In this document: positions 1-64,000 of the stretch, piece after piece
Layout: each line of letters starts with the position of its first letter
Position numbering within the stretch: the first letter of the stretch is position 1
Virus record (IMG/VR): IMGVR_UViG_3300011989_000005
Coordinates: 1-64,000 of that record
Origin: a virus
Taxonomy: Duplodnaviria; Caudoviricetes
Length of the DNA stretch: 64,000 nucleotides
Strand: one strand, 5' to 3'
The notes under the pieces: generated by a model
Database searches by the model: none
The model's input: the letters and a program-made list of their open reading frames with translations, nothing else
What the model was told of the DNA's origin: nothing
Translations under genes and position numbers: made by a program

Positions 1-121
1 CCCAGCCACTCCCCCACCCTGCCGACGAACGCTTTGCGTTCCTCCGCCGTCATATCATCGATCCCTTTCAGGTAATCACGTACAAGTATTTTCCTGATCA
101 TATCGCCGTTAAACTAAGTTG

Positions 122-349
122 CTAAAAGAAAATTGCCCACACCAAAACTAATTGTATCAGCTGTCCGATCACTCCACCCAGCATCGTGCAGAACCAGTCT
201 TTCCAGTCCCACTTTCCGCCCCACTTGTAATCCTTAAACTCCATCTCCGTCGCCACTCCCAGCACGCAAAATATGGTGAAAAACACCCCGATGGGTATAG
301 CCCAACCGAAGTGTTGCCACCGCGTCTTGTCTTCAAAAACAATAGCCAT
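122..349 (-). CDS. small membrane protein
   Basis: 75 aa, hydrophobic segments, GGKWDWKDW; TGCCCTTG-type element upstream. Confidence 0.6.
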   Translation of the reverse strand: MAIVFEDKTRWQHFGWAIPIGVFFTIFCVLGVATEMEFKDYKWGGKWDWKDWFCTMLGGVIGQLIQLVLVWAIFF

Positions 350-372
350 AATGTGTCGTATTTTAAACTACG

Positions 373-438
373 TTTGAACTTGCTCACGCTCAGCCGTCGA
401 TGCAAGCATCACGGCCTTCGCTTAATCGCAAATTTGTC
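373..438. repeat. Prevotella-type dispersed palindromic element
   Basis: imperfect hairpin ending GCTTAATCGCAAATTT; similar element at 27833-27900. Confidence 0.3.
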
Positions 439-504
439 TTTTCGCCCAAGATAGTATAGGCACAATCCAAAAGCAAGGGCAGAGTTCGACGACAGTCAAG
501 GACA

Positions 505-685
505 GTTACGCAACCGCACAACCATGTGGTTGCAAGAACGCATAACCGTTTGTTGCATAATTGCCCAACTGCCAAACCGAGCAACCACAAAACTACACAA
601 CCGCACAACAACCCGACCGCACAGCGTAAGAAGTTAATTTTTCATAATACTTTGCGGTTTTGCGGTTGCAAAGTTGTGCGGTTGC
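505..685. repeat. array of ~8-bp CAACCGCA-like repeats (putative centromere/operator)
   Basis: many direct and inverted copies overlapping the parA promoter. Confidence 0.7.
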
Positions 686-704
686 AAAATTATTTCTATC
701 TTTG
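674..704 (+). promoter_or_regulatory. Bacteroidota sigma-A promoter of parA operon
   Basis: TATCTTTG (-7 box) at 697-704. Confidence 0.65.
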
Positions 705-859
705 CCGTCGCTACATTTAGAGTTCCTTGATAAGGGACGGCTTTAATGCAGGGATTAAGCTACAACGGTCCCTGGCAAGCGAGCAATACATTATTATAAT
801 AATAAAAGCTACACGAAACAATGAAACATGATTCACCGATTCCCATAACAGGGATTATC

Positions 860-1065
860 GTATTCGCACAGTTATGCGGTTGTGCGGTTCGGCAACCGCA
901 TAAAAACATAGTTGTGCGGACGCATAGTTACACATTCACAATACCGCACAATCAGGCAGTCGCACATTTCTGCGGTCGCATAACCGTAAGGTCACATAAC
1001 TGTACAACCACACAACCAGGCAACCGCCAGTCTGTGTAACCGCACAATCGGGCAACCGCAAAACA
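860..1065. repeat. second CAACCGCA-like repeat array
   Basis: same 8-bp units in both orientations. Confidence 0.7.
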
Positions 1066-1101
1066 AATCACATTATTATAATCAAATAAAGCTACACAAT
1101 T

Positions 1102-1968
1102 ATGACACGTAAAAAAGCTACACATCTGCGGCACATTGTCGCAGTATCGAACAACAAGGGTGGGGCAGGCAAGACCACCACAGTGCTCAACCTCGCAGCG
1201 GCCATCGCACAGCGTGGTTATCGCGTGCTCGTCATCGACACCGATCCTCAGTGTAACCTATCCCTCTCCGTAGGGTGGGACCCGCAGCGCGAAGGTACTA
1301 AGACGGTCCTCGGCGAGCCGACCATCTTCAATGCCATCTGCCTCGGTCAGAACATCCCTGTCTATCGCAACGATATCGGGCTGTACTACACACCCTCATC
1401 GCCACGCATGGAAGATGCCGACGTGCATTTGAACTCCGCAGACGTCACCGATCCCGTGCGCGTACTGAAGGGGCTCTTCGCCGAACCTATCGACGACCAC
1501 ACTGGCGAGGGTCTGACGGAGTGGGAGAGCGCCTTTGATTTCATCTTCATAGACACTCAGCCTGCCATGAGTCGCGTCACGGTCAACGTCATCTGCGCCG
1601 CCACAGGTATCATCATTCCGGTAGAACTGGAACCGCTGGCCGTCGACGGATACGTGAAAACCATCGGTAAGATCATGAAGATTAAGAAGGTGTCGAATCC
1701 TGCCCTGCAGATACACGGTGTGCTGCTCACCAAGAAGGACTCCCGCCTGAACTCGGCTAAGAGTCTGGAGGAACTGCTGCGCGACGAGGGCGACGTGTTC
1801 AAGACTACCATCCGCCGCACCAACGACGTGCCTTCTTCTCAAGATCGTGACTTCGACCCGGAGCCAGGTGTCTGTCACGATATCTTCTCCTACCGCCGTA
1901 AGCGTGGTCATGCCGACGAAGATTTTATCGCCCTGGCCGACGAGTATCTGAAGCGGTGGGGAAAATAG
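1102..1968 (+). CDS. parA: ParA/Soj partition ATPase
   Basis: KGGAGKTT deviant Walker A, IDTDPQ, FIFIDT. Confidence 0.95.
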   Translation: MTRKKATHLRHIVAVSNNKGGAGKTTTVLNLAAAIAQRGYRVLVIDTDPQCNLSLSVGWDPQREGTKTVLGEPTIFNAICLGQNIPVYRNDIGLYYTPSSPRMEDADVHLNSADVTDPVRVLKGLFAEPIDDHTGEGLTEWESAFDFIFIDTQPAMSRVTVNVICAATGIIIPVELEPLAVDGYVKTIGKIMKIKKVSNPALQIHGVLLTKKDSRLNSAKSLEELLRDEGDVFKTTIRRTNDVPSSQDRDFDPEPGVCHDIFSYRRKRGHADEDFIALADEYLKRWGK

Positions 1969-2010
1969 CGTAACCACACAACCGCACGTTTTTGCAGTTG
2001 TGCGGTTATG
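1969..2010. repeat. third short CAACCGCA-like array
   Basis: TAACCACACAACCGCA...TTGTGCGGTTA right after parA stop. Confidence 0.6.
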
Positions 2011-2083
2011 GAATAGCAATTTAAATATCTAATAAAAAGCTGATATTTTTAAGAAAATCATACAATCAAAAAGCAATATCATC

Positions 2084-2518
2084 ATGGCAACAAAGAAAGA
2101 ACAACCGCGTCGCCGTTCACTGAACGACCGCCTCGATGCCGAACTTGCCAGTTCCGAAAGCATCCCCGTGGCAGGCATCACCAACGAACCGCAGCAGCCG
2201 GCACAGGCTGAAGTACAGAACCCGACAGGTCAGAGTAGGGTAGAACCACCTGTCACATCGCATAATACTGACACCACTCAGGACTTTGCCGGAAAGACTG
2301 GTCCCGACTTCCCCACTAAGAAGGCAACGACCATCATGCCGAAGGAGGTGTTCGCCGCCCTGCAGCGTTATTGCATCGACACTGACATCCCGAAGCACCG
2401 CGCCCTCTATCTGTTCATCATCGACGGTCTGCACGCCAAGCACGTCATCACCGACGACGACTACCAGCGTTTCCGTGACATGGCATCGCAGCTCACCACC
2501 ACCTACGAGAAGAAGTAG
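2084..2518 (+). CDS. putative centromere-binding partner (disordered N-term, RHH-like C-term)
   Basis: follows parA; Arg-rich N-term; ATTIMPKEVFAALQRYC beta-alpha pattern. Confidence 0.55.
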   Translation: MATKKEQPRRRSLNDRLDAELASSESIPVAGITNEPQQPAQAEVQNPTGQSRVEPPVTSHNTDTTQDFAGKTGPDFPTKKATTIMPKEVFAALQRYCIDTDIPKHRALYLFIIDGLHAKHVITDDDYQRFRDMASQLTTTYEKK

Positions 2519-2540
2519 CACCTAAAAACAGAAAGGATTT

Positions 2541-2957
2541 ATGAAACGGTACAGTCACGATTACACTAAGGCAGCAGATGTAGAAAACCACCTCTACGCT
2601 GCACAGCAGCTGAACGCTCACGATGACCCCATCGAGGCATGGAAACACATCGAGGATGCCAGACGACTTCTGCAAGAATATCTGGCACAAGACAACATGG
2701 TTCCTGATGATAACACTGAGAACGGCTGGGTACGCGCCAGCGATGCGTTTGACGATAACGAACTTGATTTCATCCGCGACAATTTGACCGATTTACTTGA
2801 CAGTATATACACCAGACCATCTATTGCCAACGAAGCACTGGCAATTATCAACCACTGTCAGAGAATACTGCTATGTCCAGAGTTTGACAGTGTTGAACAA
2901 TTCCGAAATAATAAATCGAATAAATGGACGGAAATTCAAACATGTAATCACAACTAA
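2541..2957 (+). CDS. hypothetical protein
   Basis: 138 aa ORF in operon. Confidence 0.65.
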   Translation: MKRYSHDYTKAADVENHLYAAQQLNAHDDPIEAWKHIEDARRLLQEYLAQDNMVPDDNTENGWVRASDAFDDNELDFIRDNLTDLLDSIYTRPSIANEALAIINHCQRILLCPEFDSVEQFRNNKSNKWTEIQTCNHN

Positions 2958-2969
2958 AAGCTACACATT

Positions 2970-3494
2970 ATGAACACCAATTTCAAAGTCATCGTCGAGA
3001 CTGGGCAGGGTAGGGAGGTACACCCTGCCGCCTCGCTCGCTGAAGCCATCACCATCTACCGCGAGCAGATGGAGCAGTACCCACAACAGCAAATCCACCT
3101 CCTGCGCGACATGCCTATGCAGACCACCAGTTCCGCTTCGCAGCCGTCGCAACCGAAGGTGGTGCGCCACGGCCAGATAGACCGCCAGTACAATTCACAA
3201 CTCGACGGTGTGGGCAATCCCGACTGTCCGCTCTATGAAAAAGATGTCCGCATCACTGGCACCTTTGAGCAGATAGGCATGAGTCGCGACGACGTGGCCG
3301 CCGCCTGTCAGCGCCTCGGTGCCAAGTCGGCACGCGAGGGTATCTGCAAGAGCATGGATGTCGTCATCATCGGTAACAACCCCGGTCCCACTAAGCAGCA
3401 GAAGATAGAGGCATTGCGCAAGGAAGGTTACGACATCACCACAATTTCGCAGTTTGACTTCAAGGAAATTCTAAACAAGTACGGCAACCCGTGA
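2970..3494 (+). CDS. BRCT-domain protein
   Basis: VRITGTF..SRDD..LGAK..VVIIGNNPGPTK, ligase-type BRCT. Confidence 0.8.
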   Translation: MNTNFKVIVETGQGREVHPAASLAEAITIYREQMEQYPQQQIHLLRDMPMQTTSSASQPSQPKVVRHGQIDRQYNSQLDGVGNPDCPLYEKDVRITGTFEQIGMSRDDVAAACQRLGAKSAREGICKSMDVVIIGNNPGPTKQQKIEALRKEGYDITTISQFDFKEILNKYGNP

Positions 3495-3514
3495 CAATTC
3501 GTCACGCTTTCATC

Positions 3515-3555
3515 ACCGCCAGACGATCCACCATGACCGCCTGGCGGTTTTCTTT
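3515..3555 (+). terminator. intrinsic terminator
   Basis: ACCGCCAG...CTGGCGGT followed by T-run. Confidence 0.6.
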
Positions 3556-3576
3556 GTGATAGAATAGGGTAGGGTA

Positions 3577-4498
3577 GCTCCCAATAGGACAAACCTCCCG
3601 CCTATAATTCAATCTTCGGGCACGCACGTTGAGACAGCAGCACACTACACGTACTTTCCGGACATCGCCCCAGCGTCGGGCGCCTGTCCTTCACCGTCAG
3701 TGTGTTGAATGTCGTGACGGGTGTGCAGCAGTCAGATAGATGCAAGGCGCAGATCGGAGTGTGGTAGGGCAGTTCCCGACAGGACAAACCATGACATGAA
3801 GCCCGTTCTTTAAACCTCCCATCAGGACAAACCTTGCCTATCAGTCTGAAAACCTCCCGACAGGACAAACCGCCGAAAACACTCGAATAAAGTTCCCGTT
3901 AGGACAAACTCTTAACGGAATTTTATTTGCACAGGAAATCCATATTATACGCAAGTACATGATAATCAGCGGCTTTTTATTTGCTTGTAACTTGCCAACA
4001 ATAAAAAAGTACCCCTAATAGACTTGATCACAAGGGACCGCTTCAAGTTAAAAACTCATCTTTCATAATATAGAAGAAAGAAAAAAACTCTCGTTCGTCG
4101 TTTTTGGGATATCATTAAGTATATATAGAATAACGTATATAGAATACAGGTGGCAGACAGTGATTGATTATCAGCGACTTACAAAACAAAGTTTGTCCTA
4201 TTGGGAACTATATCGGCACGGATGTTTGTCCTTTCAGGAACTGCAGTTTGTTCCATCGGGAGGATTTGGTTTATCCTATTGGGAACCGTTTTCCCATCGA
4301 GGTTTGTCCTAATGGGAGGCAATAACGGCATAGTTTGTCCTATCGGGAGCCTTATCTAAGGCGGAGGTTTGTCCTAATGGGAGCCATATTGCAACTATTT
4401 TGTTTTCACGGGAGCGTTATACGCACGCACACGGTTTGTCTTATTCGGAACCGCGTTGTTTGTCCTATTAGGAAACGCAACTTTATCTTTTTAGGAAC
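3577..4498. repeat. iteron-type replication origin
   Basis: 5 copies TCCCnnnAGGACAAAC (+), then ~11 inverted copies (some degenerate), flanking an AT-rich core with an IHF-like site, directly upstream of rep. Confidence 0.85.
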
Positions 4499-4569
4499 TA
4501 TAAAAACATAACTGATTGATAGTCAAAACAAATAAATTTCGCTATCTGAACAAAATATTTCCGAAAAAA

Positions 4570-4601
4570 TTTGGAAATAAGAAAATAAAAATCTATCTTT
4601 G
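4570..4601 (+). promoter_or_regulatory. rep promoter
   Basis: TTTG (4570) and TATCTTTG (4594). Confidence 0.75.
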
Positions 4602-4668
4602 CAGCAGATTTCTTGGGAGGCAACGCTACAACTGCCGAACAGATACCGAGACATAAAGCTACACGAAT

Positions 4669-5925
4669 ATGCCGAGAAAGAAGAAGAAAGGTGTTACCGT
4701 TCAGGTGAACGAACTCATTACCCAGCCACGCAAGATGGCAAGCCTTCCTGCGCTCAACAGCCGTATCGGGCAGCGCACGATGCTGGCTGTGCTCCAGCGT
4801 CTGCAGGGATTGTTTAATCTGGCCAAGGAGAAAGAGAACATGCGGGTGAAGGACCGCCAGTTGTATTTCAACTTTGAGTCTGAGGACTTCGAGGTGAAAC
4901 GCAAATCGACCGCCGGCTACAACGAGGGCGACGTGCTTTTTAACCTGTCGCTCTCCGATATCGCCGAGCCCAACCACTATCCGGAGGTGCGCGAGGCGTT
5001 GGGGTCGTTGCTCAATATCCACGTGCTGGTTCCTATTCCCGAGGAACCTGGCCACTTCCGCACTGAGTCGCTTATGCAGATCAAGGGAGAGTTCGATAAG
5101 GACGGCAAGTTTGTCGGTACCGACTTCGGTGTCATCGTTCCGCGCCTGGCTGCTGAAAGCATTCTCGACATCAACCTCTTGGGCGGCTACTCCCGCTTCC
5201 TGCTCTTCACCGCCTCACAGTTTCGCAGCGAGTATGCCTATTCGCTTTACATCCGTCTGTCGGAGGAGTGGCGTCGTCGTCGAACGAACGTCTTTGACAT
5301 CGACTACGAGGATCTTCGCCAGAATATGGGCTTTGTCGTTGAGCAACAGACGGTGAAGGACAAGAATGGCAAGGAAAGAGTTGTCACCGTTGACCACACC
5401 AAGAAGCACAGTTCATGGTCTCTCTTCTGCCGCTATATCCTCGACCAGACTCAACAAGAACTTTTGGCCATGTCGCAGCGCACACCGCCTGTCACCGACT
5501 TTACCTTCGAGTATGAGGGGCGGCTGGGCAGTGGCACTCTTCCGAAGTACAAGCGTCCCGATGTCGTGCGCTTTACTATTATCCCCACCAGCGTCGGAAA
5601 GCAGTTGTCGTCCGACAATGTATTTGCTTCGCAGAGCATCCAGGTCCGCCGTATGATGACTGATGTGTTCAAGCTCACAGAGGGACAGGCGCGTACTTTC
5701 ATGCGTCGCATAACCCCCGACAATGTGGATGGATTGCTGCAGCATATGGAGCAGTGGCAGGCTGACATAAAGAACGGTCGTCGTAAGACATCCAACCGTG
5801 CGGCATGGGTGTGGACCTGCATCGACAACTATCTGAGTCAGTCGGTGGTGTCAGTTCAGGCAGCGGTAGAAGTGAAAGAAGAATCCGGCGGTTCCAAGCC
5901 TGCTGAGATGGAAGAATGGAAGTGA
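4669..5925 (+). CDS. Rep_3/RepB-like replication initiator
   Basis: NELITQP, FRSEYAYSLY, YEDLRQ, RYILD winged-helix pattern; adjacent iterons. Confidence 0.8.
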   Translation: MPRKKKKGVTVQVNELITQPRKMASLPALNSRIGQRTMLAVLQRLQGLFNLAKEKENMRVKDRQLYFNFESEDFEVKRKSTAGYNEGDVLFNLSLSDIAEPNHYPEVREALGSLLNIHVLVPIPEEPGHFRTESLMQIKGEFDKDGKFVGTDFGVIVPRLAAESILDINLLGGYSRFLLFTASQFRSEYAYSLYIRLSEEWRRRRTNVFDIDYEDLRQNMGFVVEQQTVKDKNGKERVVTVDHTKKHSSWSLFCRYILDQTQQELLAMSQRTPPVTDFTFEYEGRLGSGTLPKYKRPDVVRFTIIPTSVGKQLSSDNVFASQSIQVRRMMTDVFKLTEGQARTFMRRITPDNVDGLLQHMEQWQADIKNGRRKTSNRAAWVWTCIDNYLSQSVVSVQAAVEVKEESGGSKPAEMEEWK

Positions 5926-5947
5926 GGTTTTGAAATAAATTCAAACT

Positions 5948-6847
5948 ATGAAAGACTATCAACAACTATGGGTCTCATGCCTGCAGGATATCAAGGAAAG
6001 GCTGATAAAAGTAGATAAAAGCGGATGGGTTTATAAGACATGGTTCGAGTCCGTCGTGTTCGAGAACTATGACGAAGAAAAGGATGCCATTCTTTTGCAA
6101 GTGCCCGACGTGCATGTGTATGAGTACCTGGAGCACTTCTATGCACCCCTCTTGAAAAAGATGATGGGATTATACTTCAGTCCGAAGACGACGCTGCTCT
6201 ACCGCATCGCGAAACGTCAGGAACCCCAGTTTGCCGACATCGCTGCCTACCTGAAGGAACATGGCGGCTATCGCCCCGACAGCGACCTCTACAACATCCA
6301 TGTGGATGATGCCGAGAAACGGCTGAAGGACGGGCTGCACTATTTTCTGAAAGGCAGCGAGCAATGGCTGCCTGCTTACGACCAGATAGTCTCCTGGCTT
6401 CAGGACAACAAGGGTAGGGGACTTCTCTGTATCGGACATCCTGGTCTGGGAAAGACACTCCTGTGCGAGAAGATTCTTCCCGTCATACTTGGTAATGGCG
6501 GCCGACCCATACCCTACGTAAGTGGTCCCGATATCTGTCACAGGCTCGATGAGTTGCTGAAGGAGCGTATTGTCATCATCGACGATCTGGGAAAGGAACC
6601 TGTCGAAGCCACCGTCAAATACTTGCGTCGCCGACCGTTCTTCGAGCTCTGCAACAATGCCGAGCGCACCGGGCAGCTGCTCCTTATCACCACCAATCTT
6701 GCCACCGCACGTCCTGCCTCCTGGCCTGCCGACCGTCCGTGGCCGTGGCCGGATAGTATCGAACACCGTTACGGTGCCGAAGTACTCGACCGCCTGAAGG
6801 TCATCACGAAGCTGGTAAGATTCGAGGGCACCAGTCTGCGGCAGTAG
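5948..6847 (+). CDS. DnaA N-terminal domain fused to DnaC/IstB-like ATPase
   Basis: LW...YKTWF N-term; GHPGLGKT, IIDDLGKE, ITTN, RYG...DRL...GTSLR. Confidence 0.8.
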   Translation: MKDYQQLWVSCLQDIKERLIKVDKSGWVYKTWFESVVFENYDEEKDAILLQVPDVHVYEYLEHFYAPLLKKMMGLYFSPKTTLLYRIAKRQEPQFADIAAYLKEHGGYRPDSDLYNIHVDDAEKRLKDGLHYFLKGSEQWLPAYDQIVSWLQDNKGRGLLCIGHPGLGKTLLCEKILPVILGNGGRPIPYVSGPDICHRLDELLKERIVIIDDLGKEPVEATVKYLRRRPFFELCNNAERTGQLLLITTNLATARPASWPADRPWPWPDSIEHRYGAEVLDRLKVITKLVRFEGTSLRQ

Positions 6848-6854
6848 CCATTTC

Positions 6855-7457
6855 TCATTTAGAGCCATGCACCGTTCGCTTCTGCCTTCTCTGCCACTCC
6901 CGCCTGATCGCGTCGATGTGTATATCTGATGTTCCAGTGGTGTCGCAGAAGTCCTCAACCATCTCCACGGCGGGATAAAAGTCCCCGTTCCGCTGGCGAC
7001 GGTACTCACGATCATATTCCTCCACGGCTTGCCAGAACCGTTCTCTAAGGAAGCGGTTCATCAGCGTGGCTTGTTTTGTGGTGAAACATGTGTCGTTCGT
7101 CCATGGTCTCAGCACACCGTCCTGTGTAAGGCGCATTTTCGGGCACTCAATAGGCACGAACTGTGCCATCCCCTGCCGGTCTATGCCGTATGCCCTCTTG
7201 GTCACCTCCTCGTTCAGCGTCAGTCCCGCATCAATCATGTTGTAGAGTGTTGCCGACATCGTGCATGTCACTGGTCGTCGTTCCAAGGTGTCCTCCGCCG
7301 TCTCCATACGCAGGATATCTCTCGCACCTCTCATGTGCTGCACGCAAATCACGTTCTTCCCGTCCACCCTCACTGCTCCTCCTAACTCATTCCTTAACCA
7401 GCCGTGTGTATACTCTGCCATCCTGAGCCACACAATTGCCGGCACTTTGTAAGCCAT
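6855..7457 (-). CDS. hypothetical protein
   Basis: ORF; start moved to MAYKVP because a TATCTTTG promoter box lies at 7500-7493. Confidence 0.7.
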   Translation of the reverse strand: MAYKVPAIVWLRMAEYTHGWLRNELGGAVRVDGKNVICVQHMRGARDILRMETAEDTLERRPVTCTMSATLYNMIDAGLTLNEEVTKRAYGIDRQGMAQFVPIECPKMRLTQDGVLRPWTNDTCFTTKQATLMNRFLRERFWQAVEEYDREYRRQRNGDFYPAVEMVEDFCDTTGTSDIHIDAIRREWQRRQKRTVHGSK

Positions 7458-7599
7458 TAGGTTCCTGTAGTGAAAATAATTTTTATCAGGCGCAAAGATA
7501 CAAAATAATTTCCAGACCTCCATCACATTCTTTGCTATTTATTCCTGCATATTTGTTCAGTTTGCCAGACCCATGTCCTTTACAGTTGCTTGCAAATTG

Positions 7600-8020
7600 T
7601 GCGGACAGTACTGATAATCAGATAGTTATAAGTTCTTTTTAGAGAAGTCAGTTAGAACGCTTACAGTTGTCTACAAACTAAGAATGAAAATTTAAAGCGT
7701 TGACTATCAATTATTTAAAATACCGCTTGCGCTCCAATTTCGCACAGTGGAATGAAAACACGCCAAACTTTTCTCTTTATAATTATTACATATTTCTAAT
7801 CACACACACACGATAAATTCCCCGCACCCCAAATTAAATTATAATTAGAGATATTTAAAGAAGAAAAGAGGTTGATTATCAATTAGTTATAATATTATAT
7901 ATATGTTATGTGACATTTTTTTAATTAAATTTTATTTGGAAATATAGTAATAATTCTACATTTACCGCATTTTTACCGCAAAAAATATTGTAACCAACTG
8001 ATATATAAATGTTTATAGAT
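7600..8020. promoter_or_regulatory. AT-rich region with IHF-like sites
   Basis: WATCARNNNNTTR matches at 7616, 7705, 7877. Confidence 0.4.
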
Positions 8021-8161
8021 GCGACAAAATCACATATTCAGTTTGTGCCGCCAAACCGTCAGAAAAACTTTATAGACACGGAATGCCCTGTGCATCGGCA
8101 TTTCAGACTGATTCATCGTCAGCAAACAAAAATTGCCCGTCAATTTAATGGGGCGCATTGA

Positions 8162-8190
8162 TTTGCTCTCACAGAAAATGAGTACCTTTG
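8162..8190 (+). promoter_or_regulatory. promoter for tRNA/sRNA transcript
   Basis: TTTG (8162) and TACCTTTG (8183). Confidence 0.7.
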
Positions 8191-8306
8191 CAGCGGCGAA
8201 TTTGTCATCTCGACTAAGAAAAAACATATTGCGACGAAGTTACGCCACCATAAAACGCATGGTTCCTCCATCCCCATTCCACCTCCATGCGTCTTCGTCG
8301 CTTCCT

Positions 8307-8390
8307 GGGTAAGCGCCGAAGTTGGAGAGACGGGGCAGACTGTAAATCTGCTGGCTAACGCCTGAGTAGGTCCGAATCCTTCCTTACCCA
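8307..8390 (+). tRNA. tRNA-Tyr(GTA)
   Basis: GGGTAAG/CTTACCC acceptor, GCAGA-CTGTAAA-TCTGC anticodon arm, long variable arm; T-loop TCCGAAT; CCA not encoded. Confidence 0.9.
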
Positions 8391-8615
8391 CATAGGATGA
8401 ATTTCTTCATACACCGCCGCGAGGCGCCTCTTGTACAACAATTTCTTTGCCGCTGTGAAGCGGGTGACATAAGTTTTTTGATTTGTTTTAGTAGATTAGT
8501 TTTTAAGTAGTTTGTTTTTGCCGGTCACTCCGGCAAACCATCGGGAGGCTCGCGTGTAGCTCCTCTCGTTTCGGCAGCCGCCCCGTTGTAGCACTCTGGG
8601 CGGCTGCCCTTGTCT
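8391..8615 (+). ncRNA. putative antisense sRNA in tRNA 3' trailer
   Basis: non-coding, several hairpins; last two loops carry TGTAGC complementary to rep/parA leaders. Confidence 0.6.
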
Positions 8616-8658
8616 TTCATGCTTCCAACGGATATTTTGCCGAAAATATATTAGCGAT

Positions 8659-9381
8659 ATGTACAATCCCTACAACCCCATCGACCTCATGCCGCAGGAA
8701 CTGCCGGACATGAAGAACCTCACGCCCGAGGAGCAGGAGCAGCTGTGCTACGCACATGCCATCTTCGGCTGTGCCACCTACATCGTGGCCTTCGTCCTCG
8801 CCATCAACCTCTGCGCCCTGCTGGGCTCCTGCGCTTCTCCGAAGGCTATCGACAGCACGGAGCATCACCACAGTGCCATCGACACGCTCAGCATCCAGGC
8901 TGCCGTCGATGCCCACATGACATCATGGCATGAGCGCATGGACTCCCTCTTTCGCGAGCGCACCGTCTCGTCCAGTGCAGCGCTGCACAACAGTACCGAT
9001 CAGAAGGAACTCATCACCGAGACCGTCACCACCACTACCGACTCGCTGGGCCGCGCCGTCCGTCAGGAGCAGCGCACCATCAGCCGCGACCTCCATCAGG
9101 AGCAGCAGCTCTATGAGCAGCGACTGGAGCGCGAGATGGAGAACCGCCTGCAGACCGCCCTCGCCCTTCAGGACAGCATCTGGCAGCAGCGCCTTGATGC
9201 TGCCCTGAGCCACCGCGAGCAGACCGACTCCTCCCGCCACGTCGTCACCCCCGTGCCCCAAGACAACCGCCCATGGTACCGCCGCTGGGCCGACCGCCTG
9301 CAGTGGCTTGCCGTAGGCATCGTCCTCGCCGCCGCCCTCTGGATCACCCGCCGTTGGTGGTTAGGGGTATTCCGGCGTTAG
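8659..9381 (+). CDS. lipoprotein, spanin-like
   Basis: hydrophobic segment plus LGSC lipobox, coiled coil, C-terminal TM with basic tail. Confidence 0.6.
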   Translation: MYNPYNPIDLMPQELPDMKNLTPEEQEQLCYAHAIFGCATYIVAFVLAINLCALLGSCASPKAIDSTEHHHSAIDTLSIQAAVDAHMTSWHERMDSLFRERTVSSSAALHNSTDQKELITETVTTTTDSLGRAVRQEQRTISRDLHQEQQLYEQRLEREMENRLQTALALQDSIWQQRLDAALSHREQTDSSRHVVTPVPQDNRPWYRRWADRLQWLAVGIVLAAALWITRRWWLGVFRR

Positions 9382-9438
9382 CCATGGTGTCGGAATAACG
9401 ATATATCGAAACATCGAAATCTCGAAAAAAAAGAAACG

Positions 9439-9771
9439 ATGCTTATCATCCGAAACAACCTCATCCCATTCCCGGGCTACAAGACCATGACCATCTGGCC
9501 CTTCATCTTCGTGCGTAAAAACGCATGGTACTCAGCCGTCACCGATCGTCACGAGCGCATCCATGGGCGGCAGCAGCTGGAGATGTTGCTCCTGCTGTTC
9601 TACCTCTGGTATGGTCTGGAGTACATCATCCGCCTCGCCATCACCCGCAGTCGCAGCCGCACTTACCTCTCCATCAGCTTTGAGCAGGAGGCCTACGACC
9701 ACGAGCGCGACCAGGACTACCTGAAGCACCGCCGCCTCTATGCCTGGCTGCGCTATGTGTTTAAGACTTAA
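9439..9771 (+). CDS. small membrane HExxH protein
   Basis: HERIH..QQLE, SISFEQEAY. Confidence 0.75.
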   Translation: MLIIRNNLIPFPGYKTMTIWPFIFVRKNAWYSAVTDRHERIHGRQQLEMLLLLFYLWYGLEYIIRLAITRSRSRTYLSISFEQEAYDHERDQDYLKHRRLYAWLRYVFKT

Positions 9772-9782
9772 TTTTTGTCGTT

Positions 9783-9851
9783 GTAACTATCTAATAATCA
9801 GCCTTCGGGCAAAACCCGCAAATTTGTCACGCACATTTAATGCAATTTAAC
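9783..9851 (+). repeat. 69-bp intergenic repeat, copy 1
   Basis: GTAACTATCT..ATCAG..CGCAAATTTGTC..TTTAA..TTTAAC. Confidence 0.8.
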
Positions 9852-9863
9852 AACGAAAGAAAC

Positions 9864-10175
9864 ATGGCACAACAACTTAAAACATTATCACTCTCAGAGC
9901 TCCGCCGCGTAGCCGAGCGCACGCGGCTCGTGGCCCGCCGCCTGCCAGACGGCAAAGGGGGCTACCAGGTGGAGCAAGTCATGGAGCGCATACCCTGGCG
10001 CGTGTGGTATATCGCCGCCTCGAACGGCGACGTGATCCTTGGCGAGGAATGCGTCACCCTTTCCGTCGATGTCGCCGCCGGTACCAGGCTCGTCCAATTC
10101 ACTGCCAGCGGCCAGACGCGCAAACTCCGTGACTGCTGCATCCTTCGCGCCAACGACTTCCGGCTGACGGTGTAA
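9864..10175 (+). CDS. hypothetical protein
   Basis: ORF with A-rich start context. Confidence 0.7.
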   Translation: MAQQLKTLSLSELRRVAERTRLVARRLPDGKGGYQVEQVMERIPWRVWYIAASNGDVILGEECVTLSVDVAAGTRLVQFTASGQTRKLRDCCILRANDFRLTV

Positions 10176-10240
10176 TCCCCTGACAATCAGCTTTCGGACA
10201 AAACCCGCAAATTTGTCACACACTTTTAACGCAGTTTAAC
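10172..10240 (+). repeat. 69-bp intergenic repeat, copy 2
   Basis: aligns ungapped with copy 1. Confidence 0.8.
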
Positions 10241-10419
10241 CTATGCGTTCCAAACGACTTTGCCCTTGCAACCCTCACACATCACTCATATATTCTTTAC
10301 AGAACGGTGACGCAATCGTCACGCATCACGGACATAACACTTAAAGAAACATGCCATTACACTACGAAAGAGTCCAGAAGAAGGTAGGCTTCGGCACGGT
10401 CAACCCCAACGAATAAACG

Positions 10420-10854
10420 ATGTCTCCAGGAAAATACAAAGGCATACTCATCGCAGCAGTGGTTAGGCGCTCAGGCATCTGCAGGGCCACCGTCGAGCAG
10501 GTGCTCATGGCCACGTTCGACGAGATCCGCTTCCAGATGGCGGAGGGCGCGGGCTGCGTACCCATCGAGAGTTTCGGTACGTTCTATACTCAGGACCTGC
10601 CTGAACGCGAACATTGGTACACCTACAAAGGAAAGAGTGAGCTGCGTCACCTGCCGCCCACCAAGCGCCTAAAGTTTTGTCCCACGAAGTCATTCAAGCG
10701 CGAGGTCATCGACGACCAACGCTTCGACCCCTCGCGCCGCAGCTTCGAGCGCCACCCCGACGACCCACCCATCCGCGCCCGCATGGCCCTGAAATACCAG
10801 GGCGGCAAGCACCAGCCCGTAGCCAAGGGGAAGACGAGGTTCATTGAACATTGA
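10420..10854 (+). CDS. HU/IHF-family DNA-binding protein
   Basis: LIAAVVRRSGI...IESFGTF...RLKFCPTKSFK. Confidence 0.8.
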   Translation: MSPGKYKGILIAAVVRRSGICRATVEQVLMATFDEIRFQMAEGAGCVPIESFGTFYTQDLPEREHWYTYKGKSELRHLPPTKRLKFCPTKSFKREVIDDQRFDPSRRSFERHPDDPPIRARMALKYQGGKHQPVAKGKTRFIEH

Positions 10855-10867
10855 AAATTTTACCATT

Positions 10868-10936
10868 GTAACTATCTGATTATCAATCTTTGGGCATTTA
10901 TCGCAAATTTGTCCCACACGTTTAACTCTATTTAAC
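10868..10936 (+). repeat. 69-bp intergenic repeat, copy 3
   Basis: aligns ungapped with copies 1 and 2. Confidence 0.75.
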
Positions 10937-11064
10937 TATCAACCCTTCGGAGCAGTCTGACCCTGTACCGCTGCGGGGAGAACGGCGACGGCGGCTCATG
11001 GTCTCTGCTCTCGTGGCTCTTAATGTTAAAAAACGACCCCCGAAGAAAAATAATTGGGAAAATG

Positions 11065-11096
11065 TTTGGTAGGCTCAAAAATACATTATATCTTTG
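11065..11096 (+). promoter_or_regulatory. sigma-A promoter
   Basis: TTTG (11065) and TATCTTTG (11089). Confidence 0.7.
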
Positions 11097-11126
11097 CAGC
11101 GGTTTTTTATTTTAATGCTACACGAC

Positions 11127-11642
11127 ATGGAACAGCGAATGATACAGATTACGGTACGACAACTGAAGGACTACCTCGACAATGACGGCATCAAGGTGGC
11201 AGGGCTGGCACGACTTTCCTACTTGAACCCACAGCGGTTGAGCAAGGCACTGTGCGGAACGCCCGACGGCAAGAGCGGCGTGCCGACCGCGCTGAGCGAA
11301 CATAGCGTGAATCTGCTGGAGGACGGCCTGCACCAACTGGCACGCGAACTGGCAGATATCTTCATCATCTACGACACGAGTAGCGATAAGGAAAAAGCCA
11401 ACGGTGCTCACTACTCGCTCGGATGTGTTCAGCAGATCAAGCAGAAACTGAAACCTTATATTATGGTGCAGCCCTTCGTGTCGGCTACTCTGGGGTGGTC
11501 TGACAGCAAATACCAGAACGTGATGTCTATCAAGAAGAGCACCACTTATGGTAATATAAGTAAGGAGGACTGTGACAGTCTGAACCTGCGGCTGGCCGAA
11601 GTCGCTGCCAGGCTCGACCGTATCTGTCTGACGAAGGGATGA
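11127..11642 (+). CDS. putative HTH regulator (two internal repeats)
   Basis: IKVAGLARLSYLNPQRLSKAL helix-turn-helix-like; own promoter. Confidence 0.55.
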   Translation: MEQRMIQITVRQLKDYLDNDGIKVAGLARLSYLNPQRLSKALCGTPDGKSGVPTALSEHSVNLLEDGLHQLARELADIFIIYDTSSDKEKANGAHYSLGCVQQIKQKLKPYIMVQPFVSATLGWSDSKYQNVMSIKKSTTYGNISKEDCDSLNLRLAEVAARLDRICLTKG

Positions 11643-12282
11643 CAGATTTCCTATATATATAATAAGGTATAGGGCGACAGAACCGCGCAAGAGAATTAGC
11701 ACAGAAACATACTGATACCGAAACAAGCAGGGCAAAATATTAAAAGCTCTGCTTGTTTTTTTGTTTCTGTTCGATATGAAAAGTATCATCCAAACAACAT
11801 TTTTTTCTTTTTTTTTGAATCGAATCAAAAGAACACCCCGCGCCTCGCTCAGTCGGCATGGTGGGTGCGCACCCCCTTTAGGGGGTGCAAATATGCTTGG
11901 GCGTCCCACTGACCGACGACCGCCACCCCGACGACCTCCACTCCCATTAAGGGAGTGAGTGCTGCTGCGCTCTGACCTTTCCCACCGTCACCGCCACACG
12001 ATAGGCACTCCCTTAAGGGAGTGAGTGTGCATGGGATGCACCCTGTCGGCAGTCCGAACCGAGCCAGACGGCCAACCCCTTAAGGGGTTGAGGAACAGGA
12101 ACGAGCCGAAAGCCAAACTCGCGCTGGACGCGCGCTGACTTTGGCGCGCCCTTTCTCCTGCGCATAATGCCCGTGGAAACAGGCGAAAAGACGAGTGTCC
12201 GTCCCCGCCGTTTTGCCGTAACTTTGCATCGGCATTCAGCCAAACGGCGGTCCGCCGGTCAGGGCATCAAAACTTACGCATT

Positions 12283-12909
12283 ATGAAAAAAACAAGCGCA
12301 AAGAGCAAGAACGTGAACACGAAGGCTGCAAAGCAGCAGGTTGAGAACCCCCAGGCCAACTCTCCTAAGAGAGTTGTCGAGACCCGAGATATGTACGAAG
12401 TGATTTTCAATCACTCCGTCAGCCTCGTGGTAGCCTACACCCTTGGGCACAAGGGCGAGAATCCTCGCGAAGGCTTTGCCTTCGGGTCGGTTGCTACCCA
12501 ACCCCATACGAGGGGCTATGCCAAATCTTTGATTTGGGGCTTCGTGACGAGTAAGGCTGGTAAGGTCCTAAAGGACCTTGACGAAGTGGCGAAAGCCGAA
12601 GACCGCAAGAAGATTGCAATAGCAATCTTGACCGACTGCAACCTCGTGAAGGGCGATAGCAAAGCTATCGAGACATCGCTCGCCAAGGTCGAGCCTAAGC
12701 GTGAGCGAGTATTCGCCGAGTCAGTCCTTGCAGGACTGAAAGCCGCTGCCGAGAAGCCCGCTACCACCCCTAAGGGTGGTAAGTCCAAGGGCGAAAGCAA
12801 GCCCAAGACCACCAAGGCTACTGCCCCTAAGGGCAGTAAGGCCAAGGGCGAGACCAAGGCTGCCCCTAAAGGGGCAAAGGCTAACGGCAAGGCCAAGGCA
12901 GGCAAGTGA
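12283..12909 (+). CDS. basic protein with Lys/Ala-rich tail
   Basis: 208 aa; TAACTTTG promoter box ~60 nt upstream. Confidence 0.7.
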   Translation: MKKTSAKSKNVNTKAAKQQVENPQANSPKRVVETRDMYEVIFNHSVSLVVAYTLGHKGENPREGFAFGSVATQPHTRGYAKSLIWGFVTSKAGKVLKDLDEVAKAEDRKKIAIAILTDCNLVKGDSKAIETSLAKVEPKRERVFAESVLAGLKAAAEKPATTPKGGKSKGESKPKTTKATAPKGSKAKGETKAAPKGAKANGKAKAGK

Positions 12910-13000
12910 GCAACCAAGCGAGTGAGCACCCACACGAATGTTTAACCCCGAGGGGGTTAAGGGCAGAACCGCCCAGCCCCCTCATAATTTTTTCAAAATT

Positions 13001-13324
13001 ATGAAGTATTTTTTCGATGTCACAGTCAGCGTTATGGACGCAAACACGAGGATTGAACTCTACGAGTTCAGCGAGCTACATATCTCCGCCCACGGCCCTT
13101 TGGGCCGAGCCAAAACGTCAGCCAAGCGTAAGGCAATCAGGGCTGCTATGGATTCCATCCATAGGCATTGGCGAGAGTCGATTTACACACAATACTGCGT
13201 GTTTGGCAACCACGACCTAACTGCAAAGCAGTTATGGTGGCTTGTAGACGAGGGCCTAATCGTCGAACCCAACGACAAAGTCGTTGAAGTTAAGACTTGT
13301 GAGTGTACGGGATGGATGTCATAA
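13001..13324 (+). CDS. hypothetical protein
   Basis: ORF followed by terminator. Confidence 0.55.
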   Translation: MKYFFDVTVSVMDANTRIELYEFSELHISAHGPLGRAKTSAKRKAIRAAMDSIHRHWRESIYTQYCVFGNHDLTAKQLWWLVDEGLIVEPNDKVVEVKTCECTGWMS

Positions 13325-13354
13325 GCCTTACGGCTTACAGCCCTACTGCCGAGC

Positions 13355-13386
13355 AGCCCTCACCCCTTACGGGGTGGGGGCTTTTC
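13355..13386 (+). terminator. intrinsic terminator
   Basis: GCCCTCACCCC-TTAC-GGGGTGGGGGC then TTTT. Confidence 0.55.
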
Positions 13387-13389
13387 GTT

Positions 13390-14130
13390 GCCACCCATAT
13401 ACGTGGGCCCATATCGCGGGCGCAAATTGCGCGTCCATCAGGGCGCATAATGCACGCCCATTTCGCCCAGCCAACGTGGGCGGGCGCACGCGGGGGACTC
13501 CCCCGATACATTCTGTTTTTGTGCCCGCCTGCGTCACGATGGATGGTAATCAAGACTTTGCGCTGCGCATCGTGGCATCACGTGGACGCCCAATGGGGGT
13601 CGGGGTTGTGGGCTGGTGTGGTCGCCCAATGGGGAGCCGTTTCGTGGGCTGATGTGGTCGCCCAATAGGGGTCGCTGTGGTCGGCTGATTTTGGACGCCC
13701 ATATCGCGTGAGGGGTGGGCGGTCAGAGCCTTTTGTGGTCGCCCAATGAGGTGCCGAATTTTGGACGTCCACCTAAACGCGAAGGGTGGGGGACCAGGCG
13801 AGGCGCGTGGAAGCCCATGACCCGCCGTGATGTGGACGACCAGCCCCCTAACGAGACCGACCATGTGGACGGATGATGGGCGACCAAGTGGGCCTGGGTG
13901 GTCGCCTGATGTGGGCGGAAGTGGTCAGCCACCTAACTGCGAGTGGCAGCCCACGCGAAGCCCGACATGGGTGCCCATCCGAGGCTCATCGTGGGCGACC
14001 ACGCGAGGGGTTAATGGGCGTCCCTAAACGCGAAATTGGGCGGCCACGTGGGCTGGTGTGGTCGCGCTGTGGGCCCACGTAAATTGGGCGCCCACGTCAC
14101 GATAAATAATACCCCACGTCCACGCGCCTG
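13390..14130. repeat. GC-rich TGG(T/A)CGCCCA repeat tract
   Basis: copies at 13583, 13619, 13655, 13692, 13736 plus inverted copies downstream. Confidence 0.65.
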
Positions 14131-14265
14131 CGGCGTTTTTTTAAGTCTAAATAACCGTGTTATTTAGACTAAAAAAACGAGGTCTTGACAACCGCTCAAA
14201 AAATCATTTTCTTTGGGGTAGCCTTTCGATGGTCGATTGGCGCAACTTCAAAATCAATTTGCATT

Positions 14266-15267
14266 ATGGCAACACGTAACAACAAGCGCAACGACGCAAC
14301 ACGTAACGAGAACACGAACGCTGCAAGCAAGCAGCAAGTTGAGAACCGCAAGAACGGCAAGCAGACCCCTGCCCCCGCTCCCACGAACGATGCCCCCGTA
14401 CCCGCCAGTGTCGAGGACGTTCAGCACCGCTACGACGAGGTGAAGTCGCTTCTTAGCAAAGCTAAGAAAGACAAGCAGAAGCATAGCGACAAAGTCGCTA
14501 CCCTCAAGGAGCGTTTCGACAACGAGAGCTATGCTCTCGCCACACTCCGCTGCTCACTGGGCACAGGTGATGAGCAGGACGCTGCTATCGTCGCCAACCG
14601 TAAGGTTGAACTCGGCTTGTCCGACCTGCTCGGCAAGGCTATGGGCACACTTCCGCAGGACAGCGACGAAGTCGCCAAGGCTCGTGAGTCGGCTAAAGCC
14701 GAAGAGCGCAGTCTGACCTCGGCTATAGCCGAGACCAAGCGTCAGTGGAACTCCGTCTATCGTACTCTGTACGATACCATCGGGCTGACCAAGGTGTCTC
14801 TGCTGACCCCCGACATGCTAAAGGACTTGTGTCCTTTCCTCCTCGTCGGCACCGCTGACGGCCTAAAGGCCGGTGTCATCAGCCGCTCAGCCGTCCGCAA
14901 GAACGGCAAAGCCGTGAAGAAAGACGGCAAGAGGGTGTATAAATACACCCTGAGAGAGCGCAAAGGTTGGTCGGCTTACGGGCTCTTTGAGCTCTTAGAG
15001 CTCAACTTCCGTTGGACTAACGGCGAGGTATTCACCGAGGACGAACTGAAAGTTCGTAACGACCTGCTGACCGCTCAGGTCAATGCCTTAAAGGCATTGA
15101 AAGCAGCCAAGGCTGCCAAGCAGTCGGACGTCCCCGAGCAGGCTGCTGAAGCAGCCACCGCTGAGGGTCAGTTGGCAGCTGCTGCTAAGGCAGCAGGCAA
15201 GGCTGTCAAGGAGAGCACTGCTACCACAGGTAGCAAGACCGCTAACCGCAAGACCAAGGTTGCATAA
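14266..15267 (+). CDS. basic coiled-coil protein with Ala/Lys-rich tail
   Basis: 333 aa from MATRNN; N-term resembles 12283 ORF. Confidence 0.75.
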   Translation: MATRNNKRNDATRNENTNAASKQQVENRKNGKQTPAPAPTNDAPVPASVEDVQHRYDEVKSLLSKAKKDKQKHSDKVATLKERFDNESYALATLRCSLGTGDEQDAAIVANRKVELGLSDLLGKAMGTLPQDSDEVAKARESAKAEERSLTSAIAETKRQWNSVYRTLYDTIGLTKVSLLTPDMLKDLCPFLLVGTADGLKAGVISRSAVRKNGKAVKKDGKRVYKYTLRERKGWSAYGLFELLELNFRWTNGEVFTEDELKVRNDLLTAQVNALKALKAAKAAKQSDVPEQAAEAATAEGQLAAAAKAAGKAVKESTATTGSKTANRKTKVA

Positions 15268-15284
15268 GCAACCTACCTACGGTA

Positions 15285-15850
15285 GGGCGTCCGCTGTCGG
15301 AGCGGCTTAACCCCATAGGGGTTACGGAGGGTCCGACTCCCTCGCTGCCCACACTATCCTGCACCCATATCGGAGCGTTCGTTTCGATTGCAGGCCGTCG
15401 GGGTTCCCTACGGGAAAGAGGAACCAAGCCACTCGCCACCTATCGGTGGAACCGCAAAGCGGTTGAGCTAAGTGCCCGAGCTGCTCCGACCTAAAGGTCG
15501 GGTGGTGGACGACAATGGTCGTTGGTCTTACAGACCACAGTCGCTTATCAAGCGGTTGCCTGCTCTTTGACATGATGTGAAGCACGACTGAGCGAGGAAG
15601 AAACTCGCAACACGTTGGAGTGACGGCAATGGAAGTAGGGGTATGACCCCCATGAGGATTTTGACTACGCAAAAACGCTTCTATGGAGATATAGTGCGTG
15701 GGCGTCAAGGTGGCAAAACAGTTAAGACGGCTTGCTCTGGGCAAGAATGGGCGTGCTATGCGCTCTGCGTTCCAGCGCGAGAGAAAGGGATGTTACCATG
15801 ACCGAAAGCAGGGCGGCCTGGCCCACGTACCCAAACAAACTAAATGCGAG
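15285..15850 (+). ncRNA. long structured leader RNA with tRNA-like cloverleaf and boxA
   Basis: many hairpins; TGCTCTTTGACA at 15561-15572. Confidence 0.55.
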
Positions 15851-15854
15851 AATT

Positions 15855-16139
15855 ATGGCAACACTGAAAGATTTATGCAGCACTATCCCTGTAAGCATGA
15901 TGCGCGACCAAGCTATCCGAGAACTGAACCGACGCAAGGCGATGTCCTATGTCCGGCGTATGGACGCACTGCGCCAGGAGGAGCGCGTTTTTGACAAGTG
16001 CCAGACGCGCCGCCCCGAAAAGGGAAAGAGCAAAAACAGCTATTCGCGGGAGGAAGCGGGCACGATTGGCAACATGGTTGTAGGTGTGCGTACCAGTTGG
16101 AACAGCGTGGTGGTATGTAAGTGCCGCAAAACGAACTGA
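15855..16139 (+). CDS. hypothetical basic protein
   Basis: ORF from MATLKD. Confidence 0.5.
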   Translation: MATLKDLCSTIPVSMMRDQAIRELNRRKAMSYVRRMDALRQEERVFDKCQTRRPEKGKSKNSYSREEAGTIGNMVVGVRTSWNSVVVCKCRKTN

Positions 16140-16251
16140 GAAATATTGCGTAAGTTTATCAACTATGGGCGGTCGTCGTGACGACGTTTGACTATCTGTA
16201 CGCCCATATTGTTCGGACTAATAATAACACATATATAATAAGGCGTAAACT

Positions 16252-16416
16252 ATGGCAGCAATGGTACTTGAACTTCGCCCGAAGTTCCAGGAGCTTCGGG
16301 CGAAGGCGACGTACTCGCACGAGGAGGTCATCGACATCCTATGCGAGTTCGCCAAAACTCTCTATCCCGACATGGCGCCGGAGCGTATTCGGGAAATCAT
16401 CGTAAATAATTTCTAA
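16252..16416 (+). CDS. small hypothetical protein (54 aa, not in ORF track)
   Basis: AAACTATG start, MAAMVLELRP...IVNNF. Confidence 0.6.
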   Translation: MAAMVLELRPKFQELRAKATYSHEEVIDILCEFAKTLYPDMAPERIREIIVNNF

Positions 16417-16436
16417 AAAATTCGGAGGACTGACGT

Positions 16437-16661
16437 ATGAAGAAGTTTATTCAACGTATCGGCCAGGCTGTTTTCAGCTTTGGCTGTGGGCTGGTATGCG
16501 CTATCGCCGCCAACCATGTGAGCAACTATGAGTATGCCCCTGTCGCCGGCTGGTTCTGCGGGTGCCTGATAGGCGCTCTGGTATCTGGTGTGTTCGATCT
16601 GGCGGAGGAGCGCAAGGCCGAACACAAGACTCTCTCGCAGGGGTATCGCGAGGCAGCGTGA
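16437..16661 (+). CDS. small 2-TM protein, ends REAA
   Basis: two hydrophobic helices. Confidence 0.7.
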   Translation: MKKFIQRIGQAVFSFGCGLVCAIAANHVSNYEYAPVAGWFCGCLIGALVSGVFDLAEERKAEHKTLSQGYREAA

Positions 16662-16746
16662 CCCCGCCCCTATCCCCGCCCCTGAGAGGGGTGGGGAACT
16701 ATCAAGACAAACAAACATTCAAATCAATTAAAAGCTACACAAGATT

Positions 16747-16872
16747 ATGGAAAAGATGACATTCAACTACAACGGCAAGGCTATGAGCCTGCGAGTTTAC
16801 GGCTATGAGCGCGAGGCATACCGCCGCGTGGCAGAGAGAATCAACGGAGTATCTAACGTGGAAATCGGATAA
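16747..16872 (+). CDS. small hypothetical protein (41 aa, not in ORF track)
   Basis: MEKMTFNYNG...VEIG; AAAGCTACAC upstream. Confidence 0.55.
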   Translation: MEKMTFNYNGKAMSLRVYGYEREAYRRVAERINGVSNVEIG

Positions 16873-16884
16873 GGAGGACAAGTT

Positions 16885-17091
16885 ATGGCAAACAAGAAAG
16901 CTATCATCAAGAAAATCTGGGACAAGGCTCCCAAGTGTGTACGCCGTCAGGCTGAGAGTGCTATCATCGTGAGTATGGCCGCCGGTCTGCTGGCTGCCGC
17001 CCACATGGACGAGTGCGGAAAGATGGCCGTGCAGGACATGGCGCATGAACTGAACTATACGTGGGACCCGTTCGACGGGTTCTGCGCATAA
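16885..17091 (+). CDS. hypothetical protein
   Basis: ORF in packed array. Confidence 0.65.
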   Translation: MANKKAIIKKIWDKAPKCVRRQAESAIIVSMAAGLLAAAHMDECGKMAVQDMAHELNYTWDPFDGFCA

Positions 17092-17110
17092 GCGAGGGAG
17101 GGCTGTGACT

Positions 17111-17653
17111 ATGGCAACAAAGAAGCAGGCTGGGACTGAGCGTCCCTATACGTGGTATGAGTTTCTTCGCATCGTCCGAAAAATCGTGGAGGAGCAGCAG
17201 ATTGTGATGCACGACGAGCTGGACTATTTCGATGCCGACTGGCAGCAGCAGAACAAGCCTATCGACCTGGGCGTGTGGGACTGGTGGCTGACGAACAGGA
17301 CGGACTTCGGAGGCTCGGAGGGCGTCTATTCGGACTTCTATGTGCGCATGGACGGTGGCGAGAGCCGCCATGTGTTCACGGCCAAGACATTGGACGGCAG
17401 CCGCGAGGCATACGTGAAGATGCACGAGTTTGCAGCCCGCGTGTGTCTGGTGGTGCGCGACTATGTGAAGGAGCATGAAGACGAGTTCAACTGGACGGGC
17501 TACGACGTGGGCTACTGGGAGAACGAGGAGCGCAAGACCTATATGCTGGCCCACAAGCACGAGAACGCTATGAAGTATGCCCTGGAGCTGAAGCAGAAAG
17601 GTCGCAGGGCATGGATTCGTGACAACGAGAAACGAGAGTATCAGGAGGTGTGA
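17111..17653 (+). CDS. hypothetical protein
   Basis: GACTATG start. Confidence 0.75.
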   Translation: MATKKQAGTERPYTWYEFLRIVRKIVEEQQIVMHDELDYFDADWQQQNKPIDLGVWDWWLTNRTDFGGSEGVYSDFYVRMDGGESRHVFTAKTLDGSREAYVKMHEFAARVCLVVRDYVKEHEDEFNWTGYDVGYWENEERKTYMLAHKHENAMKYALELKQKGRRAWIRDNEKREYQEV

Positions 17654-17655
17654 GT

Positions 17656-17958
17656 ATGGCAGACTATCAGTATCATATCGAGACCTATACGATGCCGTTT
17701 GGCGTTGATACATGGCAGACGGAGGACATCATGCAGGCTTCTGACGACGAGGAGCAGGTGTATAACCGCTGGCAGGCTATCGTGAAGGAGGTGAAGCGCG
17801 ACTATCCCCGGGCATGTATGCGACGGACGCTGAACCGCCGCACGGTGAAGCAGGCTATGGGCGACCGCGAGTCGGCTATCTGCAGCCGGGAGTGGAAGTT
17901 GCCCAATGGCGAGGGATGTTATCGGGTGACGATGTATGTGACACGTAAAGCAGCGTGA
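17656..17958 (+). CDS. hypothetical protein, ends RKAA
   Basis: ORF in packed array. Confidence 0.7.
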   Translation: MADYQYHIETYTMPFGVDTWQTEDIMQASDDEEQVYNRWQAIVKEVKRDYPRACMRRTLNRRTVKQAMGDRESAICSREWKLPNGEGCYRVTMYVTRKAA

Positions 17959-17960
17959 CT

Positions 17961-18242
17961 ATGAAAGCGAATATAGAGAATCTGAAGCAGGCTATGCAGC
18001 TGTGTGCCAAGGCGCACGGGGCGCAGTTCTGCGACTGGAGTGACGAAGACCAGCTGGCTATCGACAAGGCTAACGTGCCCGTGATGGCCGACGTGAGGAT
18101 GATCTGCGAGGCGTTCTTCGGGACGTTCTCGCCTCTGGACGAGAACTGGGGCTATACGGTCGTATGGCTCGGTATGCCCTTCCTGAAGGAAGTAAACGAA
18201 CAGCTGTTGGCTATGGCTCTGCCTGTGCAGATGGCAGCGTGA
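17961..18242 (+). CDS. hypothetical protein, ends QMAA
   Basis: ORF in packed array. Confidence 0.7.
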   Translation: MKANIENLKQAMQLCAKAHGAQFCDWSDEDQLAIDKANVPVMADVRMICEAFFGTFSPLDENWGYTVVWLGMPFLKEVNEQLLAMALPVQMAA

Positions 18243-18269
18243 GTGTGGGACAATTAAAACGAAACAATT

Positions 18270-18383
18270 ATGGCAAAGAAAATTTCTATCAGCAAGACTA
18301 TCAAGGCTGTGAAGGTGGCCTATCGTGTGAGTGACAACGAGGCACTGGAACTGGTGCCCATGTTTGTACGTAAGGCAGCGTAA
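18270..18383 (+). CDS. 37-aa protein, ends RKAA (not in ORF track)
   Basis: MAKKISISKT...FVRKAA. Confidence 0.65.
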   Translation: MAKKISISKTIKAVKVAYRVSDNEALELVPMFVRKAA

Positions 18384-18388
18384 GGACT

Positions 18389-18658
18389 ATGGCAATAATG
18401 AGCGACGCGCAGATTGCTGCGCAGTATTCGGACTTCAAGATTCTGGCACTATCGGTGGAGGAGAAGGACGATTATTTCACGGGGTGCATAGAGATAGAGT
18501 TTCCTAATGCCGACAACATCACGTTCGACGGCTATAAGTGTGACAACTTTATCGGCTATGGCAAGACGGGCAACCGTATTGCCTTCGACAACTGGTACCC
18601 TGACGAGGTGTACTACAATCTGTGTTATCAAATCAATAAACAACGTAAAGCAGCGTGA
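18389..18658 (+). CDS. hypothetical protein, ends RKAA
   Basis: ORF in packed array. Confidence 0.7.
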   Translation: MAIMSDAQIAAQYSDFKILALSVEEKDDYFTGCIEIEFPNADNITFDGYKCDNFIGYGKTGNRIAFDNWYPDEVYYNLCYQINKQRKAA

Positions 18659-18662
18659 GACT

Positions 18663-19772
18663 ATGGCAAACGAGATTAAGACGGCCAACGGAGTGGAGTA
18701 CCGCTTCGTGGGCGAGTATGGCAGCATCCGCATGGAGAACGCCAAGACCATCAACCGCTATCTGGAACTGAAGAGCGGCGAACCTGACACGGAGAAGTAT
18801 GGCGTGTTCTTCGCCTTCGGCAACGACCAGTTTGAGGAGGGGCGCAAACGCCTTATCGCCAAGGGCTACCTGAAGGAGGGCGAGAAGGTGTGCTCGGCTG
18901 GCATGGGGCTGTATGGCACCAGCGAGGAGATAGACCGCTATCTGGACTTCTATAAGCAGCTTGTGACGCTGCAGGGGCAGGAGTGCAACCCGCAGGAGGT
19001 GTACTTCTACGAGTGGAACAACCACGAGTGCATGGTGTCTATGGACGACGATCCTGCGCTGAAACTGATTATCGACATCTTCGGCAAGGAGGCGGCGCAC
19101 AAGATTAAGCGCATCTATCCCGGCACTCCTACCAACATACTGGCACCGCTGACGGAGCGCGACAAGCATCTGGGAGAGTATGACCACACGCTGAGAATGC
19201 TGGGGCGCATGGAGTTCGACTTGCACGGGTTCTTCAGCGAGGGCGACTGTCGCTATCAGCGGCCCGAAGACCTGTGGGCGGGCTGCGTGAAGGGCGAGAT
19301 ACAGAAGACAAGGGAACTATACAACGCCCTGCCCGACGACATCAAGGACGCTTCGCCTATGACGAAGCAGGAGATAGACGACTATGCCCGACGGCTGGAG
19401 CAGTGGGCTGACGCGGAGTTCTCGAAGGCGGAGTACGACCCCGTGCCCACGACCCGGCGCGAGGACTTGCCGCAGGAGATTGAACTGCAGGACAAGCTCT
19501 ACTATCGTGACGACGACGGCAAATATCAGACACCGACGCACGTATGGTTCTCGTGCGACTCGCGCCGCTCGCATCAGGACGAGCGCATGACGCACGGAAG
19601 GGCTATGACGAGCTATCTGGGCAAGAAGGGCACGACGCTGACGCCGGTGCTCATCAGCGACCCGACCGCACTGGGCATGAAGCCCTATCGGAGGGACGAC
19701 CTGTGCAACGTGTCGGCCAAGTATGAGTATAAGCCGCTGCACGGCAGACTGTATGAATTTTATTACGAGTAA
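18663..19772 (+). CDS. multidomain protein containing LPD11-like domain
   Basis: FFAFGNDQF/NHEC N-domain; LGRM..D..LWAG....EI...RELYNALP...MT...ID. Confidence 0.65.
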   Translation: MANEIKTANGVEYRFVGEYGSIRMENAKTINRYLELKSGEPDTEKYGVFFAFGNDQFEEGRKRLIAKGYLKEGEKVCSAGMGLYGTSEEIDRYLDFYKQLVTLQGQECNPQEVYFYEWNNHECMVSMDDDPALKLIIDIFGKEAAHKIKRIYPGTPTNILAPLTERDKHLGEYDHTLRMLGRMEFDLHGFFSEGDCRYQRPEDLWAGCVKGEIQKTRELYNALPDDIKDASPMTKQEIDDYARRLEQWADAEFSKAEYDPVPTTRREDLPQEIELQDKLYYRDDDGKYQTPTHVWFSCDSRRSHQDERMTHGRAMTSYLGKKGTTLTPVLISDPTALGMKPYRRDDLCNVSAKYEYKPLHGRLYEFYYE

Positions 19773-19784
19773 CAATTAAAAACT

Positions 19785-20984
19785 ATGGCAAAGAAACAAG
19801 TGGACGAAAGTCCGATGATGAAGCAATACCGCGACCTGAAGGCGAAGCATCCGGAGGCTATGCTGCTGTTCCGCTGCGGCGACTTCTATGAGACGTATGA
19901 GGACGACGCTAAGGAGTGTGCCAAGGTGCTGGGTATCACGCTCACCTTCCGTAACGGCGACAAGATGCCTATGGCGGGGTTCCCCTACCATGCACTCGAC
20001 ACCTATCTGCCCAAACTGACAAGGGCTGCCAATTCGGGGCAGATGAAGTTTAAGCGTATCGCTATCTGCGACCAACTGGACCCGCCGCCAGGACCGAGAC
20101 CCAAGCGCGGGACTACAACTGAGGACAACAATCAAAACAATTCGGAGGACGAAGTTATGAATAACGAGACAATGAAGGTGACCGACCTTATCGGCAAGAG
20201 TATCAGCAACGGCGGTAACGCCAAGTACACAATCAACAGCATCGAGGGCGACAAGGTGAGCGTGACGTTCCAGATGGGCGACAGCGAGGGCAAGCCTATG
20301 ACTATGGGCGTGGCTCAGGTGGAGAAGCTGCTGCAGGGCGGCTGGACTGTTGGCGCGGGCACGGCGCAGGAGCCTACCAAGCAGGAGGCACCCAAGACGG
20401 AGGAGTCTGCCGCCAAGACGGTGACTATGGGCGAGACGAAGAAGCCGCATGGCATTATGCCGAAGTCGAAGGTGACGCTGCGCAAGAAGCAGCCGCAGAC
20501 GGAGGAGCCTGAAACCAGCAACGTGAAACCTGAAACCAAGGCGGGCAAACTGGTGTATAGCGCCTATACGAACAAGAAGGGCAAGACGTGCGCCAAGGTG
20601 AGCGGATTCGCCGAGACGGACGCAGCCTATCAGCAAGCAATCAGTCTGCACGGATTGGCTTCCTACGAGACGGTGAAAGGTGAGCGCGTGAACTTCCTGA
20701 CGTTCGGTCCCCGCTATGCGGAGGTGGCAAAGACCGTATGCCAGATGCTGAACGAGGGCAAGAGCCTGGATGACTGCCAGGCTATCGTGGACAAGGCTAC
20801 CGAGGAGCGTATGGCAAAGCGAGAGGAGCGCAAGCAGAAACGCGAGACCTATCGTGAGCAGCACACTCCCAACCCATCCCCGAAGGGCAAGACCTATACC
20901 GAGCAGGAGGTGGCTGACCTGATGCGCCGAGTCATCGCCGGCGACAAGGAGGCTATGGCTATTGTCAATGCTATGGCGGCGTAA
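19785..20984 (+). CDS. MutS domain I fused to unknown domains, ends MAA
   Basis: SPMMKQY..K...[18 protein letters not shown]. Confidence 0.85.
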
Positions 20985-21029
20985 AGGAAGTGAAAAGTGA
21001 AGAGTGAAGAATAAAGAATTAAAGTAGTT

Positions 21030-22100
21030 ATGGCAACGAAAAGAGACAACGGAGGCCAGCAGAAGAAGCGTGGCTTCCAGATGAACGACAAGCAGAAGGC
21101 GAAGTATGCCGAGTTATTTACCAGCGCCCTCGACCAGATGGAGGATGCGGAGTGGACGAAGCCGTGGGTCAGTCCCCGACACGGGTCGCCGATGAACTAT
21201 AAGTGGCGCAAGCCGTACAGAGGAATCAACAACTTCATCTTGACCCTGCTATGCGCTATCAAGGGGTGGGAAGCACCTCTGTTCCTGACGTTCGAGCAAC
21301 TTACCGACATGGGGCTATCGCTCAATATGATGGAGGACGAAGAGGGCAACGTGGTGCTGAAGGACAACGGGATGCCGAAGTTTGAGAGCAGCTTCCCCGT
21401 AGTGAAAAAACTGCCCACCTACTATCTGGATCACAAGAAGCTGACGCAGAAGGAATATGACGAGCTGGACGACGAGGACAAGGAGCGTGTGAACACGCAC
21501 TTCCGACCTAAGACCTTTCCGGAGTTCAACCTATCGCAGACGGACTTCAAGGCGAAGTTCCCCGAGAAGTGGGAGGAGCTGACCCGTCTGCCTGAGCACG
21601 ACTATAAGAGCGGAACCAAGGACGAGGTGCTGGAGCGGATGATCATGCAGGGCGAGTGGCGCTGCGCTATCAAGTTCACGAGGCATGAGAGCTACTACTC
21701 GCCCACGAAGGACGTCATCTGCCTGCCGGAGCGCAGCCACTTCCTCGGCGACGAGCTGTTCTATTCGACGGCTATTCACGAGATGGCGCACTCTACGGCG
21801 GGCGAGCTGAAGCGCGACATGGGCGGCGAGGGATTCGGCTCTGAGGGCTATGCCCGTGAGGAGTTCGTGGCGGAGCTGACGTCGGCGTGCGTATGCTCAA
21901 TGCTGGGTATCGGCAGGTTGCTCGACCAGCAGCATATCGCCTATGTGCAGAACTGGCGTCAGGCTATCAGAGACGACAAGGACTTCATTCCTGCCGTGAT
22001 AGACCATGTGCAGCGGGCTACGAACTACTTCCTTCGCCGCTATGACGAGGTAAACAAGCAGATGCACCCGCTGATGCTGCCTATGCCGATGGCGGCGTGA
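21030..22100 (+). CDS. ardC: ArdC-like antirestriction protein (ssDNA-binding plus zincin)
   Basis: WTKPW, YRGIN, FLTFEQ, HEMAHST, YAREEFVAEL. Confidence 0.9.
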   Translation: MATKRDNGGQQKKRGFQMNDKQKAKYAELFTSALDQMEDAEWTKPWVSPRHGSPMNYKWRKPYRGINNFILTLLCAIKGWEAPLFLTFEQLTDMGLSLNMMEDEEGNVVLKDNGMPKFESSFPVVKKLPTYYLDHKKLTQKEYDELDDEDKERVNTHFRPKTFPEFNLSQTDFKAKFPEKWEELTRLPEHDYKSGTKDEVLERMIMQGEWRCAIKFTRHESYYSPTKDVICLPERSHFLGDELFYSTAIHEMAHSTAGELKRDMGGEGFGSEGYAREEFVAELTSACVCSMLGIGRLLDQQHIAYVQNWRQAIRDDKDFIPAVIDHVQRATNYFLRRYDEVNKQMHPLMLPMPMAA

Positions 22101-22228
22101 GATTTAAGTGAAGAGTGAAGAGTGAAGAGTGAAGAATTTGCTACCGCTCGACTATTTGCGGAGCGGCTACTGCCCTTGTGGGTGGGGTCGCTCCGCGAGA
22201 AATTATTATTAAAATTATTCAAACGACT

Positions 22229-22579
22229 ATGGCAAATTATATAGACATGATGGTCAGCAATACGCTGGAGAGGTTTAACCGTAGCAAGCTGAAGACTGTG
22301 CGCGACAACCTGGGGCTGAACCCTAAAGACGGAAAGTATTGCATAAGCGGGGACTTGGGCTATATGTCTTTAAGGCTCTTCTACTGCGGCGCGGAGGTCA
22401 GGCAGTACGACAACGGCAAGGTGTTCGTGTACTTCGACTATGACGACCGTGTTGGAGCGTGGGGCGGCTATACCCGTAAGTACGAGGTGAAGGACTTGGA
22501 TATATTCAAGTCGCCACGATGGATAAGCATCATCAAGAGCGAGGGCGTAAAGGCTTCGCCGGATGTGATAATGATCTAA
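22229..22579 (+). CDS. hypothetical protein
   Basis: ACGACTATG start. Confidence 0.7.
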   Translation: MANYIDMMVSNTLERFNRSKLKTVRDNLGLNPKDGKYCISGDLGYMSLRLFYCGAEVRQYDNGKVFVYFDYDDRVGAWGGYTRKYEVKDLDIFKSPRWISIIKSEGVKASPDVIMI

Positions 22580-22591
22580 AACGAAACGACT

Positions 22592-23080
22592 ATGGCAGTA
22601 AGAAACATGGACGCTATTGAGCGTCAGGGCAAGATGATTGCCGAGCAGAAGGCCAACGAGCGCAAGATGCGTGAGGATGGCTTCTGGCAGAGAGTGAACA
22701 CTATCAGGGCGTGCCACGACGACGCGGTGGACTTCATCGACACGGTGGATGCGCTGGTCAAGAACGGGCTGCGCTGGAGGTTCTCCGAGTGGATGAAGCA
22801 GCAGAACGTGAGCTATACTATCTACGACAAGAAGCTGGGCGTGTGTTGTCTGAGCGACAACAGGCAGGATGCTCATGTGTATTATGTACCTACGGAGAAC
22901 GCTGTCTGCTTCGGCTGGAGCGGCTGGGGTATGTGTGAGTATTACTCGACGAATGAGAAGATGGACTATTTCATTCATACCTATCTCAGCGACCACGGCT
23001 ACGACAAGGGACTGACGATGATGGCCACACGGCTGCAGCCGTTCTTGAAGGCATTCTTTGAGTGGGTGAAAACAATTTAA
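22592..23080 (+). CDS. hypothetical protein
   Basis: ACGACTATG start. Confidence 0.7.
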   Translation: MAVRNMDAIERQGKMIAEQKANERKMREDGFWQRVNTIRACHDDAVDFIDTVDALVKNGLRWRFSEWMKQQNVSYTIYDKKLGVCCLSDNRQDAHVYYVPTENAVCFGWSGWGMCEYYSTNEKMDYFIHTYLSDHGYDKGLTMMATRLQPFLKAFFEWVKTI

Positions 23081-23093
23081 ACGAGTAACGACT

Positions 23094-23438
23094 ATGGACA
23101 AGACTATATTGAACAGGATCCTGGCGGCGTGGTTTGAAGGCAGCCGCTATGTGACTGGAGAGAGCGACGAGTATGGCGACACCCGCTATGTGGGGTTGCA
23201 CGGCGGGCGGACTTCGGAGGTAGTGGCGAACGAGGCGCATCCCGACTCGCTGACGGTCTATGAGATCGACAAAGGTGGCTCGTATCTGAATGCGTTTAAT
23301 TTCGAGTTTGGAGACGGGACGGGTCACGGCGAGAACCTGCGGCTTATCGGCATGGAGGGCAGCGGGCACGACTTCAAGTTTGAACTGGTGCGCAACTATT
23401 CCGAGTGCCACACAACGATAACAATGATTAAACAATAA
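23094..23438 (+). CDS. hypothetical protein, paralogue of 25470
   Basis: near-identical to 25470..25820. Confidence 0.8.
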   Translation: MDKTILNRILAAWFEGSRYVTGESDEYGDTRYVGLHGGRTSEVVANEAHPDSLTVYEIDKGGSYLNAFNFEFGDGTGHGENLRLIGMEGSGHDFKFELVRNYSECHTTITMIKQ

Positions 23439-23451
23439 AACAGAGACAACT

Positions 23452-23673
23452 ATGGCAAAGGAAACTAAAGGCTATTCCAACGACAGGGACGGCAAACTGA
23501 GTTGGCTGCTTGACAGTCACTATAACCTGTATCATGCAGATATAATCTACAACGCTATGCACGACGACAATGTGAGCATACAGGACTTTATTCATGGATG
23601 CACTATGATTCACGCGGAAGAGGGTAGGGACAACGACGAGTTTGTACCCGACGAGTTTGAACATCTAAAGTGA
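23452..23673 (+). CDS. hypothetical protein
   Basis: ORF in packed array. Confidence 0.65.
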   Translation: MAKETKGYSNDRDGKLSWLLDSHYNLYHADIIYNAMHDDNVSIQDFIHGCTMIHAEEGRDNDEFVPDEFEHLK

Positions 23674-23680
23674 CGAGACT

Positions 23681-24073
23681 ATGGGACAATGTTATTCTGT
23701 GGCAATCAAAGCGAGATTCACTGACGAGGACGGCGCAAAGAAAGCGCTGCAGGCGAAGCTCGGCAGGCATGAAGAGGAGCACGTCAATTACAGCCTTGAC
23801 CACTTCACGGGTGAGCTTGGTCTGTCTACTGACAACCTGCACGACCTGATGGGCATATTCTTCGGCGGCTGGAAGGGCAGGCTCGAAACTGCACCTGCCG
23901 ACAAAACGTGGGAGTTTGCCGACTTCGATGCCTCCTATGGCTGGGAAAGTCTTATGATGGATGCCTTCGAGACAATCGCACCTTACCTGGCTGACGACTC
24001 TGTAATTAAAATCTTGCCCGATTCCGGTTGTGATCACGGAACAGTCAGGAACGGGAAATGCAAATGGGCATAA
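23681..24073 (+). CDS. hypothetical protein
   Basis: ORF in packed array. Confidence 0.7.
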   Translation: MGQCYSVAIKARFTDEDGAKKALQAKLGRHEEEHVNYSLDHFTGELGLSTDNLHDLMGIFFGGWKGRLETAPADKTWEFADFDASYGWESLMMDAFETIAPYLADDSVIKILPDSGCDHGTVRNGKCKWA

Positions 24074-24094
24074 CTATTAAAACAAGTAACGACT

Positions 24095-24841
24095 ATGGAA
24101 AAGAAAGATTTCTATGAAGACATCAAGGAGCTGCACAAAAACATCGTGGCTGAGACGGTGGCCCTGATGGTGGAGCACGGCGTGAAGGAGGTTGACCTGC
24201 TGGGCAGCGACTGCGACCATGCCTATGTGATGGGTTATCCGGGCGACGGGACCGGCGTGATGGAGATGGAGGTGAGCAAGGTGTACTATAAGGACTGTCA
24301 GCTGTGGCTCGACGTTATCCTCGACATCGACACAGAGGAACTGGCCGAGCAGAACGAGGACGGCGACATCGGTGATGCCTACCAGTGCTGGCGTGCCAAC
24401 GACTTCGAGCACTTCAAGCCCTGCGGCGGTATCGAAATGGTGTATGAGAGTGTATGGCAGGTGTTGGAGCGGCGGCTGCCCGAGGTGACGGAACCGGAGG
24501 AAATGGAGTTCTACAGCATCGAGCCCGACGGCAAGGGCGGCAAGCGGATACACGTATTGGGCTACTGCTATACCGAGGGCGACGACCAGGGCGAGGGACC
24601 GTGGCGCAACGTGGAGTACACGGGCTTCATTGAGCCGTTGCAGGAGTTTATCGACCACCTGAAGCAGAACGAGAACTATGTGGACGAGACGGCTGCCGAC
24701 GTGAAGCAGTACATCGGTGACTATACCGACGAGGGGATGGCCGACGTCATCAACCACTATTTCGACGGGCACACGGCGAACCGCCGCCTGCACTATTCGG
24801 AGATTACTATCGACACACCCTGCTGGGATTATATCAACTAA
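24095..24841 (+). CDS. acidic hypothetical protein
   Basis: GTAACGACTATG start. Confidence 0.75.
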   Translation: MEKKDFYEDIKELHKNIVAETVALMVEHGVKEVDLLGSDCDHAYVMGYPGDGTGVMEMEVSKVYYKDCQLWLDVILDIDTEELAEQNEDGDIGDAYQCWRANDFEHFKPCGGIEMVYESVWQVLERRLPEVTEPEEMEFYSIEPDGKGGKRIHVLGYCYTEGDDQGEGPWRNVEYTGFIEPLQEFIDHLKQNENYVDETAADVKQYIGDYTDEGMADVINHYFDGHTANRRLHYSEITIDTPCWDYIN

Positions 24842-24855
24842 CGACGAAACGATTT

Positions 24856-25464
24856 ATGGCAAAGAAACTATGGGAGGCCGCCCTGGAAAAGGCCAACGAG
24901 AACCTGAAGGAGTATGGCGCACAGTTGGAGGTGCGCCGTCAACTGGGAGGTGGCGACTATTCGCTTAACGTCAGTTGGAGCGACGGCGAGACGGAGAACT
25001 ATGCCAGCGGTTTCTATGAGGAGGAACTGGATCAGTTGGTGAGCGAGGCGTGGCCGGACGTGAGAATCAAGAGCCGCCATCGCGGCGACAGGATTATCCG
25101 CTGCATCGTGCATGTCGATACCACGGAGCGGTCGGTGCTCGACGGCGGCAAGTTCATTCACGAGCATGAGTATCTGGGCAGCGAGGAAGCCGCCGTGCGC
25201 TGGATGAACCAGACGCTGCACTATGTGCTCGACGACGCGGCGGAGATTGTGAGCATCGAGGACCTTATCAGCGTGAACGCTGCGCTGGCTGAGCAGTACG
25301 ACAGCCCGGCGAACACGGAAGCCTACGCCTCTATCGAGGACATCACGGAGGAGGTGATTGTGAAGTGCAGCGAGGTGTTCTGCGAGCACCACTGGAGCCA
25401 CAAGGCACTCACGGCTATAGCCGACGAGCTGGGAGTGGATTTGTATGACATTGAAAAACAGTAA
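24856..25464 (+). CDS. acidic hypothetical protein
   Basis: ORF in packed array. Confidence 0.75.
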   Translation: MAKKLWEAALEKANENLKEYGAQLEVRRQLGGGDYSLNVSWSDGETENYASGFYEEELDQLVSEAWPDVRIKSRHRGDRIIRCIVHVDTTERSVLDGGKFIHEHEYLGSEEAAVRWMNQTLHYVLDDAAEIVSIEDLISVNAALAEQYDSPANTEAYASIEDITEEVIVKCSEVFCEHHWSHKALTAIADELGVDLYDIEKQ

Positions 25465-25469
25465 CGACT

Positions 25470-25820
25470 ATGGACAAGACGATATTGGATAAGATTCTGG
25501 CGGCGTGGTTTGACAGTGGCCGCTATGTGACTGGAGAGGTCGACGAATATGGCGACACCCGCTATGTGGGGCTGCACGGCGGGCGGTGCTCGGAGGTAGT
25601 GAAGAACGAAGAACATCCCGACTCGCTGACGGTCTATGAGATCGACAAGGGTGGATCGTACCTTGGCGGCGACGGCTTTGAGTTTGAAGGTGGAATCAGG
25701 TCTGACAGCCATGAGAAGAACCTGCGAATGATAGGCATGGAGGGCAGCGGGCACGACTTCCGCTTTGAGCTGGCAAGAAACTATTCAGAGTGCCACACAA
25801 CGATAAAAATGATAATGTAA
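25470..25820 (+). CDS. hypothetical protein, paralogue of 23094
   Basis: near-identical to 23094..23438. Confidence 0.8.
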   Translation: MDKTILDKILAAWFDSGRYVTGEVDEYGDTRYVGLHGGRCSEVVKNEEHPDSLTVYEIDKGGSYLGGDGFEFEGGIRSDSHEKNLRMIGMEGSGHDFRFELARNYSECHTTIKMIM

Positions 25821-25825
25821 CGACT

Positions 25826-26470
25826 ATGATTATCAGATTCAAATTCACGTCATTCGACGGACAGATTGTTGAGGGGATGCGGACGGAACTGGACCGCAAC
25901 TATCCCGACGAAGAGACGGCGCTCATCCTCGTGGAGGACGAGCACCATGCCGACACGGAGGGCTACTTCGAGCTGAACATCCGCAAGGACAAGGACGGGC
26001 GGCTGACACAGGATGGCTATGTGGCGGAGTATGAGAGCAGCGACGAGGCAGAGGCGGCACACATCACGGAGCTGACCCTGCTGGAGGTGACGGAGCACGA
26101 CTTCGACGAGACGTTGCGCGAGGCCAACGAGACGCTGCAGCCATTCGGCAAGCGTATCGTGACAGACTACGACGGTGAGGGCTACTGGTCTGTAGGCAGC
26201 ACCGACATGGACGGCAGTAATCCTGACTGGTATGCCGATGCCGACTTCGAGCATGAGGTGAGGTCTTCTATCAACGAGTGTCTGGCTCATGTGCTGGCCA
26301 GGGTGAAGAACCCGGAGCTGTGGCAGCAGGGGCAGGACAAGATGGCGCAGATACGCCAGCTATGGGAGAGCCTGACGGGTATTGAGCAGGTGGACCTGAT
26401 GGTGGAGTTCTACTACGGATTGATGGACGCGGAGAAAGACAGATTTTTGAGTGAGACGGAAAACGGGTAA
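25826..26470 (+). CDS. acidic hypothetical protein
   Basis: GTAACGACTATG start. Confidence 0.75.
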   Translation: MIIRFKFTSFDGQIVEGMRTELDRNYPDEETALILVEDEHHADTEGYFELNIRKDKDGRLTQDGYVAEYESSDEAEAAHITELTLLEVTEHDFDETLREANETLQPFGKRIVTDYDGEGYWSVGSTDMDGSNPDWYADADFEHEVRSSINECLAHVLARVKNPELWQQGQDKMAQIRQLWESLTGIEQVDLMVEFYYGLMDAEKDRFLSETENG

Positions 26471-26475
26471 CGACT

Positions 26476-26859
26476 ATGGGAAAGAAATTTAGGTGCGAGG
26501 CACCAATCGACAACAAGAACCTGATGGAGGATGGGTTTGAGGACGATGTATTCCGGGATTTCTATTGGGCTCCCGAGCACAGGGCAAGCAAGCGCCGCCA
26601 TCTGGTTGGCGTGGTGGATTCTGAGAACTATGGCGCTATGGTGGACGTGAAATGGTCGTGGGGCGAGCATCAGATTGACATCCAGGTTATAGGCATTCAG
26701 CCTTCGGAGGATATCGACGAGGTGCGCCGCGAGGTGTTCGACCACTACGAGCGGACTTTCAAGGCGTGGCAATGCGAGGACAACCCCGGACTGGTGGTCG
26801 AGACCAAAGAGGTGCTTGGCATCCTGACTGTGAGTTTCTATTTTGAGACGGACGATTAA
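26476..26859 (+). CDS. acidic hypothetical protein
   Basis: GTAACGACTATG start. Confidence 0.7.
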   Translation: MGKKFRCEAPIDNKNLMEDGFEDDVFRDFYWAPEHRASKRRHLVGVVDSENYGAMVDVKWSWGEHQIDIQVIGIQPSEDIDEVRREVFDHYERTFKAWQCEDNPGLVVETKEVLGILTVSFYFETDD

Positions 26860-26871
26860 AACAGAGAGGCT

Positions 26872-27060
26872 ATGGTAAAGAGATTTAACGTGGACGTGGA
26901 TATCACCATGTCGTGCCGTATCGAGGTGGATGCGGAGAGTGAGGAACAGGCGAAGACTATCGTGGGCAACTGGATAGGCGACGACCCGTGGCAGTACGTC
27001 AGGGACGGGCATTATGTCGGGCACGAGTTCGAGAAGGTGAGCGAGTGCGGCGAAGAGTAG
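26872..27060 (+). CDS. DpnD/PcfM-like small protein
   Basis: FNVDV...IEVDAESEEQA. Confidence 0.55.
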   Translation: MVKRFNVDVDITMSCRIEVDAESEEQAKTIVGNWIGDDPWQYVRDGHYVGHEFEKVSECGEE

Positions 27061-27171
27061 TGGTCGCCTCACTGCGAGTTCTGCGACACCATCGTATAAA
27101 ATACGACCACGGGTGAATGGATTTCACAGAATATGTGTATTTTTGCAAACGGATTTAAAAACAATACGGCT

Positions 27172-27453
27172 ATGGATATCAAGCAAATTATTCGGCTGAC
27201 TCCTGAGCAGGAGCAGTTGTGCAAGGAGATGGAAGCCCTCTATCAGAAGATGCAGGCAGCGGGTATCGCCTTCGCAAAGAGCGAGAACGGAGATGTGGTG
27301 GCTTATAATGCCACGGAGATTGAGGACTGTGAGAGTGCCGATGTCTGGGGCGACGGTCCTGACGGCTATGAGTATGCAGAGCAGAACGATATGCGCCGGC
27401 TGTTCCCCGTATGGGGCTGCGAGACGCTGTATGTAAAACGTAAAACGGAGTAA
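27172..27453 (+). CDS. hypothetical protein
   Basis: TATTTTTG promoter box upstream. Confidence 0.7.
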   Translation: MDIKQIIRLTPEQEQLCKEMEALYQKMQAAGIAFAKSENGDVVAYNATEIEDCESADVWGDGPDGYEYAEQNDMRRLFPVWGCETLYVKRKTE

Positions 27454-27458
27454 CGACT

Positions 27459-27704
27459 ATGACGAAGTACAAAGCGACTATCATCTTCGGAGAGTATGCG
27501 GCCAAGGCTTATTGCAATGGCGGCGTGGAGGAAATGGCGGAACACATGGACGAGGGCCAGCTGACGGTGCGCGAGTTTGACACTGAGGCAGAGCGGCGGG
27601 CCTACATCATGGGCATCGACGACAGTGACGGGTGGCTGGGTGCCGCCGTGCTGAGCAAGGAGGATGCCGAGTGTGACACAGTGAAACAACTATTAAACGA
27701 GTAA
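27459..27704 (+). CDS. hypothetical protein
   Basis: GTAACGACTATG start; EFDTEAERRAY. Confidence 0.7.
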   Translation: MTKYKATIIFGEYAAKAYCNGGVEEMAEHMDEGQLTVREFDTEAERRAYIMGIDDSDGWLGAAVLSKEDAECDTVKQLLNE

Positions 27705-27959
27705 CCTATCAGCCCCGCACGGATCAACCTGCCCTTTGATGGGATGCGGGGCACTAACTTACGATGGATGATGTAAGAGGGAAGATGTAAGATGTCGGCC
27801 TTCAGCCATCAAAAAGAGTTTTGGCTATCGCCGAAAATTCTACGCCATGCCAAAGCTGAAGCGAGCTTCGCTTTGGTCATCTGGCTTAAACGTAATTTTC
27901 ATAACTTGTAAATGCCCGAGCCGGGTGCTCCGGTCGGGCGATTTGATTTTGAATGTTGA

Positions 27960-27996
27960 TGATGCAGCCTGTCGGGATGACACGCTGCATCTTTTT
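27960..27996 (+). terminator. intrinsic terminator-like hairpin
   Basis: GATGCAGC...GCTGCATC then TTTTT. Confidence 0.5.
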
Positions 27997-28031
27997 AGTT
28001 ACGATTATTTACCCCTAAAAGATATACGACT

Positions 28032-28922
28032 ATGGCATACAAATTTTCAGAGACTGGCAAGCTGGGCGATGAGTTCCAGCGGGTGTTCGGCATCGGCTTC
28101 AAGCCGTTCTACGACAGGCTGATATCGTTTGCCTCTAAGCAGATGTGCATCGACATCCTGAAATTCGACGAGTGGCTGCATCGGAAGCATGGCAACTATG
28201 AAGACTCAGGCAAGAGCATGGTTGACTGCATCCGTGAGCACTATGGAGAGGAGGGAGTGAGACTGTTAGACGAAGTGACAGGCGCGGATGGCGACAACCC
28301 TACGCCAAAACCGGAGCCGGAGAAGCCGAAGAGAAAGCCCAAGGCCAAGGCGAAGCCCGTGGACCAGAGAGCATTTAACAACAGGATTGCGCTGTCGCTG
28401 CTGCGGCAGTGTGCATGGATGTGGGAACACTGCATGCGGAGTAACAACGAGGGTACGTTTACGATGAAGGACGTGCGGATGGGGCTTTCGCTTCGTGACT
28501 TTAAGAAGAGTCCTGCGGGGTTTATCATGTTCGACCTTGGAAGCTGCGAATACTGGGATGTGTTCGACCGACAGGGAATTGAGGGCGTGAGCTACGATGC
28601 GGAGAATGAGAGGATGAGCATGTTCCTGCCCTACGACCCGCAGGGCGACCAGACGCTGGGATTCGGGTGCAGTTTCGAGGCGAAGGATGTTTTTGATGTG
28701 GCGTATCAGATGTGCAGCCCGAGCCTGTTGCAGAAGGTGCGCTTCTGCTATAAGGACGGCGAGCGGTGGTCGGACATCCCCGACATCGACGTGAAGCCTG
28801 CAAAGAAGAGCAAGCCCAAGGCGAGGGCTGCGGAGATACCGCAGCACACGGAGCCAGCCGAGCCTACGTTTGCGGAGAAACTAAGGGAGGCACTATTACG
28901 ACAATTCAGACAAGCGGCATAA
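28032..28922 (+). CDS. hypothetical two-domain protein, ends RQAA
   Basis: 296 aa with Pro/Lys linkers. Confidence 0.75.
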   Translation: MAYKFSETGKLGDEFQRVFGIGFKPFYDRLISFASKQMCIDILKFDEWLHRKHGNYEDSGKSMVDCIREHYGEEGVRLLDEVTGADGDNPTPKPEPEKPKRKPKAKAKPVDQRAFNNRIALSLLRQCAWMWEHCMRSNNEGTFTMKDVRMGLSLRDFKKSPAGFIMFDLGSCEYWDVFDRQGIEGVSYDAENERMSMFLPYDPQGDQTLGFGCSFEAKDVFDVAYQMCSPSLLQKVRFCYKDGERWSDIPDIDVKPAKKSKPKARAAEIPQHTEPAEPTFAEKLREALLRQFRQAA

Positions 28923-28941
28923 ACTGTAAACTTAGAAACTT

Positions 28942-30348
28942 ATGAACTATTTCGAGCATTGTATGACCCACGAGCAGCTGGAGCAGGAGCACCGCAGGCT
29001 CGTGATTAAGATGCACCCTGACCGCAACCCTGACAACCCCAACGCTACGGTGGAGTTCCAGGAGATGCAACAGCAGTATGAGGAACGCAAGGCCGAGTTG
29101 AACGGCGACTACCGCAAGAGCGCCAAGGGACGTGAGCGAAGGGAGCGGGAACGCAGGGAGCGTGAGGAACGGGAGCGCAGGGAGCGCGAGCGCAACCGGC
29201 TGGCCGAGGTGCTGGAGCAGGCACGGAGGAACAAGCAGAAGAAGGCGGGCGAACTGAAGGCGGGCGACTTCATCTATGCCCGTATGATTAAGAAAAGCGT
29301 GCTGGATATGGCTGCGCCTACACTGGAGCAACTGCTGCGACAGACTATCCGTAATGGCGTGAACGACGAGACGGTGGTGATGGTAGAGCATGTCATCGAC
29401 ATGGGCGACCAGGACTTCTATACCACTCCCTATAGCAGGCTGATAACGCCGGGCATGGTGCTCGGCGGGTGGGAGACCATCCAGAAAGCCGACCCGAAGA
29501 ACGGCGTGCCTAAGTCGAAGAAGGTGGCGAAGGTGGTGCTGTTCCGCTGCAAGAGCGGAAACGATGAGCTTGCTATCTTCGGGAATCCGATGGGCGACCC
29601 GTCTATCTCGGACTACTATCTGCCCTTCAACTATGAGACGCTGTTCAGCGTGGAGCTGGGCGACGCTAAGGCGCAGCTCGACCACGAGGCAGCGGAGAAG
29701 ACACGCATCGAGGCGGAGCGCAAGGCCCGCATCGAGGCGGAGCAAAGACCGCTGATAGACGAGTGGGCACCAAAGCTGATCGCTATCAGCCGGGGACTGA
29801 CCGACGCGGAGCAGCAGACGGTGGCTGTGAATAACCTGAAGACGGTACTGAAGGGGAAGTTCCCCGGGGTGACGTTCACCATCAAGGCCAACCGCTACGG
29901 CGAGACATCGGTGACGTGGGAGGACGGGCCGACGGTGGTGGAGGTGGTAGGTACCGCCGACCTCTTCAATGACTGGCTACAGCTGACGGAGCCGACTCCC
30001 TGGCAGGAGCGCTTTGGACGGGTGACTATTAACATAGCCGACTTCAACCGCAAGATGAACACGCTGACGAAGGCCCGCATCCTGCATCAGTTGGGCGGCG
30101 TGACGGAGGCGTTCAGCCAGGGCGACATCGACGACGAGGTGACAGTTAGCGACGACGACTGGACGATGCTGCACCTGATGGTGGGTGTGAGTGTCGGCGA
30201 CAAGGATGCTACGCTATGCCGCTGCCACGAGCAGGCTGACGGAATACGGCGGGTGCATATCGGCACGGCTGTAAGGTATGTGTTCGACAGGACGAGCTAT
30301 GCACGCTCAAAGACAACTGCAAAGAAGAAAACGAAGCAGGCGGCGTGA
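28942..30348 (+). CDS. J-domain plus LPD29-like protein, ends KQAA
   Basis: HPD motif N-term; LKGKFPGVTFTI...VTWEDGPT. Confidence 0.75.
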   Translation: MNYFEHCMTHEQLEQEHRRLVIKMHPDRNPDNPNATVEFQEMQQQYEERKAELNGDYRKSAKGRERRERERREREERERRERERNRLAEVLEQARRNKQKKAGELKAGDFIYARMIKKSVLDMAAPTLEQLLRQTIRNGVNDETVVMVEHVIDMGDQDFYTTPYSRLITPGMVLGGWETIQKADPKNGVPKSKKVAKVVLFRCKSGNDELAIFGNPMGDPSISDYYLPFNYETLFSVELGDAKAQLDHEAAEKTRIEAERKARIEAEQRPLIDEWAPKLIAISRGLTDAEQQTVAVNNLKTVLKGKFPGVTFTIKANRYGETSVTWEDGPTVVEVVGTADLFNDWLQLTEPTPWQERFGRVTINIADFNRKMNTLTKARILHQLGGVTEAFSQGDIDDEVTVSDDDWTMLHLMVGVSVGDKDATLCRCHEQADGIRRVHIGTAVRYVFDRTSYARSKTTAKKKTKQAA

Positions 30349-30397
30349 TTGGATTTTATAACGACAACGGATTAAACGAATTAAACGAAGTGAGACT

Positions 30398-31129
30398 ATG
30401 GGACAGTATTATCATGGCGTGATTCTCGACGCTGAAACGAGAAAGCCGATTATGGCCACCTATCCTGTGTTCAGGAAGATGGTAGAGAGCGGACTGTGGG
30501 ACGTATGCCGCATAGCATACGAGGTGAGCAAGGGTCGGCAGGGATATAAGCAGCGCGTGACATGGGCTGGCGACTACTCGGAGCGTGAGGACTACGATGG
30601 CGAAACGCTGTATCACTACATCCTGAATAACAGCGTGCCTGAAACGATGGGCAAGGAATATAAGAAGTACCCCATTAAGGGCAGTGAGTTCTCGGAGGCG
30701 TGGATCAATTCGATTGACGCTTTCTTCCGTCAGTACGTGACCGACGAGAAAGATATCATCCGTCCGGAGTATCGCTACCTGTGCAACCACGACCGCCGCG
30801 AGTGGATAGACCTCATGCCGTTCTTCACGGCAAAGGAGCGGGTGTTCAGGAATCCGATAGCCATCCTGACGAGCGACCCGACGTGCCGCTGCGGTGGTGG
30901 CGGCGACTATCGCTACAAAGAGGACTTCGAGTGGTACGGTGCATGGAGCGACTGCCGACTGAGCAGCGAGCCTGCACCGCCCGACGGCTACCGGCGCATC
31001 GCCCCGATGTTCGAGGCGAAGACCCGTATCGGCAGCGACGACCCGCTGCTGGAGTCGGAGCCAGTGGCACCGATGCTGGAGGCAGGCGAGCCTACATTTG
31101 CCGAACGTCTGCGCAAGGCTCTGGGTTGA
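30398..31129 (+). CDS. hypothetical protein
   Basis: MGQYY..., WAGDY, GGGDY, GAW motifs. Confidence 0.75.
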   Translation: MGQYYHGVILDAETRKPIMATYPVFRKMVESGLWDVCRIAYEVSKGRQGYKQRVTWAGDYSEREDYDGETLYHYILNNSVPETMGKEYKKYPIKGSEFSEAWINSIDAFFRQYVTDEKDIIRPEYRYLCNHDRREWIDLMPFFTAKERVFRNPIAILTSDPTCRCGGGGDYRYKEDFEWYGAWSDCRLSSEPAPPDGYRRIAPMFEAKTRIGSDDPLLESEPVAPMLEAGEPTFAERLRKALG

Positions 31130-31439
31130 GCACTATGGCAGCAAGGCGGCGTGAGAAAAGCTGCTCACGAGCAATCTCCAGATTGGTTACAAGCAATCAG
31201 GAGGTTGTTCGTGAATGATTAGAAATTGACAACAGACAAAATCAAAACAAGCGAGATTATGGACAACGAAAAGAAAAGAGCAAAGGTTATCGAGATGACC
31301 TTTATGGTGACAGCGGAATGGCAGTGGTGAACCTTATGACCGACTATGTGTCGGAGAAGGATTGGGGACATCTCTATGACCGTCTGGATAGAGATGGTGC
31401 GTTCAGGAATGATAAGTGAAACTAAAACGACAACGAGAT

Positions 31440-34400
31440 ATGAGTAAATTACAAAGACTGCGTGATAATATCGCGGCTATTGATTATGCGCTGACCGGGA
31501 ACGGCGACGCATCGGTGATGGATAAATACACGGGCTTCGGGGGGATGACGTTCGTGCTGAACCCGCTGGAGCCGACGGCGTGGAGCAAGAGCGACATGAT
31601 GTATTACCAGGACACCGCGTGGCTGCATGATCTGCTGAGAGACGCAAGCCATAGCGGCAAGGAGTATCAGGCTTGGGTGGAGAGTCTGAAGGCAAGCACG
31701 CTGACGGCGTTCTATACGCCCGACGAGTTGGCTACGGCTATTAGTCAGACGCTGTGGGATGCCGTGCCGACGGCGCAGGTACTCGACCCTGCGGCTGGCA
31801 TGGGCGTGTTTATGAAGACCCCTGCCACCTGTGAGGGCTGCAAGCGAATCGTGGCATACGAGAAGGATTTGCTGACGGGCATGTTGCTCCGTAGCAAGTA
31901 TCACTATAAGTCTTGTGACATCCGCATTGACGGGTTTGAACATTTCCCCGATGATGAGTTAGGCAGTTTCGATCTGGTAGCGACCAATGTACCTTTTGGG
32001 GATATCCGCGTGTTTGATCCTGACTATACGAACTCTAAGAGCCAGTTGCGCAGGGAGGCGGCGAAGATGATACACAAGTATTATGTGCTGAAAGGACTGG
32101 ACTGTCTGCGAGAGGGTGGGGTGCTGGCGTATATCATCACGAGCAACTACCTGAACCGTGACAGCGAACAGTTGGGCGAGGCACTGAAGCAGGCGCGGCT
32201 CATCGGAGCGTATCGGTTGGCGAACAATCTCTTCAAGGAGAGCGGTACCGAAGTGGGCACTGACCTCTTAGTGATGCAGAAGGATAGCCAGCGCGGGGCA
32301 CTGACGGAGGAAGAGACGATGCTGCTGACGCAGTATGAGGACGAGGGATGCCCGACGAGTATGTACTTCACCTGCTATCCCGAGCACGTGATTGCGACGG
32401 CGTGGACGGTTGATACGGATGCCTATGGAAAGCGGGCGTTTGTGTATAAGCACCGCGACGGTGTGCAGGGGATTGCACAGCAGCTGGGCGAGGTGCTGAG
32501 CAAGGACCTCGGCGCGAACCTCAAGGCTGACCTCGGCGGAAATACCGCCGAGCACGGGACAAGCGGCAAGCAGGAGCGCAAGGAGGAGAGGATGACTATG
32601 AAGGAGAGCATTTTGCGAGAGCTTTGCTTCGACTATCAGATGTTGTACAAGAAGGAAGCGGAGGAGATGGCTGAGCAGCCGGAACTCCGAAAGGAGATAA
32701 ACCGCCTCTATGACGGCTTCGTTGAAAAATGGGGCTTGCTGAACAAGCCTGAGAACGTGAAGTTCATAAAGGCTATCAAAGGCTTTGACAATATCGCAGA
32801 GCTGCTGACGCTGGAAATACTGGAGGACGGCAAGTGGCGCAAGGCTGACATCTTCGACAGGCCGGTGGCGTTCTCGACGGACGAGATGCACAGCGTGACG
32901 GACGCTCACGAGGCACTGGCGCAGAGCCTGAATGACTACGGCAAGCCCGATGTGCGCTATATGGCTGCACTGACGGGGAAGAGCGAGGAAGAAATCTGCG
33001 ACGAGCTGGAGGGGGAGATTTACTATAACCCCCTGAGCGAGGAGTGGGAGATCAAGGCGCGGTTCGTCAGCGGGAATGTGATAGAGAAGATTGATGCTAT
33101 CCTGCAGAAATACGGTTTCACTGGACCGGACTTCGACATATCGAAATATCGGGATAACGATATAACGACCACCAATCCGACCGAGCGACAGGTGAGGAAG
33201 AGCCTCGCTGCCCTGCAGGCCGCCATCCCTGAGCCTATCTCCTTCGATGATCTGGACTTCAATCTCGGTGAGCGATGGGTGGACACGAAGATTTATGAGG
33301 ACTTCGCCTCGGAGTTCTTCTCGATGGAGGGCGACGGCTACGGATGCAAGGTGAGGGTGACGGTGAAATACGACCGCAACCTGGATCAGTACGTCTGCGA
33401 CAACGACCGTGGCAATGAGAAAATCTATACGCAGTATGCCGTGAGCAGCGAGGCGAGCAAGGCACTCGACGGTATGGGCTTGTTGCAGCATGCGCTGCAG
33501 GACGACTGCCCGAAGATGATGAAGTATCAACGCGACGAGCGGGGCCGCAAGATTCAGCAGGGCAAGAGCTATGCCAAGGAAGAGGACCCGGAGGCTACGC
33601 AGAAGGCTAACACGCTCATCGAGGAAATACGACAGGGCTATCAGGACTGGCTGCTCAGACAGCCGAAGGCACTGCGCGACGGACTGGCTGAGAAGTATAA
33701 CAGGCTTTTTAATTGCCACGTGAAGCCGCAGTTCGACGGCTCGCACCAGCGTTTCCCCGGCATTGACTGGCAGGGGCTGGAGACGAAGTACGGCATACCG
33801 CAGCCGGTGTACGACAAGCAGACGGGCAAGAAGGTGAAAGGCGGCCTTTATAAGAGTCAGGAGGACTGCATCTGGATGCTCGTGATGAACGGCGGCGGCA
33901 TCTGCGACCACGAGGTAGGCAGCGGCAAGACGCTTATCATGTGTCTCGCTGCCCACGAGATGAAGCGCCTGGGCTTCTGCCACAAGCCGATGATCATCGG
34001 ACTGAAGGCCAACGTGGCTGCCATTGCCGAGACCTACATGACGGCTTACCCCAAGGCCCGCGTGCTCTACGCCAAGCACGCCGACTACTCAGGCAAGGAG
34101 CGCGAGAACTTCTTCAACCGCATGAAGAACAACGACTGGGACGTGGTGATTATGTCGCACGATCAGTTCGGCTTCATCCCGCAGTCGGACGAGGTGCAGG
34201 CCGACGTTATCCGTGAGGAGCTGAACCACCTAAACGAGAGCCTGAGCGCACTCTATGGCTCGTATGACAGCGTATCGAGCCGACTGAAGCGCGGACTGGA
34301 GAAGAAGAAAGCCAACTTGGCAGCCAAGCTGCAGGGCCTGTTGTGCTCCATCGAGAAGCGTAAGTCCGACGTGGTGGACTTCCGCATGATGGGCATCGAC

Positions 34401-36470
34401 CACATCTTCATCGACGAGAGCCACCAGTTCAAGAACCTCGGCTTTACCACCCGTCACGACCGTGTGGCAGGCTTGGGCAACTCGGAGGGCTCGAAGCGGG
34501 CATACAATCTGCTGATGGCTATCCGCACCATTCAGCAGCGCACGGGGCGTGACCTCGGTGCGACGTTCCTCAGTGGCACGACGATTACGAATAGCCTGAC
34601 GGAGCTGTACAGCCTGTTCCGCTATCTGCGACCGAAGGCTATGGCCAAGCAGGGAATCACCTGCTTCGATGCCTGGGCGGCTATCTTCACCCGGAAGACT
34701 CAGGAGTATGAGTTTGGGCTGACAAACCAGATTGTTCTGAAGGAGCGGTTCAGATACTTTATCAAGGTGCCGGAGCTGGCGCAGTTCTACAACGAGATAA
34801 CCGACTACCGCACGGCGAAGGACGTAGGCATCGAGCGGCCTGAGAAGTATGCCCGACTGATGCACATCGAGCCGACCCCCGACCAGGAGGAGTTTATCCA
34901 CACGCTGATGAAGTTTGCTGAGACGGGCGACTTCTCGCTGATAGGCATCGACAGTCCCACCAAGCAGCAGCAGATGGCGAAGATGCTGTATGCCACCGAC
35001 CTTGCACGCAAGATGTCGCTCGACATGCGGCTGATTGACCCCTCGTATGGCGACCACCCGCGGAGTAAGGCGAGCATGTGCGCCAAGATGGTAGCGAAAT
35101 ACTACCACGAGTTCGACAGCGTGAAGGGTACGCAGATGATCTTCAGCGACCTCTCGACGTGGCAGAACGACGGGAAATTCAACATCTATGAGGAGATCAA
35201 GCGCAAGCTGGTGGAGGACTACGGCATACCCGCCTCGGAGATACGCTTCATACAGGAAGCACGGTGCGACACGAAGAAGAAGAAGCTTATCGGCGAGGTG
35301 AACGACGGCGACGTGCGCATCCTCTTCGGCAGCACCTCTATGCTCGGCACGGGAGTGAACGCCCAGCAGCGAGTGGTGGCGGTGCATCACCTTGACACAC
35401 CCTGGCGCCCCAGCGACCTGGAGCAGCGCGACGGCAGGGCAGTGCGTAAGGGCAACGTGATAGCCCGCGACTATGGCGACAACAAGGTGGACGTGATTAT
35501 CTACGCCGTGAAGCGCAGTCTGGATGCCTACAAGTTCAATCTGCTGCACAGCAAGCAGACCTTCATCCAGCAGCTGAAGCAGGGACAGTTAGGCAAGCGC
35601 ACCCTCGACGAGGGCTCGATGGACGAGAAGGGCAACATGAACTTCGCTGAGTATATGGCTATCCTCTCCGGCAACACCGACCTGCTGGAGCGTGCGAAGC
35701 TCGACAAGAAGATTGCCGCCCTGGAGGTGGAGAAGAAGAACTTCCACCGCGACCAGCGTCAGGCAGAGGAGCGCCGCGACCGGCTGCAGAAGGACGTGGA
35801 GCGGCTGACGAAGGACGTCAGCGACGCACAGGCTGACCAGCAGCAGTTCGACGCACGGAAGCAGCTGGGCGAGCAGGGCGAGGTGCTGAACGCCCTGGTG
35901 CTCGACGGGTTCACCATGCCGGAGACCGATGCCGACGGCAATCCACTCGACTATGCCGGACAGCAGAAGGCCCTCGGCGAACGGCTGTGGCGCATCGAGC
36001 AGACAGCCCGCACGCAAGGCATTCCAATGAAAATAGGCTCGCTTTACGGCTTCGACCTGATGGTGAAGACCAATGAGCAGATTATCCACGATGCTGACGG
36101 CAACGAGGATGTGCTATACACCAACTACTTCACTGTGCAAGGCTGCCGCATCCTGCATAAGGTGGACGACGGTTTACTCTCGCATCGGTCGCCCCGACTG
36201 GCAGCGGAGTACGCCCTGCGCTGTCTGCAGAAACTGCCCCGACGCATCGCCGACTGGCAGCAGTGGATAGCGGACAACAACGTGACTATCCGTCAGCTCA
36301 ACGAACTGCTGCGCCAGACGTGGTCCAAGGAGGACGAGCTGCGCCGCGCCAAGGCCGACCTCGCAAAACTCGACCGCAAGATCAACGCCGAGATGAACGG
36401 CAAGAAGTCTAACGACGGTTCCGAGAGCAGCGCCTCCGAGACCGACGGCGGGCTGAAGCAGGCGGCATAA
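31440..36470 (+). CDS. DarB-like N6-adenine MTase / SNF2 helicase fusion, ends KQAA
   Basis: VLDPAAGMG, NVPF, HEVGSGKT, DESH, SGT, QRDGRAVR. Confidence 0.9.
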   Translation: MSKLQRLRDNIAAIDYALTGNGDASVMDKYTGFGGMTFVLNPLEPTAWSKSDMMYYQDTAWLHDLLRDASHSGKEYQAWVESLKASTLTAFYTPDELATAISQTLWDAVPTAQVLDPAAGMGVFMKTPATCEGCKRIVAYEKDLLTGMLLRSKYHYKSCDIRIDGFEHFPDDELGSFDLVATNVPFGDIRVFDPDYTNSKSQLRREAAKMIHKYYVLKGLDCLREGGVLAYIITSNYLNRDSEQLGEALKQARLIGAYRLANNLFKESGTEVGTDLLVMQKDSQRGALTEEETMLLTQYEDEGCPTSMYFTCYPEHVIATAWTVDTDAYGKRAFVYKHRDGVQGIAQQLGEVLSKDLGANLKADLGGNTAEHGTSGKQERKEERMTMKESILRELCFDYQMLYKKEAEEMAEQPELRKEINRLYDGFVEKWGLLNKPENVKFIKAIKGFDNIAELLTLEILEDGKWRKADIFDRPVAFSTDEMHSVTDAHEALAQSLNDYGKPDVRYMAALTGKSEEEICDELEGEIYYNPLSEEWEIKARFVSGNVIEKIDAILQKYGFTGPDFDISKYRDNDITTTNPTERQVRKSLAALQAAIPEPISFDDLDFNLGERWVDTKIYEDFASEFFSMEGDGYGCKVRVTVKYDRNLDQYVCDNDRGNEKIYTQYAVSSEASKALDGMGLLQHALQDDCPKMMKYQRDERGRKIQQGKSYAKEEDPEATQKANTLIEEIRQGYQDWLLRQPKALRDGLAEKYNRLFNCHVKPQFDGSHQRFPGIDWQGLETKYGIPQPVYDKQTGKKVKGGLYKSQEDCIWMLVMNGGGICDHEVGSGKTLIMCLAAHEMKRLGFCHKPMIIGLKANVAAIAETYMTAYPKARVLYAKHADYSGKERENFFNRMKNNDWDVVIMSHDQFGFIPQSDEVQADVIREELNHLNESLSALYGSYDSVSSRLKRGLEKKKANLAAKLQGLLCSIEKRKSDVVDFRMMGIDHIFIDESHQFKNLGFTTRHDRVAGLGNSEGSKRAYNLLMAIRTIQQRTGRDLGATFLSGTTITNSLTELYSLFRYLRPKAMAKQGITCFDAWAAIFTRKTQEYEFGLTNQIVLKERFRYFIKVPELAQFYNEITDYRTAKDVGIERPEKYARLMHIEPTPDQEEFIHTLMKFAETGDFSLIGIDSPTKQQQMAKMLYATDLARKMSLDMRLIDPSYGDHPRSKASMCAKMVAKYYHEFDSVKGTQMIFSDLSTWQNDGKFNIYEEIKRKLVEDYGIPASEIRFIQEARCDTKKKKLIGEVNDGDVRILFGSTSMLGTGVNAQQRVVAVHHLDTPWRPSDLEQRDGRAVRKGNVIARDYGDNKVDVIIYAVKRSLDAYKFNLLHSKQTFIQQLKQGQLGKRTLDEGSMDEKGNMNFAEYMAILSGNTDLLERAKLDKKIAALEVEKKNFHRDQRQAEERRDRLQKDVERLTKDVSDAQADQQQFDARKQLGEQGEVLNALVLDGFTMPETDADGNPLDYAGQQKALGERLWRIEQTARTQGIPMKIGSLYGFDLMVKTNEQIIHDADGNEDVLYTNYFTVQGCRILHKVDDGLLSHRSPRLAAEYALRCLQKLPRRIADWQQWIADNNVTIRQLNELLRQTWSKEDELRRAKADLAKLDRKINAEMNGKKSNDGSESSASETDGGLKQAA

Positions 36471-36593
36471 ACACCCAGATTTCGTGAAGTATACTTGGTG
36501 TGAGGGAAAAGTATACTTCACGATTTTGCCCTTTATGACGAACACGAATGACCGTAAATTATCCACGAATTTTTCATTAAACATTTAGACGAT

Positions 36594-37718
36594 ATGTATT
36601 TCAAGAAACACATCAACGTAACCGTGACATACGGCAATAAGCAGTATGCACTTGATTGCTGCGTGGAGCACATGCTCATCAGCAAGGAGAAAGGCACATG
36701 GTTGTACTTCTGCGACGAGTACGGACGCACTGGTACAAGCCAGTGCTTCGGCGCCCTGCGCTTCAAGGTAGAGGGCGAGAGCATGAACGGCATGCTGACC
36801 ACCGACGGCATGAAGGTGACAGCCATTACTCCGAAAGAGAAGTATATCGAGGTGACGACGTTTGAAGTGACGGATGCCGACGACCTGACACGCAAGACCG
36901 AACAGGCCGTGCGTCTTATACAGACTGCAGGAGCCGACGGAGAGACGGTGGAGGTGGCCTACTCAGGAGGCAAGGACAGTGATATCATCCTCGACCTGAC
37001 ACGCAAGGCAGGCATCGACTACCGGGCTATCTACCACAACACTACCATCGACCCGCCTGGCACCATCGCCCACGTCAAGGAGCAGGGAGCTGAGGTGATG
37101 AGACCAGAGAAGACGTTCTTCCAGTTGATTGAAGAGAACGGCATGCCTAATCGGTTCCAACGCAGTTGCTGCCGACTTATTAAGGAGCACAAGACACTCG
37201 ACCGTGCTATCTACGGCATTCGCAAAGCAGAGAGCACAGAGCGCGACAAGAACTACGAGGAACCCACCGAGTGTCGAGTCTATGGCAAGGGGCGTAAGAA
37301 GCAGACAGCCGAAGCCTTCTACCCCATACTCTACTGGACGGATGAGGACGTACTGAATTACATCCGACAGAACCACGTCAAAATCCACTCGCTATATTAT
37401 CGGGAGGACGGCACCATCGATCCCAAGCGCCGTCTCGGTTGCATGTGCTGTCCGCTGGCCTACTACAAACAGCGCCTCGAATACTTCCGTCGCTTCCCCG
37501 GCATGGTGAAAGCCTACTGCCGTGCGGCTCAGAAGTACCGCAACGCACACCCCGACGTCGAAACCGTACAGAAATACCGCGACGTTTACGAGTGGTTCGC
37601 CCGTGAAGCTTTCTTCGAGCGCCAGTCATGGTGGGACAGTCACAAGACCGTATTACAATTTGCCCCCCCCATTGACTACAAGGCATTCCTTGAACAGTAC
37701 TTCCACATCAAGTTCTGA
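36594..37718 (+). CDS. PAPS-reductase family protein with N-terminal extension
   Basis: YSGGKDS, CC..IK, GIRKAES, RLGCMCCP. Confidence 0.85.
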   Translation: MYFKKHINVTVTYGNKQYALDCCVEHMLISKEKGTWLYFCDEYGRTGTSQCFGALRFKVEGESMNGMLTTDGMKVTAITPKEKYIEVTTFEVTDADDLTRKTEQAVRLIQTAGADGETVEVAYSGGKDSDIILDLTRKAGIDYRAIYHNTTIDPPGTIAHVKEQGAEVMRPEKTFFQLIEENGMPNRFQRSCCRLIKEHKTLDRAIYGIRKAESTERDKNYEEPTECRVYGKGRKKQTAEAFYPILYWTDEDVLNYIRQNHVKIHSLYYREDGTIDPKRRLGCMCCPLAYYKQRLEYFRRFPGMVKAYCRAAQKYRNAHPDVETVQKYRDVYEWFAREAFFERQSWWDSHKTVLQFAPPIDYKAFLEQYFHIKF

Positions 37719-37856
37719 AACCTTCATACCTATAAAGCTGAACCCCCTCAAAATCAAACGACATATCATTCCCTCCGAAACCATATATCGTCTCCTCCGA
37801 AACGATATATGGTTTCTTTTCGACCCATTTTTCAACCCCAAAACAATTCAAGCATT

Positions 37857-38825
37857 ATGAACACAAAGAAATTCTGGTGCCACTACCTCGGCAACGACGG
37901 CAACACCCCCAAGCGTCGCAACATCGAACTGACCAACCTCTCGGAGTTGCTGCGCATCGACAATGAGAACGTGAAAACCCCGTTGTGGTTTGAAGTCGAC
38001 CAAAACGACCGCAACGAGAACATCTACTTCATGTATGCCCAGCTGAGCGACAAGGTGGCTGTGTTTATCCCACGCTCCGGCATCCATTCCCGCGACGTGA
38101 AGCTGATGCTCAGCACCGACGAGCAGATAGACGTCCTGCACCAGCAGCGACTGAAGGAATACCTCGACGAATACCCCGCCATGAGCGAGGAGCGCAGGAC
38201 CAAGGAGGCGGAGTACTACCAGATGTATGCCGAGGAAGACAAGATGAAGCGCGACAAGTATCTGGGTGGACTGAAGAACCTGCAGGACTACGAGGGCTAT
38301 CTGCTCGGCGGGCACCGATGGATAGACATCGCGGCCATCAAGGCATTCGAGGAGATACAGTCGCCCAACCTGCATGCACTGCAAGCCCTGCGCCGTCAGG
38401 CTCTGGAGAAGCAGGAGCGCATAGAGCAGCGGCGCAAGGACGAAGAGCGACAGAAGCGGGAAGCAGAAGAACAGAAGAAAGCCGCCGAGCAGGCCCGTGA
38501 GGATGCTAAGTTGCAGAAGCTCGTCAGTCTGGGCATGCTGCCCGCCAAACTCACGAAGATGCAGCGCGGCACCGTTCTCATCGGACTTGACGAGCGAGGT
38601 CGCTATCAGGTGGCGGGAAACAAGACCGTCAGCTGTACTGTCTTCGAGCTTATCACCGAGCACGGCTTCACCCGCATGCAGAAGTATACTGAGCGCTACG
38701 GCAAGAACGGTCTCGAACTCTCGAAGCCCCGCAACTACTACGACATCTACAACGACACCCTTGGCTACGGCTATCAGGTCAATGGCCGCATGGGTGCCCT
38801 GATGATTGAAGGGAAGAAGCCGTAA
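37857..38825 (+). CDS. hypothetical coiled-coil protein
   Basis: ORF from MNTKKF. Confidence 0.75.
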   Translation: MNTKKFWCHYLGNDGNTPKRRNIELTNLSELLRIDNENVKTPLWFEVDQNDRNENIYFMYAQLSDKVAVFIPRSGIHSRDVKLMLSTDEQIDVLHQQRLKEYLDEYPAMSEERRTKEAEYYQMYAEEDKMKRDKYLGGLKNLQDYEGYLLGGHRWIDIAAIKAFEEIQSPNLHALQALRRQALEKQERIEQRRKDEERQKREAEEQKKAAEQAREDAKLQKLVSLGMLPAKLTKMQRGTVLIGLDERGRYQVAGNKTVSCTVFELITEHGFTRMQKYTERYGKNGLELSKPRNYYDIYNDTLGYGYQVNGRMGALMIEGKKP

Positions 38826-38933
38826 CCCCGACCCTCTGTCGGCCTCTGAACGGATACCAGGTAACCGTTGCCAACGGCTACGAGGTATCCGTTTCCACAC
38901 AAGATTATTAACCCCCAAAAAACATTTCAAGTT

Positions 38934-39356
38934 ATGAGCAAGACAAAGAACCAGGTCATCGACCAGAAAGACTGGACGAAGTACGTCATCAGCCACAATC
39001 TCGACAAGGAGGGCTTCGGAGCCTATATCCCTGGCCTCGGATGCCGCAACGTGACACTGAAAGAACTCTCCGCCTACTACTATTGGCCGGGCGACGTGCG
39101 AGGCTTCTTCTTCGACATGTGCCAGCACGCCCTGCCAGATACCGTTACGTTCAAGCAGAGTCTCGGCAGCGTAAAGATAACCGCAAAGATGACGTTCCAC
39201 GGAGGCCGCGAGTGGATAGACTTCCGCCCCGTGAGCGAGGACTTCGCCAAGCAGGAAGGCAAGGTTGAGATGTGCCACAGCGACTGGATAGACCTGCTGC
39301 GCAGCGACCTGAAGAACGGTACCCGAAAACTCCTGAACGGACAGACAACAGAGTAA
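38934..39356 (+). CDS. hypothetical protein
   Basis: starts MSKTKNQVIDQ. Confidence 0.7.
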   Translation: MSKTKNQVIDQKDWTKYVISHNLDKEGFGAYIPGLGCRNVTLKELSAYYYWPGDVRGFFFDMCQHALPDTVTFKQSLGSVKITAKMTFHGGREWIDFRPVSEDFAKQEGKVEMCHSDWIDLLRSDLKNGTRKLLNGQTTE

Positions 39357-39383
39357 TAACCCCCAACAAAAACAATTCAAGTT

Positions 39384-40100
39384 ATGAGCAAGACAAAGAA
39401 CCAGGTCATCGACCAACAGAACGAGAACAAGAACCAGAGTATCAACCCCCTCCAGCGAGACCAGCGCCGCCTGAGCATCGAGACGCTGACGGCACTCAAC
39501 AGCGCCGCTTTCGATGCCATGAAGGAGATACGGGGAGACCGCACCACGGCAGAGGCAGTCGGCGACAGCGAACTCTACTGCGACCTCATGCAGATATCGC
39601 TGCTCGGCCATAACCGCTGGCCCGACTACGAGCGCAAGAAGCAACAGTACCGCGACATGGATAAGGACGCCCTGCTGAAAGAACTCTACCAGCGCATGCA
39701 GATGTATCACCACTACCAGGAGTGCAAGGGCCGCGAACTGCCCGGCATCCAGTGCCGCATGGAGCAGAACGGCGTGTTCGCCCTTGTGCTCGGAGAGTGC
39801 GCCCTCAATCTGGAGCACACCTTCGAGGACCCCGACGCCGAGCACTATTACCACCAGCGCGAAGGCCGCCTGTTCTGCATCGGTCTGAACATCCCTCTGC
39901 TCGACAGCGAGGACCCAGAAGACCCGCAAAGCCACCTCTACGGCGAGTACGACGAGTTCCTGTCGTTCTGCTGCGAGTTCACCGACGGCGACGACCGCGA
40001 GTGCCGCGACGTCTATCCCAGCGAGTACAGTCACGATGCCGCCATCCGCTCCATCCTCGCCCAGCTCGACCAGATAGGCGAACTGGAAGGCAAGGAGTAA
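39384..40100 (+). CDS. hypothetical acidic protein
   Basis: starts MSKTKNQVIDQ. Confidence 0.75.
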   Translation: MSKTKNQVIDQQNENKNQSINPLQRDQRRLSIETLTALNSAAFDAMKEIRGDRTTAEAVGDSELYCDLMQISLLGHNRWPDYERKKQQYRDMDKDALLKELYQRMQMYHHYQECKGRELPGIQCRMEQNGVFALVLGECALNLEHTFEDPDAEHYYHQREGRLFCIGLNIPLLDSEDPEDPQSHLYGEYDEFLSFCCEFTDGDDRECRDVYPSEYSHDAAIRSILAQLDQIGELEGKE

Positions 40101-40156
40101 GCAACGAGAGAGAAATAACTAACATTTTTAACCCCCTAAAACAAAACGAAACGAAT

Positions 40157-40225
40157 ATGATAGAAAATTGGGTGATGGCATTCTTCGCATGGCTGTGGTT
40201 CATTCAGTGGTGTTATAAGAAGTAA
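40157..40225 (+). CDS. 22-aa hydrophobic peptide
   Basis: MIENWVMAFFAWLWFIQWCYKK with A-rich start context. Confidence 0.4.
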   Translation: MIENWVMAFFAWLWFIQWCYKK

Positions 40226-40528
40226 GAATGCCTATGCACAACTACATCGACCCCGACATGCGGGAACTGATTGACGCACTGAGCAAGTGCATCGTGCCTA
40301 ATCACAAGGCGGTGTGGCGGGTGAACAGCCACGTGCCTTACTACTCACGGGGCCGCTACAAACGGGTGACCTGAAAAATTTTTCCGCGAAAAGTTTGCAG
40401 GGATGGAATAAAGTTCTTATCATGTGCAGCGTCAAATCAAAATCGCGGTACATGATGCCGCCGTCCAAGCGGCTATTTTTGTGCCCACAACTTTAGCGGA
40501 ATATTAACGTCTAATCAAGTAAACGACT

Positions 40529-41071
40529 ATGTTAGTACAAATTTTTGACAAGACCGACGGACAGTTCTCGGCCGTGATTGACCCCGGGTTTTCTACCCTG
40601 GAGGATGTGAAGCAGTGGTATCTCAATACTTACACAGGCTGCATCGAGGATATCGAGTATATCAAGGACGTGCGGAGCGGCAACACCTACCGCTTCGGTG
40701 ACTTGAAACGTGCCAAGGTAGAGCAGTTGAGGGAGTTGATGGCCGACATCTGGGATGCCCGCGAACACTCCCGTAACCTGGGTAGGCTCTACAATAGCAT
40801 GTACGACGACGAGGATGGAAAGCTCGTGGTGGATTTCTGGGTTGACAAGCCGCTCCACGATCTCAACGGATGCCTGGTGGACTGGGGCAGAGTCTATATG
40901 ACCGAGCTTTGCGAAGCTATGATTTACAATCCTGACAATGAGCAGATGCCGCTGGCCTTCAAGTTCCGATACTTCTATGACACGCAGCAGCTCTACGTTC
41001 GCCCTGATCAACTGAAGGACGAGACGCTGCAGGCAATCATCGACTGGATTTACAAGACGATAAACTATTAA
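40529..41071 (+). CDS. hypothetical protein
   Basis: ACGACTATG start. Confidence 0.75.
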   Translation: MLVQIFDKTDGQFSAVIDPGFSTLEDVKQWYLNTYTGCIEDIEYIKDVRSGNTYRFGDLKRAKVEQLRELMADIWDAREHSRNLGRLYNSMYDDEDGKLVVDFWVDKPLHDLNGCLVDWGRVYMTELCEAMIYNPDNEQMPLAFKFRYFYDTQQLYVRPDQLKDETLQAIIDWIYKTINY

Positions 41072-41086
41072 AATAAGTAAACGACC

Positions 41087-41281
41087 ATGGCAAAGACAAT
41101 CAAAATCTGGAACGACAGGAAGAACTGCTCGGAGTACCTGCACAGGCTCCGTCCGACACGATTTATTGACGACAAGACGCTATGCCTGAAGATGGACGAA
41201 GCAGAAGCGAAGCGTGCAAGCGAATGGCTGACCTTCATCGGCATAGCGCATGAGGTAATCGAAGTGGAAGGTAATCATTAG
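41087..41281 (+). CDS. hypothetical protein
   Basis: ORF in packed array. Confidence 0.65.
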   Translation: MAKTIKIWNDRKNCSEYLHRLRPTRFIDDKTLCLKMDEAEAKRASEWLTFIGIAHEVIEVEGNH

Positions 41282-41296
41282 AACATCAAACGGACT

Positions 41297-41527
41297 ATGG
41301 CACAGAAAATCATACAAAACGGACAAACGGTGATGAATGCGCCAGGCGAGGGAAATCCCACCTGCGCCATCATCTTCAACAACCTGACAGGAGTGAGCAT
41401 ACAGGGCAAGAGAGAACAACAGGCATATCTCGCCATGATGTTCCACGATTTTCCCAAGCTCACATACGGGGAAATAGAACTCTGGGAGGACGGAAAGCTA
41501 ATAGACAAAGGAAACATAAATAAGTAA
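41297..41527 (+). CDS. hypothetical protein
   Basis: ORF in packed array. Confidence 0.65.
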   Translation: MAQKIIQNGQTVMNAPGEGNPTCAIIFNNLTGVSIQGKREQQAYLAMMFHDFPKLTYGEIELWEDGKLIDKGNINK

Positions 41528-41532
41528 CGGCT

Positions 41533-41877
41533 ATGGAATCAACAATCAAAGTGAAGGCAACGAGAGGCGAGTGGGAAATCATCGAACGCTTCTTCTGTGT
41601 GAAATACTGCTACGACAGTGTGTATGACGGTGTGAGAAAGAGCGACGGCAAGAGCGTGTTTCTCTACAAGATAGACCTGCGGCACGCCGAGGAAGTAGGA
41701 CGGCTGCACGGAACCTATACCGCCAAAGGACTGGTTAAGAAACTGGCTCCTGAACACCCGTACATCGGAACGGGCTATGTGGATGACGTCATAAACACCC
41801 TTTGCACAATCACGAAACTCTTCGGCAATGACCTTGGCTTAAAGCAACTCTTAATGGAAAAATTAAAGGCAGCATAA
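41533..41877 (+). CDS. hypothetical protein, ends LKAA
   Basis: ORF in packed array. Confidence 0.7.
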   Translation: MESTIKVKATRGEWEIIERFFCVKYCYDSVYDGVRKSDGKSVFLYKIDLRHAEEVGRLHGTYTAKGLVKKLAPEHPYIGTGYVDDVINTLCTITKLFGNDLGLKQLLMEKLKAA

Positions 41878-41879
41878 CT

Positions 41880-41993
41880 ATGGGAAAGTTTGGCTATTGC
41901 GACACCTGCAAGCATGATGGCGAGCGCTGCAGCAAGTGCTATCGTGGCAGCTACTACGAGCACGACTGGGATAAAGAAGAAAGGGTAGGGTAG
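41880..41993 (+). CDS. 37-aa CxxC-CxxC zinc-finger peptide (not in ORF track)
   Basis: MGKFGYCDTCKHDGERCSKCYRG. Confidence 0.55.
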   Translation: MGKFGYCDTCKHDGERCSKCYRGSYYEHDWDKEERVG

Positions 41994-42020
41994 TATGGCC
42001 TGTATTAAGCATCTGAGTCT

Positions 42021-42167
42021 ATGATACCGAACGTATATCCCCTCACCCTCACGGCGCCCGACGGCAGGGAACTGCGCACCCTCGCGTGGTTCCCTGCCGA
42101 GGAGTGCCGCCGAGATTTCTACGCCAAGGCCGCCAAGCACGGCCTGACCGTGACAGAAAACAAATAA
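42021..42167 (+). CDS. 48-aa hypothetical protein (not in ORF track)
   Basis: MIPNVYPLTL...VTENK. Confidence 0.5.
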   Translation: MIPNVYPLTLTAPDGRELRTLAWFPAEECRRDFYAKAAKHGLTVTENK

Positions 42168-42252
42168 ATCTTAATGCGAGCGCAAAGTATCAGGATTTAT
42201 TCGTATCTTTGCAACCGCTACAACGAAACAAAAAAATCAAAACGATACAACT

Positions 42253-42476
42253 ATGGCAACAAGAAAATTATTCGTACTGGCTAATCATGTATGGGACGCA
42301 TCCGACGCGGCACTGTCGCCGTCGATATGGACGACATCACGCCCGAAGCCGTGGTGAAGTTTGCCAACGTGCTCCTGGAGCAGACCCGTGAGAACCTGCG
42401 AGATAACCCGCGCGACAAGCAGGCATACATGGTGGGCTGCATACTGACAAAGATACGCAATGACTATAGCAAGTAA
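42253..42476 (+). pseudogene. small gene split by a 1-nt frameshift
   Basis: promoter plus ACTATG start MATRKLF...WDASD; C-terminal part in another frame from ~42306. Confidence 0.4.
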
Positions 42477-42517
42477 TAATTAAAAAACGAAACGAACGGA
42501 AGTTGGAGGACAGAAAC

Positions 42518-42715
42518 ATGAAAATTGTTGTTGATAAAGAAAAGATTGAAGCAAAGGGATCTGTGAGCATGAGAGCCGATAAAGGGCTTGAACTTGTGTT
42601 CAAGGCTACAGACTGTGAAGTGGACATGGATCTTGGCAGGATTATTGTCCGCTGCAAACGCTTCAGCGTAAAAGAGAGAAAATCTGCAAAGAGGCAGGAT
42701 TATTTTTCAGTTTAA
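42518..42715 (+). CDS. hypothetical protein
   Basis: ORF from MKIVVD. Confidence 0.55.
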   Translation: MKIVVDKEKIEAKGSVSMRADKGLELVFKATDCEVDMDLGRIIVRCKRFSVKERKSAKRQDYFSV

Positions 42716-42728
42716 ATCAAAACGAATT

Positions 42729-42938
42729 ATGGGAAAATTAAGATTCAGAAACGAAAACTGGGAGTGGCAAGAGATGGAAATCCCGCCACACCAAAGAATA
42801 GAGATAACTGACAACGACGGAAACAGGTATGAAATCAAACCAGATAATTTTGGCGGCATAGAAATCCTTGCATCCGACGGATCTATCTCTGTCAACCCCA
42901 GCATGTCGAACCTGATAATTGTGGAGACAAAACGATGA
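42729..42938 (+). CDS. hypothetical protein
   Basis: ORF in packed array. Confidence 0.6.
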   Translation: MGKLRFRNENWEWQEMEIPPHQRIEITDNDGNRYEIKPDNFGGIEILASDGSISVNPSMSNLIIVETKR

Positions 42939-43036
42939 AGAAGCACGCATACATCCTCACCCAGAGCACCTTCGGATTCTCGGTCAACGGCGAGTGGGAC
43001 GGTGAGGATGTGCATGACTTCTAAATGAGGAATGAA

Positions 43037-43078
43037 GAAAGAGACCGCTATCCGTCACGGACTGCGGTCTCTTATTCT
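43037..43078. terminator. bidirectional terminator between convergent blocks
   Basis: AAGAGACCGC...GCGGTCTCTT. Confidence 0.7.
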
Positions 43079-43192
43079 TCAATAACTAAAAACCTAAACC
43101 TATAAAAAAATGCTAACCTTAAAAACAAACTATGGCGTCGCCACGCCGAATGTAAAAATAAATTTATGAACAATATGATTACTTGTTTAAGT
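43075..43192 (-). ncRNA. putative U-rich 3'-UTR RNA with anti-start-codon segments
   Basis: four A-rich+ATG motifs on the opposite strand, one hairpin. Confidence 0.35.
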
Positions 43193-43552
43193 CTATCCCT
43201 GTAAGTCCCCCGGCTGTTCGCCGTCTGTCTGCTCGTCAATGTCGTGCTCCATCTGTATATGCCTTCCCATCTTGCCGCGCAGCAGCTCCTCCGGGTCCAG
43301 CTCCTTGTATCCGCCCGCAACGGTGAGCTTGCACACCATCACGATGCAGATGCTGCCCACGAGGATATGCGTATATACGCCCGGCCACCAGTCGTAGAGC
43401 GAACCGCCAAGGGCGGGCACGGCGAAGTTGACGGTGGTGGCGGTGGCCACGATGCCGACGCAAATCCTCACAAGAGCCCTGAAGAACGGCGGCATCCGCT
43501 TCATCCACCGCTCGCGCAGTTCGTTGCCTGTATGTTTTATAATTTCTCCCAT
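43193..43552 (-). CDS. holin-like membrane protein
   Basis: RW...P.FF.. plus 2 TM helices. Confidence 0.55.
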   Translation of the reverse strand: MGEIIKHTGNELRERWMKRMPPFFRALVRICVGIVATATTVNFAVPALGGSLYDWWPGVYTHILVGSICIVMVCKLTVAGGYKELDPEELLRGKMGRHIQMEHDIDEQTDGEQPGDLQG

Positions 43553-43556
43553 ATCG

Positions 43557-43931
43557 TTAGTTGCGATTAATCTTTATGCCGTAATCCGAGACGGATATCA
43601 GCTTGTTCAGTCCTTTGAGGTCGGATGCCAGCGACGAGATGTTGGCACCCATCGCGCCCATCTCTTTCAGTACTTCCTTCTCCATCGCACCGATACGGTC
43701 GAGGATTGCATCCTGTTTCTTTGAGTGACTGTCGAGTCTGTCTTGCATGCGGCTGATGTCTTTGTAGATGTTCTCCTTCAGCGAGTCGAGTTCCTGCTTC
43801 AGGTCGTCGATCTTGCTTTCCAGTACCGACACGCGCTCCTTCAGGTTGTGTACGTAGCGGGCATAGCCAATGATGACACCAAGGAAAGACGTCAGCAGGA
43901 CGGAGACAAGCGTTATTGTCAGTGTATTCAT
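43557..43931 (-). CDS. N-terminal TM plus coiled-coil protein (lysis-module-like)
   Basis: single TM followed by heptad repeats. Confidence 0.65.
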   Translation of the reverse strand: MNTLTITLVSVLLTSFLGVIIGYARYVHNLKERVSVLESKIDDLKQELDSLKENIYKDISRMQDRLDSHSKKQDAILDRIGAMEKEVLKEMGAMGANISSLASDLKGLNKLISVSDYGIKINRN

Positions 43932-43999
43932 TTCTTTTTTCTCTCAATATACAGGGCGACGCGACCGAATCAAGGGCAGTGTAAGTCTTCAATTCTTGA

Positions 44000-45163
44000 T
44001 CACCCTTCCAGTGCCAGCGTCACGGTGAAGTCGACATGCGGCATCTGCTGCTTCGCCCGGTCGTAGATGATGATGTTCTGTTTCGCCGGCTCCACGATGA
44101 CGGGGACATACGTGCCGTTCGCATCTCCGATGGGGTAGCGCATCCACCACTGCTTCCGCTTGCCGCCCAGAAATTCCATAGCCCACCACTCTGCCCACTC
44201 ACGACTGACGAACCCACTGGACATCTGCCAAGAGCGCCGTCCGTCCTGACCGATGGCCATCAGTGAGCGTGTAGGTGCGAACGAAGGACGCTCAGTGCGG
44301 CTGTACTGCGTCACCTTGACGTTGATGCCCATCGACTCCAGAGTCTGGCCGCTACACGTTTCAACAGCCCCTCGTCGGTTGATGAAAAGGAAATCAACAT
44401 ACGGCACACTGTCTCGCAGCACGAGCGGGGCGTGATGTTCTTGCTGGTCGCCGTCAGGCTGAGCCCCGGCGGGATAATAAAAGCATTGTGTACCGCCCCC
44501 CTGCACATCAACCCATGATGTCGGGCTGATGATGCCCACGCGCTCTGGTGTGCTTGTCGGCTTGTTGCTCGCGTCGCCGTTGCGCCTGTTCTCATGCTCG
44601 TGATACGATACATCGGCATTGGCCGCACCGCCACGCTCCTCTACGGCTTTCATGCGTTCCCACTCCGTCATGCTGCCTATGCAGCACCTTCCGCCAGGAA
44701 TGTCCGTATTCCCATCTTCGTCGGTGTATCTTGTCGTGGTGAATACACCTCCGTCATCGCTCGCAAGGTATTCGGTATATACACGGAGGAAATATTCGCG
44801 ATACAGACGAACGCCTGTTTGGTAACCGTCGCCCGTCGGGGCAAATGCTCCGCTTCCTTCCGATGCCGCGGCGCTCTTTGCTGCCGCTACCTCGTTGTCG
44901 AAGCTAAAATCGCTCCATATTGCCTTGAGTGCTGACGAAATGTCGAACGAAATGTTAGATTGCCCGCCTGTGTCCGCCTTGAACTCGCCTACAATTTTCC
45001 CGTTGTAAATCACCTCCACGCGGACGATGGTAAACGGACTCGTCACGGTGTGCCCCCAGTACAGTCCGCTGATGTCTATCACCACAGGACTGTCCGAGAA
45101 GTATGTATGCACTTGTCCGTTCACCTTGCCGAACATACCGCTGATTGTTACTATATCTTCCAT
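44000..45163 (-). CDS. putative virion tail-associated protein
   Basis: FDISSAL, FLFINRRGAVE, MSSGFV; adjacent to large tail-like gene. Confidence 0.55.
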   Translation of the reverse strand: MEDIVTISGMFGKVNGQVHTYFSDSPVVIDISGLYWGHTVTSPFTIVRVEVIYNGKIVGEFKADTGGQSNISFDISSALKAIWSDFSFDNEVAAAKSAAASEGSGAFAPTGDGYQTGVRLYREYFLRVYTEYLASDDGGVFTTTRYTDEDGNTDIPGGRCCIGSMTEWERMKAVEERGGAANADVSYHEHENRRNGDASNKPTSTPERVGIISPTSWVDVQGGGTQCFYYPAGAQPDGDQQEHHAPLVLRDSVPYVDFLFINRRGAVETCSGQTLESMGINVKVTQYSRTERPSFAPTRSLMAIGQDGRRSWQMSSGFVSREWAEWWAMEFLGGKRKQWWMRYPIGDANGTYVPVIVEPAKQNIIIYDRAKQQMPHVDFTVTLALEG

Positions 45164-45175
45164 AAGCCTGAAAGT

Positions 45176-48100
45176 CTAAATATACATAATCTCCAGTGTG
45201 ACAATCCCCAATCCTGTATCGTTGCTTACTGTGAACTGCATCTTACGGATGAATCCCATTATGTCACCTATCTGCACGCGTTTTGTCTTGTCAAGAACAC
45301 GCAGCTGTGCCAGTTCCATACGTACAGGAAATTTTTTGATTCGGGCATTACGGATCCAATACGAGTATTCCTTGTAAAGCTGGTCGCTTAGTCCACGTCC
45401 TCGCAGGTTAGGATTGCTAATCTGCAGGTAGCGCTGGTTGTTGTCGCTTTCCGGCTGTTTCGGATCAAAATAAGGGTTAGGCTTCTCCGCCCTCAGTTTC
45501 AGCGAGAAACGCCCGAAGCGAGAGCCCACGCCATGGTCAATGATGATGTCACTGTCATAGCCAAGCGCCAGAAGTGAGAGCTGTCGGAGGGTGTCACACC
45601 GTTCCTGACTGCTTCTTGTCTCTACAAGTGTATTCTTGTAATCCATATACCCTGCGGCGTCGAGATTTCTTATCTCAGCCAAAGAGTGACCGCTGAGATA
45701 TTCCATGTATTTAAGGAAGCGTCCGCGATGCCAGCTGTTGTTAGGGGGGAAAGGGGTCATGAACAGCGCCTTGTACTGGTTACCGCTGTCGTCAGTGACG
45801 GTAAACAGGTCAACTCCATTATTCGTTATAGTCTGGAATGAGGCGTTGCTATCCGGGAACTGTTCAGCGAAGATCTCTGCGGCATTCTCACGTCCAGCAC
45901 GCCTGGTACCCACATAGTCCCACTCATTGCCATACGAGTCGCAAGTGTCGGGGTGTGCTGTCGCACTGCTGCCAGGTATTATGTCCCACGTGTCATTTCC
46001 TTCACCGTCATCTGGATCGTAGGTATAATTCACATAAGCATCGTCACCACTGCCGCGCATGATGCCCAGCATCAATCCCCAATCGTGCTTTTCGATAGGC
46101 GATATTCCGTCTTCGTTAGGCTCATAGTTGTCTTGCAGGTAAAGACGGTAGCCCTCGTTGATTGCACCCTCTGCGTCAAAAGTGGCATTGGCGTTGAAAG
46201 TCCACCATCCGCCTTCACCTCCACCGCCACCGTATAAGGATCTGTCGCCAGTGGCAATTGAAACATTCCTCAACGAGGCGTACATGTCAGAGGTGATGGC
46301 GAACTCGCCAGGCTTGACAATTCCGCCAGACTTCATCTGACTGGCAGGGGAGTCGTTCTCGTACAGCCGATTGACATCGTAGAATGCTGTCGGATCATTG
46401 TACGACTTGACGCCTGGCTGTGCCTGGTTCGGAAGATCCCCGAAATCCAGTCTCCGCACGCGCATGGCTTCATTTACAAACAGTGCGAACCTCTGTGTAG
46501 GGTCTCCGGCACGCTCCTGTTCCATATTGAGATCGTTCATGATTGCTGGCGTGAAGCCGGCGTTGATGGTCTTGATAGTTTCTGCCTCTCCCGTACAGTC
46601 GCCGTCCTCGGCATCCATGAAGTCGGCAAAGCCAAAAAGAGAAGGTCGCAGTTCGTTATACCTCTTTGCATTCTTATCTATCTTGATTCCGTATGCGTTG
46701 CCGGTGTTGGGTGTAACGTAGCATGTCTTGTCGAAGGCTGAAATCCTCTTGATGATATCCCCATAGACGGCATTGAGCTTCCATTTAGAGTAGTCGTGCG
46801 TGTCGCTGGTATCCGGCCATAGGGTCTTAATGTGTGGAAGCAAATCGGCAAATCCCTTATAATAGAAGTGGGTGTCGTCCGAATCACCGTAAGTCATCCG
46901 GAAGCCGCGTATATTGTTCTCCACCTTCTCACCATCACCGATAATCTCGCAGTTTATGTTCTGTATATCAGAACCTCTGAAAATGTTGCGGAGAAGCACA
47001 ATACGTACACGCTTGTAGTCGCTGCTGAAAAGGAAGCGTATACCAAAACCGCTCTCTATGGCACTGATGACCTCCGATATGTCCACATTCGGAAAGCAGT
47101 CGCTGGTGGCGTATGCCTGGTGAAAAAAATTGTTTTTCTCTCTATATTTATAGGGATATTTATGGTGTGTCCTGCTGATAACCTCGCGAACTTTCAGGCC
47201 GATGCTTCTTATAGTGATGTTGTCGCTTGTCTTTTTGACCGTCACTTTCAGATTCTCAGCTGTTAATTTGCTATTGTCAATGATTTCTTGCTTCATTGAC
47301 TCGAAATACTCCGGAATGATGTGGTCAAACGAGTGATCACCGGCTCTTTCTGCGACATATTCATATCTTCCGAAGCGTAGGTCGTCACTTCCCGTCTCAG
47401 CTGTCCGTAATTTGCCCGGCTCCTTATAAGCGCAGTTCGTATTGACGAAGAACAGCCGGCGCAGATCCTCCACGTCCATCATCTGATTCTCCTCAATGTC
47501 AATGCCCAGGTGCTTCATCAGGCAGCGCAGCCAGTATATCACATAGAAGTTGGGGGCTGAGTTGACACGGTCGGCAGGCATGTACTCGTAGTCACGTTGT
47601 GCCTCTGGCTCGGCGCTGTAATCTGGCATGACTGCTCCGTTCTCGTCCATCTTCAGGTAGTCGTACTTCTGATAGCATAACGCTATATTGCAGAAAGGGT
47701 GTGCGTCATCGTATGGATAGTCTGTATTTAAGCAGTTCTCGTCCCAGTCGTTACCGCCGTCTCGGTTACGGAATTTTCCTCTCGGGAATACCATGCGTGG
47801 ATATTGCTGGACTGCATTGCCGTCAATCTCTCCGTCACATTCGATCTCAATTATGTCAGTACCATTTAAGGTGAAATCATGTTCAAGAGTAATTGGAACA
47901 CCCTCGTTAGTAAGTGTCAGATAAGCCCTCAATTTCACCTCTACACTGGTCCATCTCTTTCGCCACAATGCCATACCAATCAGCACGTCATCCATCATCG
48001 GAACCTGATTGGCCTTCGCCCCTTCGGTCATGTCCTTGAAAGACTTCTGTCCGCTTTCAAAGGTGACATCCACATTTCCTTCCGAGTCAATCTCTGCCTC

Positions 48101-48388
48101 GTTGCTGAGTCGGAGATATCCGAGATACAGTGGCATGCCTTCCACCCAAAGGCGTGCCTTCCGCTTGTTGATCTGTTCGTGCAGCCGTGATCCGTGCGTC
48201 TCTCCCGCTGTGCCGAAGAGGTGATTGTTGGCCATGACGTTCAGCGTGAAGGGAAAGCTCCATACGTCACCGTCAGCGAATATCTCCGACGTGTCAGTGA
48301 TGGTGATGGTCGTGTTCTCCGGTAGCACGGCATACTGGCTGCCGGTGCTGTCGCCGAGATTGAAGACTTCGAGTGCAAGATGTTCCAT
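45176..48388 (-). CDS. putative tail/baseplate protein
   Basis: 1070 aa; LPENTTITITDTSEIF...WSFPFTL N-term typical of Bacteroidota siphophage tail proteins. Confidence 0.6.
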   Translation of the reverse strand: MEHLALEVFNLGDSTGSQYAVLPENTTITITDTSEIFADGDVWSFPFTLNVMANNHLFGTAGETHGSRLHEQINKRKARLWVEGMPLYLGYLRLSNEAEIDSEGNVDVTFESGQKSFKDMTEGAKANQVPMMDDVLIGMALWRKRWTSVEVKLRAYLTLTNEGVPITLEHDFTLNGTDIIEIECDGEIDGNAVQQYPRMVFPRGKFRNRDGGNDWDENCLNTDYPYDDAHPFCNIALCYQKYDYLKMDENGAVMPDYSAEPEAQRDYEYMPADRVNSAPNFYVIYWLRCLMKHLGIDIEENQMMDVEDLRRLFFVNTNCAYKEPGKLRTAETGSDDLRFGRYEYVAERAGDHSFDHIIPEYFESMKQEIIDNSKLTAENLKVTVKKTSDNITIRSIGLKVREVISRTHHKYPYKYREKNNFFHQAYATSDCFPNVDISEVISAIESGFGIRFLFSSDYKRVRIVLLRNIFRGSDIQNINCEIIGDGEKVENNIRGFRMTYGDSDDTHFYYKGFADLLPHIKTLWPDTSDTHDYSKWKLNAVYGDIIKRISAFDKTCYVTPNTGNAYGIKIDKNAKRYNELRPSLFGFADFMDAEDGDCTGEAETIKTINAGFTPAIMNDLNMEQERAGDPTQRFALFVNEAMRVRRLDFGDLPNQAQPGVKSYNDPTAFYDVNRLYENDSPASQMKSGGIVKPGEFAITSDMYASLRNVSIATGDRSLYGGGGGEGGWWTFNANATFDAEGAINEGYRLYLQDNYEPNEDGISPIEKHDWGLMLGIMRGSGDDAYVNYTYDPDDGEGNDTWDIIPGSSATAHPDTCDSYGNEWDYVGTRRAGRENAAEIFAEQFPDSNASFQTITNNGVDLFTVTDDSGNQYKALFMTPFPPNNSWHRGRFLKYMEYLSGHSLAEIRNLDAAGYMDYKNTLVETRSSQERCDTLRQLSLLALGYDSDIIIDHGVGSRFGRFSLKLRAEKPNPYFDPKQPESDNNQRYLQISNPNLRGRGLSDQLYKEYSYWIRNARIKKFPVRMELAQLRVLDKTKRVQIGDIMGFIRKMQFTVSNDTGLGIVTLEIMYI

Positions 48389-48444
48389 AATAATTTATCG
48401 CCTTTTGTCCGTTATGCGGATATTACACCATAACTGAATAGAAA

Positions 48445-48475
48445 TCAAGGGCAGACATAGATGTTCTGCCCTTGA
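48445..48475. promoter_or_regulatory. back-to-back TGCCCTTG promoter elements
   Basis: TCAAGGGCAGA-N9-TCTGCCCTTGA between divergent genes. Confidence 0.55.
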
Positions 48476-48536
48476 CATCATTTGTCGTTTTAATAATATT
48501 CCGGCATAGCGAAATTACACAATAACGACAAAGTAC

Positions 48537-49046
48537 ATGCTCAGCTGTAAAGAATTTTCACTGGATGACATGATGTCTATCACCGCCATTCCAGTTACCG
48601 ACTACGACCCGGGTGCAGTGTCGGGAATATCATCGACGGACGTTGTCACATGGATGCTTGCTCCCGTTATCCCTAAGGCACAGTTCCTGCCTGTGCTGAC
48701 CAACAGCATCACTATTGGTCAGCAACCGATTGATGCTGACGGCAAACTAATACCTATCATACGGCTAACGGGTAAGGCAAAGGATGATGAGACGGATCAG
48801 GCGGCTGGTCGTCTGCATAAGGTGACGGTAAACTGCCAGGTTGACGAACGCAATCCGCAGGTATGGCTGAGTTTGCTCACATTGGAGCGTACACCCAGTC
48901 ATTTGCTCTTGACCTTCCGCGATCAGAGTCGCGCCTTCGTGCAAGGAAGCAAGGATACCTACCTTTGTACCGTTGACCGTGACGGCGCAAAGATATCAGT
49001 ACAGTTCCGCATAGAGTGTCTGATGGGCATCCAAATGATAGTGTGA
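48537..49046 (+). CDS. hypothetical phage protein
   Basis: 169 aa ORF divergent from tail gene. Confidence 0.7.
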   Translation: MLSCKEFSLDDMMSITAIPVTDYDPGAVSGISSTDVVTWMLAPVIPKAQFLPVLTNSITIGQQPIDADGKLIPIIRLTGKAKDDETDQAAGRLHKVTVNCQVDERNPQVWLSLLTLERTPSHLLLTFRDQSRAFVQGSKDTYLCTVDRDGAKISVQFRIECLMGIQMIV

Positions 49047-49049
49047 TCT

Positions 49050-49571
49050 TTATTCGATAACCGCTCCGTCAAAACCGAAAGCCTCGTCAAGTTCCCTGGT
49101 AATAGAATCTGACTCACTCTGTTGAAGATGTGCAGGAATAGTGGTTGGCTGCAGCAGGTAGGGAGGCAGCCATGCTTCTTCGCTGCGCCCGCCGGGTATA
49201 TCTCGGAATTTCAGGCGCAGGAAGCCATGCCTGTCGCCAACATATTCGCCGATGCGTCCTCCCCAGAGCTCGATGAGCCGGCGCAGGGCGTCGCGGAAGT
49301 CGCTGCGGTTCTCGTAGCCGTGGCTCACGTAGTCGGAGAGAGGAGCACCGTCGAGGTTTTTCCCCACGAGGAAGTAGCCGTTGTGTTTCTCCTCCAACAG
49401 GTAACATTCCTCGTCGTCTCTCAGGCAGAAGCCCCCGCTCTTAAAGTAATATACCGTCTCGTTTAGGTCGTGGACGGTCTCTATCGGTCCGCCAATCTTG
49501 CGGCGGATGCGGTCGCCATAGGTGAATTTGGGGCGGCGATGCTGTGCGGTAGAAAATTCTTCACTCTTCAT
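49050..49571 (-). CDS. hypothetical protein
   Basis: ORF, PKFTYGDRI N-term. Confidence 0.65.
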   Translation of the reverse strand: MKSEEFSTAQHRRPKFTYGDRIRRKIGGPIETVHDLNETVYYFKSGGFCLRDDEECYLLEEKHNGYFLVGKNLDGAPLSDYVSHGYENRSDFRDALRRLIELWGGRIGEYVGDRHGFLRLKFRDIPGGRSEEAWLPPYLLQPTTIPAHLQQSESDSITRELDEAFGFDGAVIE

Positions 49572-50056
49572 TCCTCGCTGTTAGCTTTGTTTGTATAGTC
49601 AAAAACTTTGACAGTCTCTTCCTGCCGCCCGTGCCATGAGCGCTTCTGCTGGAGCAGCAGCGTGAGCAGCAGGTCGTGGGGGTAGTCCTCCTTGACGATG
49701 TGGACGGCAAAGGGCTGCGAGAGGTAGGCCGTCAGCTCTGCCTCCGGTATGGCGGGCAGTGGGGCGGCGGGGTCGTTCATGTCGGCGGGGTGCTGCTGGC
49801 CGACGGCAGGAGCCGAGCGGTAGGCGGCGTAGGCACGGATGCGGGAGAGGGTGTCGGCGAGGGCTTCGGGCTGCGATGATGTCGCAGCAGACTGAACATT
49901 CTCCGCGTCGATGCCGGCAAGGGTCAGCAGCGCGGCGCGGGTCACGTATGCCTCGTGCTCCTGCGGCTTTACTTCGAGGAATCCCTTGGCCTCGTACTGC
50001 TGCAGCATCTTGAAATAGTCGAGCCAGGGCTGGAGGTTAGTTCTCTTCTTTGCCAT
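49568..50056 (-). CDS. hypothetical protein
   Basis: coupled ORF. Confidence 0.65.
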   Translation of the reverse strand: MAKKRTNLQPWLDYFKMLQQYEAKGFLEVKPQEHEAYVTRAALLTLAGIDAENVQSAATSSQPEALADTLSRIRAYAAYRSAPAVGQQHPADMNDPAAPLPAIPEAELTAYLSQPFAVHIVKEDYPHDLLLTLLLQQKRSWHGRQEETVKVFDYTNKANSEE

Positions 50057-50228
50057 GATTGCGGGGTTTGAGGTCTTGGATCACTGCGCCCACGATGATG
50101 AGCGTGAGCAGTTGGGTAACGGCCAGGATACCCACCATCAGACGGACGGGCAGCAGCCAGGCAAGGGTCATCGGCACGGCTATGAGCAGCAGCGCCAGGA
50201 CTAAGTAATTGATGATTTTCTGTGTCAT
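50037..50228 (-). CDS. small 2-TM protein
   Basis: hydrophobic helices. Confidence 0.6.
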   Translation of the reverse strand: MTQKIINYLVLALLLIAVPMTLAWLLPVRLMVGILAVTQLLTLIIVGAVIQDLKPRNHGKEEN

Positions 50229-50360
50229 TGTCTTCTTGTTATTTCTGATTAAAATTCTTGTTGAGTACGCAGCCGCGATTGTTGCAGTCGCGGCGCAGCG
50301 TGAGGCCGCGGTAAGCCTCGCAGTAGAGGTCGGGTTGCATGCAGTTGCCGGAGGTCTGTG

Positions 50361-50615
50361 TCATGTGGTTGGATGTTTTAGAAGGGTGATTTTCTCTCTC
50401 AATGCCTTGATGTTCCTGTTTGGGAACGCAACCCAATTACCAGTAAAAACGCTCTGTGATATTTCGTCAAGCACAGCGTAGGCCCCAGCGCGGAAGTCGT
50501 CTACTCTCTGTAGGTCGATGCCTGCGGTATCTGGAGTATCATCGCCTCGTTTGACGGCGGCATACTCTTTTGCCATTGTTTCAATAGTTTTGATTTCAAT
50601 AGTTTTGATTTCCAT
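50361..50615 (-). CDS. hypothetical protein
   Basis: MEIKTIEIKTIETMAKEY...FRAGA. Confidence 0.55.
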   Translation of the reverse strand: MEIKTIEIKTIETMAKEYAAVKRGDDTPDTAGIDLQRVDDFRAGAYAVLDEISQSVFTGNWVAFPNRNIKALREKITLLKHPTT

Positions 50616-50632
50616 ATTTCTAACGTATTTGA

Positions 50633-51124
50633 TTAAACATTCAGCACCACATACTTTCCCTCGATGCCCGACTGGCGCAGGCGGCGGTCGCACGTCGCGC
50701 CCCATGCCACGAGGCAGGAGCCGAAGAAAGGCGAGCCGGTGGTGCCGTCGGGGCGGATGAAGCGGACGCGGTGCCGCATGAAGATCATCGACGCGGCGGT
50801 GGGGAAGATGACCTCCTGCCAGAGCAGGTTGTCCTGCCGGTTGACGAGCAGGGCGATGCCGTCGCCGTGCCGTGCCATCCGCTCGCAGAACTGGCGGAGC
50901 AGGGCGCGGCTGTATGGCGGGTTCATCCAGACGGTGCCGTGCCACTCGTGGGCGAGTCCGTCGTCCTGCCGGGTCAGCATCGTCGTGGCGGTGGGGAACG
51001 GGCGCACGCTCTCCGGTGCGGCGCAAGGGTCGAGGTCGAAGGGACCGAGCGTGTCGATAAGCCACCGTGGCGTGTACCAGTCGTCGGTGGATGTTGTAGG
51101 GTTATGTTGCTGTCTTGTGTCCAT
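50633..51124 (-). CDS. phage Dam-type N6-adenine DNA methyltransferase
   Basis: DDWYTP, FDLDPCA, DDGL, WMNPPY. Confidence 0.85.
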   Translation of the reverse strand: MDTRQQHNPTTSTDDWYTPRWLIDTLGPFDLDPCAAPESVRPFPTATTMLTRQDDGLAHEWHGTVWMNPPYSRALLRQFCERMARHGDGIALLVNRQDNLLWQEVIFPTAASMIFMRHRVRFIRPDGTTGSPFFGSCLVAWGATCDRRLRQSGIEGKYVVLNV

Positions 51125-51144
51125 AATTGCACTTTCGTTAGGTG

Positions 51145-51489
51145 TTACCAGATGGCCATGTCGGGGAGGTCAGCCCCCTTCTGTTCCCCCTGTAGTGGGA
51201 GGTTTTTATTGGCGGCTGTCCCTCCCCTCCCTACGGGGGAGGGGTCGGGGGTGGGGCTTTCATCCTCCCACCGTCGGTGGTTCAGGTAGCCCTGGGCATA
51301 CATGCGCTGGATGCCCCGTGCCTCGCAGTCCTCGCGGTAGCGCTGGATGCCGGCGATGGCGGCGCGACGGTCGCCCTTCGAGAGCTTCCGCCACGCACGC
51401 TCGGCGGCCACTCGGTCGCGCTTCAGTCCGTATGCGTCCCAGAACTTCTGAAACTCCAGGTCAATAGGTGTTGATGTTTTCTTTGCCAT
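51145..51489 (-). CDS. phage replication-protein C-terminal-like domain with REP insert
   Basis: FQKFWDAY..K...AWRKL...YLNHRRWEDE. Confidence 0.65.
   Translation of the reverse strand: MAKKTSTPIDLEFQKFWDAYGLKRDRVAAERAWRKLSKGDRRAAIAGIQRYREDCEARGIQRMYAQGYLNHRRWEDESPTPDPSPVGRGGTAANKNLPLQGEQKGADLPDMAIW
51175..51258. repeat. REP-like palindrome inside CDS
   Basis: CCTCCCCTCCCTACGGGGGAGGGGTCGGGGGTGGGG. Confidence 0.55.
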
Positions 51490-51519
51490 TCGCTTATATA
51501 TATTATATGTGTGAATACG

Positions 51520-52101
51520 TTATGCGCTCTGCTGCTTGTCCTGCCGTGCTTCCTCGCGCTCCACCTTGCGGCGGTATATGGCCATGCGCTCGCGCAGGTG
51601 CTTGTAGAGCCGGTCGCTCTCCTCGGCATATAGGTCGTGCTTATACTGCGGCATCTTGTCCTGTTCTTCGTTCGCCATGTCCCACAGCATCTTGCGGGCG
51701 GCCCGCAGTTCGGGGAACTTGTCTATCTGTATGCCCACCTTGTTGCGCATCAGCAGCAGGTTCAGGTTGCTGAACGTCGAGTCCATCAGGTCGAGCAGCA
51801 GCGAGATGCCTGACAGCAGCTCGTCGTACTGCTGTCGCTGTTCACCTTGCAGCATCTCGGCTATTGCCTTGATATCCTTGCGGCGGTTCATTTCCCGCTG
51901 CTGCAGCCGCTCCAACTCCTGTTGCTCCATGTAGCGCATCTTGGTCTGCACGAGCTGGTACTTCAGCAGGTCGCGCCGTGGATTCAGCTGTGCCAGTTCC
52001 TTGCTCAGTTTCTTATACTCGCGGTTGTCCTTTACGTTCTCTTGGGCCTGCCGCGTCATGGTCACGAGGTCGAATGTCTCTTGTCTTACGTTGTCTGTCA
52101 T
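51520..52101 (-). CDS. hypothetical coiled-coil protein
   Basis: 193 aa ORF. Confidence 0.7.
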   Translation of the reverse strand: MTDNVRQETFDLVTMTRQAQENVKDNREYKKLSKELAQLNPRRDLLKYQLVQTKMRYMEQQELERLQQREMNRRKDIKAIAEMLQGEQRQQYDELLSGISLLLDLMDSTFSNLNLLLMRNKVGIQIDKFPELRAARKMLWDMANEEQDKMPQYKHDLYAEESDRLYKHLRERMAIYRRKVEREEARQDKQQSA

Positions 52102-52130
52102 ATCGCCTATAATATATTATATGTGTGCGT

Positions 52131-52520
52131 TTAGAATGGCGGGTCGTCCTGCTTCTGTTCCTGCGTCGGCGGGAAGGGAGCGGCTGCGGGCTGGGTCTGT
52201 GCGGGCTGCTGACCGTAGGGCTGTTGCTGATACGGTTGCTGCCCTACGGAGCGGAGCACGTTGTAGCAGCGGACCTCATTGAACCAGCGACCGTTGTACT
52301 CGTGGGCGTCGATGTCGAACTGTATGGTGACGTTCTGCTCGCCCTGCTGAATGTTGAACTGCTTGATGCGGTCTTCACCGAAGATGCGGAATACCATGCG
52401 CTTCGGATACTGCGCCGGCACTTCCAATACATAATCCTGCGACATCCACGGGTTGCCCGTGCGACTTGATGTGCCCGACTGTGCGGGCATCACTTGAATG
52501 ATTGTTCCTGTAAGATCCAT
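52131..52520 (-). CDS. DUF3127-like OB-fold (SSB-like) protein
   Basis: G.S...G.PW..QDYVLE, FDIDAHEYNGRWFN, DDPPF tail. Confidence 0.85.
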   Translation of the reverse strand: MDLTGTIIQVMPAQSGTSSRTGNPWMSQDYVLEVPAQYPKRMVFRIFGEDRIKQFNIQQGEQNVTIQFDIDAHEYNGRWFNEVRCYNVLRSVGQQPYQQQPYGQQPAQTQPAAAPFPPTQEQKQDDPPF

Positions 52521-52526
52521 AAAATG

Positions 52527-53045
52527 CTATTTGTTTCGTTTGGGTTCATTTTTTTTATTACAGCCGTCCATACGACTCATGGCCTTGCCGAGGACGGTGA
52601 CGGCAGCGGCGACCTCGCTGATGGGCTGCTGCTCGTCTAATTTACGTTTTTTCTTGTCCTTCAGAAAGGGCATGAGCTTCTGCTGCTTCGGGTCGTAGGT
52701 GTGCGAGCGGACGATGCCCAGGCGGAAGGCAAAACCCTCCTCTATCTTCGCGCCCCTCGACAACTGCCAGCCGTCTATCATGCAGATGTTGCCCGAGCGG
52801 GAGAGCAGCCAGAGGTCGTAGACGAGCACCGTGCGGTAGGCACCGTCCTCGCCCAGCACGCGCTCCATGAGGCGGTACAGCCATGCGTATTTGCAGGGCC
52901 AGGCGTTGGCCGGGTTGACGGCGCGAAGTCCCGCGTGACTGTTGATAAGCGTGGCGCAGTCGTGGAACGCCTGCACGTTCCGCGCCTGCTCCTCGCTGTC
53001 GATCGAAGTCATCGGGCCAGAGATATAGATACGTTGTTTCTTCAT
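52527..53045 (-). CDS. DUF4406-like (nucleoside deoxyribosyltransferase fold)
   Basis: RIYISGPMT, VNPA, GWQLSRGAKIE. Confidence 0.8.
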   Translation of the reverse strand: MKKQRIYISGPMTSIDSEEQARNVQAFHDCATLINSHAGLRAVNPANAWPCKYAWLYRLMERVLGEDGAYRTVLVYDLWLLSRSGNICMIDGWQLSRGAKIEEGFAFRLGIVRSHTYDPKQQKLMPFLKDKKKRKLDEQQPISEVAAAVTVLGKAMSRMDGCNKKNEPKRNK

Positions 53046-53254
53046 GCCTCGCTGTCCTCCATATAGTCGATACTTACATTGCGGATGATGTCACCCAGCT
53101 GCTCAGCGTCTTTCTTCGAGAGGTCGTCGATGGTGACTTTCTCGCCCTTGCTGTTGGCGAAGATGATATTCATTTCGTTACGGTTCAATACCTGCACCGT
53201 GACCCATGGGTGCTTTTGGTCGTCTCGGTATAGTTCTGTTCTGATTGTTGCCAT
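53042..53254 (-). CDS. hypothetical protein
   Basis: coupled ORF. Confidence 0.6.
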   Translation of the reverse strand: MATIRTELYRDDQKHPWVTVQVLNRNEMNIIFANSKGEKVTIDDLSKKDAEQLGDIIRNVSIDYMEDSEA

Positions 53255-53312
53255 TGTCGTTTTGTTTTATTATCGGCTGTCGCCGAGAAATTAGTTAAAA
53301 ATTAGATTAAAA

Positions 53313-53498
53313 TTATTCTTTCAACTCTTCAATGAGGCTGTTAATCTGGTCAACCATCGTGTCGATGCCCCTGATGTTGTAGGCTTCCTGTATCTTGCGG
53401 ATGACGGCACGGGCACCAGCCATGTAGTGCTCATACGATTTCTTGCCGTGGCCTCGCTGCAAAGAATAGTCGAAAGCCATATCCTTGATTGTTGCCAT
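53313..53498 (-). CDS. hypothetical protein
   Basis: ORF. Confidence 0.6.
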   Translation of the reverse strand: MATIKDMAFDYSLQRGHGKKSYEHYMAGARAVIRKIQEAYNIRGIDTMVDQINSLIEELKE

Positions 53499-53502
53499 AC
53501 GC

Positions 53503-53832
53503 TCAGTCCTTTCCTTTTAGTTTTGCATCGAACATGGCGCTGAGGGCTTCGTCGCCGCGCCCCATCTTGACCATCATCTTTGCCACCATCGTGTTGAAGT
53601 CGTCCGACTGCACCAGCAGCAGGGCTATCAGTGCGAGGTGTTTGATCTGCTGCGACTGGATGGCTGAGATTTCCAGCACCTTGTCGAGCATTCCCTGTTC
53701 CGACCAGCCGCGCTGGCGCAGTTCGGGCAGATTGCGGGCGAACTTGTCGCTCGATGCTATCATGTCGAGGATGTACTTCAGCAGTTCCGACTTGTCCTTC
53801 AGCAGGTTCAGAATGTCTACTTGTTCGTTCAT
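53503..53832 (-). CDS. hypothetical protein
   Basis: from MNEQVD; upstream extension is a REP element. Confidence 0.65.
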   Translation of the reverse strand: MNEQVDILNLLKDKSELLKYILDMIASSDKFARNLPELRQRGWSEQGMLDKVLEISAIQSQQIKHLALIALLLVQSDDFNTMVAKMMVKMGRGDEALSAMFDAKLKGKD

Positions 53833-53857
53833 AACGTTTTCATTTTTACAAGTTACT

Positions 53858-53906
53858 GACCCCACCCCTGCTCCTCCCATACAGGGGGAGGGGCAAGGGT
53901 GGGGTC
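53858..53906. repeat. REP-like palindrome
   Basis: GACCCCACCCCTGCTCCTCCC...GGGGAGGGGCAAGGGTGGGGTC. Confidence 0.6.
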
Positions 53907-53913
53907 TCATTCT

Positions 53914-54378
53914 TTATTCTTCGCTGTCCTCCTCCTTCTTGTACTCGAAAACATCCATCACCTTCGTCTCGGCGATGTTCGACTTCTCGTAGTCTATCAT
54001 CGTGCCGTCCATCACTTCGTTGATGTTCTTGACTGCGCCGTCGAGCGTGGCGGCCTGCACCAGGTAGGTGACGTTGCTGCGCTTCTCCTTGTTGGTCTTC
54101 TCGTCGATGGTGATGAACTGGAGCTTGGCCTTGTAGTAGCGGTCGCTCATCTCCGCATCGTCGAAGAACACCTCCTTGTAGGGTGCCTTCTTCACGTCGG
54201 TGATTTCATACTCGCCGCTGATGTATGCGGACATTTCCTCGGTGATGCGCTGCTCGGCCTCGCTGAAACTGAGGGCATCCACGACATACTGTTCTGTCAC
54301 TTTCTTCTGCAAGCCGTCTTCCATTGTCTTCTCGTAACGAATCTTGCACTCAAACCATGTTGCTGTTTTTGATCTCAT
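53914..54378 (-). CDS. DUF4494-like protein
   Basis: WFECKIRYEK, VDALSFSEAE, IAETKVMDVF. Confidence 0.85.
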   Translation of the reverse strand: MRSKTATWFECKIRYEKTMEDGLQKKVTEQYVVDALSFSEAEQRITEEMSAYISGEYEITDVKKAPYKEVFFDDAEMSDRYYKAKLQFITIDEKTNKEKRSNVTYLVQAATLDGAVKNINEVMDGTMIDYEKSNIAETKVMDVFEYKKEEDSEE

Positions 54379-54431
54379 TGTTTTAAATTTTTTAAGCCCT
54401 CCCTTCCGGTCGGGGAAATTGTTATTAAAAA

Positions 54432-54617
54432 TTATTTATTCTTCACCTTGCCGGTGATAATGTTCTTATACTCTGTCTCGATATACTCTTTCAGCCCATA
54501 GAACGTGCGGCGCTCCATGAGCGATGACGAGACAATCATGCAGCGCAGCGACTCGATGTCCTCGCCGGTGACGATAATCTGCAGTTCGTCGTCCTGCGTT
54601 TTACCAAAATGTACCAT
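54432..54617 (-). CDS. hypothetical protein
   Basis: from MVHFGK. Confidence 0.55.
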   Translation of the reverse strand: MVHFGKTQDDELQIIVTGEDIESLRCMIVSSSLMERRTFYGLKEYIETEYKNIITGKVKNK

Positions 54618-54621
54618 AATG

Positions 54622-55569
54622 CTATCTGTTTTGGGGGTTAAACATACTCCAGTTCTTGCCGACGGCATTGGGATAGTCGTCGAAAATCTTGTGCAGCTCG
54701 TCGTCGTTAAAGAGGCGGTGCTTGCCGGTGCCGCCGATAAAGTCGCGGAAAGATTGCTTCCAGTACACCGTGGCGCGGTCTCGCGTCTGCTGCATCACGT
54801 CCTGCACGAAGGCCAGGCAGCGGGCGGGGTCGTAGGGCTCGAATGTCTTGCCGCCCAGCGTGAAGCCCCGTCGGCATACCTTCGTGTGCTCAGTCATCAG
54901 CCCAATCTTGAAGTGCTGACAGCCCGCGTCGAGCGCCTGCTGTATCATGCGCAGGCTGGAGTCGAAGTCAATGACCGGCTCGATGCTGGCCCAGGTGAGC
55001 CATCCTTCGCCGTTCAGGTATTCCAAAGCGTTAATACGTTTTTGGTTTGACGATGCCAATGGTTCCAAATCGTCGCGTCCCGTTAGCGTAAAACCGATGG
55101 CGAGACGTTCTTGGTAGGTGTTTTTGAATATGACGATGTGCGTCATCCATGAATTGACCTGATAGGCCACTGTGAATAGCTGCACTGACGGATTTTCCAT
55201 TCCGCAAAAGTCAGCGTTTTTTGTCAACAGCGTCACGGGTATTCCGTAGTTCATGGCATCAGCCGCTATTGGGAATGTTAGGTCACACGTTGTCGGCAGG
55301 CACGGGTCACTGGTGAAGGTGAAGAACAGTCCGCCGTCGCGAATAATTTCGTCCTTGTGTTCGATGATTTCGGTCATCGCCAGGTGAAAGGCATGCTCCT
55401 TATTCACCACGCCCTTCTTCAGCACGGGTTGGTCTTGCCCGAGGTATTTGCCCGACGGACCTTTCCGCAGATAGCAGTACTCACACTGGTTGCTGCATCC
55501 GACATACGGGTTCACCGCCCACTTGCCATATTCCTCGGCATTCTTCTTTGGTCTTGATAAGATTTTCAT
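54622..55569 (-). CDS. radical SAM protein (SPL-like)
   Basis: NPYVGCSNQCEYCY, TSDP, LLTK, ASIEP. Confidence 0.85.
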   Translation of the reverse strand: MKILSRPKKNAEEYGKWAVNPYVGCSNQCEYCYLRKGPSGKYLGQDQPVLKKGVVNKEHAFHLAMTEIIEHKDEIIRDGGLFFTFTSDPCLPTTCDLTFPIAADAMNYGIPVTLLTKNADFCGMENPSVQLFTVAYQVNSWMTHIVIFKNTYQERLAIGFTLTGRDDLEPLASSNQKRINALEYLNGEGWLTWASIEPVIDFDSSLRMIQQALDAGCQHFKIGLMTEHTKVCRRGFTLGGKTFEPYDPARCLAFVQDVMQQTRDRATVYWKQSFRDFIGGTGKHRLFNDDELHKIFDDYPNAVGKNWSMFNPQNR

Positions 55570-55573
55570 ACGC

Positions 55574-56008
55574 TTATTTTTTGTTTAGCAGTTCTGGATT
55601 GTCGTAGATGTTGCCGATGACTTCGCCAGCAGCAAACTCATTGTCGAAGAAGTCTGTGATGCCGTTTTTCACATTTCTGGCTATCCATCCATAACAGGCA
55701 AAGCTATCTGTTATATATGGCCGCCCATGCTTGACGATCTGCTCTTTATATCCGAACTCAACCGCGACAATATTTCCTGAAGGCGAGCGGAGAACGTCAC
55801 CCTCATAGATGTCCTTGCCATTTTTGTCTTTAAGGGGTGTGAGCCGACCGACGGTCTCTTCTTTCACGGCAATTTCCCGATACCCTACCTTCCCTTCGTC
55901 GGTGCAGTAACTCTCAATGATAGCGGGCCAGTAGCCTATGCGCTGACGTAAATCGCCATATAGCCATTTGCCGTCTTCGTCTTGCCCTCTGAATGTAAAT
56001 CTTCTCAT
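55574..56008 (-). CDS. YopX family protein
   Basis: FRG, DKNGKDIYEGD, EVIGNIYDNPELL. Confidence 0.9.
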   Translation of the reverse strand: MRRFTFRGQDEDGKWLYGDLRQRIGYWPAIIESYCTDEGKVGYREIAVKEETVGRLTPLKDKNGKDIYEGDVLRSPSGNIVAVEFGYKEQIVKHGRPYITDSFACYGWIARNVKNGITDFFDNEFAAGEVIGNIYDNPELLNKK

Positions 56009-56021
56009 TTTGCTTTGTTTT

Positions 56022-57731
56022 TTATTGGTTCATACTCTTAATTTTCCTGCACAAGGCTTCGCAGAGCACGCGGCTCATGTTCACCTCGACCGCATTGCCG
56101 ATGTATTTCTTCTGCTCGGCCTGCGTGCCGATAAGCACGTAGTCGGTGGGGAAGCCCATGATGCGCTTCAGCTCACCGATGTTAAGCATGCGCATGCAAA
56201 TGTCAACAATGCCGTATGCGGCCATGAACTCCTTCACCTTGCGCGTCCAGGGGCTGTCGCTCTCGTAGATGGCGATACCCACCATGCCCTCCTTGGTGGT
56301 AATCAGGTAAGGCGGCATCTTATCCATGCGGGCTATCAGCGTGAAGCAGGGGTTGTCGATACTGCCGCCGTCGCTCTGATACTGAGGGTTCATCAGGTAT
56401 TGCGCCGACACAATCGTCTGCTTGGGCTTAGTGAGTACGGCGGGGTTTGGCTGTTCAATGCTGGAAAGCTGACCGCCGCCGCTGTACTCGTTGGCTATGA
56501 ACTTCGTACTCACCAGCGAAATCCTGTCCTTTGTGGTGACGGTAGGCGCAGGACTGTCAATCGACGAGTTGAACCCGTTTCCGTAGTATGCCGTCACGAA
56601 GGCATGCCGTCCCTTGGTTGTCACAGTGGTCGCAGGTTCTTCAATACTATGATTATGGTCGGCGCCACCATAATACTCAGTAAGGAACTTTGATGACACC
56701 AGTGCGTGGTGGTCGATGGTGGTCACGGTGCCGGCGGGCTGCTCGATGTCTATGTTCTTGCTGTCGGGGTCGCCGCTGAACTGCTTCGAGAGGAACTGGC
56801 ACTTCACCAGCCCGAGCCTGTTCTGACAAGCCACCGTGGGGCACGGCTCGTCGATGGACGGTGCATTGTGGTGGTTCTGCCGGGTCATCGAGTTGTACTT
56901 CAATATCCACGCCTCGTGCCGCTTCTTGCCTCCCGCCACGAACTTCACCAGTCCGGCATAGATGCGCTCCAGTGTTTTCTCGCAGAGCGGCTTCCGGCGC
57001 ACAAAGATGCTCTCTCCGTCGTCGTCGAGGTCGAGCACTTCGCGCACGGCACGCCACCGCCGGTACTGGTGGAACATGCCGCCTTCGTCGCCGTTCTTGG
57101 CGAAGGTCTGTTCGGGGAACGCTATCGGCAGGCCCCGGCGGGCGAAAAGCCCGAAGAAGCGCTTGCGCGAGGTGTAGGCCCCGAAGTCGGCAGCGTTTAG
57201 CACGTGCCAGTCGAAGTCGTAGCCGTAGGCCTGCACCTGTCTCACCCACCGCAGGTAGTCGCTGCCCTGGTCACGGCTCACGGGCTTGCCGTTCTCGTCG
57301 AGCGCACCCCAGCACATGAACTCCTCCACGTTCTCAATCTGGATATAGTCGGGCTGCAGCGCCTCGATGTAGCGGAACAGGTGGTCGGCCAGCGTCCGGC
57401 TGTCGGCATCGCGTGGCTGTCCGCCCTTCGCCTTCGAGAAGTTCGTACATTCCAAACTCGCCCACAGCACCACCTTTGCCTTGGGGTACTGACGGCGCTT
57501 CTTCTCCAGATGCTTCACCATCGGCGACAGCTCCAGCGTGCGGATGTCCTCGGTGAAGTGGAGCGTGTGCGGGTGGTTGGCTTTGTGCGACCTGATGGCA
57601 TTTGCGTCGTGATTGACGCACGCCACCACCTCGGCACACTTCCTGCCGTCCAGCCGCGCATACTCCACGCCGCTCGACGTGCCGCCAGCTCCGCAGAAGA
57701 GGTCAATGTATAGTGCTGTTATTTGTTTCAT
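56022..57731 (-). CDS. DNA cytosine-C5 methyltransferase
   Basis: DLFCGAGG, ASLECTNFS, ENVEEF, R.RFF, IGNAV. Confidence 0.9.
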   Translation of the reverse strand: MKQITALYIDLFCGAGGTSSGVEYARLDGRKCAEVVACVNHDANAIRSHKANHPHTLHFTEDIRTLELSPMVKHLEKKRRQYPKAKVVLWASLECTNFSKAKGGQPRDADSRTLADHLFRYIEALQPDYIQIENVEEFMCWGALDENGKPVSRDQGSDYLRWVRQVQAYGYDFDWHVLNAADFGAYTSRKRFFGLFARRGLPIAFPEQTFAKNGDEGGMFHQYRRWRAVREVLDLDDDGESIFVRRKPLCEKTLERIYAGLVKFVAGGKKRHEAWILKYNSMTRQNHHNAPSIDEPCPTVACQNRLGLVKCQFLSKQFSGDPDSKNIDIEQPAGTVTTIDHHALVSSKFLTEYYGGADHNHSIEEPATTVTTKGRHAFVTAYYGNGFNSSIDSPAPTVTTKDRISLVSTKFIANEYSGGGQLSSIEQPNPAVLTKPKQTIVSAQYLMNPQYQSDGGSIDNPCFTLIARMDKMPPYLITTKEGMVGIAIYESDSPWTRKVKEFMAAYGIVDICMRMLNIGELKRIMGFPTDYVLIGTQAEQKKYIGNAVEVNMSRVLCEALCRKIKSMNQ

Positions 57732-58564
57732 GCTTCTTCCTCCTCCTTCATCTCCATCAGCACCGACATGTCGTCGTGGATATTGCCCACGTAGAGGAAT
57801 CCTTTGCCGGAATCCTCCAGCATATGGTCCGAATAGAAGTGCTTGTCGTCAAAAAAGCTCAGTTCACCGTCGCGCTCCACGTAGCCGCGTGTCGGGGTGT
57901 AGAGCAGCTTGCGCCAACCCTTCGGTGTGGCCACATAGACACCGGCGTCGCCGCTGTCAACGTAGCTGTAGAACACGCGGTCGTTCGGGTTGCCGTAGAG
58001 CAGGTAGATGTCGCCCTCGAAGTACTGGAACTTCTCACGCCCCTGCTCCTTTATCTCTCCCTCCAGGTAGCCCAGGTGTTCGCTCACGCCCGTTATCTTC
58101 ACCCCGTTGCGCTGCAGCAGCTTAGCCAGCAGCGATATGCCGAATCGGCTGCCCATATCTACGTTGAGCGTCCCTCGCCGTCCGTCCTCGGTATAGTAGT
58201 AGCGGCGCCTGTCGCTCTGGCGGTACTGGTTATGCTCGATGTGCGGCACGTGCTCCTGCTCCCAGTCGTCCGGCTTCATGGCGTATGCTGCCTCGGCTAT
58301 CTCGATGGCCTTGGGCAAGTGGTCGATATACTCCGGCAACCTTCGGCAATGCCGTGCTTCCTCACTGTCGAAGAGTGCGATACTGCGTATCATCTTCGGA
58401 GTCATGTTCAGCAGTCCGTACATGACATCAATCTTCCTCTCGCCCGTGATGCCGAAGCGGGTCTGTGCAACCATGGCGAAGCGATCTTTCGTCACGTAGT
58501 TGCGGATGTCGTTGACGCGGTCGAAGACTTTCGCCGCCTGTTTCAATTCGTCGAATGTAATCAT
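57728..58564 (-). CDS. hypothetical protein
   Basis: 278 aa; AAAGCTACAC upstream of ATG. Confidence 0.75.
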   Translation of the reverse strand: MITFDELKQAAKVFDRVNDIRNYVTKDRFAMVAQTRFGITGERKIDVMYGLLNMTPKMIRSIALFDSEEARHCRRLPEYIDHLPKAIEIAEAAYAMKPDDWEQEHVPHIEHNQYRQSDRRRYYYTEDGRRGTLNVDMGSRFGISLLAKLLQRNGVKITGVSEHLGYLEGEIKEQGREKFQYFEGDIYLLYGNPNDRVFYSYVDSGDAGVYVATPKGWRKLLYTPTRGYVERDGELSFFDDKHFYSDHMLEDSGKGFLYVGNIHDDMSVLMEMKEEEEA

Positions 58565-58708
58565 AATCTGTGTAGCTTTAAATTGTTTGTTCTACTTCAA
58601 CACCGCCACGAGGAACAGGGCGACGGCTAACAGCCAGCCTGTAACGGTAATGACGATGCACTTTGTCATGTCTCCTTCAGTATTTTCTCCATTGTTATAT
58701 GTCTTTGT

Positions 58709-59149
58709 TTACTTGACAGGAATATGAAACACCTTTTTGTCAGATATAAAATCCTGGTCTTGTTGCCACAGCTGATTGACAAGATACTTTGTCTTGTTCA
58801 GCAGATCGTCCTCAGACTTTCTGCCGTCATTTTTGGCCAACTTGTCGCGATACATTTCCATGAAAATTTCACCACGCAACTTTCTCCAATACTCAAACTC
58901 GTCAATCACGGCCTTATGGTCGGCAATGGCCTTGGCGTCCATCGACTTCATCATATCCTTCAGCGTATTCAGGTCCTCTTTGTTCTGCTCGTTGAAGTCG
59001 GGTATCTCAAGACGTGCGCCGCTAAAGTCAAGAACACTCGCCACGTATTCCCTACCTTGCTCGTCAACAAAGATGCCACCGTAAGCACGGTTCTGGCGAA
59101 CTTTTATATCTTCGCCATCCAGGTTTTTAACTAAAATCCAATTTTCCAT
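58709..59149 (-). CDS. hypothetical protein
   Basis: ORF. Confidence 0.7.
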   Translation of the reverse strand: MENWILVKNLDGEDIKVRQNRAYGGIFVDEQGREYVASVLDFSGARLEIPDFNEQNKEDLNTLKDMMKSMDAKAIADHKAVIDEFEYWRKLRGEIFMEMYRDKLAKNDGRKSEDDLLNKTKYLVNQLWQQDQDFISDKKVFHIPVK

Positions 59150-59224
59150 AATTTTGTTAGTTTAATATTAAAGGGTTGTAATCTCTTGTTAATGATTCTT
59201 GTTTCTCTTGTTATAAATTGTCTG

Positions 59225-60187
59225 TCATTCTTCCTCCTCAAACTCCAACCGCTGCTGCTGTCGCTCCTGGCGCAGGCGCTCCAGACAGATAGCGTGATAG
59301 TCGGGCGACAGCTCGAAACCCACATAGTGGCGTCTGATGCGGTATGCGGCGACGGCAGTGGTGGCCGTGCCCATAAAAGGATCGAGAACTACCCCCCCCA
59401 CTGGGCAGCCGAGGGCAATGCACTGCAGAGGCAGCTCCACGGGGAAGGTGGCGTGGTGGCCCTCGTAGCCGGGTTTGACCAGTATCGGCCACACGTCGCG
59501 CTTATTGCGGAAACTGTCGCTCTGGTTGCCGCCACGAAACTGCACATTCCGGTGCCCTTGGACGGTAAATTTCACCTTGCGGTGGTTATACTCATGGGCA
59601 CGGATGCCGGTGTTGGCAGGCTCGCGCAGCGCATCGACGCTGAAGTAGTAGCGTGGCTGCTTGGTAAGCAGGAAGATGTGCTCGTGTGACTTGGTGCAGC
59701 GGTTCTTCACGCTCTCCGGCATCGGGTTAGGCTTCTGCCAGATGATATCCTGCCGCAAATAGAAGCCCATGTCGCGCAGGGCAAAGGCCAGCATCCAGGG
59801 TATGCCTATCAGGTCGCGATCCTTAGCCACGGTGTCGAAGCGGTAGGAGGTGGCGCGGTCGAGCGTCCCCGCGTTGGTGCCCTGCAGATAGAGTTTGGCG
59901 TTGTCGGGGTAGCAGGCCGCACCCTTGTTGCTGCCGGCGTAGGTGTCGCCGATGACCACCCAGCACGTCGCCTCGGGCTTCATCACGCGCAGCACCTCGC
60001 GGAACACGTCGCAGAGCCGGGCGATGTACTCCTCCGGCGACTGCTCCAGTCCTATCTGTCCCTCGCAGCCGTAGTCGCGCAGGGCGAAGTAGGGCGGCGA
60101 CGTGACGCAGCAGTCCACCGTCGCGTCCTCCATCTGCCGCAGTCCTTCGAGGCAGTCCATGTTGTAGATATTGTCGGGATCAATCAT
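59225..60187 (-). CDS. N4-C/N6-A DNA methyltransferase (beta class)
   Basis: TSPPY, IIWQKPNPMPES, HHATFP, LDPFMGT. Confidence 0.92.
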   Translation of the reverse strand: MIDPDNIYNMDCLEGLRQMEDATVDCCVTSPPYFALRDYGCEGQIGLEQSPEEYIARLCDVFREVLRVMKPEATCWVVIGDTYAGSNKGAACYPDNAKLYLQGTNAGTLDRATSYRFDTVAKDRDLIGIPWMLAFALRDMGFYLRQDIIWQKPNPMPESVKNRCTKSHEHIFLLTKQPRYYFSVDALREPANTGIRAHEYNHRKVKFTVQGHRNVQFRGGNQSDSFRNKRDVWPILVKPGYEGHHATFPVELPLQCIALGCPVGGVVLDPFMGTATTAVAAYRIRRHYVGFELSPDYHAICLERLRQERQQQRLEFEEEE

Positions 60188-60208
60188 TGTTGTAATGTCT
60201 TTTGTTTG

Positions 60209-60838
60209 TTACCTTACCTCCGGCACAAGACGGTGGATAAACTCGGTCTCGGCCTTGACATATTCTTCGATGTATTCCTTGTCGGCCTCCAAGTCGAGCG
60301 GGAAGTCAGGGTCGCCGATGGGGATGCCTAACATCCAGCCGAGGATGCCGACAGCAAAGAGACTGGAGAGGGAGTCCACCTTCGGGGCGGTGCCTTCGCA
60401 GGGTATCGTTGCGCCCGTCGCGTCCGCATTGCATTGCTGCATGGTCTGCTGCGTCATCGTAAGCCCCTGGCTCACTTGCTCGCGCACCCTCTGGAATGCT
60501 CTGGTGATGTACTCGTACACCCGCTTGTAGCCCTCGCTCTCGCGGCACCGCCTCTCGTGATAAGCCCTGCGCTCGGCTTCCACCTGCGCATTGTGCTCGG
60601 CAGCCGTCATTGGTCTTTCTTTGGTCATACGTTCTTGCAGGTGTTTTATATTACCGATATTATCTTCCAGTACGGGAGCTTCATTTCCATAGTCGATAAG
60701 GATCATGGTTCTTCCTTTCGCAGTCTTTGGCGTCAGTACCACTCCGACATTAAGTATGTCCTTTACGACACACTCTCCGTAACGCTTGTGCATAACGCTT
60801 GCGCCGACGTTCAGTTTCTTAATTTCTTCCTTGGTCAT
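60209..60838 (-). CDS. hypothetical protein
   Basis: ORF. Confidence 0.65.
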   Translation of the reverse strand: MTKEEIKKLNVGASVMHKRYGECVVKDILNVGVVLTPKTAKGRTMILIDYGNEAPVLEDNIGNIKHLQERMTKERPMTAAEHNAQVEAERRAYHERRCRESEGYKRVYEYITRAFQRVREQVSQGLTMTQQTMQQCNADATGATIPCEGTAPKVDSLSSLFAVGILGWMLGIPIGDPDFPLDLEADKEYIEEYVKAETEFIHRLVPEVR

Positions 60839-61134
60839 TCTGCACCCTCCTTCTTGACCAGCTCAATCCAAAACTGAGTCCATACGAATGTAATGTTATC
60901 AATCCTGCACCATCCGCCGTCTATTACTTTGTCGGCAAAATACTCGCTTAGCTTCTGTAACACTTCATAGCGTTCAAAATGTTTTTTGTCGATACAGAAA
61001 GCCGCCGTATCGTTCTCTTTCTCGCTACAGAAAGAACACCCGTCATCGTCCTGTCGCTTACCTTCGGCAGGTAGCTCAAACAGTTCTCTGAGGTCAGAGA
61101 TTGCCTGTTTTCTTGAAATAATTGTTCTTGCCAT
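60835..61134 (-). CDS. hypothetical protein
   Basis: coupled ORF. Confidence 0.65.
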   Translation of the reverse strand: MARTIISRKQAISDLRELFELPAEGKRQDDDGCSFCSEKENDTAAFCIDKKHFERYEVLQKLSEYFADKVIDGGWCRIDNITFVWTQFWIELVKKEGAE

Positions 61135-61179
61135 ATTTCTTTCTAATGTTGCTTAAAATGTTAATACTATTGTTACTGA

Positions 61180-62073
61180 TTACCTCAGTTCCTTCATTTC
61201 CATTTCCTTCAGCATCGTGTAGCGGATGCCGTCGATTTCGGCCTGCCAGGAGTGGTGATAGTGGCCGTAAAGCCAGTGACGCACGGGGTGGCAGTGCTTG
61301 CGCAGCCGCTCCAACAGGGCGTCCATCACTTCCCGGTCGTGACGCATGTCGTCGGGCAGCGTAGGGTCGTTCTCTGTCAGGTACTCCAGCCATGATGGCG
61401 GTACAACGTCCTCGCACATTGACGGGGCGACGTGGGTTACTACCGTGTCCACCGTCTTGCCATAGCGGTGCAGCCGTGCCAGCGCCGACTCGTCGATATA
61501 GGGCTGCTCCAGCGACCAGTAGTCGGCGGGGGTGAGAGCCATTCTGTGCTCGGCGACGGTCTGCATCGTGGCGGCCATGCGCTCGTCGAACATCTTTGTC
61601 CAGTCCGGCTGCAGCACACACGCGGGATGGTCGTAACTCTCCCGGTTCTTCCTGTCAACGCTGGTCGCTCCACCGACACACAGCACGCGGTGGCCTGCGG
61701 CTGTGACGGTCGAATAGTCGCTGACGGCCACCCAGCGCTTCATGCTGATTTCCTCACCGTCGAAGTATGCGGGGTTGTCGTGGTTGCCTCGCACAAAGAC
61801 CACGTGGCAGTCTGCCCGCTCCAGCTTCGGCAGCACGCGGCGGTACACCTCGTCGTAGTACCCGCGCCGATGGAATCCGAAGCCGCAGTCGCCCGCCACG
61901 ATGACCACCGTGTGTTCCATCTGGCACAGCACCGTCATGCGGTACACCAACTCATCGAACTTGCCGTGGATGTCGCCGCACACCACCAGCCCCTCGGCAT
62001 CTGGAAAATCATAGTTCATCTTTAACATATCGCTTTTTTGGTTTACTTGATGTCGTCGATACTCAATTCCCAC
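61180..62073 (-). CDS. calcineurin-like metallophosphoesterase
   Basis: GDIHG, GDCG, RGNHD, TH, GHYH; start uncertain. Confidence 0.9.
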   Translation of the reverse strand: MGIEYRRHQVNQKSDMLKMNYDFPDAEGLVVCGDIHGKFDELVYRMTVLCQMEHTVVIVAGDCGFGFHRRGYYDEVYRRVLPKLERADCHVVFVRGNHDNPAYFDGEEISMKRWVAVSDYSTVTAAGHRVLCVGGATSVDRKNRESYDHPACVLQPDWTKMFDERMAATMQTVAEHRMALTPADYWSLEQPYIDESALARLHRYGKTVDTVVTHVAPSMCEDVVPPSWLEYLTENDPTLPDDMRHDREVMDALLERLRKHCHPVRHWLYGHYHHSWQAEIDGIRYTMLKEMEMKELR

Positions 62074-62228
62074 AGCGGCCAGAAATTGATAAGCCTCTCA
62101 TGCTTGTCGAGAATATTGATGATGTGGACTGCCGCGTCGCCTTTCTGAATGGCGTCAGGTACGCCCTGCAATTCAGTATATCGGAAACCCTTTTCCTTCT
62201 CGTCGTAAATGACTGCGAGATAATTCAT
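62043..62228 (-). CDS. hypothetical protein
   Basis: coupled ORF. Confidence 0.55.
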   Translation of the reverse strand: MNYLAVIYDEKEKGFRYTELQGVPDAIQKGDAAVHIINILDKHERLINFWPLWELSIDDIK

Positions 62229-62683
62229 GCGTCACCTCCTTCCTCCTCCGCCTCTATCTGTTCAACCATCGTCAGCACTTCGTTCAGCGTAGAGAGAACG
62301 CCGCCCCAGTACATGCCTTTTCCGTCGTGGCTGGCATCGCTCTCTTCGCCCCGCTTCGTGTATTTCTCTTTCTTCTCCATCAGCCCGGCCTTGATGCGCT
62401 TGATGGCAGACGGCTTGCTCTCTGCCGGAACGGGCAGCATCCGTTGGTACTCCTCACGCAGATTGCCGTCTTTGTCACAAACCCAGTCCAACACCTCCTG
62501 CCATGAACTCGGGCGGGCATCGCTATCACCGCACCCGCAAGACGATGAGTAAGCAACTTCGTATGGTGGCCACCGCTCAAAGAGATACCATCCCGTAGAT
62601 TGTCTGCATACACCACACTCATGGTGAGGAATAAAGCTCACGCCGTTGGCGCGGCAAAGTTCTTTTAATTCTTGTTCTGTCAT
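62225..62683 (-). CDS. hypothetical Cys-containing protein
   Basis: ECGVC, CGC. Confidence 0.65.
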   Translation of the reverse strand: MTEQELKELCRANGVSFIPHHECGVCRQSTGWYLFERWPPYEVAYSSSCGCGDSDARPSSWQEVLDWVCDKDGNLREEYQRMLPVPAESKPSAIKRIKAGLMEKKEKYTKRGEESDASHDGKGMYWGGVLSTLNEVLTMVEQIEAEEEGGDA

Positions 62684-62709
62684 ATCGCTCTTATAAATAA
62701 TTAAATGTT

Positions 62710-63333
62710 TTACTCGTTATCTAACTCCCGGAAGCGGTCGCGGTTCTTGTGGTACACCACAAGCCAACCGATGTTGTCGAGCCCGCAGGTCAGTCCAAAC
62801 ACGAACATGGCCACCTGCAGCGATGGCATGCAGACGAGGGCGCAGACGTAGCCCACGATGCAGTAGATGCCGCACACCACGTCGTTGTTGTTGTCGTACA
62901 CCTCGCGCTCCTTCTCGTTCCACAGCTTGGGGCGGAAGGTCATCAGACACTTTCCGATGAACTCCGACACCAACGTGCCGTAGAGCAGGCAGGCGACGGC
63001 GAGCACCCACACGTTGTAGTCCACGAAGCAGAGCCACATGCCGACGAGGAAGCCTGCCGCCGACTCGATGATGCAGAGCACCGTAAACCACCGGACAGCC
63101 CAGCGGCGCAGCCGGCCCTTCCATATCATGCCAATCACGAGACCCACAACGCTGTAGGTGAGCGACTGGAATGCCAGCCACTCGGCGGGCAGCTCCGAAA
63201 TCCACGCCTTGGTGATGACTGGCTCAACATAAGTGTAGAGCAACCCCGTCAGGAACAGCGTCGTCAGCGTCCACCGCTGGTTGTGGTCGGGGTGGATATT
63301 GAAGAAGTCGAGTGTCTTGCGCAGTAGTTTCAT
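62710..63333 (-). CDS. multi-pass membrane protein (half-MFS-like)
   Basis: about 6 hydrophobic helices. Confidence 0.7.
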   Translation of the reverse strand: MKLLRKTLDFFNIHPDHNQRWTLTTLFLTGLLYTYVEPVITKAWISELPAEWLAFQSLTYSVVGLVIGMIWKGRLRRWAVRWFTVLCIIESAAGFLVGMWLCFVDYNVWVLAVACLLYGTLVSEFIGKCLMTFRPKLWNEKEREVYDNNNDVVCGIYCIVGYVCALVCMPSLQVAMFVFGLTCGLDNIGWLVVYHKNRDRFRELDNE

Positions 63334-63339
63334 ACGGTG

Positions 63340-63984
63340 TCAGTCTATCTTATCGTTATACATACATTCCTCACGCAGGAACTCCTCGTGTACTTCTGGG
63401 AAGCGCATGATGACCTTGGCGTACTCCTGCGAATCCTCTGAAACCGTCGGCATCTCCTTGCCGGTCATCTTTCCGGCGTAATACAAATCGTCCATCTTCT
63501 GGTAGGTCTGCCAGATGATTTCCCAAGCGCTCATCACGCTCTGCTTCACGGGTTTGCCCCAGCTCTCGTCATCGCGCATGTCGAGGAATCCGTTGTCGGC
63601 CAGTATCTTGTCGATAGACTCTTTTATCTGTTCCACCGTCCGATGGTCGGTCGATGGGTCGAATGCCACGTCGGGATAGGCGTGCTTCAGTCGGTGGATG
63701 ATGACATAGAGGCGGCAGTCGTCGGGTATCTCGATGGAGAATTTCTTGCCGGGCTGCTCGGGGATGTAAGCATCGTAGCACCACTCCTTGCGGAATCCCT
63801 CCATGTAGCAGGGCGCTATCCTCTCGCTCTCGTGCTCCACCATGCTGTGACTGAGGCAGTCGGTGGGCAGGTAGTCCTTGGGCAGCGGCTCGTAGTCGTC
63901 GGGTATCTCTACGCTCACCTTCCAGTCGTAGAAGTTGCAGCGCATAATCAACTTGATGCCGTTGCGCAGCTTCAGGAAATACAC
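63340..63984 (-). CDS. hypothetical protein (may start outside window)
   Basis: ORF near window end. Confidence 0.6.
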   Translation of the reverse strand: MYFLKLRNGIKLIMRCNFYDWKVSVEIPDDYEPLPKDYLPTDCLSHSMVEHESERIAPCYMEGFRKEWCYDAYIPEQPGKKFSIEIPDDCRLYVIIHRLKHAYPDVAFDPSTDHRTVEQIKESIDKILADNGFLDMRDDESWGKPVKQSVMSAWEIIWQTYQKMDDLYYAGKMTGKEMPTVSEDSQEYAKVIMRFPEVHEEFLREECMYNDKID

Positions 63985-64000
63985 TGGCAGATCGCACGAC

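Follow-up and report, generated by a model that had tools for sequence, protein, structure and literature searches.

The region behind the tRNA-Tyr gene of this element, a gut- or rumen-type Bacteroidota phage that also bears plasmid genes, most probably encodes a trans-acting antisense repressor RNA that would work like the c4 RNA of P1 and P7, a reading to which we assign, from the sequence comparisons below, a probability of about 0.72. Two hairpins at 8542-8568 and 8573-8608 of the window (the whole 64,000-nt stretch of DNA analysed here) carry the loops CGUGUAGCU and CGUUGUAGC, which are exact complements of sites in the leaders of rep and of the parA operon, and among relatives loop and target change jointly, which we regard as the decisive result. 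A sequence-only reading of this DNA had described both hairpins, their loops at 8553-8561 and 8584-8592 and the complementary leader sites, and all of these are present in the sequence.

The 13-nt loop of hairpin 1 holds the seed CGTGTAGCT at 8553-8561, complementary to the start-codon tag AGCTACACG, and the 14-nt loop of hairpin 2, which doubles as the terminator, opens with the seed CGTTGTAGC at 8584-8592, complementary to GCTACAAC(G). Both seeds are short, at 8-10 nt, and both fall into loops on folding, as do both upstream target words in their own leaders. Counted from start to start, the seeds lie 31 nt apart in the RNA and the target sites 32 nt apart in the rep leader and 48 nt in the parA-operon leader, each one less than first proposed (32, 33 and 49 nt); in the rep leader of the relative L127 the distance is 18 nt, and with target spacing this variable, simultaneous binding of both sites is not constrained. 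The T-rich tail of hairpin 2 occupies 8609-8619 and is weak in the window (CTTGTCTTTC).

What argues most strongly for the pairing is its behaviour among relatives. Class I, with 13 elements, combines the loop GUUGUAGC (also GTTGTAGC) with the target AGCUACAAC (also AGCTACAAC); two elements, L124 and L144, combine the loop GUUGUAAC with the target AGUUACAAC (also written GTTGTAAC with AGTTACAAC), and another two, L140 and L154, the loop UUUGUAGC with the target AGCUACAAA (also written TTTGTAGC with AGCTACAAA). The compensatory change of loop and target that the sequence-only reading had named as a check is thereby borne out, as in 17 of 17 elements and three seed classes the loop word matches the element's own target word. 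Cognate complementarity in the variant classes amounts to 11, 11, 12 and 14 nt, where non-cognate pairs average 6.7-8.1, and reaches past the core into element-specific flanks, up to 14 nt in L154; a cognate value of 6 for G001/L161 in this comparison is an artefact of a leader segment that began 2 nt past the site (L128 9888-9896). The variant classes lie in separate Rep lineages, L140 being sister to the class-I element L142 (100/99 support) and L154 standing far off. Targets of the form AGTTACAAC are also present in L139 and L153. Sites deviating within an element were seen at the rep promoter of L153 (AGATACAAC) and in L158 (TGCTACAAA), and two elements, L125 and L129, bear AGCTACACA tags with only a GUUGUAGCUUU loop, pairing through a shifted 9-nt register.

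The same loop word sits inside 17 distinct terminator stems of 7-14 bp, whose 5' arms are only 39% identical; these stems were picked as paired, so that their 100% pairing holds by construction. A G+C-rich stem followed by a T run, as expected of an intrinsic terminator, is seen across the family, with at least five T in 10 positions in 15 of 17 tails and no T-rich tail in L142. Stem covariation, which had been put forward as a check, was found in one place and not in another: a GNRA hairpin in the body of the RNA co-varies, with 77.1% of cells paired as against 61.9% in shuffles and 14 double changes as against 5.0, a value reached in none of 500 shuffles, whereas the stem of hairpin 1 is unchanged in 7 of 7 two-loop variants and therefore gives no covariation support, leaving the logic of its loop alone to back it. 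A tighter pattern scan returned 13 stretches, six of them true two-loop relatives and seven chance matches in coding DNA, and in a looser scan of viral contigs (16 specified bases, wide gap) none of the 20 hairpin-like matches among those listed had the family features. A BLAST search of phage and plasmid records with 4400-9400 matched in the tRNA only and yielded no annotated relative, and alignment of Rep against genome contigs yielded no relative.

The putative small non-coding RNA would run on the + strand from about 8392 to about 8620, roughly 230 nt, and would thus be longer than first claimed, when its start was set at 8540. Its 5' end is placed from the 3' end of the tRNA and from the promoter of the relative L158, which lies exactly where the window's tRNA ends and points to the same 5' end; its 3' end is placed from the T-rich tail after hairpin 2. 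The proposed link to a tRNA holds up in the window, where the promoter at 8183 precedes the tRNA-Tyr gene; in many relatives the RNA has a promoter of its own without any tRNA. The promoter box TACCTTTG is of a type which we take to be a Bacteroidota promoter element, and in 17 of 18 loci the + strand has a strict TAnnTTTG box upstream, as against 1 of 18 for the other strand, on the right side. A promoter, a terminator with its stem and tail, and a non-coding body are thus all found, as in trans-encoded, base-pairing small RNAs. A protein-coding reading was rejected: the sole small ORF, of 37 codons, has no ATG in L127. Blocks resembling the leader hairpin before the tRNA were spotted by eye in L145, L135, L125, L129 and L158. 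The coordinates are collected in Table 1.

Table 1. Predicted elements of the RNA locus and its candidate target sites in the window.
Feature	Position	Strand	Basis or remark
Upstream target GCTACAACGG in hairpin loop of parA-operon leader	759-768	+	sequence, folding, duplex energy
Start-codon tag AGCTACACG, ends 5 nt before ATG 821 (72-aa ORF)	807-815	+	loop 1 duplex -14.8 kcal/mol
Start-codon tag AGCTACAC, ends 4 nt before parA ATG 1102	1090-1097	+	sequence
Start-codon tag, ends 3 nt before ATG 2970	2959-2966	+	174-aa protein, weak BRCT-like match
Upstream target GCTACAAC in hairpin loop of rep leader	4625-4632	+	promoter box 4594-4601; folding, duplex energy
Start-codon tag AGCTACACG, ends 3 nt before rep ATG 4669	4657-4665	+	sequence, duplex energy
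Bacteroidota-type -7 promoter box TACCTTTG of putative tRNA-sRNA transcript	8183-8190	+	sequence; like box upstream of seed in 17/18 related loci
Leader hairpin before tRNA, outer arms GCGACGAAG/CTTCGTCGC, inner arms ACGCATGG/CCATGCGT	8231-8301	+	read from sequence
tRNA-Tyr (GTA), co-oriented, directly abutting the putative sRNA	8307-8391	+	ARAGORN; Rfam tRNA model 38.6 bits
Hairpin CGCC-GCGA-GGCG	8415-8426	+	second hairpin beside the GNRA hairpin 8450-8463
GNRA-tetraloop hairpin CCGCT-GTGA-AGCGG, position conserved across family	8450-8463	+	covariation
U-rich unpaired middle, near-identical in L127, L158 and G001	8478-8519	+	comparison
Hairpin 1, CGGGAGG 8542-8548 / CCTCTCG 8562-8568, one G-U pair	8542-8568	+	sequence, folding
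Hairpin 2 (terminator), GGCAGCCGCCC 8573-8583 / GGGCGGCTGCC 8598-8608	8573-8608	+	sequence, folding
GCTACACG, ends 2 nt before ATG 11127 (171-aa protein)	11117-11124	+	promoter box 11089-11096
Start-codon tag, ends 6 nt before ATG 16747 (41-aa ORF)	16733-16740	+	sequence
GCTACAAC 5 nt past promoter box 42204-42211	42217-42224	+	arrangement typical of relatives
Start-codon tag, ends 5 nt before ATG 58564 (278-aa protein)	58570-58577	-	sequence

By number alone the words are unremarkable and near chance: GCTACA occurs 29 times with 26.2 expected, and the two seed 9-mers, with at most one mismatch, 18 and 20 times with 12.7 and 13.7 expected. What is striking is their placement. The 134-kb genome, in which an 8-mer is expected at about 4.1 sites of any kind, has eight non-self AGCTACAC sites, and seven of these stop 1-6 nt short of an ATG; the exact 9-mer AGCTACACG has only three copies in the window, two at start regions and one, antisense, in hairpin 1. 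The target word thus doubles as a start-codon tag. Both rep sites named in the sequence-only reading exist, the tag at 4657 as described, although the upstream match at 4625 spans 8 nt and not 9; likewise the sites at 759 and 807 are real, yet the ATG that follows at 821 opens a 72-aa ORF, and parA starts at 1102. The parA gene has a tag of its own, AGCTACACA at 1090, with a second copy in codons 5-8 at 1116. Rep and parA belong to a larger set of targets, which includes, outside the window, a lipoprotein gene. The product of ORF 11127 resembles a Cro/C1-type HTH protein at 0.94, an Atlas lead for which Pfam gave no match, and a family search with the 278-aa protein at 58564 found none. The parA-operon leader has its promoter box at 697-704 and a partial GCTACA at 710; the internal tags at 1090 and 2959 have no promoter of their own. 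In most relatives the GCUACAAC word lies 4-6 nt past a promoter box, at or near the predicted first nucleotides of the mRNA.

Calculated duplex energies divide the labour between the two loops. For the start-codon tags, loop 1 gives values of -12.6 to -14.8 kcal/mol, where loop 2 reaches -8.7 to -11.5; loop 2 pairs with the upstream sites at -13.0 and -17.9 kcal/mol, where loop 1 reaches -10.9 and -11.1, the strongest duplex being that at 759-768 (-17.9 with loop 2 vs -11.1 with loop 1). A search for an anti-RNA matching a second start-codon motif, GTAACGACTATG, found none.

How would such an RNA act? Transcription would begin at the 8183 promoter, on the + strand, and take in the tRNA-Tyr; the RNA would be freed at the 3' end of the tRNA and would end at hairpin 2, at once terminator and carrier of a seed. 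The loop of hairpin 2 (GUUGUAGC) would pair with the GCUACAAC word that the rep and parA-operon mRNAs have close to their 5' ends, and that of hairpin 1 (GUGUAGCU) with the AGCUACAC tag 1-6 nt upstream of the start codons of ORF 821, parA, ORF 2970, rep, the Cro/CI-like ORF 11127, ORF 16747, gene 58564 on the - strand and the lipoprotein gene. The tagged mRNAs have no Shine-Dalgarno sites and would rely on an open, A-rich start region, so that pairing there should block binding of the 30S subunit, and the RNA would in consequence coordinately restrain replication and partition along with a few further genes. The seed word would set specificity groups, be it of immunity or of incompatibility, and the RNA may also act as a switch, as the sequence-only reading had suggested.

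The same RNA and the same pairing could instead have a positive or neutral effect, by protecting the 5' end from decay or by opening an inhibitory structure. Such an activator or stabiliser would suit the position of the GCUACAAC word at or next to the predicted mRNA 5' end in most relatives and the 5'-proximal hairpins in which the window's upstream words reside. We consider it unlikely, as the second class of targets lies 1-6 nt before start codons, including the promoterless sites 1090 and 2959, where a duplex should hinder initiation, and as the known analogue with such a geometry, c4, represses in the portions of PMC5320573 that describe it.

A protein might instead recognise the word, either as a DNA operator or as an RNA site, with a repressor, Rep or a partition protein as the reader and the copy in the RNA locus as a further binding site or a decoy on the - strand. 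A change in the specificity of that protein would also shift all copies together, and many sites lie directly after promoter boxes, where operators are found; folding energy, moreover, fails to separate the strands (z of -3.32 for the + strand vs -2.81 for the - strand). A protein reading the same word would give co-variation too, and it is the loop position and the strand signals only that argue against it: in the RNA locus the word invariably runs opposite to the copies at the genes and lies in the loop of a hairpin with a co-varying stem, T-rich tails follow on the + strand, and the promoter boxes show the strand bias given above. Further points against a protein site are that the complementarity extends into the element-specific flanks, that the internal start-codon tags have no promoter and that the word is not a dyad. 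The - strand alternative of the sequence-only reading, a CsrB-like sponge presenting GCTACA loops, fares no better, since promoter boxes, T-rich tails and GNRA tetraloops all favour the + strand, which shows the complement of the word, and since there are two copies only and no many-copy array of the CsrB type. Taken together, a protein-bound word is improbable. An ordinary trailer and terminator of a tRNA operon with chance complementarity, or a leader or attenuator that acts in cis on the next gene downstream, at 8659, would account for an element that follows a tRNA, ends in a terminator-like hairpin and contains words near chance in number, and is nonetheless very improbable and already contradicted by the sequence comparison, as the loop word is kept across 17 different stems and changes with its targets, in many relatives no tRNA is present and the RNA has a promoter to itself, the DNA past the terminator differs among relatives, and loops of 13-40 nt are unusually long for a terminator. 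A GUGUAGC word is presumably present in 16S rRNA as well; pairing of the tag with the host 16S rRNA was rejected, for the tag differs among related phages while the loop follows the tag.

The antisense RNA would have an apt setting in an element of this kind. The IMG/VR virus record has a CheckV completeness of 100, its ParA is clear (AAA_31, 9.7e-34; phrog_164, 1.2e-47), a DnaC-like loader adjoins rep, and no integrase or resolvase (PF00589, PF00239; no match for either) was found in the complete record of 134,182 bases. Rep itself had no match in Pfam, PHROG or NCBIfam; Atlas look-alikes with Rep3_N/Rep3_C at 0.96 provide a lead only, and on that basis alone it is Rep_3-like. Many Rep homologues sit on contigs of 110-138 kb.

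In our best reading of the sequence, the RNA works like c4 without being a member of the c4 family. Excerpts from PMC5320573 portray c4 as a small phage-plasmid RNA, cut from a longer transcript, in which two loops address two short mRNA sites, one at the ribosome-binding region and one upstream that gives specificity, and in which a few base changes in the loops with matching changes in the targets separate heteroimmune phages. The likeness lies in the two loops set against two target sites, one of them by the start region, and in the matched changes of loop and target. In contrast, there is no match in sequence or structure: with the Rfam models at gathering thresholds, cmscan had no hit anywhere in the window, and a scan of 7500-8700 with E up to 10 returned only the tRNA and, at chance level, five rows without c4, in agreement with the sequence-only reading, which had seen no similarity to P1/P7 C4 or P4 CI. 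The target of c4 is the antirepressor operon that contains c4 itself, the RNA being encoded inside the operon it controls; here at least eight start regions would be targeted, those of rep and parA included, which belong to several transcription units kilobases away, and none of the predicted targets (759-815, 1090, 2959, 4625-4665, 11117, 16733, 58570) lies on the putative tRNA-sRNA transcript. Further differences are the seed in a terminator loop, the tie to a tRNA gene, where c4 itself is an RNase P substrate, and host mRNAs without Shine-Dalgarno sites.

Two other kinds of RNA bear comparison. CI, the immunity RNA of satellite phage P4, is processed, has a short seed that can pair with repeated sites in the phage's own early transcripts, and acts through premature transcription termination within its own operon. 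The short seed facing repeated sites in the element's own transcripts is common to both; here, however, the sites belong to separate operons and lie at their 5' ends and start codons, and Rfam gave no match. CopA of R1, RNAI of IncB/IncI and RNAII of pMV158 are encoded in cis, each with full complementarity to a single target, and in this class a loop-loop ('kissing') contact with the rep mRNA leader blocks Rep translation, the seed defining incompatibility. The predicted loop-loop contact with the rep leader and a gene near rep and the origin recall these copy-control RNAs, but the RNA described here has its gene 2.6 kb past rep, on the strand that also carries rep, has only 8-14 nt in common with its targets, and has many of them.

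A more far-reaching scenario, which we advance tentatively and think somewhat more apt to fail than to hold, is that a widespread group of Bacteroidales phage-plasmids, 110-145 kb in size, has this RNA as its master determinant of specificity. The RNA would read the tag AGCUACAAC or a variant with its terminator loop and thereby set copy number, partition and immunity jointly, with three natural, mutually orthogonal seed/tag types, be it of immunity or of incompatibility, that have arisen more than once and with RNA module and tags moving between Rep lineages. If so, a class of promoters in these elements would place the tag among the opening nucleotides of each mRNA or in its start region. 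Immunity and copy control by RNA are textbook matter for P1, P4 and enterobacterial plasmids and are, to our knowledge, little known in Bacteroidota, whose mRNAs lack Shine-Dalgarno sites and in which we know of neither Hfq nor ProQ. In phage-plasmids that are abundant in gut and rumen, one RNA would appear to govern a tagged set of genes, among them rep, parA and a Cro/CI-like gene, and the compensatory-mutation experiment has been done three times by nature, so to speak. This provides a directly testable model of how such elements maintain the plasmid state and exclude relatives, and the short, swappable seed/tag pairs could serve as orthogonal post-transcriptional switches for Bacteroides genetics.

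Sequencing runs were consulted as Logan contigs only, which are strandless. X4 covers almost nothing; in X1, an RNA library in which DNA is possibly present, eight listed pieces lie over 4625-7117. The bin 8401-8800 has summed depths of 150.8 (X2) and 193.2 (X3) as against at most 15.9 in other bins, in runs of uncertain kind from which we draw nothing. Finally, the U-rich body of the putative RNA has 95 complementary 10-mers in the genome where about 57 are expected, and its complementarity is suggestive at some ATG-GCA-AAG-AAA starts.

What kind of gene lies between tRNA-Tyr and the T-rich tail of hairpin 2? It is a conserved structured RNA gene with + strand signals; its seeds lie in loops, they are complementary to words in mRNA 5' regions and at start codons, and seed and word co-vary. 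The sequence-only reading had placed a two-loop antisense RNA at 8540-8612, pairing with the rep and parA leaders, and all its coordinates and words were correct on re-reading the sequence. Predicted folds leave both RNA seeds unpaired, and in the leaders they place GCUACAAC (4625) and GCUACAACGG (759), the target words lying upstream, in hairpin loops. A few minor details needed amendment: the sites are spaced 31 nt apart in the RNA, 32 nt in rep and 48 nt in parA, complementarity at the upstream site of rep covers 8 nt rather than 9, and the hairpin 1 stem includes one G-U pair. The reading as a probable regulator of plasmid genes by two-loop pairing is supported, with boundaries and target set both wider than proposed: the hairpins close a stretch of some 230 nt that begins after the tRNA and lacks a conserved ORF, and the targets extend beyond the rep and parA leaders.

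Features of the RNA locus, the start-codon-tagged genes and the plasmid-type genes at the window's left end
Feature	Position	Strand	Remarks
ParA	1102-1968		AAA_31 9.7e-34, phrog_164 1.2e-47; clear match
Rep (rep of the sequence-only reading)	4669-5925		418 aa
DnaC-like helicase loader	5948-6847
Promoter box TACCTTTG	8183		followed by structured leader, then tRNA-Tyr
tRNA-Tyr	8307-8391
Hairpin 1	8542-8568	+	CGTGTAGCT inside 13-nt loop
Hairpin 2	8573-8608	+	CGTTGTAGC opening a 14-nt loop
AGCTACAC-tagged starts	821, 1102 (parA), 2970, 4669 (rep), 16747		
AGCTACAC-tagged start	58564	-
AGCTACAC-tagged start	near 106,987		lipoprotein gene

The protein collection contains 130 Rep homologues. Searching with an alignment of 26 of them yielded 8 related loci from viral contigs plus 31 from metagenome assemblies; one further record, G001, was reached via locus L128. 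With duplicates and loci too short for the region removed, the RNA is present in 18 loci. Their terminal hairpins comprise 17 different stems of 7-14 bp (L158 shares that of L127) with 5' arms 39% identical, and their 100% pairing is by construction, because the stems were chosen as paired. Tails with at least 5 T in 10 follow in 15/17. On the + strand, 17 of the 18 loci have a strict promoter box no more than 420 nt upstream; on the opposite strand, to the right, 1/18 has one. Inside the RNA, a hairpin with a GNRA tetraloop keeps its position across the loci and co-varies, with 77.1% of cells paired versus 61.9% in shuffled and 38-44% in slid controls, and 14 double changes versus 5.0 (shuffles as high, 0/500). 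Folding energy alone does not separate the strands; tails, promoter boxes and GNRA hairpin all point, as sequence signals, to a + strand RNA. The hairpin 1 stem is identical in all 7 two-loop variants and so lacks support from covariation.

The link to a tRNA is variable. L158 has none and carries the TACCTTTG box exactly where the window's tRNA ends, so that the same RNA 5' end is predicted; L135 has a tRNA-Met ahead of the RNA, and most other relatives have the RNA under its own promoter, without a tRNA. Immediately 5' of tRNA-Tyr is a long hairpin (8231-8301; outer arms GCGACGAAG/CTTCGTCGC, inner arms ACGCATGG/CCATGCGT), and in L145, L135, L125, L158 and L129 the RNA is preceded by a similar block with altered inner arms. 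The hairpin may serve as a signal for processing or be an additional RNA domain. Summed contig depth in bin 8401-8800 was 150.8 and 193.2 in two sequencing runs of uncertain kind, X2 and X3, and at most 15.9 in other bins.

In the relatives the target word mostly follows the promoter box of the rep or parA-like operon at a distance of 4-6 nt, or else directly precedes a start codon. The decisive result is the compensatory change of loop and target that the sequence-only reading had set as a test. Three pairs of words are seen: class I, in which loop GTTGTAGC accompanies target AGCTACAAC, in 13 elements (the window, L127, L158, L123, L125, L126, L129, L136, L145, L149, L142, L135 and G001); class II, GTTGTAAC with AGTTACAAC, in L124 and L144; and class III, TTTGTAGC with AGCTACAAA, in L140 and L154. 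Loop and target are concordant in all 17 elements whose DNA covers both the RNA and a leader. This count leaves aside L155 (RNA present, rep promoter missing from the locus), L139 and L153 (class II-type targets, RNA absent from the stretch covered), L133 and nine short loci lacking downstream DNA, and the two-loop RNAs of L168/L174, L176 and L177, which were counted for RNA form only. Cognate complementarity in classes II and III spans 11, 11, 12 and 14 nt, against non-cognate means of 6.7-8.1 nt. As class III L140 is the sister of class I L142 on the Rep tree (support 100/99), L154 forms a distant long branch and class II-type targets occur at no fewer than three places, the class switches are not a single inherited event. 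Deviations are AGATACAAC at the L153 rep promoter, one TGCTACAAA tag in L158, and AGCTACACA tags in L125 and L129, which yet have a single GUUGUAGCUUU loop; by shifting register, this loop matches AAAGCUACA over 9 nt. L124 also has a second short promoter-to-terminator unit 5' of rep (9168-9290), whose 9-nt loop TTTGTAACT has an 8-nt match to the element's own AGTTACAA(C) tags.

Word counts as such are near chance level; the significance is in the placement of the words. Apart from the RNA locus, AGCTACAC has 8 copies in the 134-kb genome, of which 7 end 1-6 nt 5' of an ATG; the eighth falls within codons 5-8 of parA. GCTACACG ends 2 nt 5' of ATG 11127, the start of a 171-aa protein whose look-alikes in the Atlas, a source of leads, are of Cro/C1-type HTH (0.94). 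Of the 7 non-self GCTACAAC sites, four fall in coding DNA, two in hairpin loops of the leaders (759, 4625) and one 5 nt 3' of a promoter box (42217). Beyond the window, the gene at about 106,484-106,996 (-) has its AGCTACAC tag 1 nt before the ATG; its 167-aa product bears a lipoprotein-type signal (…LMTGC…) and could act at the surface or in exclusion as part of the same regulon. A second start-codon motif, (A)GTAACGACTATG, stands directly at the ATG in 12 or more genes of the co-oriented 22-41 kb array (22223-41090, +), and occurs also at genome position 97972; no RNA loop complementary to it was found across the genome. The U-rich RNA body (8440-8519) contains 10-mers complementary to start regions of further genes, for example the complement of GGCAAAGAAA, the word directly after the ATG at 18272, 19787, 24858 and 51487(-); complementary 10-mers overall number 95, vs ~57 expected.

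In the proposed mechanism the RNA would be freed from the tRNA transcript and base-pair with tagged mRNAs, stopping initiation at A-rich start regions without Shine-Dalgarno sites, so that rep, parA and other tagged genes would be kept down. Pairing at mRNA 5' ends might instead activate or stabilise, which we consider unlikely. Less probable still is a protein reading the word in DNA or RNA, which would likewise produce co-variation but leaves unexplained the inverted word copy in the co-varying terminator loop, the extended complementarity specific to each element and the tags ahead of internal start codons.

Most relatives have a single loop, GUUGUAGCUUU, which could cover the AAAGCUACA tag as well as the 5' word. 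A second hairpin, with GUGUAGCU, occurs in the window, L127, L158, L168/L174, L176 and L177. In computed duplexes, window loop 1 scores -12.6 to -14.8 kcal/mol on start-codon tags and loop 2 -13.0 and -17.9 kcal/mol on upstream words; each is weaker on the other's site class, so their preferences differ. As the two-loop RNA is almost identical between elements whose Reps share only ~43% identity, the module moves between backbones.

The closest known system is the c4 RNA of P1 and P7. That RNA is cut from a longer transcript; one of its loops covers the ribosome-binding site and the other confers specificity upstream, P1 and P7 being set apart by a few loop/target changes (PMC5320573). By analogy the window RNA would act like c4, yet it lies outside the c4 family: c4 controls its own operon, whereas the targets here are several distant transcription units, and one seed is a terminator loop. 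The predicted kissing contact with the rep leader is shared with plasmid copy-control RNAs, which, unlike the window RNA, are cis-encoded and fully complementary. Window-wide and locus scans of Rfam, proposed earlier as a check of novelty, gave no match for the RNA, the 8-mer words are absent from the papers searched, and titles and abstract openings on Bacteroides, phage-plasmids and antisense RNA, as well as on rumen phages, contain nothing on such an RNA. The window RNA and its relatives are a new, uncurated family of an already known regulator type.

The window makes up the initial 64 kb of a 134,182-base IMG/VR virus record; this record has CheckV completeness 100, and no tyrosine or serine recombinase was found in it. 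The genes at the window's left end (ParA, Rep, loader) are plasmid-type. Rep has no match in Pfam, PHROG or NCBIfam; as a lead, its Atlas look-alikes bear Rep3_N and Rep3_C (0.96). The host is probably a member of the Bacteroidales, judging from the TAnnTTTG promoter type, which we take to be the Bacteroidota -7 box, the similarity of the tRNA to tRNA genes of Bacteroides and Phocaeicola plasmids, and one Rep homologue bearing the name of a Bacteroidaceae MAG. Repeated TGCGGTTG(C/T) words at 660-700 and 850-1070, on either side of the parA-operon promoter and throughout the 72-aa ORF 821, could represent iterons or a site for partition; this ORF may not be a genuine gene. The stretch 7524-8180, ~650 nt of AT-rich non-coding sequence that separates the - strand ORF 6855-7523 from the promoter of the RNA, contains two copies of a TTGA(C/T)TATCAATTA-like palindromic word, at about 7700 and 7873, and is a candidate replication origin near rep.

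Follow-up and report, generated by a model that had tools for sequence, protein, structure and literature searches.

A conserved structured RNA ending in a candidate rrn-type boxA follows gene U in phages of probable Bacteroidales hosts

We propose that a conserved RNA of about 305 nt, located between two protein-coding genes of a large, uncultured rumen phage and made from the promoter of the upstream gene (gene U), ends in a working rrn-type antitermination signal composed of a hairpin and a boxA; we put the probability of this reading at roughly 0.55. Because the RNA ends in the rrn signal of the likely host itself, the phage probably borrows the antitermination machinery of that host. The window analysed here is a stretch of 64,000 nt (positions 1 to 64,000 of IMG/VR record IMGVR_UViG_3300011989_000005, Caudoviricetes), and the full phage genome behind it is 134,182 bp. 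Antitermination by Nus factors and boxA is textbook knowledge for the E. coli rRNA operons and the lambdoid phages. In the rRNA operons, a boxB hairpin, boxA, and boxC, found in the leader and in the 16S-23S spacer, nucleate a complex of NusB, NusE, NusG, NusA, SuhB, and S4. To our knowledge, boxA-dependent antitermination has hardly been studied in the Bacteroidota, and a full-text literature search for boxA with Bacteroides and phages, or with processive antitermination, returned nothing relevant for Bacteroidota phages.

Results

The features of the locus are collected in Table 1. The fold of the whole element is more stable than that of every shuffled sequence (z = -4.03; 0/100 shuffles as stable). 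An earlier note on this DNA had described a structured leader of ~500 nt beginning at 15352; the structure is borne out and the extent is not, since the unit starts 84 nt earlier and the sequence from 15573 to 15850, which had been counted within it, proves to be spacer without conservation. That longer span with its flank (15262-15860) reaches a z of only -2.2. An nhmmer profile finds a single copy of the RNA per genome, at 15271-15583 when the 134-kb genome is searched. Across relatives the RNA is 292-319 nt long, with differences that are not multiples of three. A minus-strand ORF at 15322-15744 was considered as a gene and rejected because of this variation in length and because the longest open frame is unstable, ranging from 46 to 102 aa in relatives. 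The Rfam search proposed in the earlier note matched no family: Rfam 15 at gathering thresholds gave no match anywhere in the window, and at E <= 10 only weak, chance-level matches of at most 22 bits were seen (15000-16400, and 4900-6300 of L005). Likewise, blastn of 15200-16200 found no cultured relative among phage or plasmid records, a set from which close kin of the window's own record may be missing. Three possible RNA runs and one DNA run yielded contigs only, among them an RNA-library contig of 184 nt that spans 15559-15726; we count it neither for nor against transcription.

Table 1. Coordinates of the structured RNA, its parts, and its neighbours in the window
Feature	Position	Strand	Basis or remark
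Bacteroidota-type promoter-like site	14184..14215	+	CTTG, 20 nt, TTTCTTTG; before gene U
Gene U, 333 aa, helical, basic	14266..15267	+	translation; always directly upstream of the RNA
Conserved structured RNA, whole element	15268..15572	+	fold z, nhmmer, covariation
First hairpin, CCTACC-TAC-GGTAGG	15272..15286	+	begins 4 nt past the gene U stop codon
tRNA-like cloverleaf, then CCCAC	15282..15354	+	model R1, covariation
Extended hairpin, outer stem CCTGC/GCAGG, inner ATCGGAGCG..TTTCGAT	15358..15394	+	RNAalifold
Three hairpins	15402..15464	+	sequence; helices 74-93% paired when the alignment is not fitted to structure
3' domain, first part: invariant GAGC..GCCC and three hairpins	15465..15537	+	MAFFT alignment A9
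boxB-like hairpin, 9 bp, adjoining boxA	15538..15558	+	terminator scan, covariation
boxA-type motif TGCTCTTTGACA	15561..15572	+	8-nt core 15561-15568
Untranslated spacer, boxA to next gene	15573..15854	+	282 nt; z = -0.86 on its own; identity 40-51%
Next gene, 94 aa	15855..16139	+	start set from L006 homologue

The RNA was found by blastn 3' of a gene U homologue in 22 of 24 loci (L005-L028), the exceptions being L006, which was retrieved via another gene, and L014, whose contig stops 51 nt past the gene. The motif at its end lies 321-341 nt past the reference point in 16/16 loci that reach that far (a 17th, L017, is too short and is not counted), and L031 and L032 have it as well. Every one of the 18 distinct relatives reaching far enough has the RNA after a gene U homologue and the motif at the end of the RNA, and the conservation on which the earlier note had staked its reading is complete (18/18). 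Two further candidates, L029 (an Oscillospiraceae MAG, within a coding region) and L030, are chance matches without a profile match. The RNA is 62-80% identical to its relatives, a value equal to that of the adjoining coding DNA. Conservation ends at boxA, and the ~280 nt that follow cannot be aligned to relatives except in the near-identical strain L012.

Covariation supports the fold throughout. Of the 61 pairs that RNAalifold predicts, 23 show compensatory changes. For the 3' domain, the MAFFT alignment, which was not fitted to the structure, has 95.5% of cells paired and compensatory changes at 12 of 29 pairs, compared with 24-51% paired in slid controls. At paired positions G-U outnumbers A-C by 44 to 13, and the structure therefore belongs to the + strand RNA. 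All six hairpins listed in the earlier note are at the positions given there: TTCCC-TAC-GGGAA (15404-15416), which is enclosed by GGTTCC..GGAACC, CCACC-TATC-GGTGG (15436-15449), AACCGC-AAA-GCGGTT (15450-15464), CCGACC-TAAA-GGTCGG (15486-15501), TGGTC-TTACA-GACCA (15523-15537), and GCGAG..CTCGC (15592-15608). ACGAC-AATG-GTCGT (15509-15522) and five upstream hairpins (15272-15343) were absent from that list. The sequences of these hairpins drift. For example, the first hairpin is exchanged for hairpins of the GGCC-loop-GGCC type in relatives, and the relatives carry other, still complementary, sequences at the three hairpins of 15402-15464. The inner helix of the extended hairpin is 93% paired, with compensatory changes at two of eight pairs.

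The 5' part of the RNA contains a cloverleaf that the earlier note had passed over. It is closed by the short stem GGGC/GCCC and bears the D-like arm CCGCT-GTCGG-AGCGG, the short hairpin AACCCC-ATA-GGGGTT occupying the place of the anticodon arm, and the T arm GAGGG-TCCGACT-CCCTC. Model R1 scores 76.9 bits in the window and 59.8-93.3 bits in 17 relatives. Of the cells in this module, 91.1% are paired and 8/19 pairs show compensatory changes, compared with 30-58% paired in slid controls. The features of a tRNA elbow are conserved: the T loop reads TTCGAnT, and the D-like loop contains GG and is complementary to the T loop. The loop of the "anticodon" hairpin is 3-4 nt, and 4-6 bp close the cloverleaf. 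At this site ARAGORN makes no tRNA or tmRNA call, either in the window or in the 17 relatives, and the Rfam tRNA-Sec model gives 17.1 bits against a gathering cut-off of 47. A tRNA or tmRNA gene is ruled out by the missing 7-nt anticodon loop and 7-bp acceptor stem together with the lack of an ARAGORN call.

What is the motif at the 3' end? Its 8-nt core is an exact match to E. coli UGCUCUUU, and among 18 sequences the core is TGCTCTTT in 14, CGCTCTTT in one, CGTTCTTT in two, and TGCTCATT, from L028, in one. GYTCTTTGAMA occurs once in the 134,182 bp, counting both strands, where ~0.1 is expected per strand. The motif lies on the sense strand, downstream of the promoter motif and upstream of the 282-nt untranslated stretch. 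Immediately upstream of it is the boxB-like hairpin, present as the earlier note had it; this helix (helix 5) is 95% paired, with compensatory changes at two of five counted pairs, and varies in sequence and length among relatives. The assignment of TGCTCTTTGACA as an rrn-type boxA, already made in the earlier note, is well supported by sequence, orientation, and context, and the motif is closer to the boxA of host-family rrn operons than to that of E. coli. The core of the NusB-NusE boxA is described as 8 nt with positions 2, 5, and 6 critical and a purine tolerated at position 9, and the same source reports that the U6G transversion abolishes the function of the lambda boxA (PMC3177189); the L028 core carries a transversion at position 6. 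For rrn operons of B. subtilis, the boxA-like consensus AUGAUCUUUGAAA is stated to bind NusB (PMC13753749). RNAalifold predicts that GCUC in the motif pairs with GAGC, an invariant sequence lying 95 nt upstream, and this pairing, if real, would partly mask boxA, which is bound single-stranded. The scan for terminators flagged the boxB-like hairpin with the CTCTTT after it, but the T tract is poor and is spaced from the stem. We disfavour a terminator because the host rrn leaders show the same arrangement of hairpin and motif, which argues for boxB and boxA.

We infer that the host belongs to the Bacteroidales and likely to the family Bacteroidaceae. Two MAGs with the labels Bacteroidales and Bacteroidaceae include contigs bearing the RNA, although binning can misplace phage contigs. 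These two MAGs contain no 16S, and the rrn comparison used other genomes of the Bacteroidaceae family. Both the leaders and the 16S-23S spacers in genomes of that family carry a hairpin followed by G[A/T]TCTTTGA[A/C/T]A, 120-217 nt before 16S and ~370-400 nt after it, with a variable hairpin 4-10 nt ahead of boxA. Such sites are present in five of six genomes with whole 16S loci (G004, G006, G009, G010, and G016; G007 has a variant), for example in both places in all five operons of G004, in 4/6 spacers of G009, and in 3/4 leaders of G016. The comparison with host-type rrn boxA that the earlier note suggested finds a hairpin followed by a motif of this type in a sample of genomes from the family to which the host probably belongs. 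The window and the spacer site of L056 have 15 consecutive bases in common, TCTTTGACATGATGT. Most phage copies have C at position 3 of the motif, where the host-family rrn sites seen have A or T. When the profile of the phage RNA was run against rrn loci, the best matches were this boxA of the L056 spacer and the spacer tRNA's 3' part, at a non-significant E of 1.5-3.7. Genes for NusB and Rho are present in 5/5 candidate-host genomes. In the phage, the NusB and NusG families have no match and no N-like protein was identified; with many proteins near the element outside any family, the lack of an obvious N protein put forward in the earlier note is tentative.

The site ahead of gene U is a putative promoter for the host polymerase, of the Bacteroidota type. 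Its TTTCTTTG box, carried by the window and L012, has a degenerate position 2 in the -7 box; at the same place, 11 of 13 loci have (c)TTGACA or TTTGGA, ~19 nt, and TAnnTTTG. The -7 box is also found ahead of rrn leaders in host-family genomes, and the window holds three TTTG..TAnnTTTG promoters, all on the + strand, where 0.56 are expected; these motifs, and those ahead of gene U, speak for a host of this type. Reading TTGACA as a sigma-70 -35 box was rejected, as neither the window nor the relatives have a -10 box after it. Because this promoter precedes gene U, ~1.05 kb upstream of the RNA, the RNA sits between genes and is not the 5' leader that the earlier note had taken it for. Gene U has 99 homologues at 43-92% identity, most of them in ENA/Logan contigs, and M28 hardly varies across alignment A2. 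It has no match in Pfam, PHROG, PDB sequences, Atlas, or Foldseek, and its AlphaFold2 model has a mean pLDDT of 68.5. The early genes downstream of the RNA include anti-restriction genes; ArdC and DarB-like genes were noted. Single-strand promoters are known from conjugative plasmids, and these two genes prompted us to consider a plasmid leading region, which we dropped since the record is viral and encodes a tape-measure protein, and since the hairpins are short and formed locally. Terminator-like sites between 15.5 and 35 kb number 17, compared with 12.9 +/- 3.2 in shuffles. As this is no excess, read-through of the internal terminators of a 27-kb array, which the earlier note had proposed, is speculation.

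Discussion

How might the signal act? We propose that host RNA polymerase makes the RNA within a transcript begun before gene U, and that the variable boxB-like hairpin, three bases, and boxA together form the signal at its 3' end. On leaving the polymerase, the nascent boxA would be captured by host NusB-S10 (NusE), which with NusG, NusA, and possibly SuhB and S4 would yield an elongation complex resistant to Rho and to pausing, as on the rRNA operons of the host. The modified polymerase could then cross the untranslated stretch (282 nt here) into the downstream early genes, including those for anti-restriction. Nus binding and antitermination at the phage boxA are what we infer from its likeness to the rrn signal. 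Protection from Rho over the untranslated stretch is a more economical account than read-through of internal terminators. The upstream two-thirds of the RNA, comprising the cloverleaf and ~8 hairpins, is likeliest a module for processing or insulation behind the gene U stop codon, or else a platform for additional factors. Counting against antitermination are the position-6 transversion in L028, the possible masking by GAGC:GCUC, and the lack of a downstream terminator excess, as well as the shortness of the sequence on which the rrn likeness is based and the difference at position 3.

The likeness to rrn signals extends to several features. The order of hairpin and boxA is the same, the core is identical to that of E. 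coli in 14/18 phage sequences, the UUUGAMA half, with the bases that follow, agrees with the rrn sites of the Bacteroidaceae family and with the B. subtilis consensus, and boxA lies downstream of a tRNA-shaped element, as it does after the spacer tRNAs of rrn operons, with untranslated RNA following. Unlike the rrn signals, the phage boxA lies between protein genes at the 3' end of its own conserved fold with no rRNA after it, and the distance from the tRNA-like part to boxA is ~210 nt rather than the 30-60 nt of the spacers seen. The nut sites of lambdoid phages contain boxA and boxB after the first gene of an early operon, with boxA preceding boxB and the boxB hairpin binding N. As there, a host-type boxA would act on nascent phage RNA after the first gene to modify host polymerase. 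In the phage RNA, however, boxA comes after the hairpin, and the variable sequence of that hairpin speaks against an N-like partner recognising it sequence-specifically; the sequence after boxA is also unconserved, and the host is probably one of the Bacteroidota rather than of the Enterobacteria. A lambdoid nut site was rejected for want of a conserved boxB after boxA. The tRNA-like domain of tmRNA, the Y-RNA-like YrlA, and viral tRNA-like structures are familiar tRNA-like modules. Like them, the phage module forms a cloverleaf-like junction and includes a D-like loop able to pair with the loop of its canonical T arm; it differs in its short closing stem and in having neither an anticodon loop nor a free CCA end. 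Outside rRNA operons, boxA is named for the suhB and CRISPR operons in one account (PMC13753749). In the suhB leader and ahead of CRISPR arrays in gammaproteobacteria, as is proposed for the phage site, a lone rrn-type boxA affects how Rho terminates poorly translated RNA (PMC5725501); by contrast, these elements are chromosomal and short, are without an attached large structured RNA, and in some cases act negatively.

Among other explanations, the one we weigh most seriously, though it is doubtful, is a stand-alone stable ncRNA with a tRNA-like domain, perhaps cut by RNase P or other RNases and acting in trans as a decoy or scaffold, in which the boxA-like bases would be a closing strand paired as GCUC:GAGC. 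That the RNA could be a large ncRNA in its own right had been allowed in the earlier note, and its conserved, covarying fold agrees. Conservation and covariation extend over all 305 nt, beyond the motif alone, and stop exactly at the motif; the elbow of the tRNA-like module is conserved in an RNA that belongs to no Rfam family; and GAGC:GCUC is paired in 17/17 distinct sequences. That four-pair helix, however, shows zero compensatory changes, and a strand with a purely structural task would not need to copy the host-family rrn sites, as the motif does together with the hairpin preceding it and the bases that follow. Nor is the RNA delimited by a terminator or a promoter in sequence scans. The stand-alone RNA is compatible with a cis role of boxA. 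It is distinctly improbable that boxA acts negatively, with Nus factors promoting Rho termination or blocking translation of the next gene in a timed or autoregulated shut-down as in E. coli suhB. One source has boxA promoting Rho termination in some contexts (PMC12360218), and a boxA-dependent boost of Rho termination is documented for suhB and hisG (PMC5725501; PMC12360218). In the cases described, boxA is near the start codon, the published search being limited to 50 bp (PMC5725501), whereas the next start is 282 nt away here and farther in relatives. Moreover, the rrn-like context, a hairpin before and long untranslated RNA after, fits antitermination.

Two further readings carry less weight still. 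An abundant boxA RNA might titrate host NusB-S10 in trans and so depress host rRNA synthesis, for which the sole point is that a host-type boxA ends a compact, probably stable RNA; with a single boxA per RNA, a single copy per genome, and action in cis as the known mode of boxA, we hold this to be very improbable. Least probable of all is an element acting as DNA, such as a replication origin, a packaging site, a set of protein-binding palindromes, or an attP derived from the 3' half of a tRNA. Many short inverted repeats do lie within 300 bp, the T arm and acceptor-like strand resemble the 3' part of a spacer tRNA, and iteron-like AAGGGCG repeats lie ahead of the downstream-gene homologue in L006, a distant relative. 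The G-U over A-C asymmetry indicates RNA, however, and the stems covary as their sequences drift. Every hairpin differs in sequence, and there is therefore no repeated binding site. No second copy or long identical stretch is present in two MAGs and three related genomes, and no integrase was among the proteins scanned, which cover part of the genome.

The boxA consensus reported here was obtained directly from Bacteroidaceae-family rrn operons, and a family of large, uncultured rumen phages shares a boxA signal that ends a conserved 305-nt RNA with a tRNA-like module new to Rfam. The element is a compact one for asking how gut and rumen Bacteroidales phages sustain polymerase over untranslated RNA, and, if functional, it could be adopted in Bacteroides genetics as a portable part for read-through. 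A bolder reading, which we consider unlikely, is that the locus reproduces, in a phage, the logic of a host rRNA operon spacer, in which a processing module shaped like a tRNA, the structured spacer, and boxB/boxA would recruit the host rRNA antitermination complex to Rho-proof and chaperone a large phage ncRNA that was lost or replaced in this phage. Were it true, the ~305-nt RNA would represent a new class in Bacteroidota phages, a tRNA mimic coupled to Nus recruitment. Eight relatives have at least 460 nt of conserved, apparently non-coding sequence after boxA, with support from covariation.

Extent and conservation of the boxA-bearing RNA

Where does the structured RNA begin and end? Every hairpin reported in the earlier note was found in its place, as was the 12-mer TGCTCTTTGACA, which lies directly 3' of a 9-bp hairpin; the complete genome contains a single GYTCTTTGAMA, where chance would give about 0.1 per strand. 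The note had drawn a leader of about 500 nt at 15352-15850, and this box does not match the functional unit. The strong fold is 15268-15572 (z = -4.03; 0 of 100 shuffles equally good) and not 15573-15854 (z = -0.86, not beyond shuffles), and a mixed span of the proposed box and its flank gives z = -2.2 on either strand. The initial observation is confirmed and sharpened.

Homologues of the protein encoded directly upstream (gene U, whose start is probably ATG 14266) number 99, with identities of 43-92%. An alignment of 20 of them, used to scan IMG/VR and JGI metagenomes, yielded 21 loci, one contig of which (L005) had come from an earlier scan with the single protein. Of the 24 loci L005-L028, 22 have the window's intergenic sequence directly 3' of the gene by blastn. 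L006, which was retrieved by way of the downstream protein, does not have the element, and the contig of L014 stops 51 nt past the gene. The motif is conserved as [CT]G[CT]TC[TA]TTGA[ACT]A in all 16 loci that reach far enough (after duplicate removal; L017 is too short to count), and its distance is fixed at 321-341 nt. When prokaryote genomes, one per species, were scanned for the pattern, two further copies of the RNA came to light, on contigs of 121,895 and 109,831 bp in MAGs labelled Bacteroidales and Bacteroidaceae; two other matches were chance hits. Each genome carries one copy. At the DNA level, relatives are 62-80% identical to the window over the RNA, the same level as in the preceding coding sequence, and 40-51% identical over the 280 nt 3' of the motif, which are not alignable, a near-identical strain excepted; conservation therefore stops at the motif. 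The lengths of the RNA differ among relatives by non-multiples of three, and no reading frame within it is conserved among them.

Positions of features in the window and, where a locus is named, on contigs of relatives
Feature	Position	Strand	Composition or remark
Terminator-like hairpins, back to back	14124-14169		GCGCC..GGCGT, then T7; next an 11-bp AT-rich hairpin between T run and A run
Gene U	14266-15267	+	333 aa
Structured RNA	15268-15572	+
5' module (cloverleaf)	15282-15354		closing stem of 4-6 bp, D-like arm, short hairpin at anticodon-arm position, canonical T arm
Two similar boxes	15426-15440, 15462-15477		CCGAGCC[AT]C..GCCCC and [TC]CGAGCCAAG[TC]GCCC
3' domain		+	GAGC, four hairpins, motif; MAFFT alignment unfitted to any structure
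9-bp hairpin	15538-15558
boxA-type motif	15561-15572	+
94-aa protein	15855-16139
54-aa ORF	16252-16416		AT-rich string just upstream
Polyvalent-protein/anti-restriction genes	18507-22100, 31416-36470	+	LPD11 + DUF7659, MutS domain I (MutS_I), ArdC N-domain + zincin peptidase, 1684-aa DarB-like methylase/helicase
Other long ORF gaps	3869-4668 (800 nt), 7527-8139 (613 nt); also listed, 8307-8391
Full Bacteroidota-type promoter matches	4570-4601, 8162-8190	+	one per long gap; the latter just 5' of tRNA-Tyr gene
Post-boxA stretch	L005:5366-5845, L010:3836-4312, L019:4328-4805, L015:2419-2895
Post-boxA stretch, further loci	L009:4330-4806, L018:4333-4800, L031:5503-5978, L032:6361-6828
ARAGORN 'tRNA-???', 4-base anticodon	L022:3457-3549		about 150 nt after boxA
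Weak match of cloverleaf model (22 bits)	L023:4741-4817		about 400 nt after boxA
AAGGGCG repeats	L006:3440-3660		in place of the RNA

Fold of the RNA

RNAalifold predicted 61 pairs from 16 sequences, 23 of them with compensatory changes, and hand-defined helices were tested after this prediction. In the 3' domain, 95.5% of cells are paired, versus 85.9% in shuffles and 24-51% with slid partners, and 12 of 29 pairs show compensatory changes. The figures for the 5' module (91.1% of cells paired, 8 of 19 pairs compensatory) come from a model-fitted alignment and are biased towards structure; relatives build its T-arm stem from at least six distinct complementary sequences. Support is less clean for the middle hairpins (85.6% paired, 8 of 27 pairs compensatory), whose length variants were misaligned by MAFFT. 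Among paired positions G-U outnumbers A-C by 44 to 13, mostly within the 3' domain, and this excess indicates a fold of the + strand RNA rather than of DNA or the opposite strand.

The 5' module is tRNA-like, not a tRNA. ARAGORN made no call for it, either in the window or among 17 relatives, and Rfam's tRNA-Sec reached 17 bits where the cut-off is 47; the cloverleaf model also weakly matches the real tRNA-Tyr of the phage (20.5 bits). No Rfam family matched the RNA, and the whole, comprising the tRNA-like module, the hairpin domain and boxB/boxA, is a conserved element without known family in a group of uncultured rumen phages. Further tRNA-shaped elements may lie downstream of boxA in some relatives, at the L022 and L023 sites. 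The two similar boxes inside the RNA recur in most relatives, perhaps as a duplication within the RNA or as a pair of sites for a single partner.

Comparison with rrn boxA of the likely host family

Is the motif a boxA of the rRNA type? According to PMC3177189, NusB-NusE recognizes a core of 8 nt in which transversions at positions 2, 5 and 6 do harm, and position 9 tolerates a purine. One relative carries a position-6 transversion. The gammaproteobacterial consensus is given as GYTCTTTAANA in PMC5725501, and B. subtilis NusB is bound by the B. subtilis rrn consensus AUGAUCUUUGAAA according to PMC13753749. Of 18 phage-family sequences, 14 have the E. coli core, and the second half of the family consensus YGYTCTTTGAMA is of the B. 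subtilis type.

MAG labels and promoter type point to a Bacteroidales host; the two labels form one line on the host, and binning can err. A 16-genome sample of the family around the Bacteroidaceae MAG gave 16S hits in seven. The comparison with host rrn boxA that the earlier note had proposed was the more telling one. In this likely host family, G[A/T]TCTTTGA[A/C/T]A stands in rrn leaders, 120-217 nt ahead of 16S, and in spacers, behind the spacer tRNAs and about 370-400 nt past 16S; a hairpin of variable sequence lies 4-10 nt ahead of every site. Searched genome-wide, it occupies both positions in 5 of 5 rrn operons of one genome (G004), and also 4 of 6 spacers of a second (G009) and 3 of 4 leaders of a third (G016). 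At position 3 the phage motif is unlike the host-family sites seen. The spacer site GATCTTTGACATGATGTACA of the rrn locus L056 and the window's GCTCTTTGACATGATGTGA have 15 consecutive bases in common, extending past the motif. When the phage RNA profile was run blind against the rrn loci, this site and the 3' part of the spacer tRNA ranked first, at a non-significant E of 1.5-3.7. The phage order of tRNA-shaped element, hairpin and boxA mirrors that of the 16S-23S spacer, although about 210 nt separate the tRNA-like part from boxA in the phage versus 30-60 nt in spacers. From these sequence comparisons, an rrn-type boxA is well supported.

Transcription unit and proposed function

For the Bacteroidota-type promoter we assume the consensus TTTG, 17-23 nt, TAnnTTTG. 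With 0.56 matches to it expected by chance, the window has three, each on the + strand. About 55 nt before the gene U start, such a promoter is present at 11 of 13 loci, with a degenerate TTTCTTTG in the window (at 14208) and in L012; the -7 box likewise precedes rrn leaders of Bacteroidaceae-family genomes. Since there is no other such promoter between 12219 and 20000, the RNA is most simply part of a transcript that runs from near 14220 through gene U, the RNA and a 282-nt untranslated spacer to the next gene at 15855, a start set by the L006 homologue. The paired terminator-like hairpins just 5' of the promoter look like a bidirectional stop insulating the unit.

We propose that boxA would Rho-proof the untranslated RNA and genes that follow. 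We prefer this because untranslated RNA is Rho's natural substrate and rrn-type boxA is a known shield of such RNA (PMC12360218). All five candidate-host genomes encode NusB and Rho; nothing in the phage matches the NusB or NusG family. The internal terminators that the earlier note had the phage reading through are not evident, terminator-like sites at 15.5-35 kb numbering 17 versus 12.9 +/- 3.2 in shuffles, which is no enrichment. In eight relatives from two clades, a further conserved, purine-rich stretch with invariant blocks continues at least 460 nt after boxA (up to about 750 nt in L005), with no conserved reading frame evident by inspection; 33 of its 92 RNAalifold pairs are compensatory, the two clades providing few independent events. 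It is absent from the window phage and has no Rfam match in L005.

An invariant GAGC 95 nt upstream can pair with GCUC in the motif; all 17 distinct sequences keep this pairing with no double change seen, which leaves room for a closed 3' domain with boxA partly hidden, and for a stand-alone RNA. boxA can also enhance Rho termination, an effect described near start codons in PMC5725501 and PMC12360218. Judged from sequence, antitermination is the best candidate mechanism for this RNA, at roughly 0.55.

Genome surroundings

The virus record, of which the window is the first 64 kb, is a single contig of 134,182 bp (54.7% G+C), rated complete by CheckV. Among its products are a 2,803-aa tape-measure protein (PF10145) and a head maturation protease; most phage proteins have no family match. 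Most DNA runs containing the stretch carry the label bovine gut metagenome. The + strand genes with anti-restriction-type domains fit an early counter-defence block. On L006, a viral contig of low GC, the homologue of the 94-aa protein is 44% identical and has no such RNA upstream, and the contig's many repeats have an iteron-like look. Finally, we note that seven loci (the window, L012, L026, L005, L010, L020 and L022) share the 54-aa ORF, with the near-identical string TATATAATAAGGYGTAAACT ahead of it, at 680-1430 nt past boxA, the string being better conserved than its surroundings.
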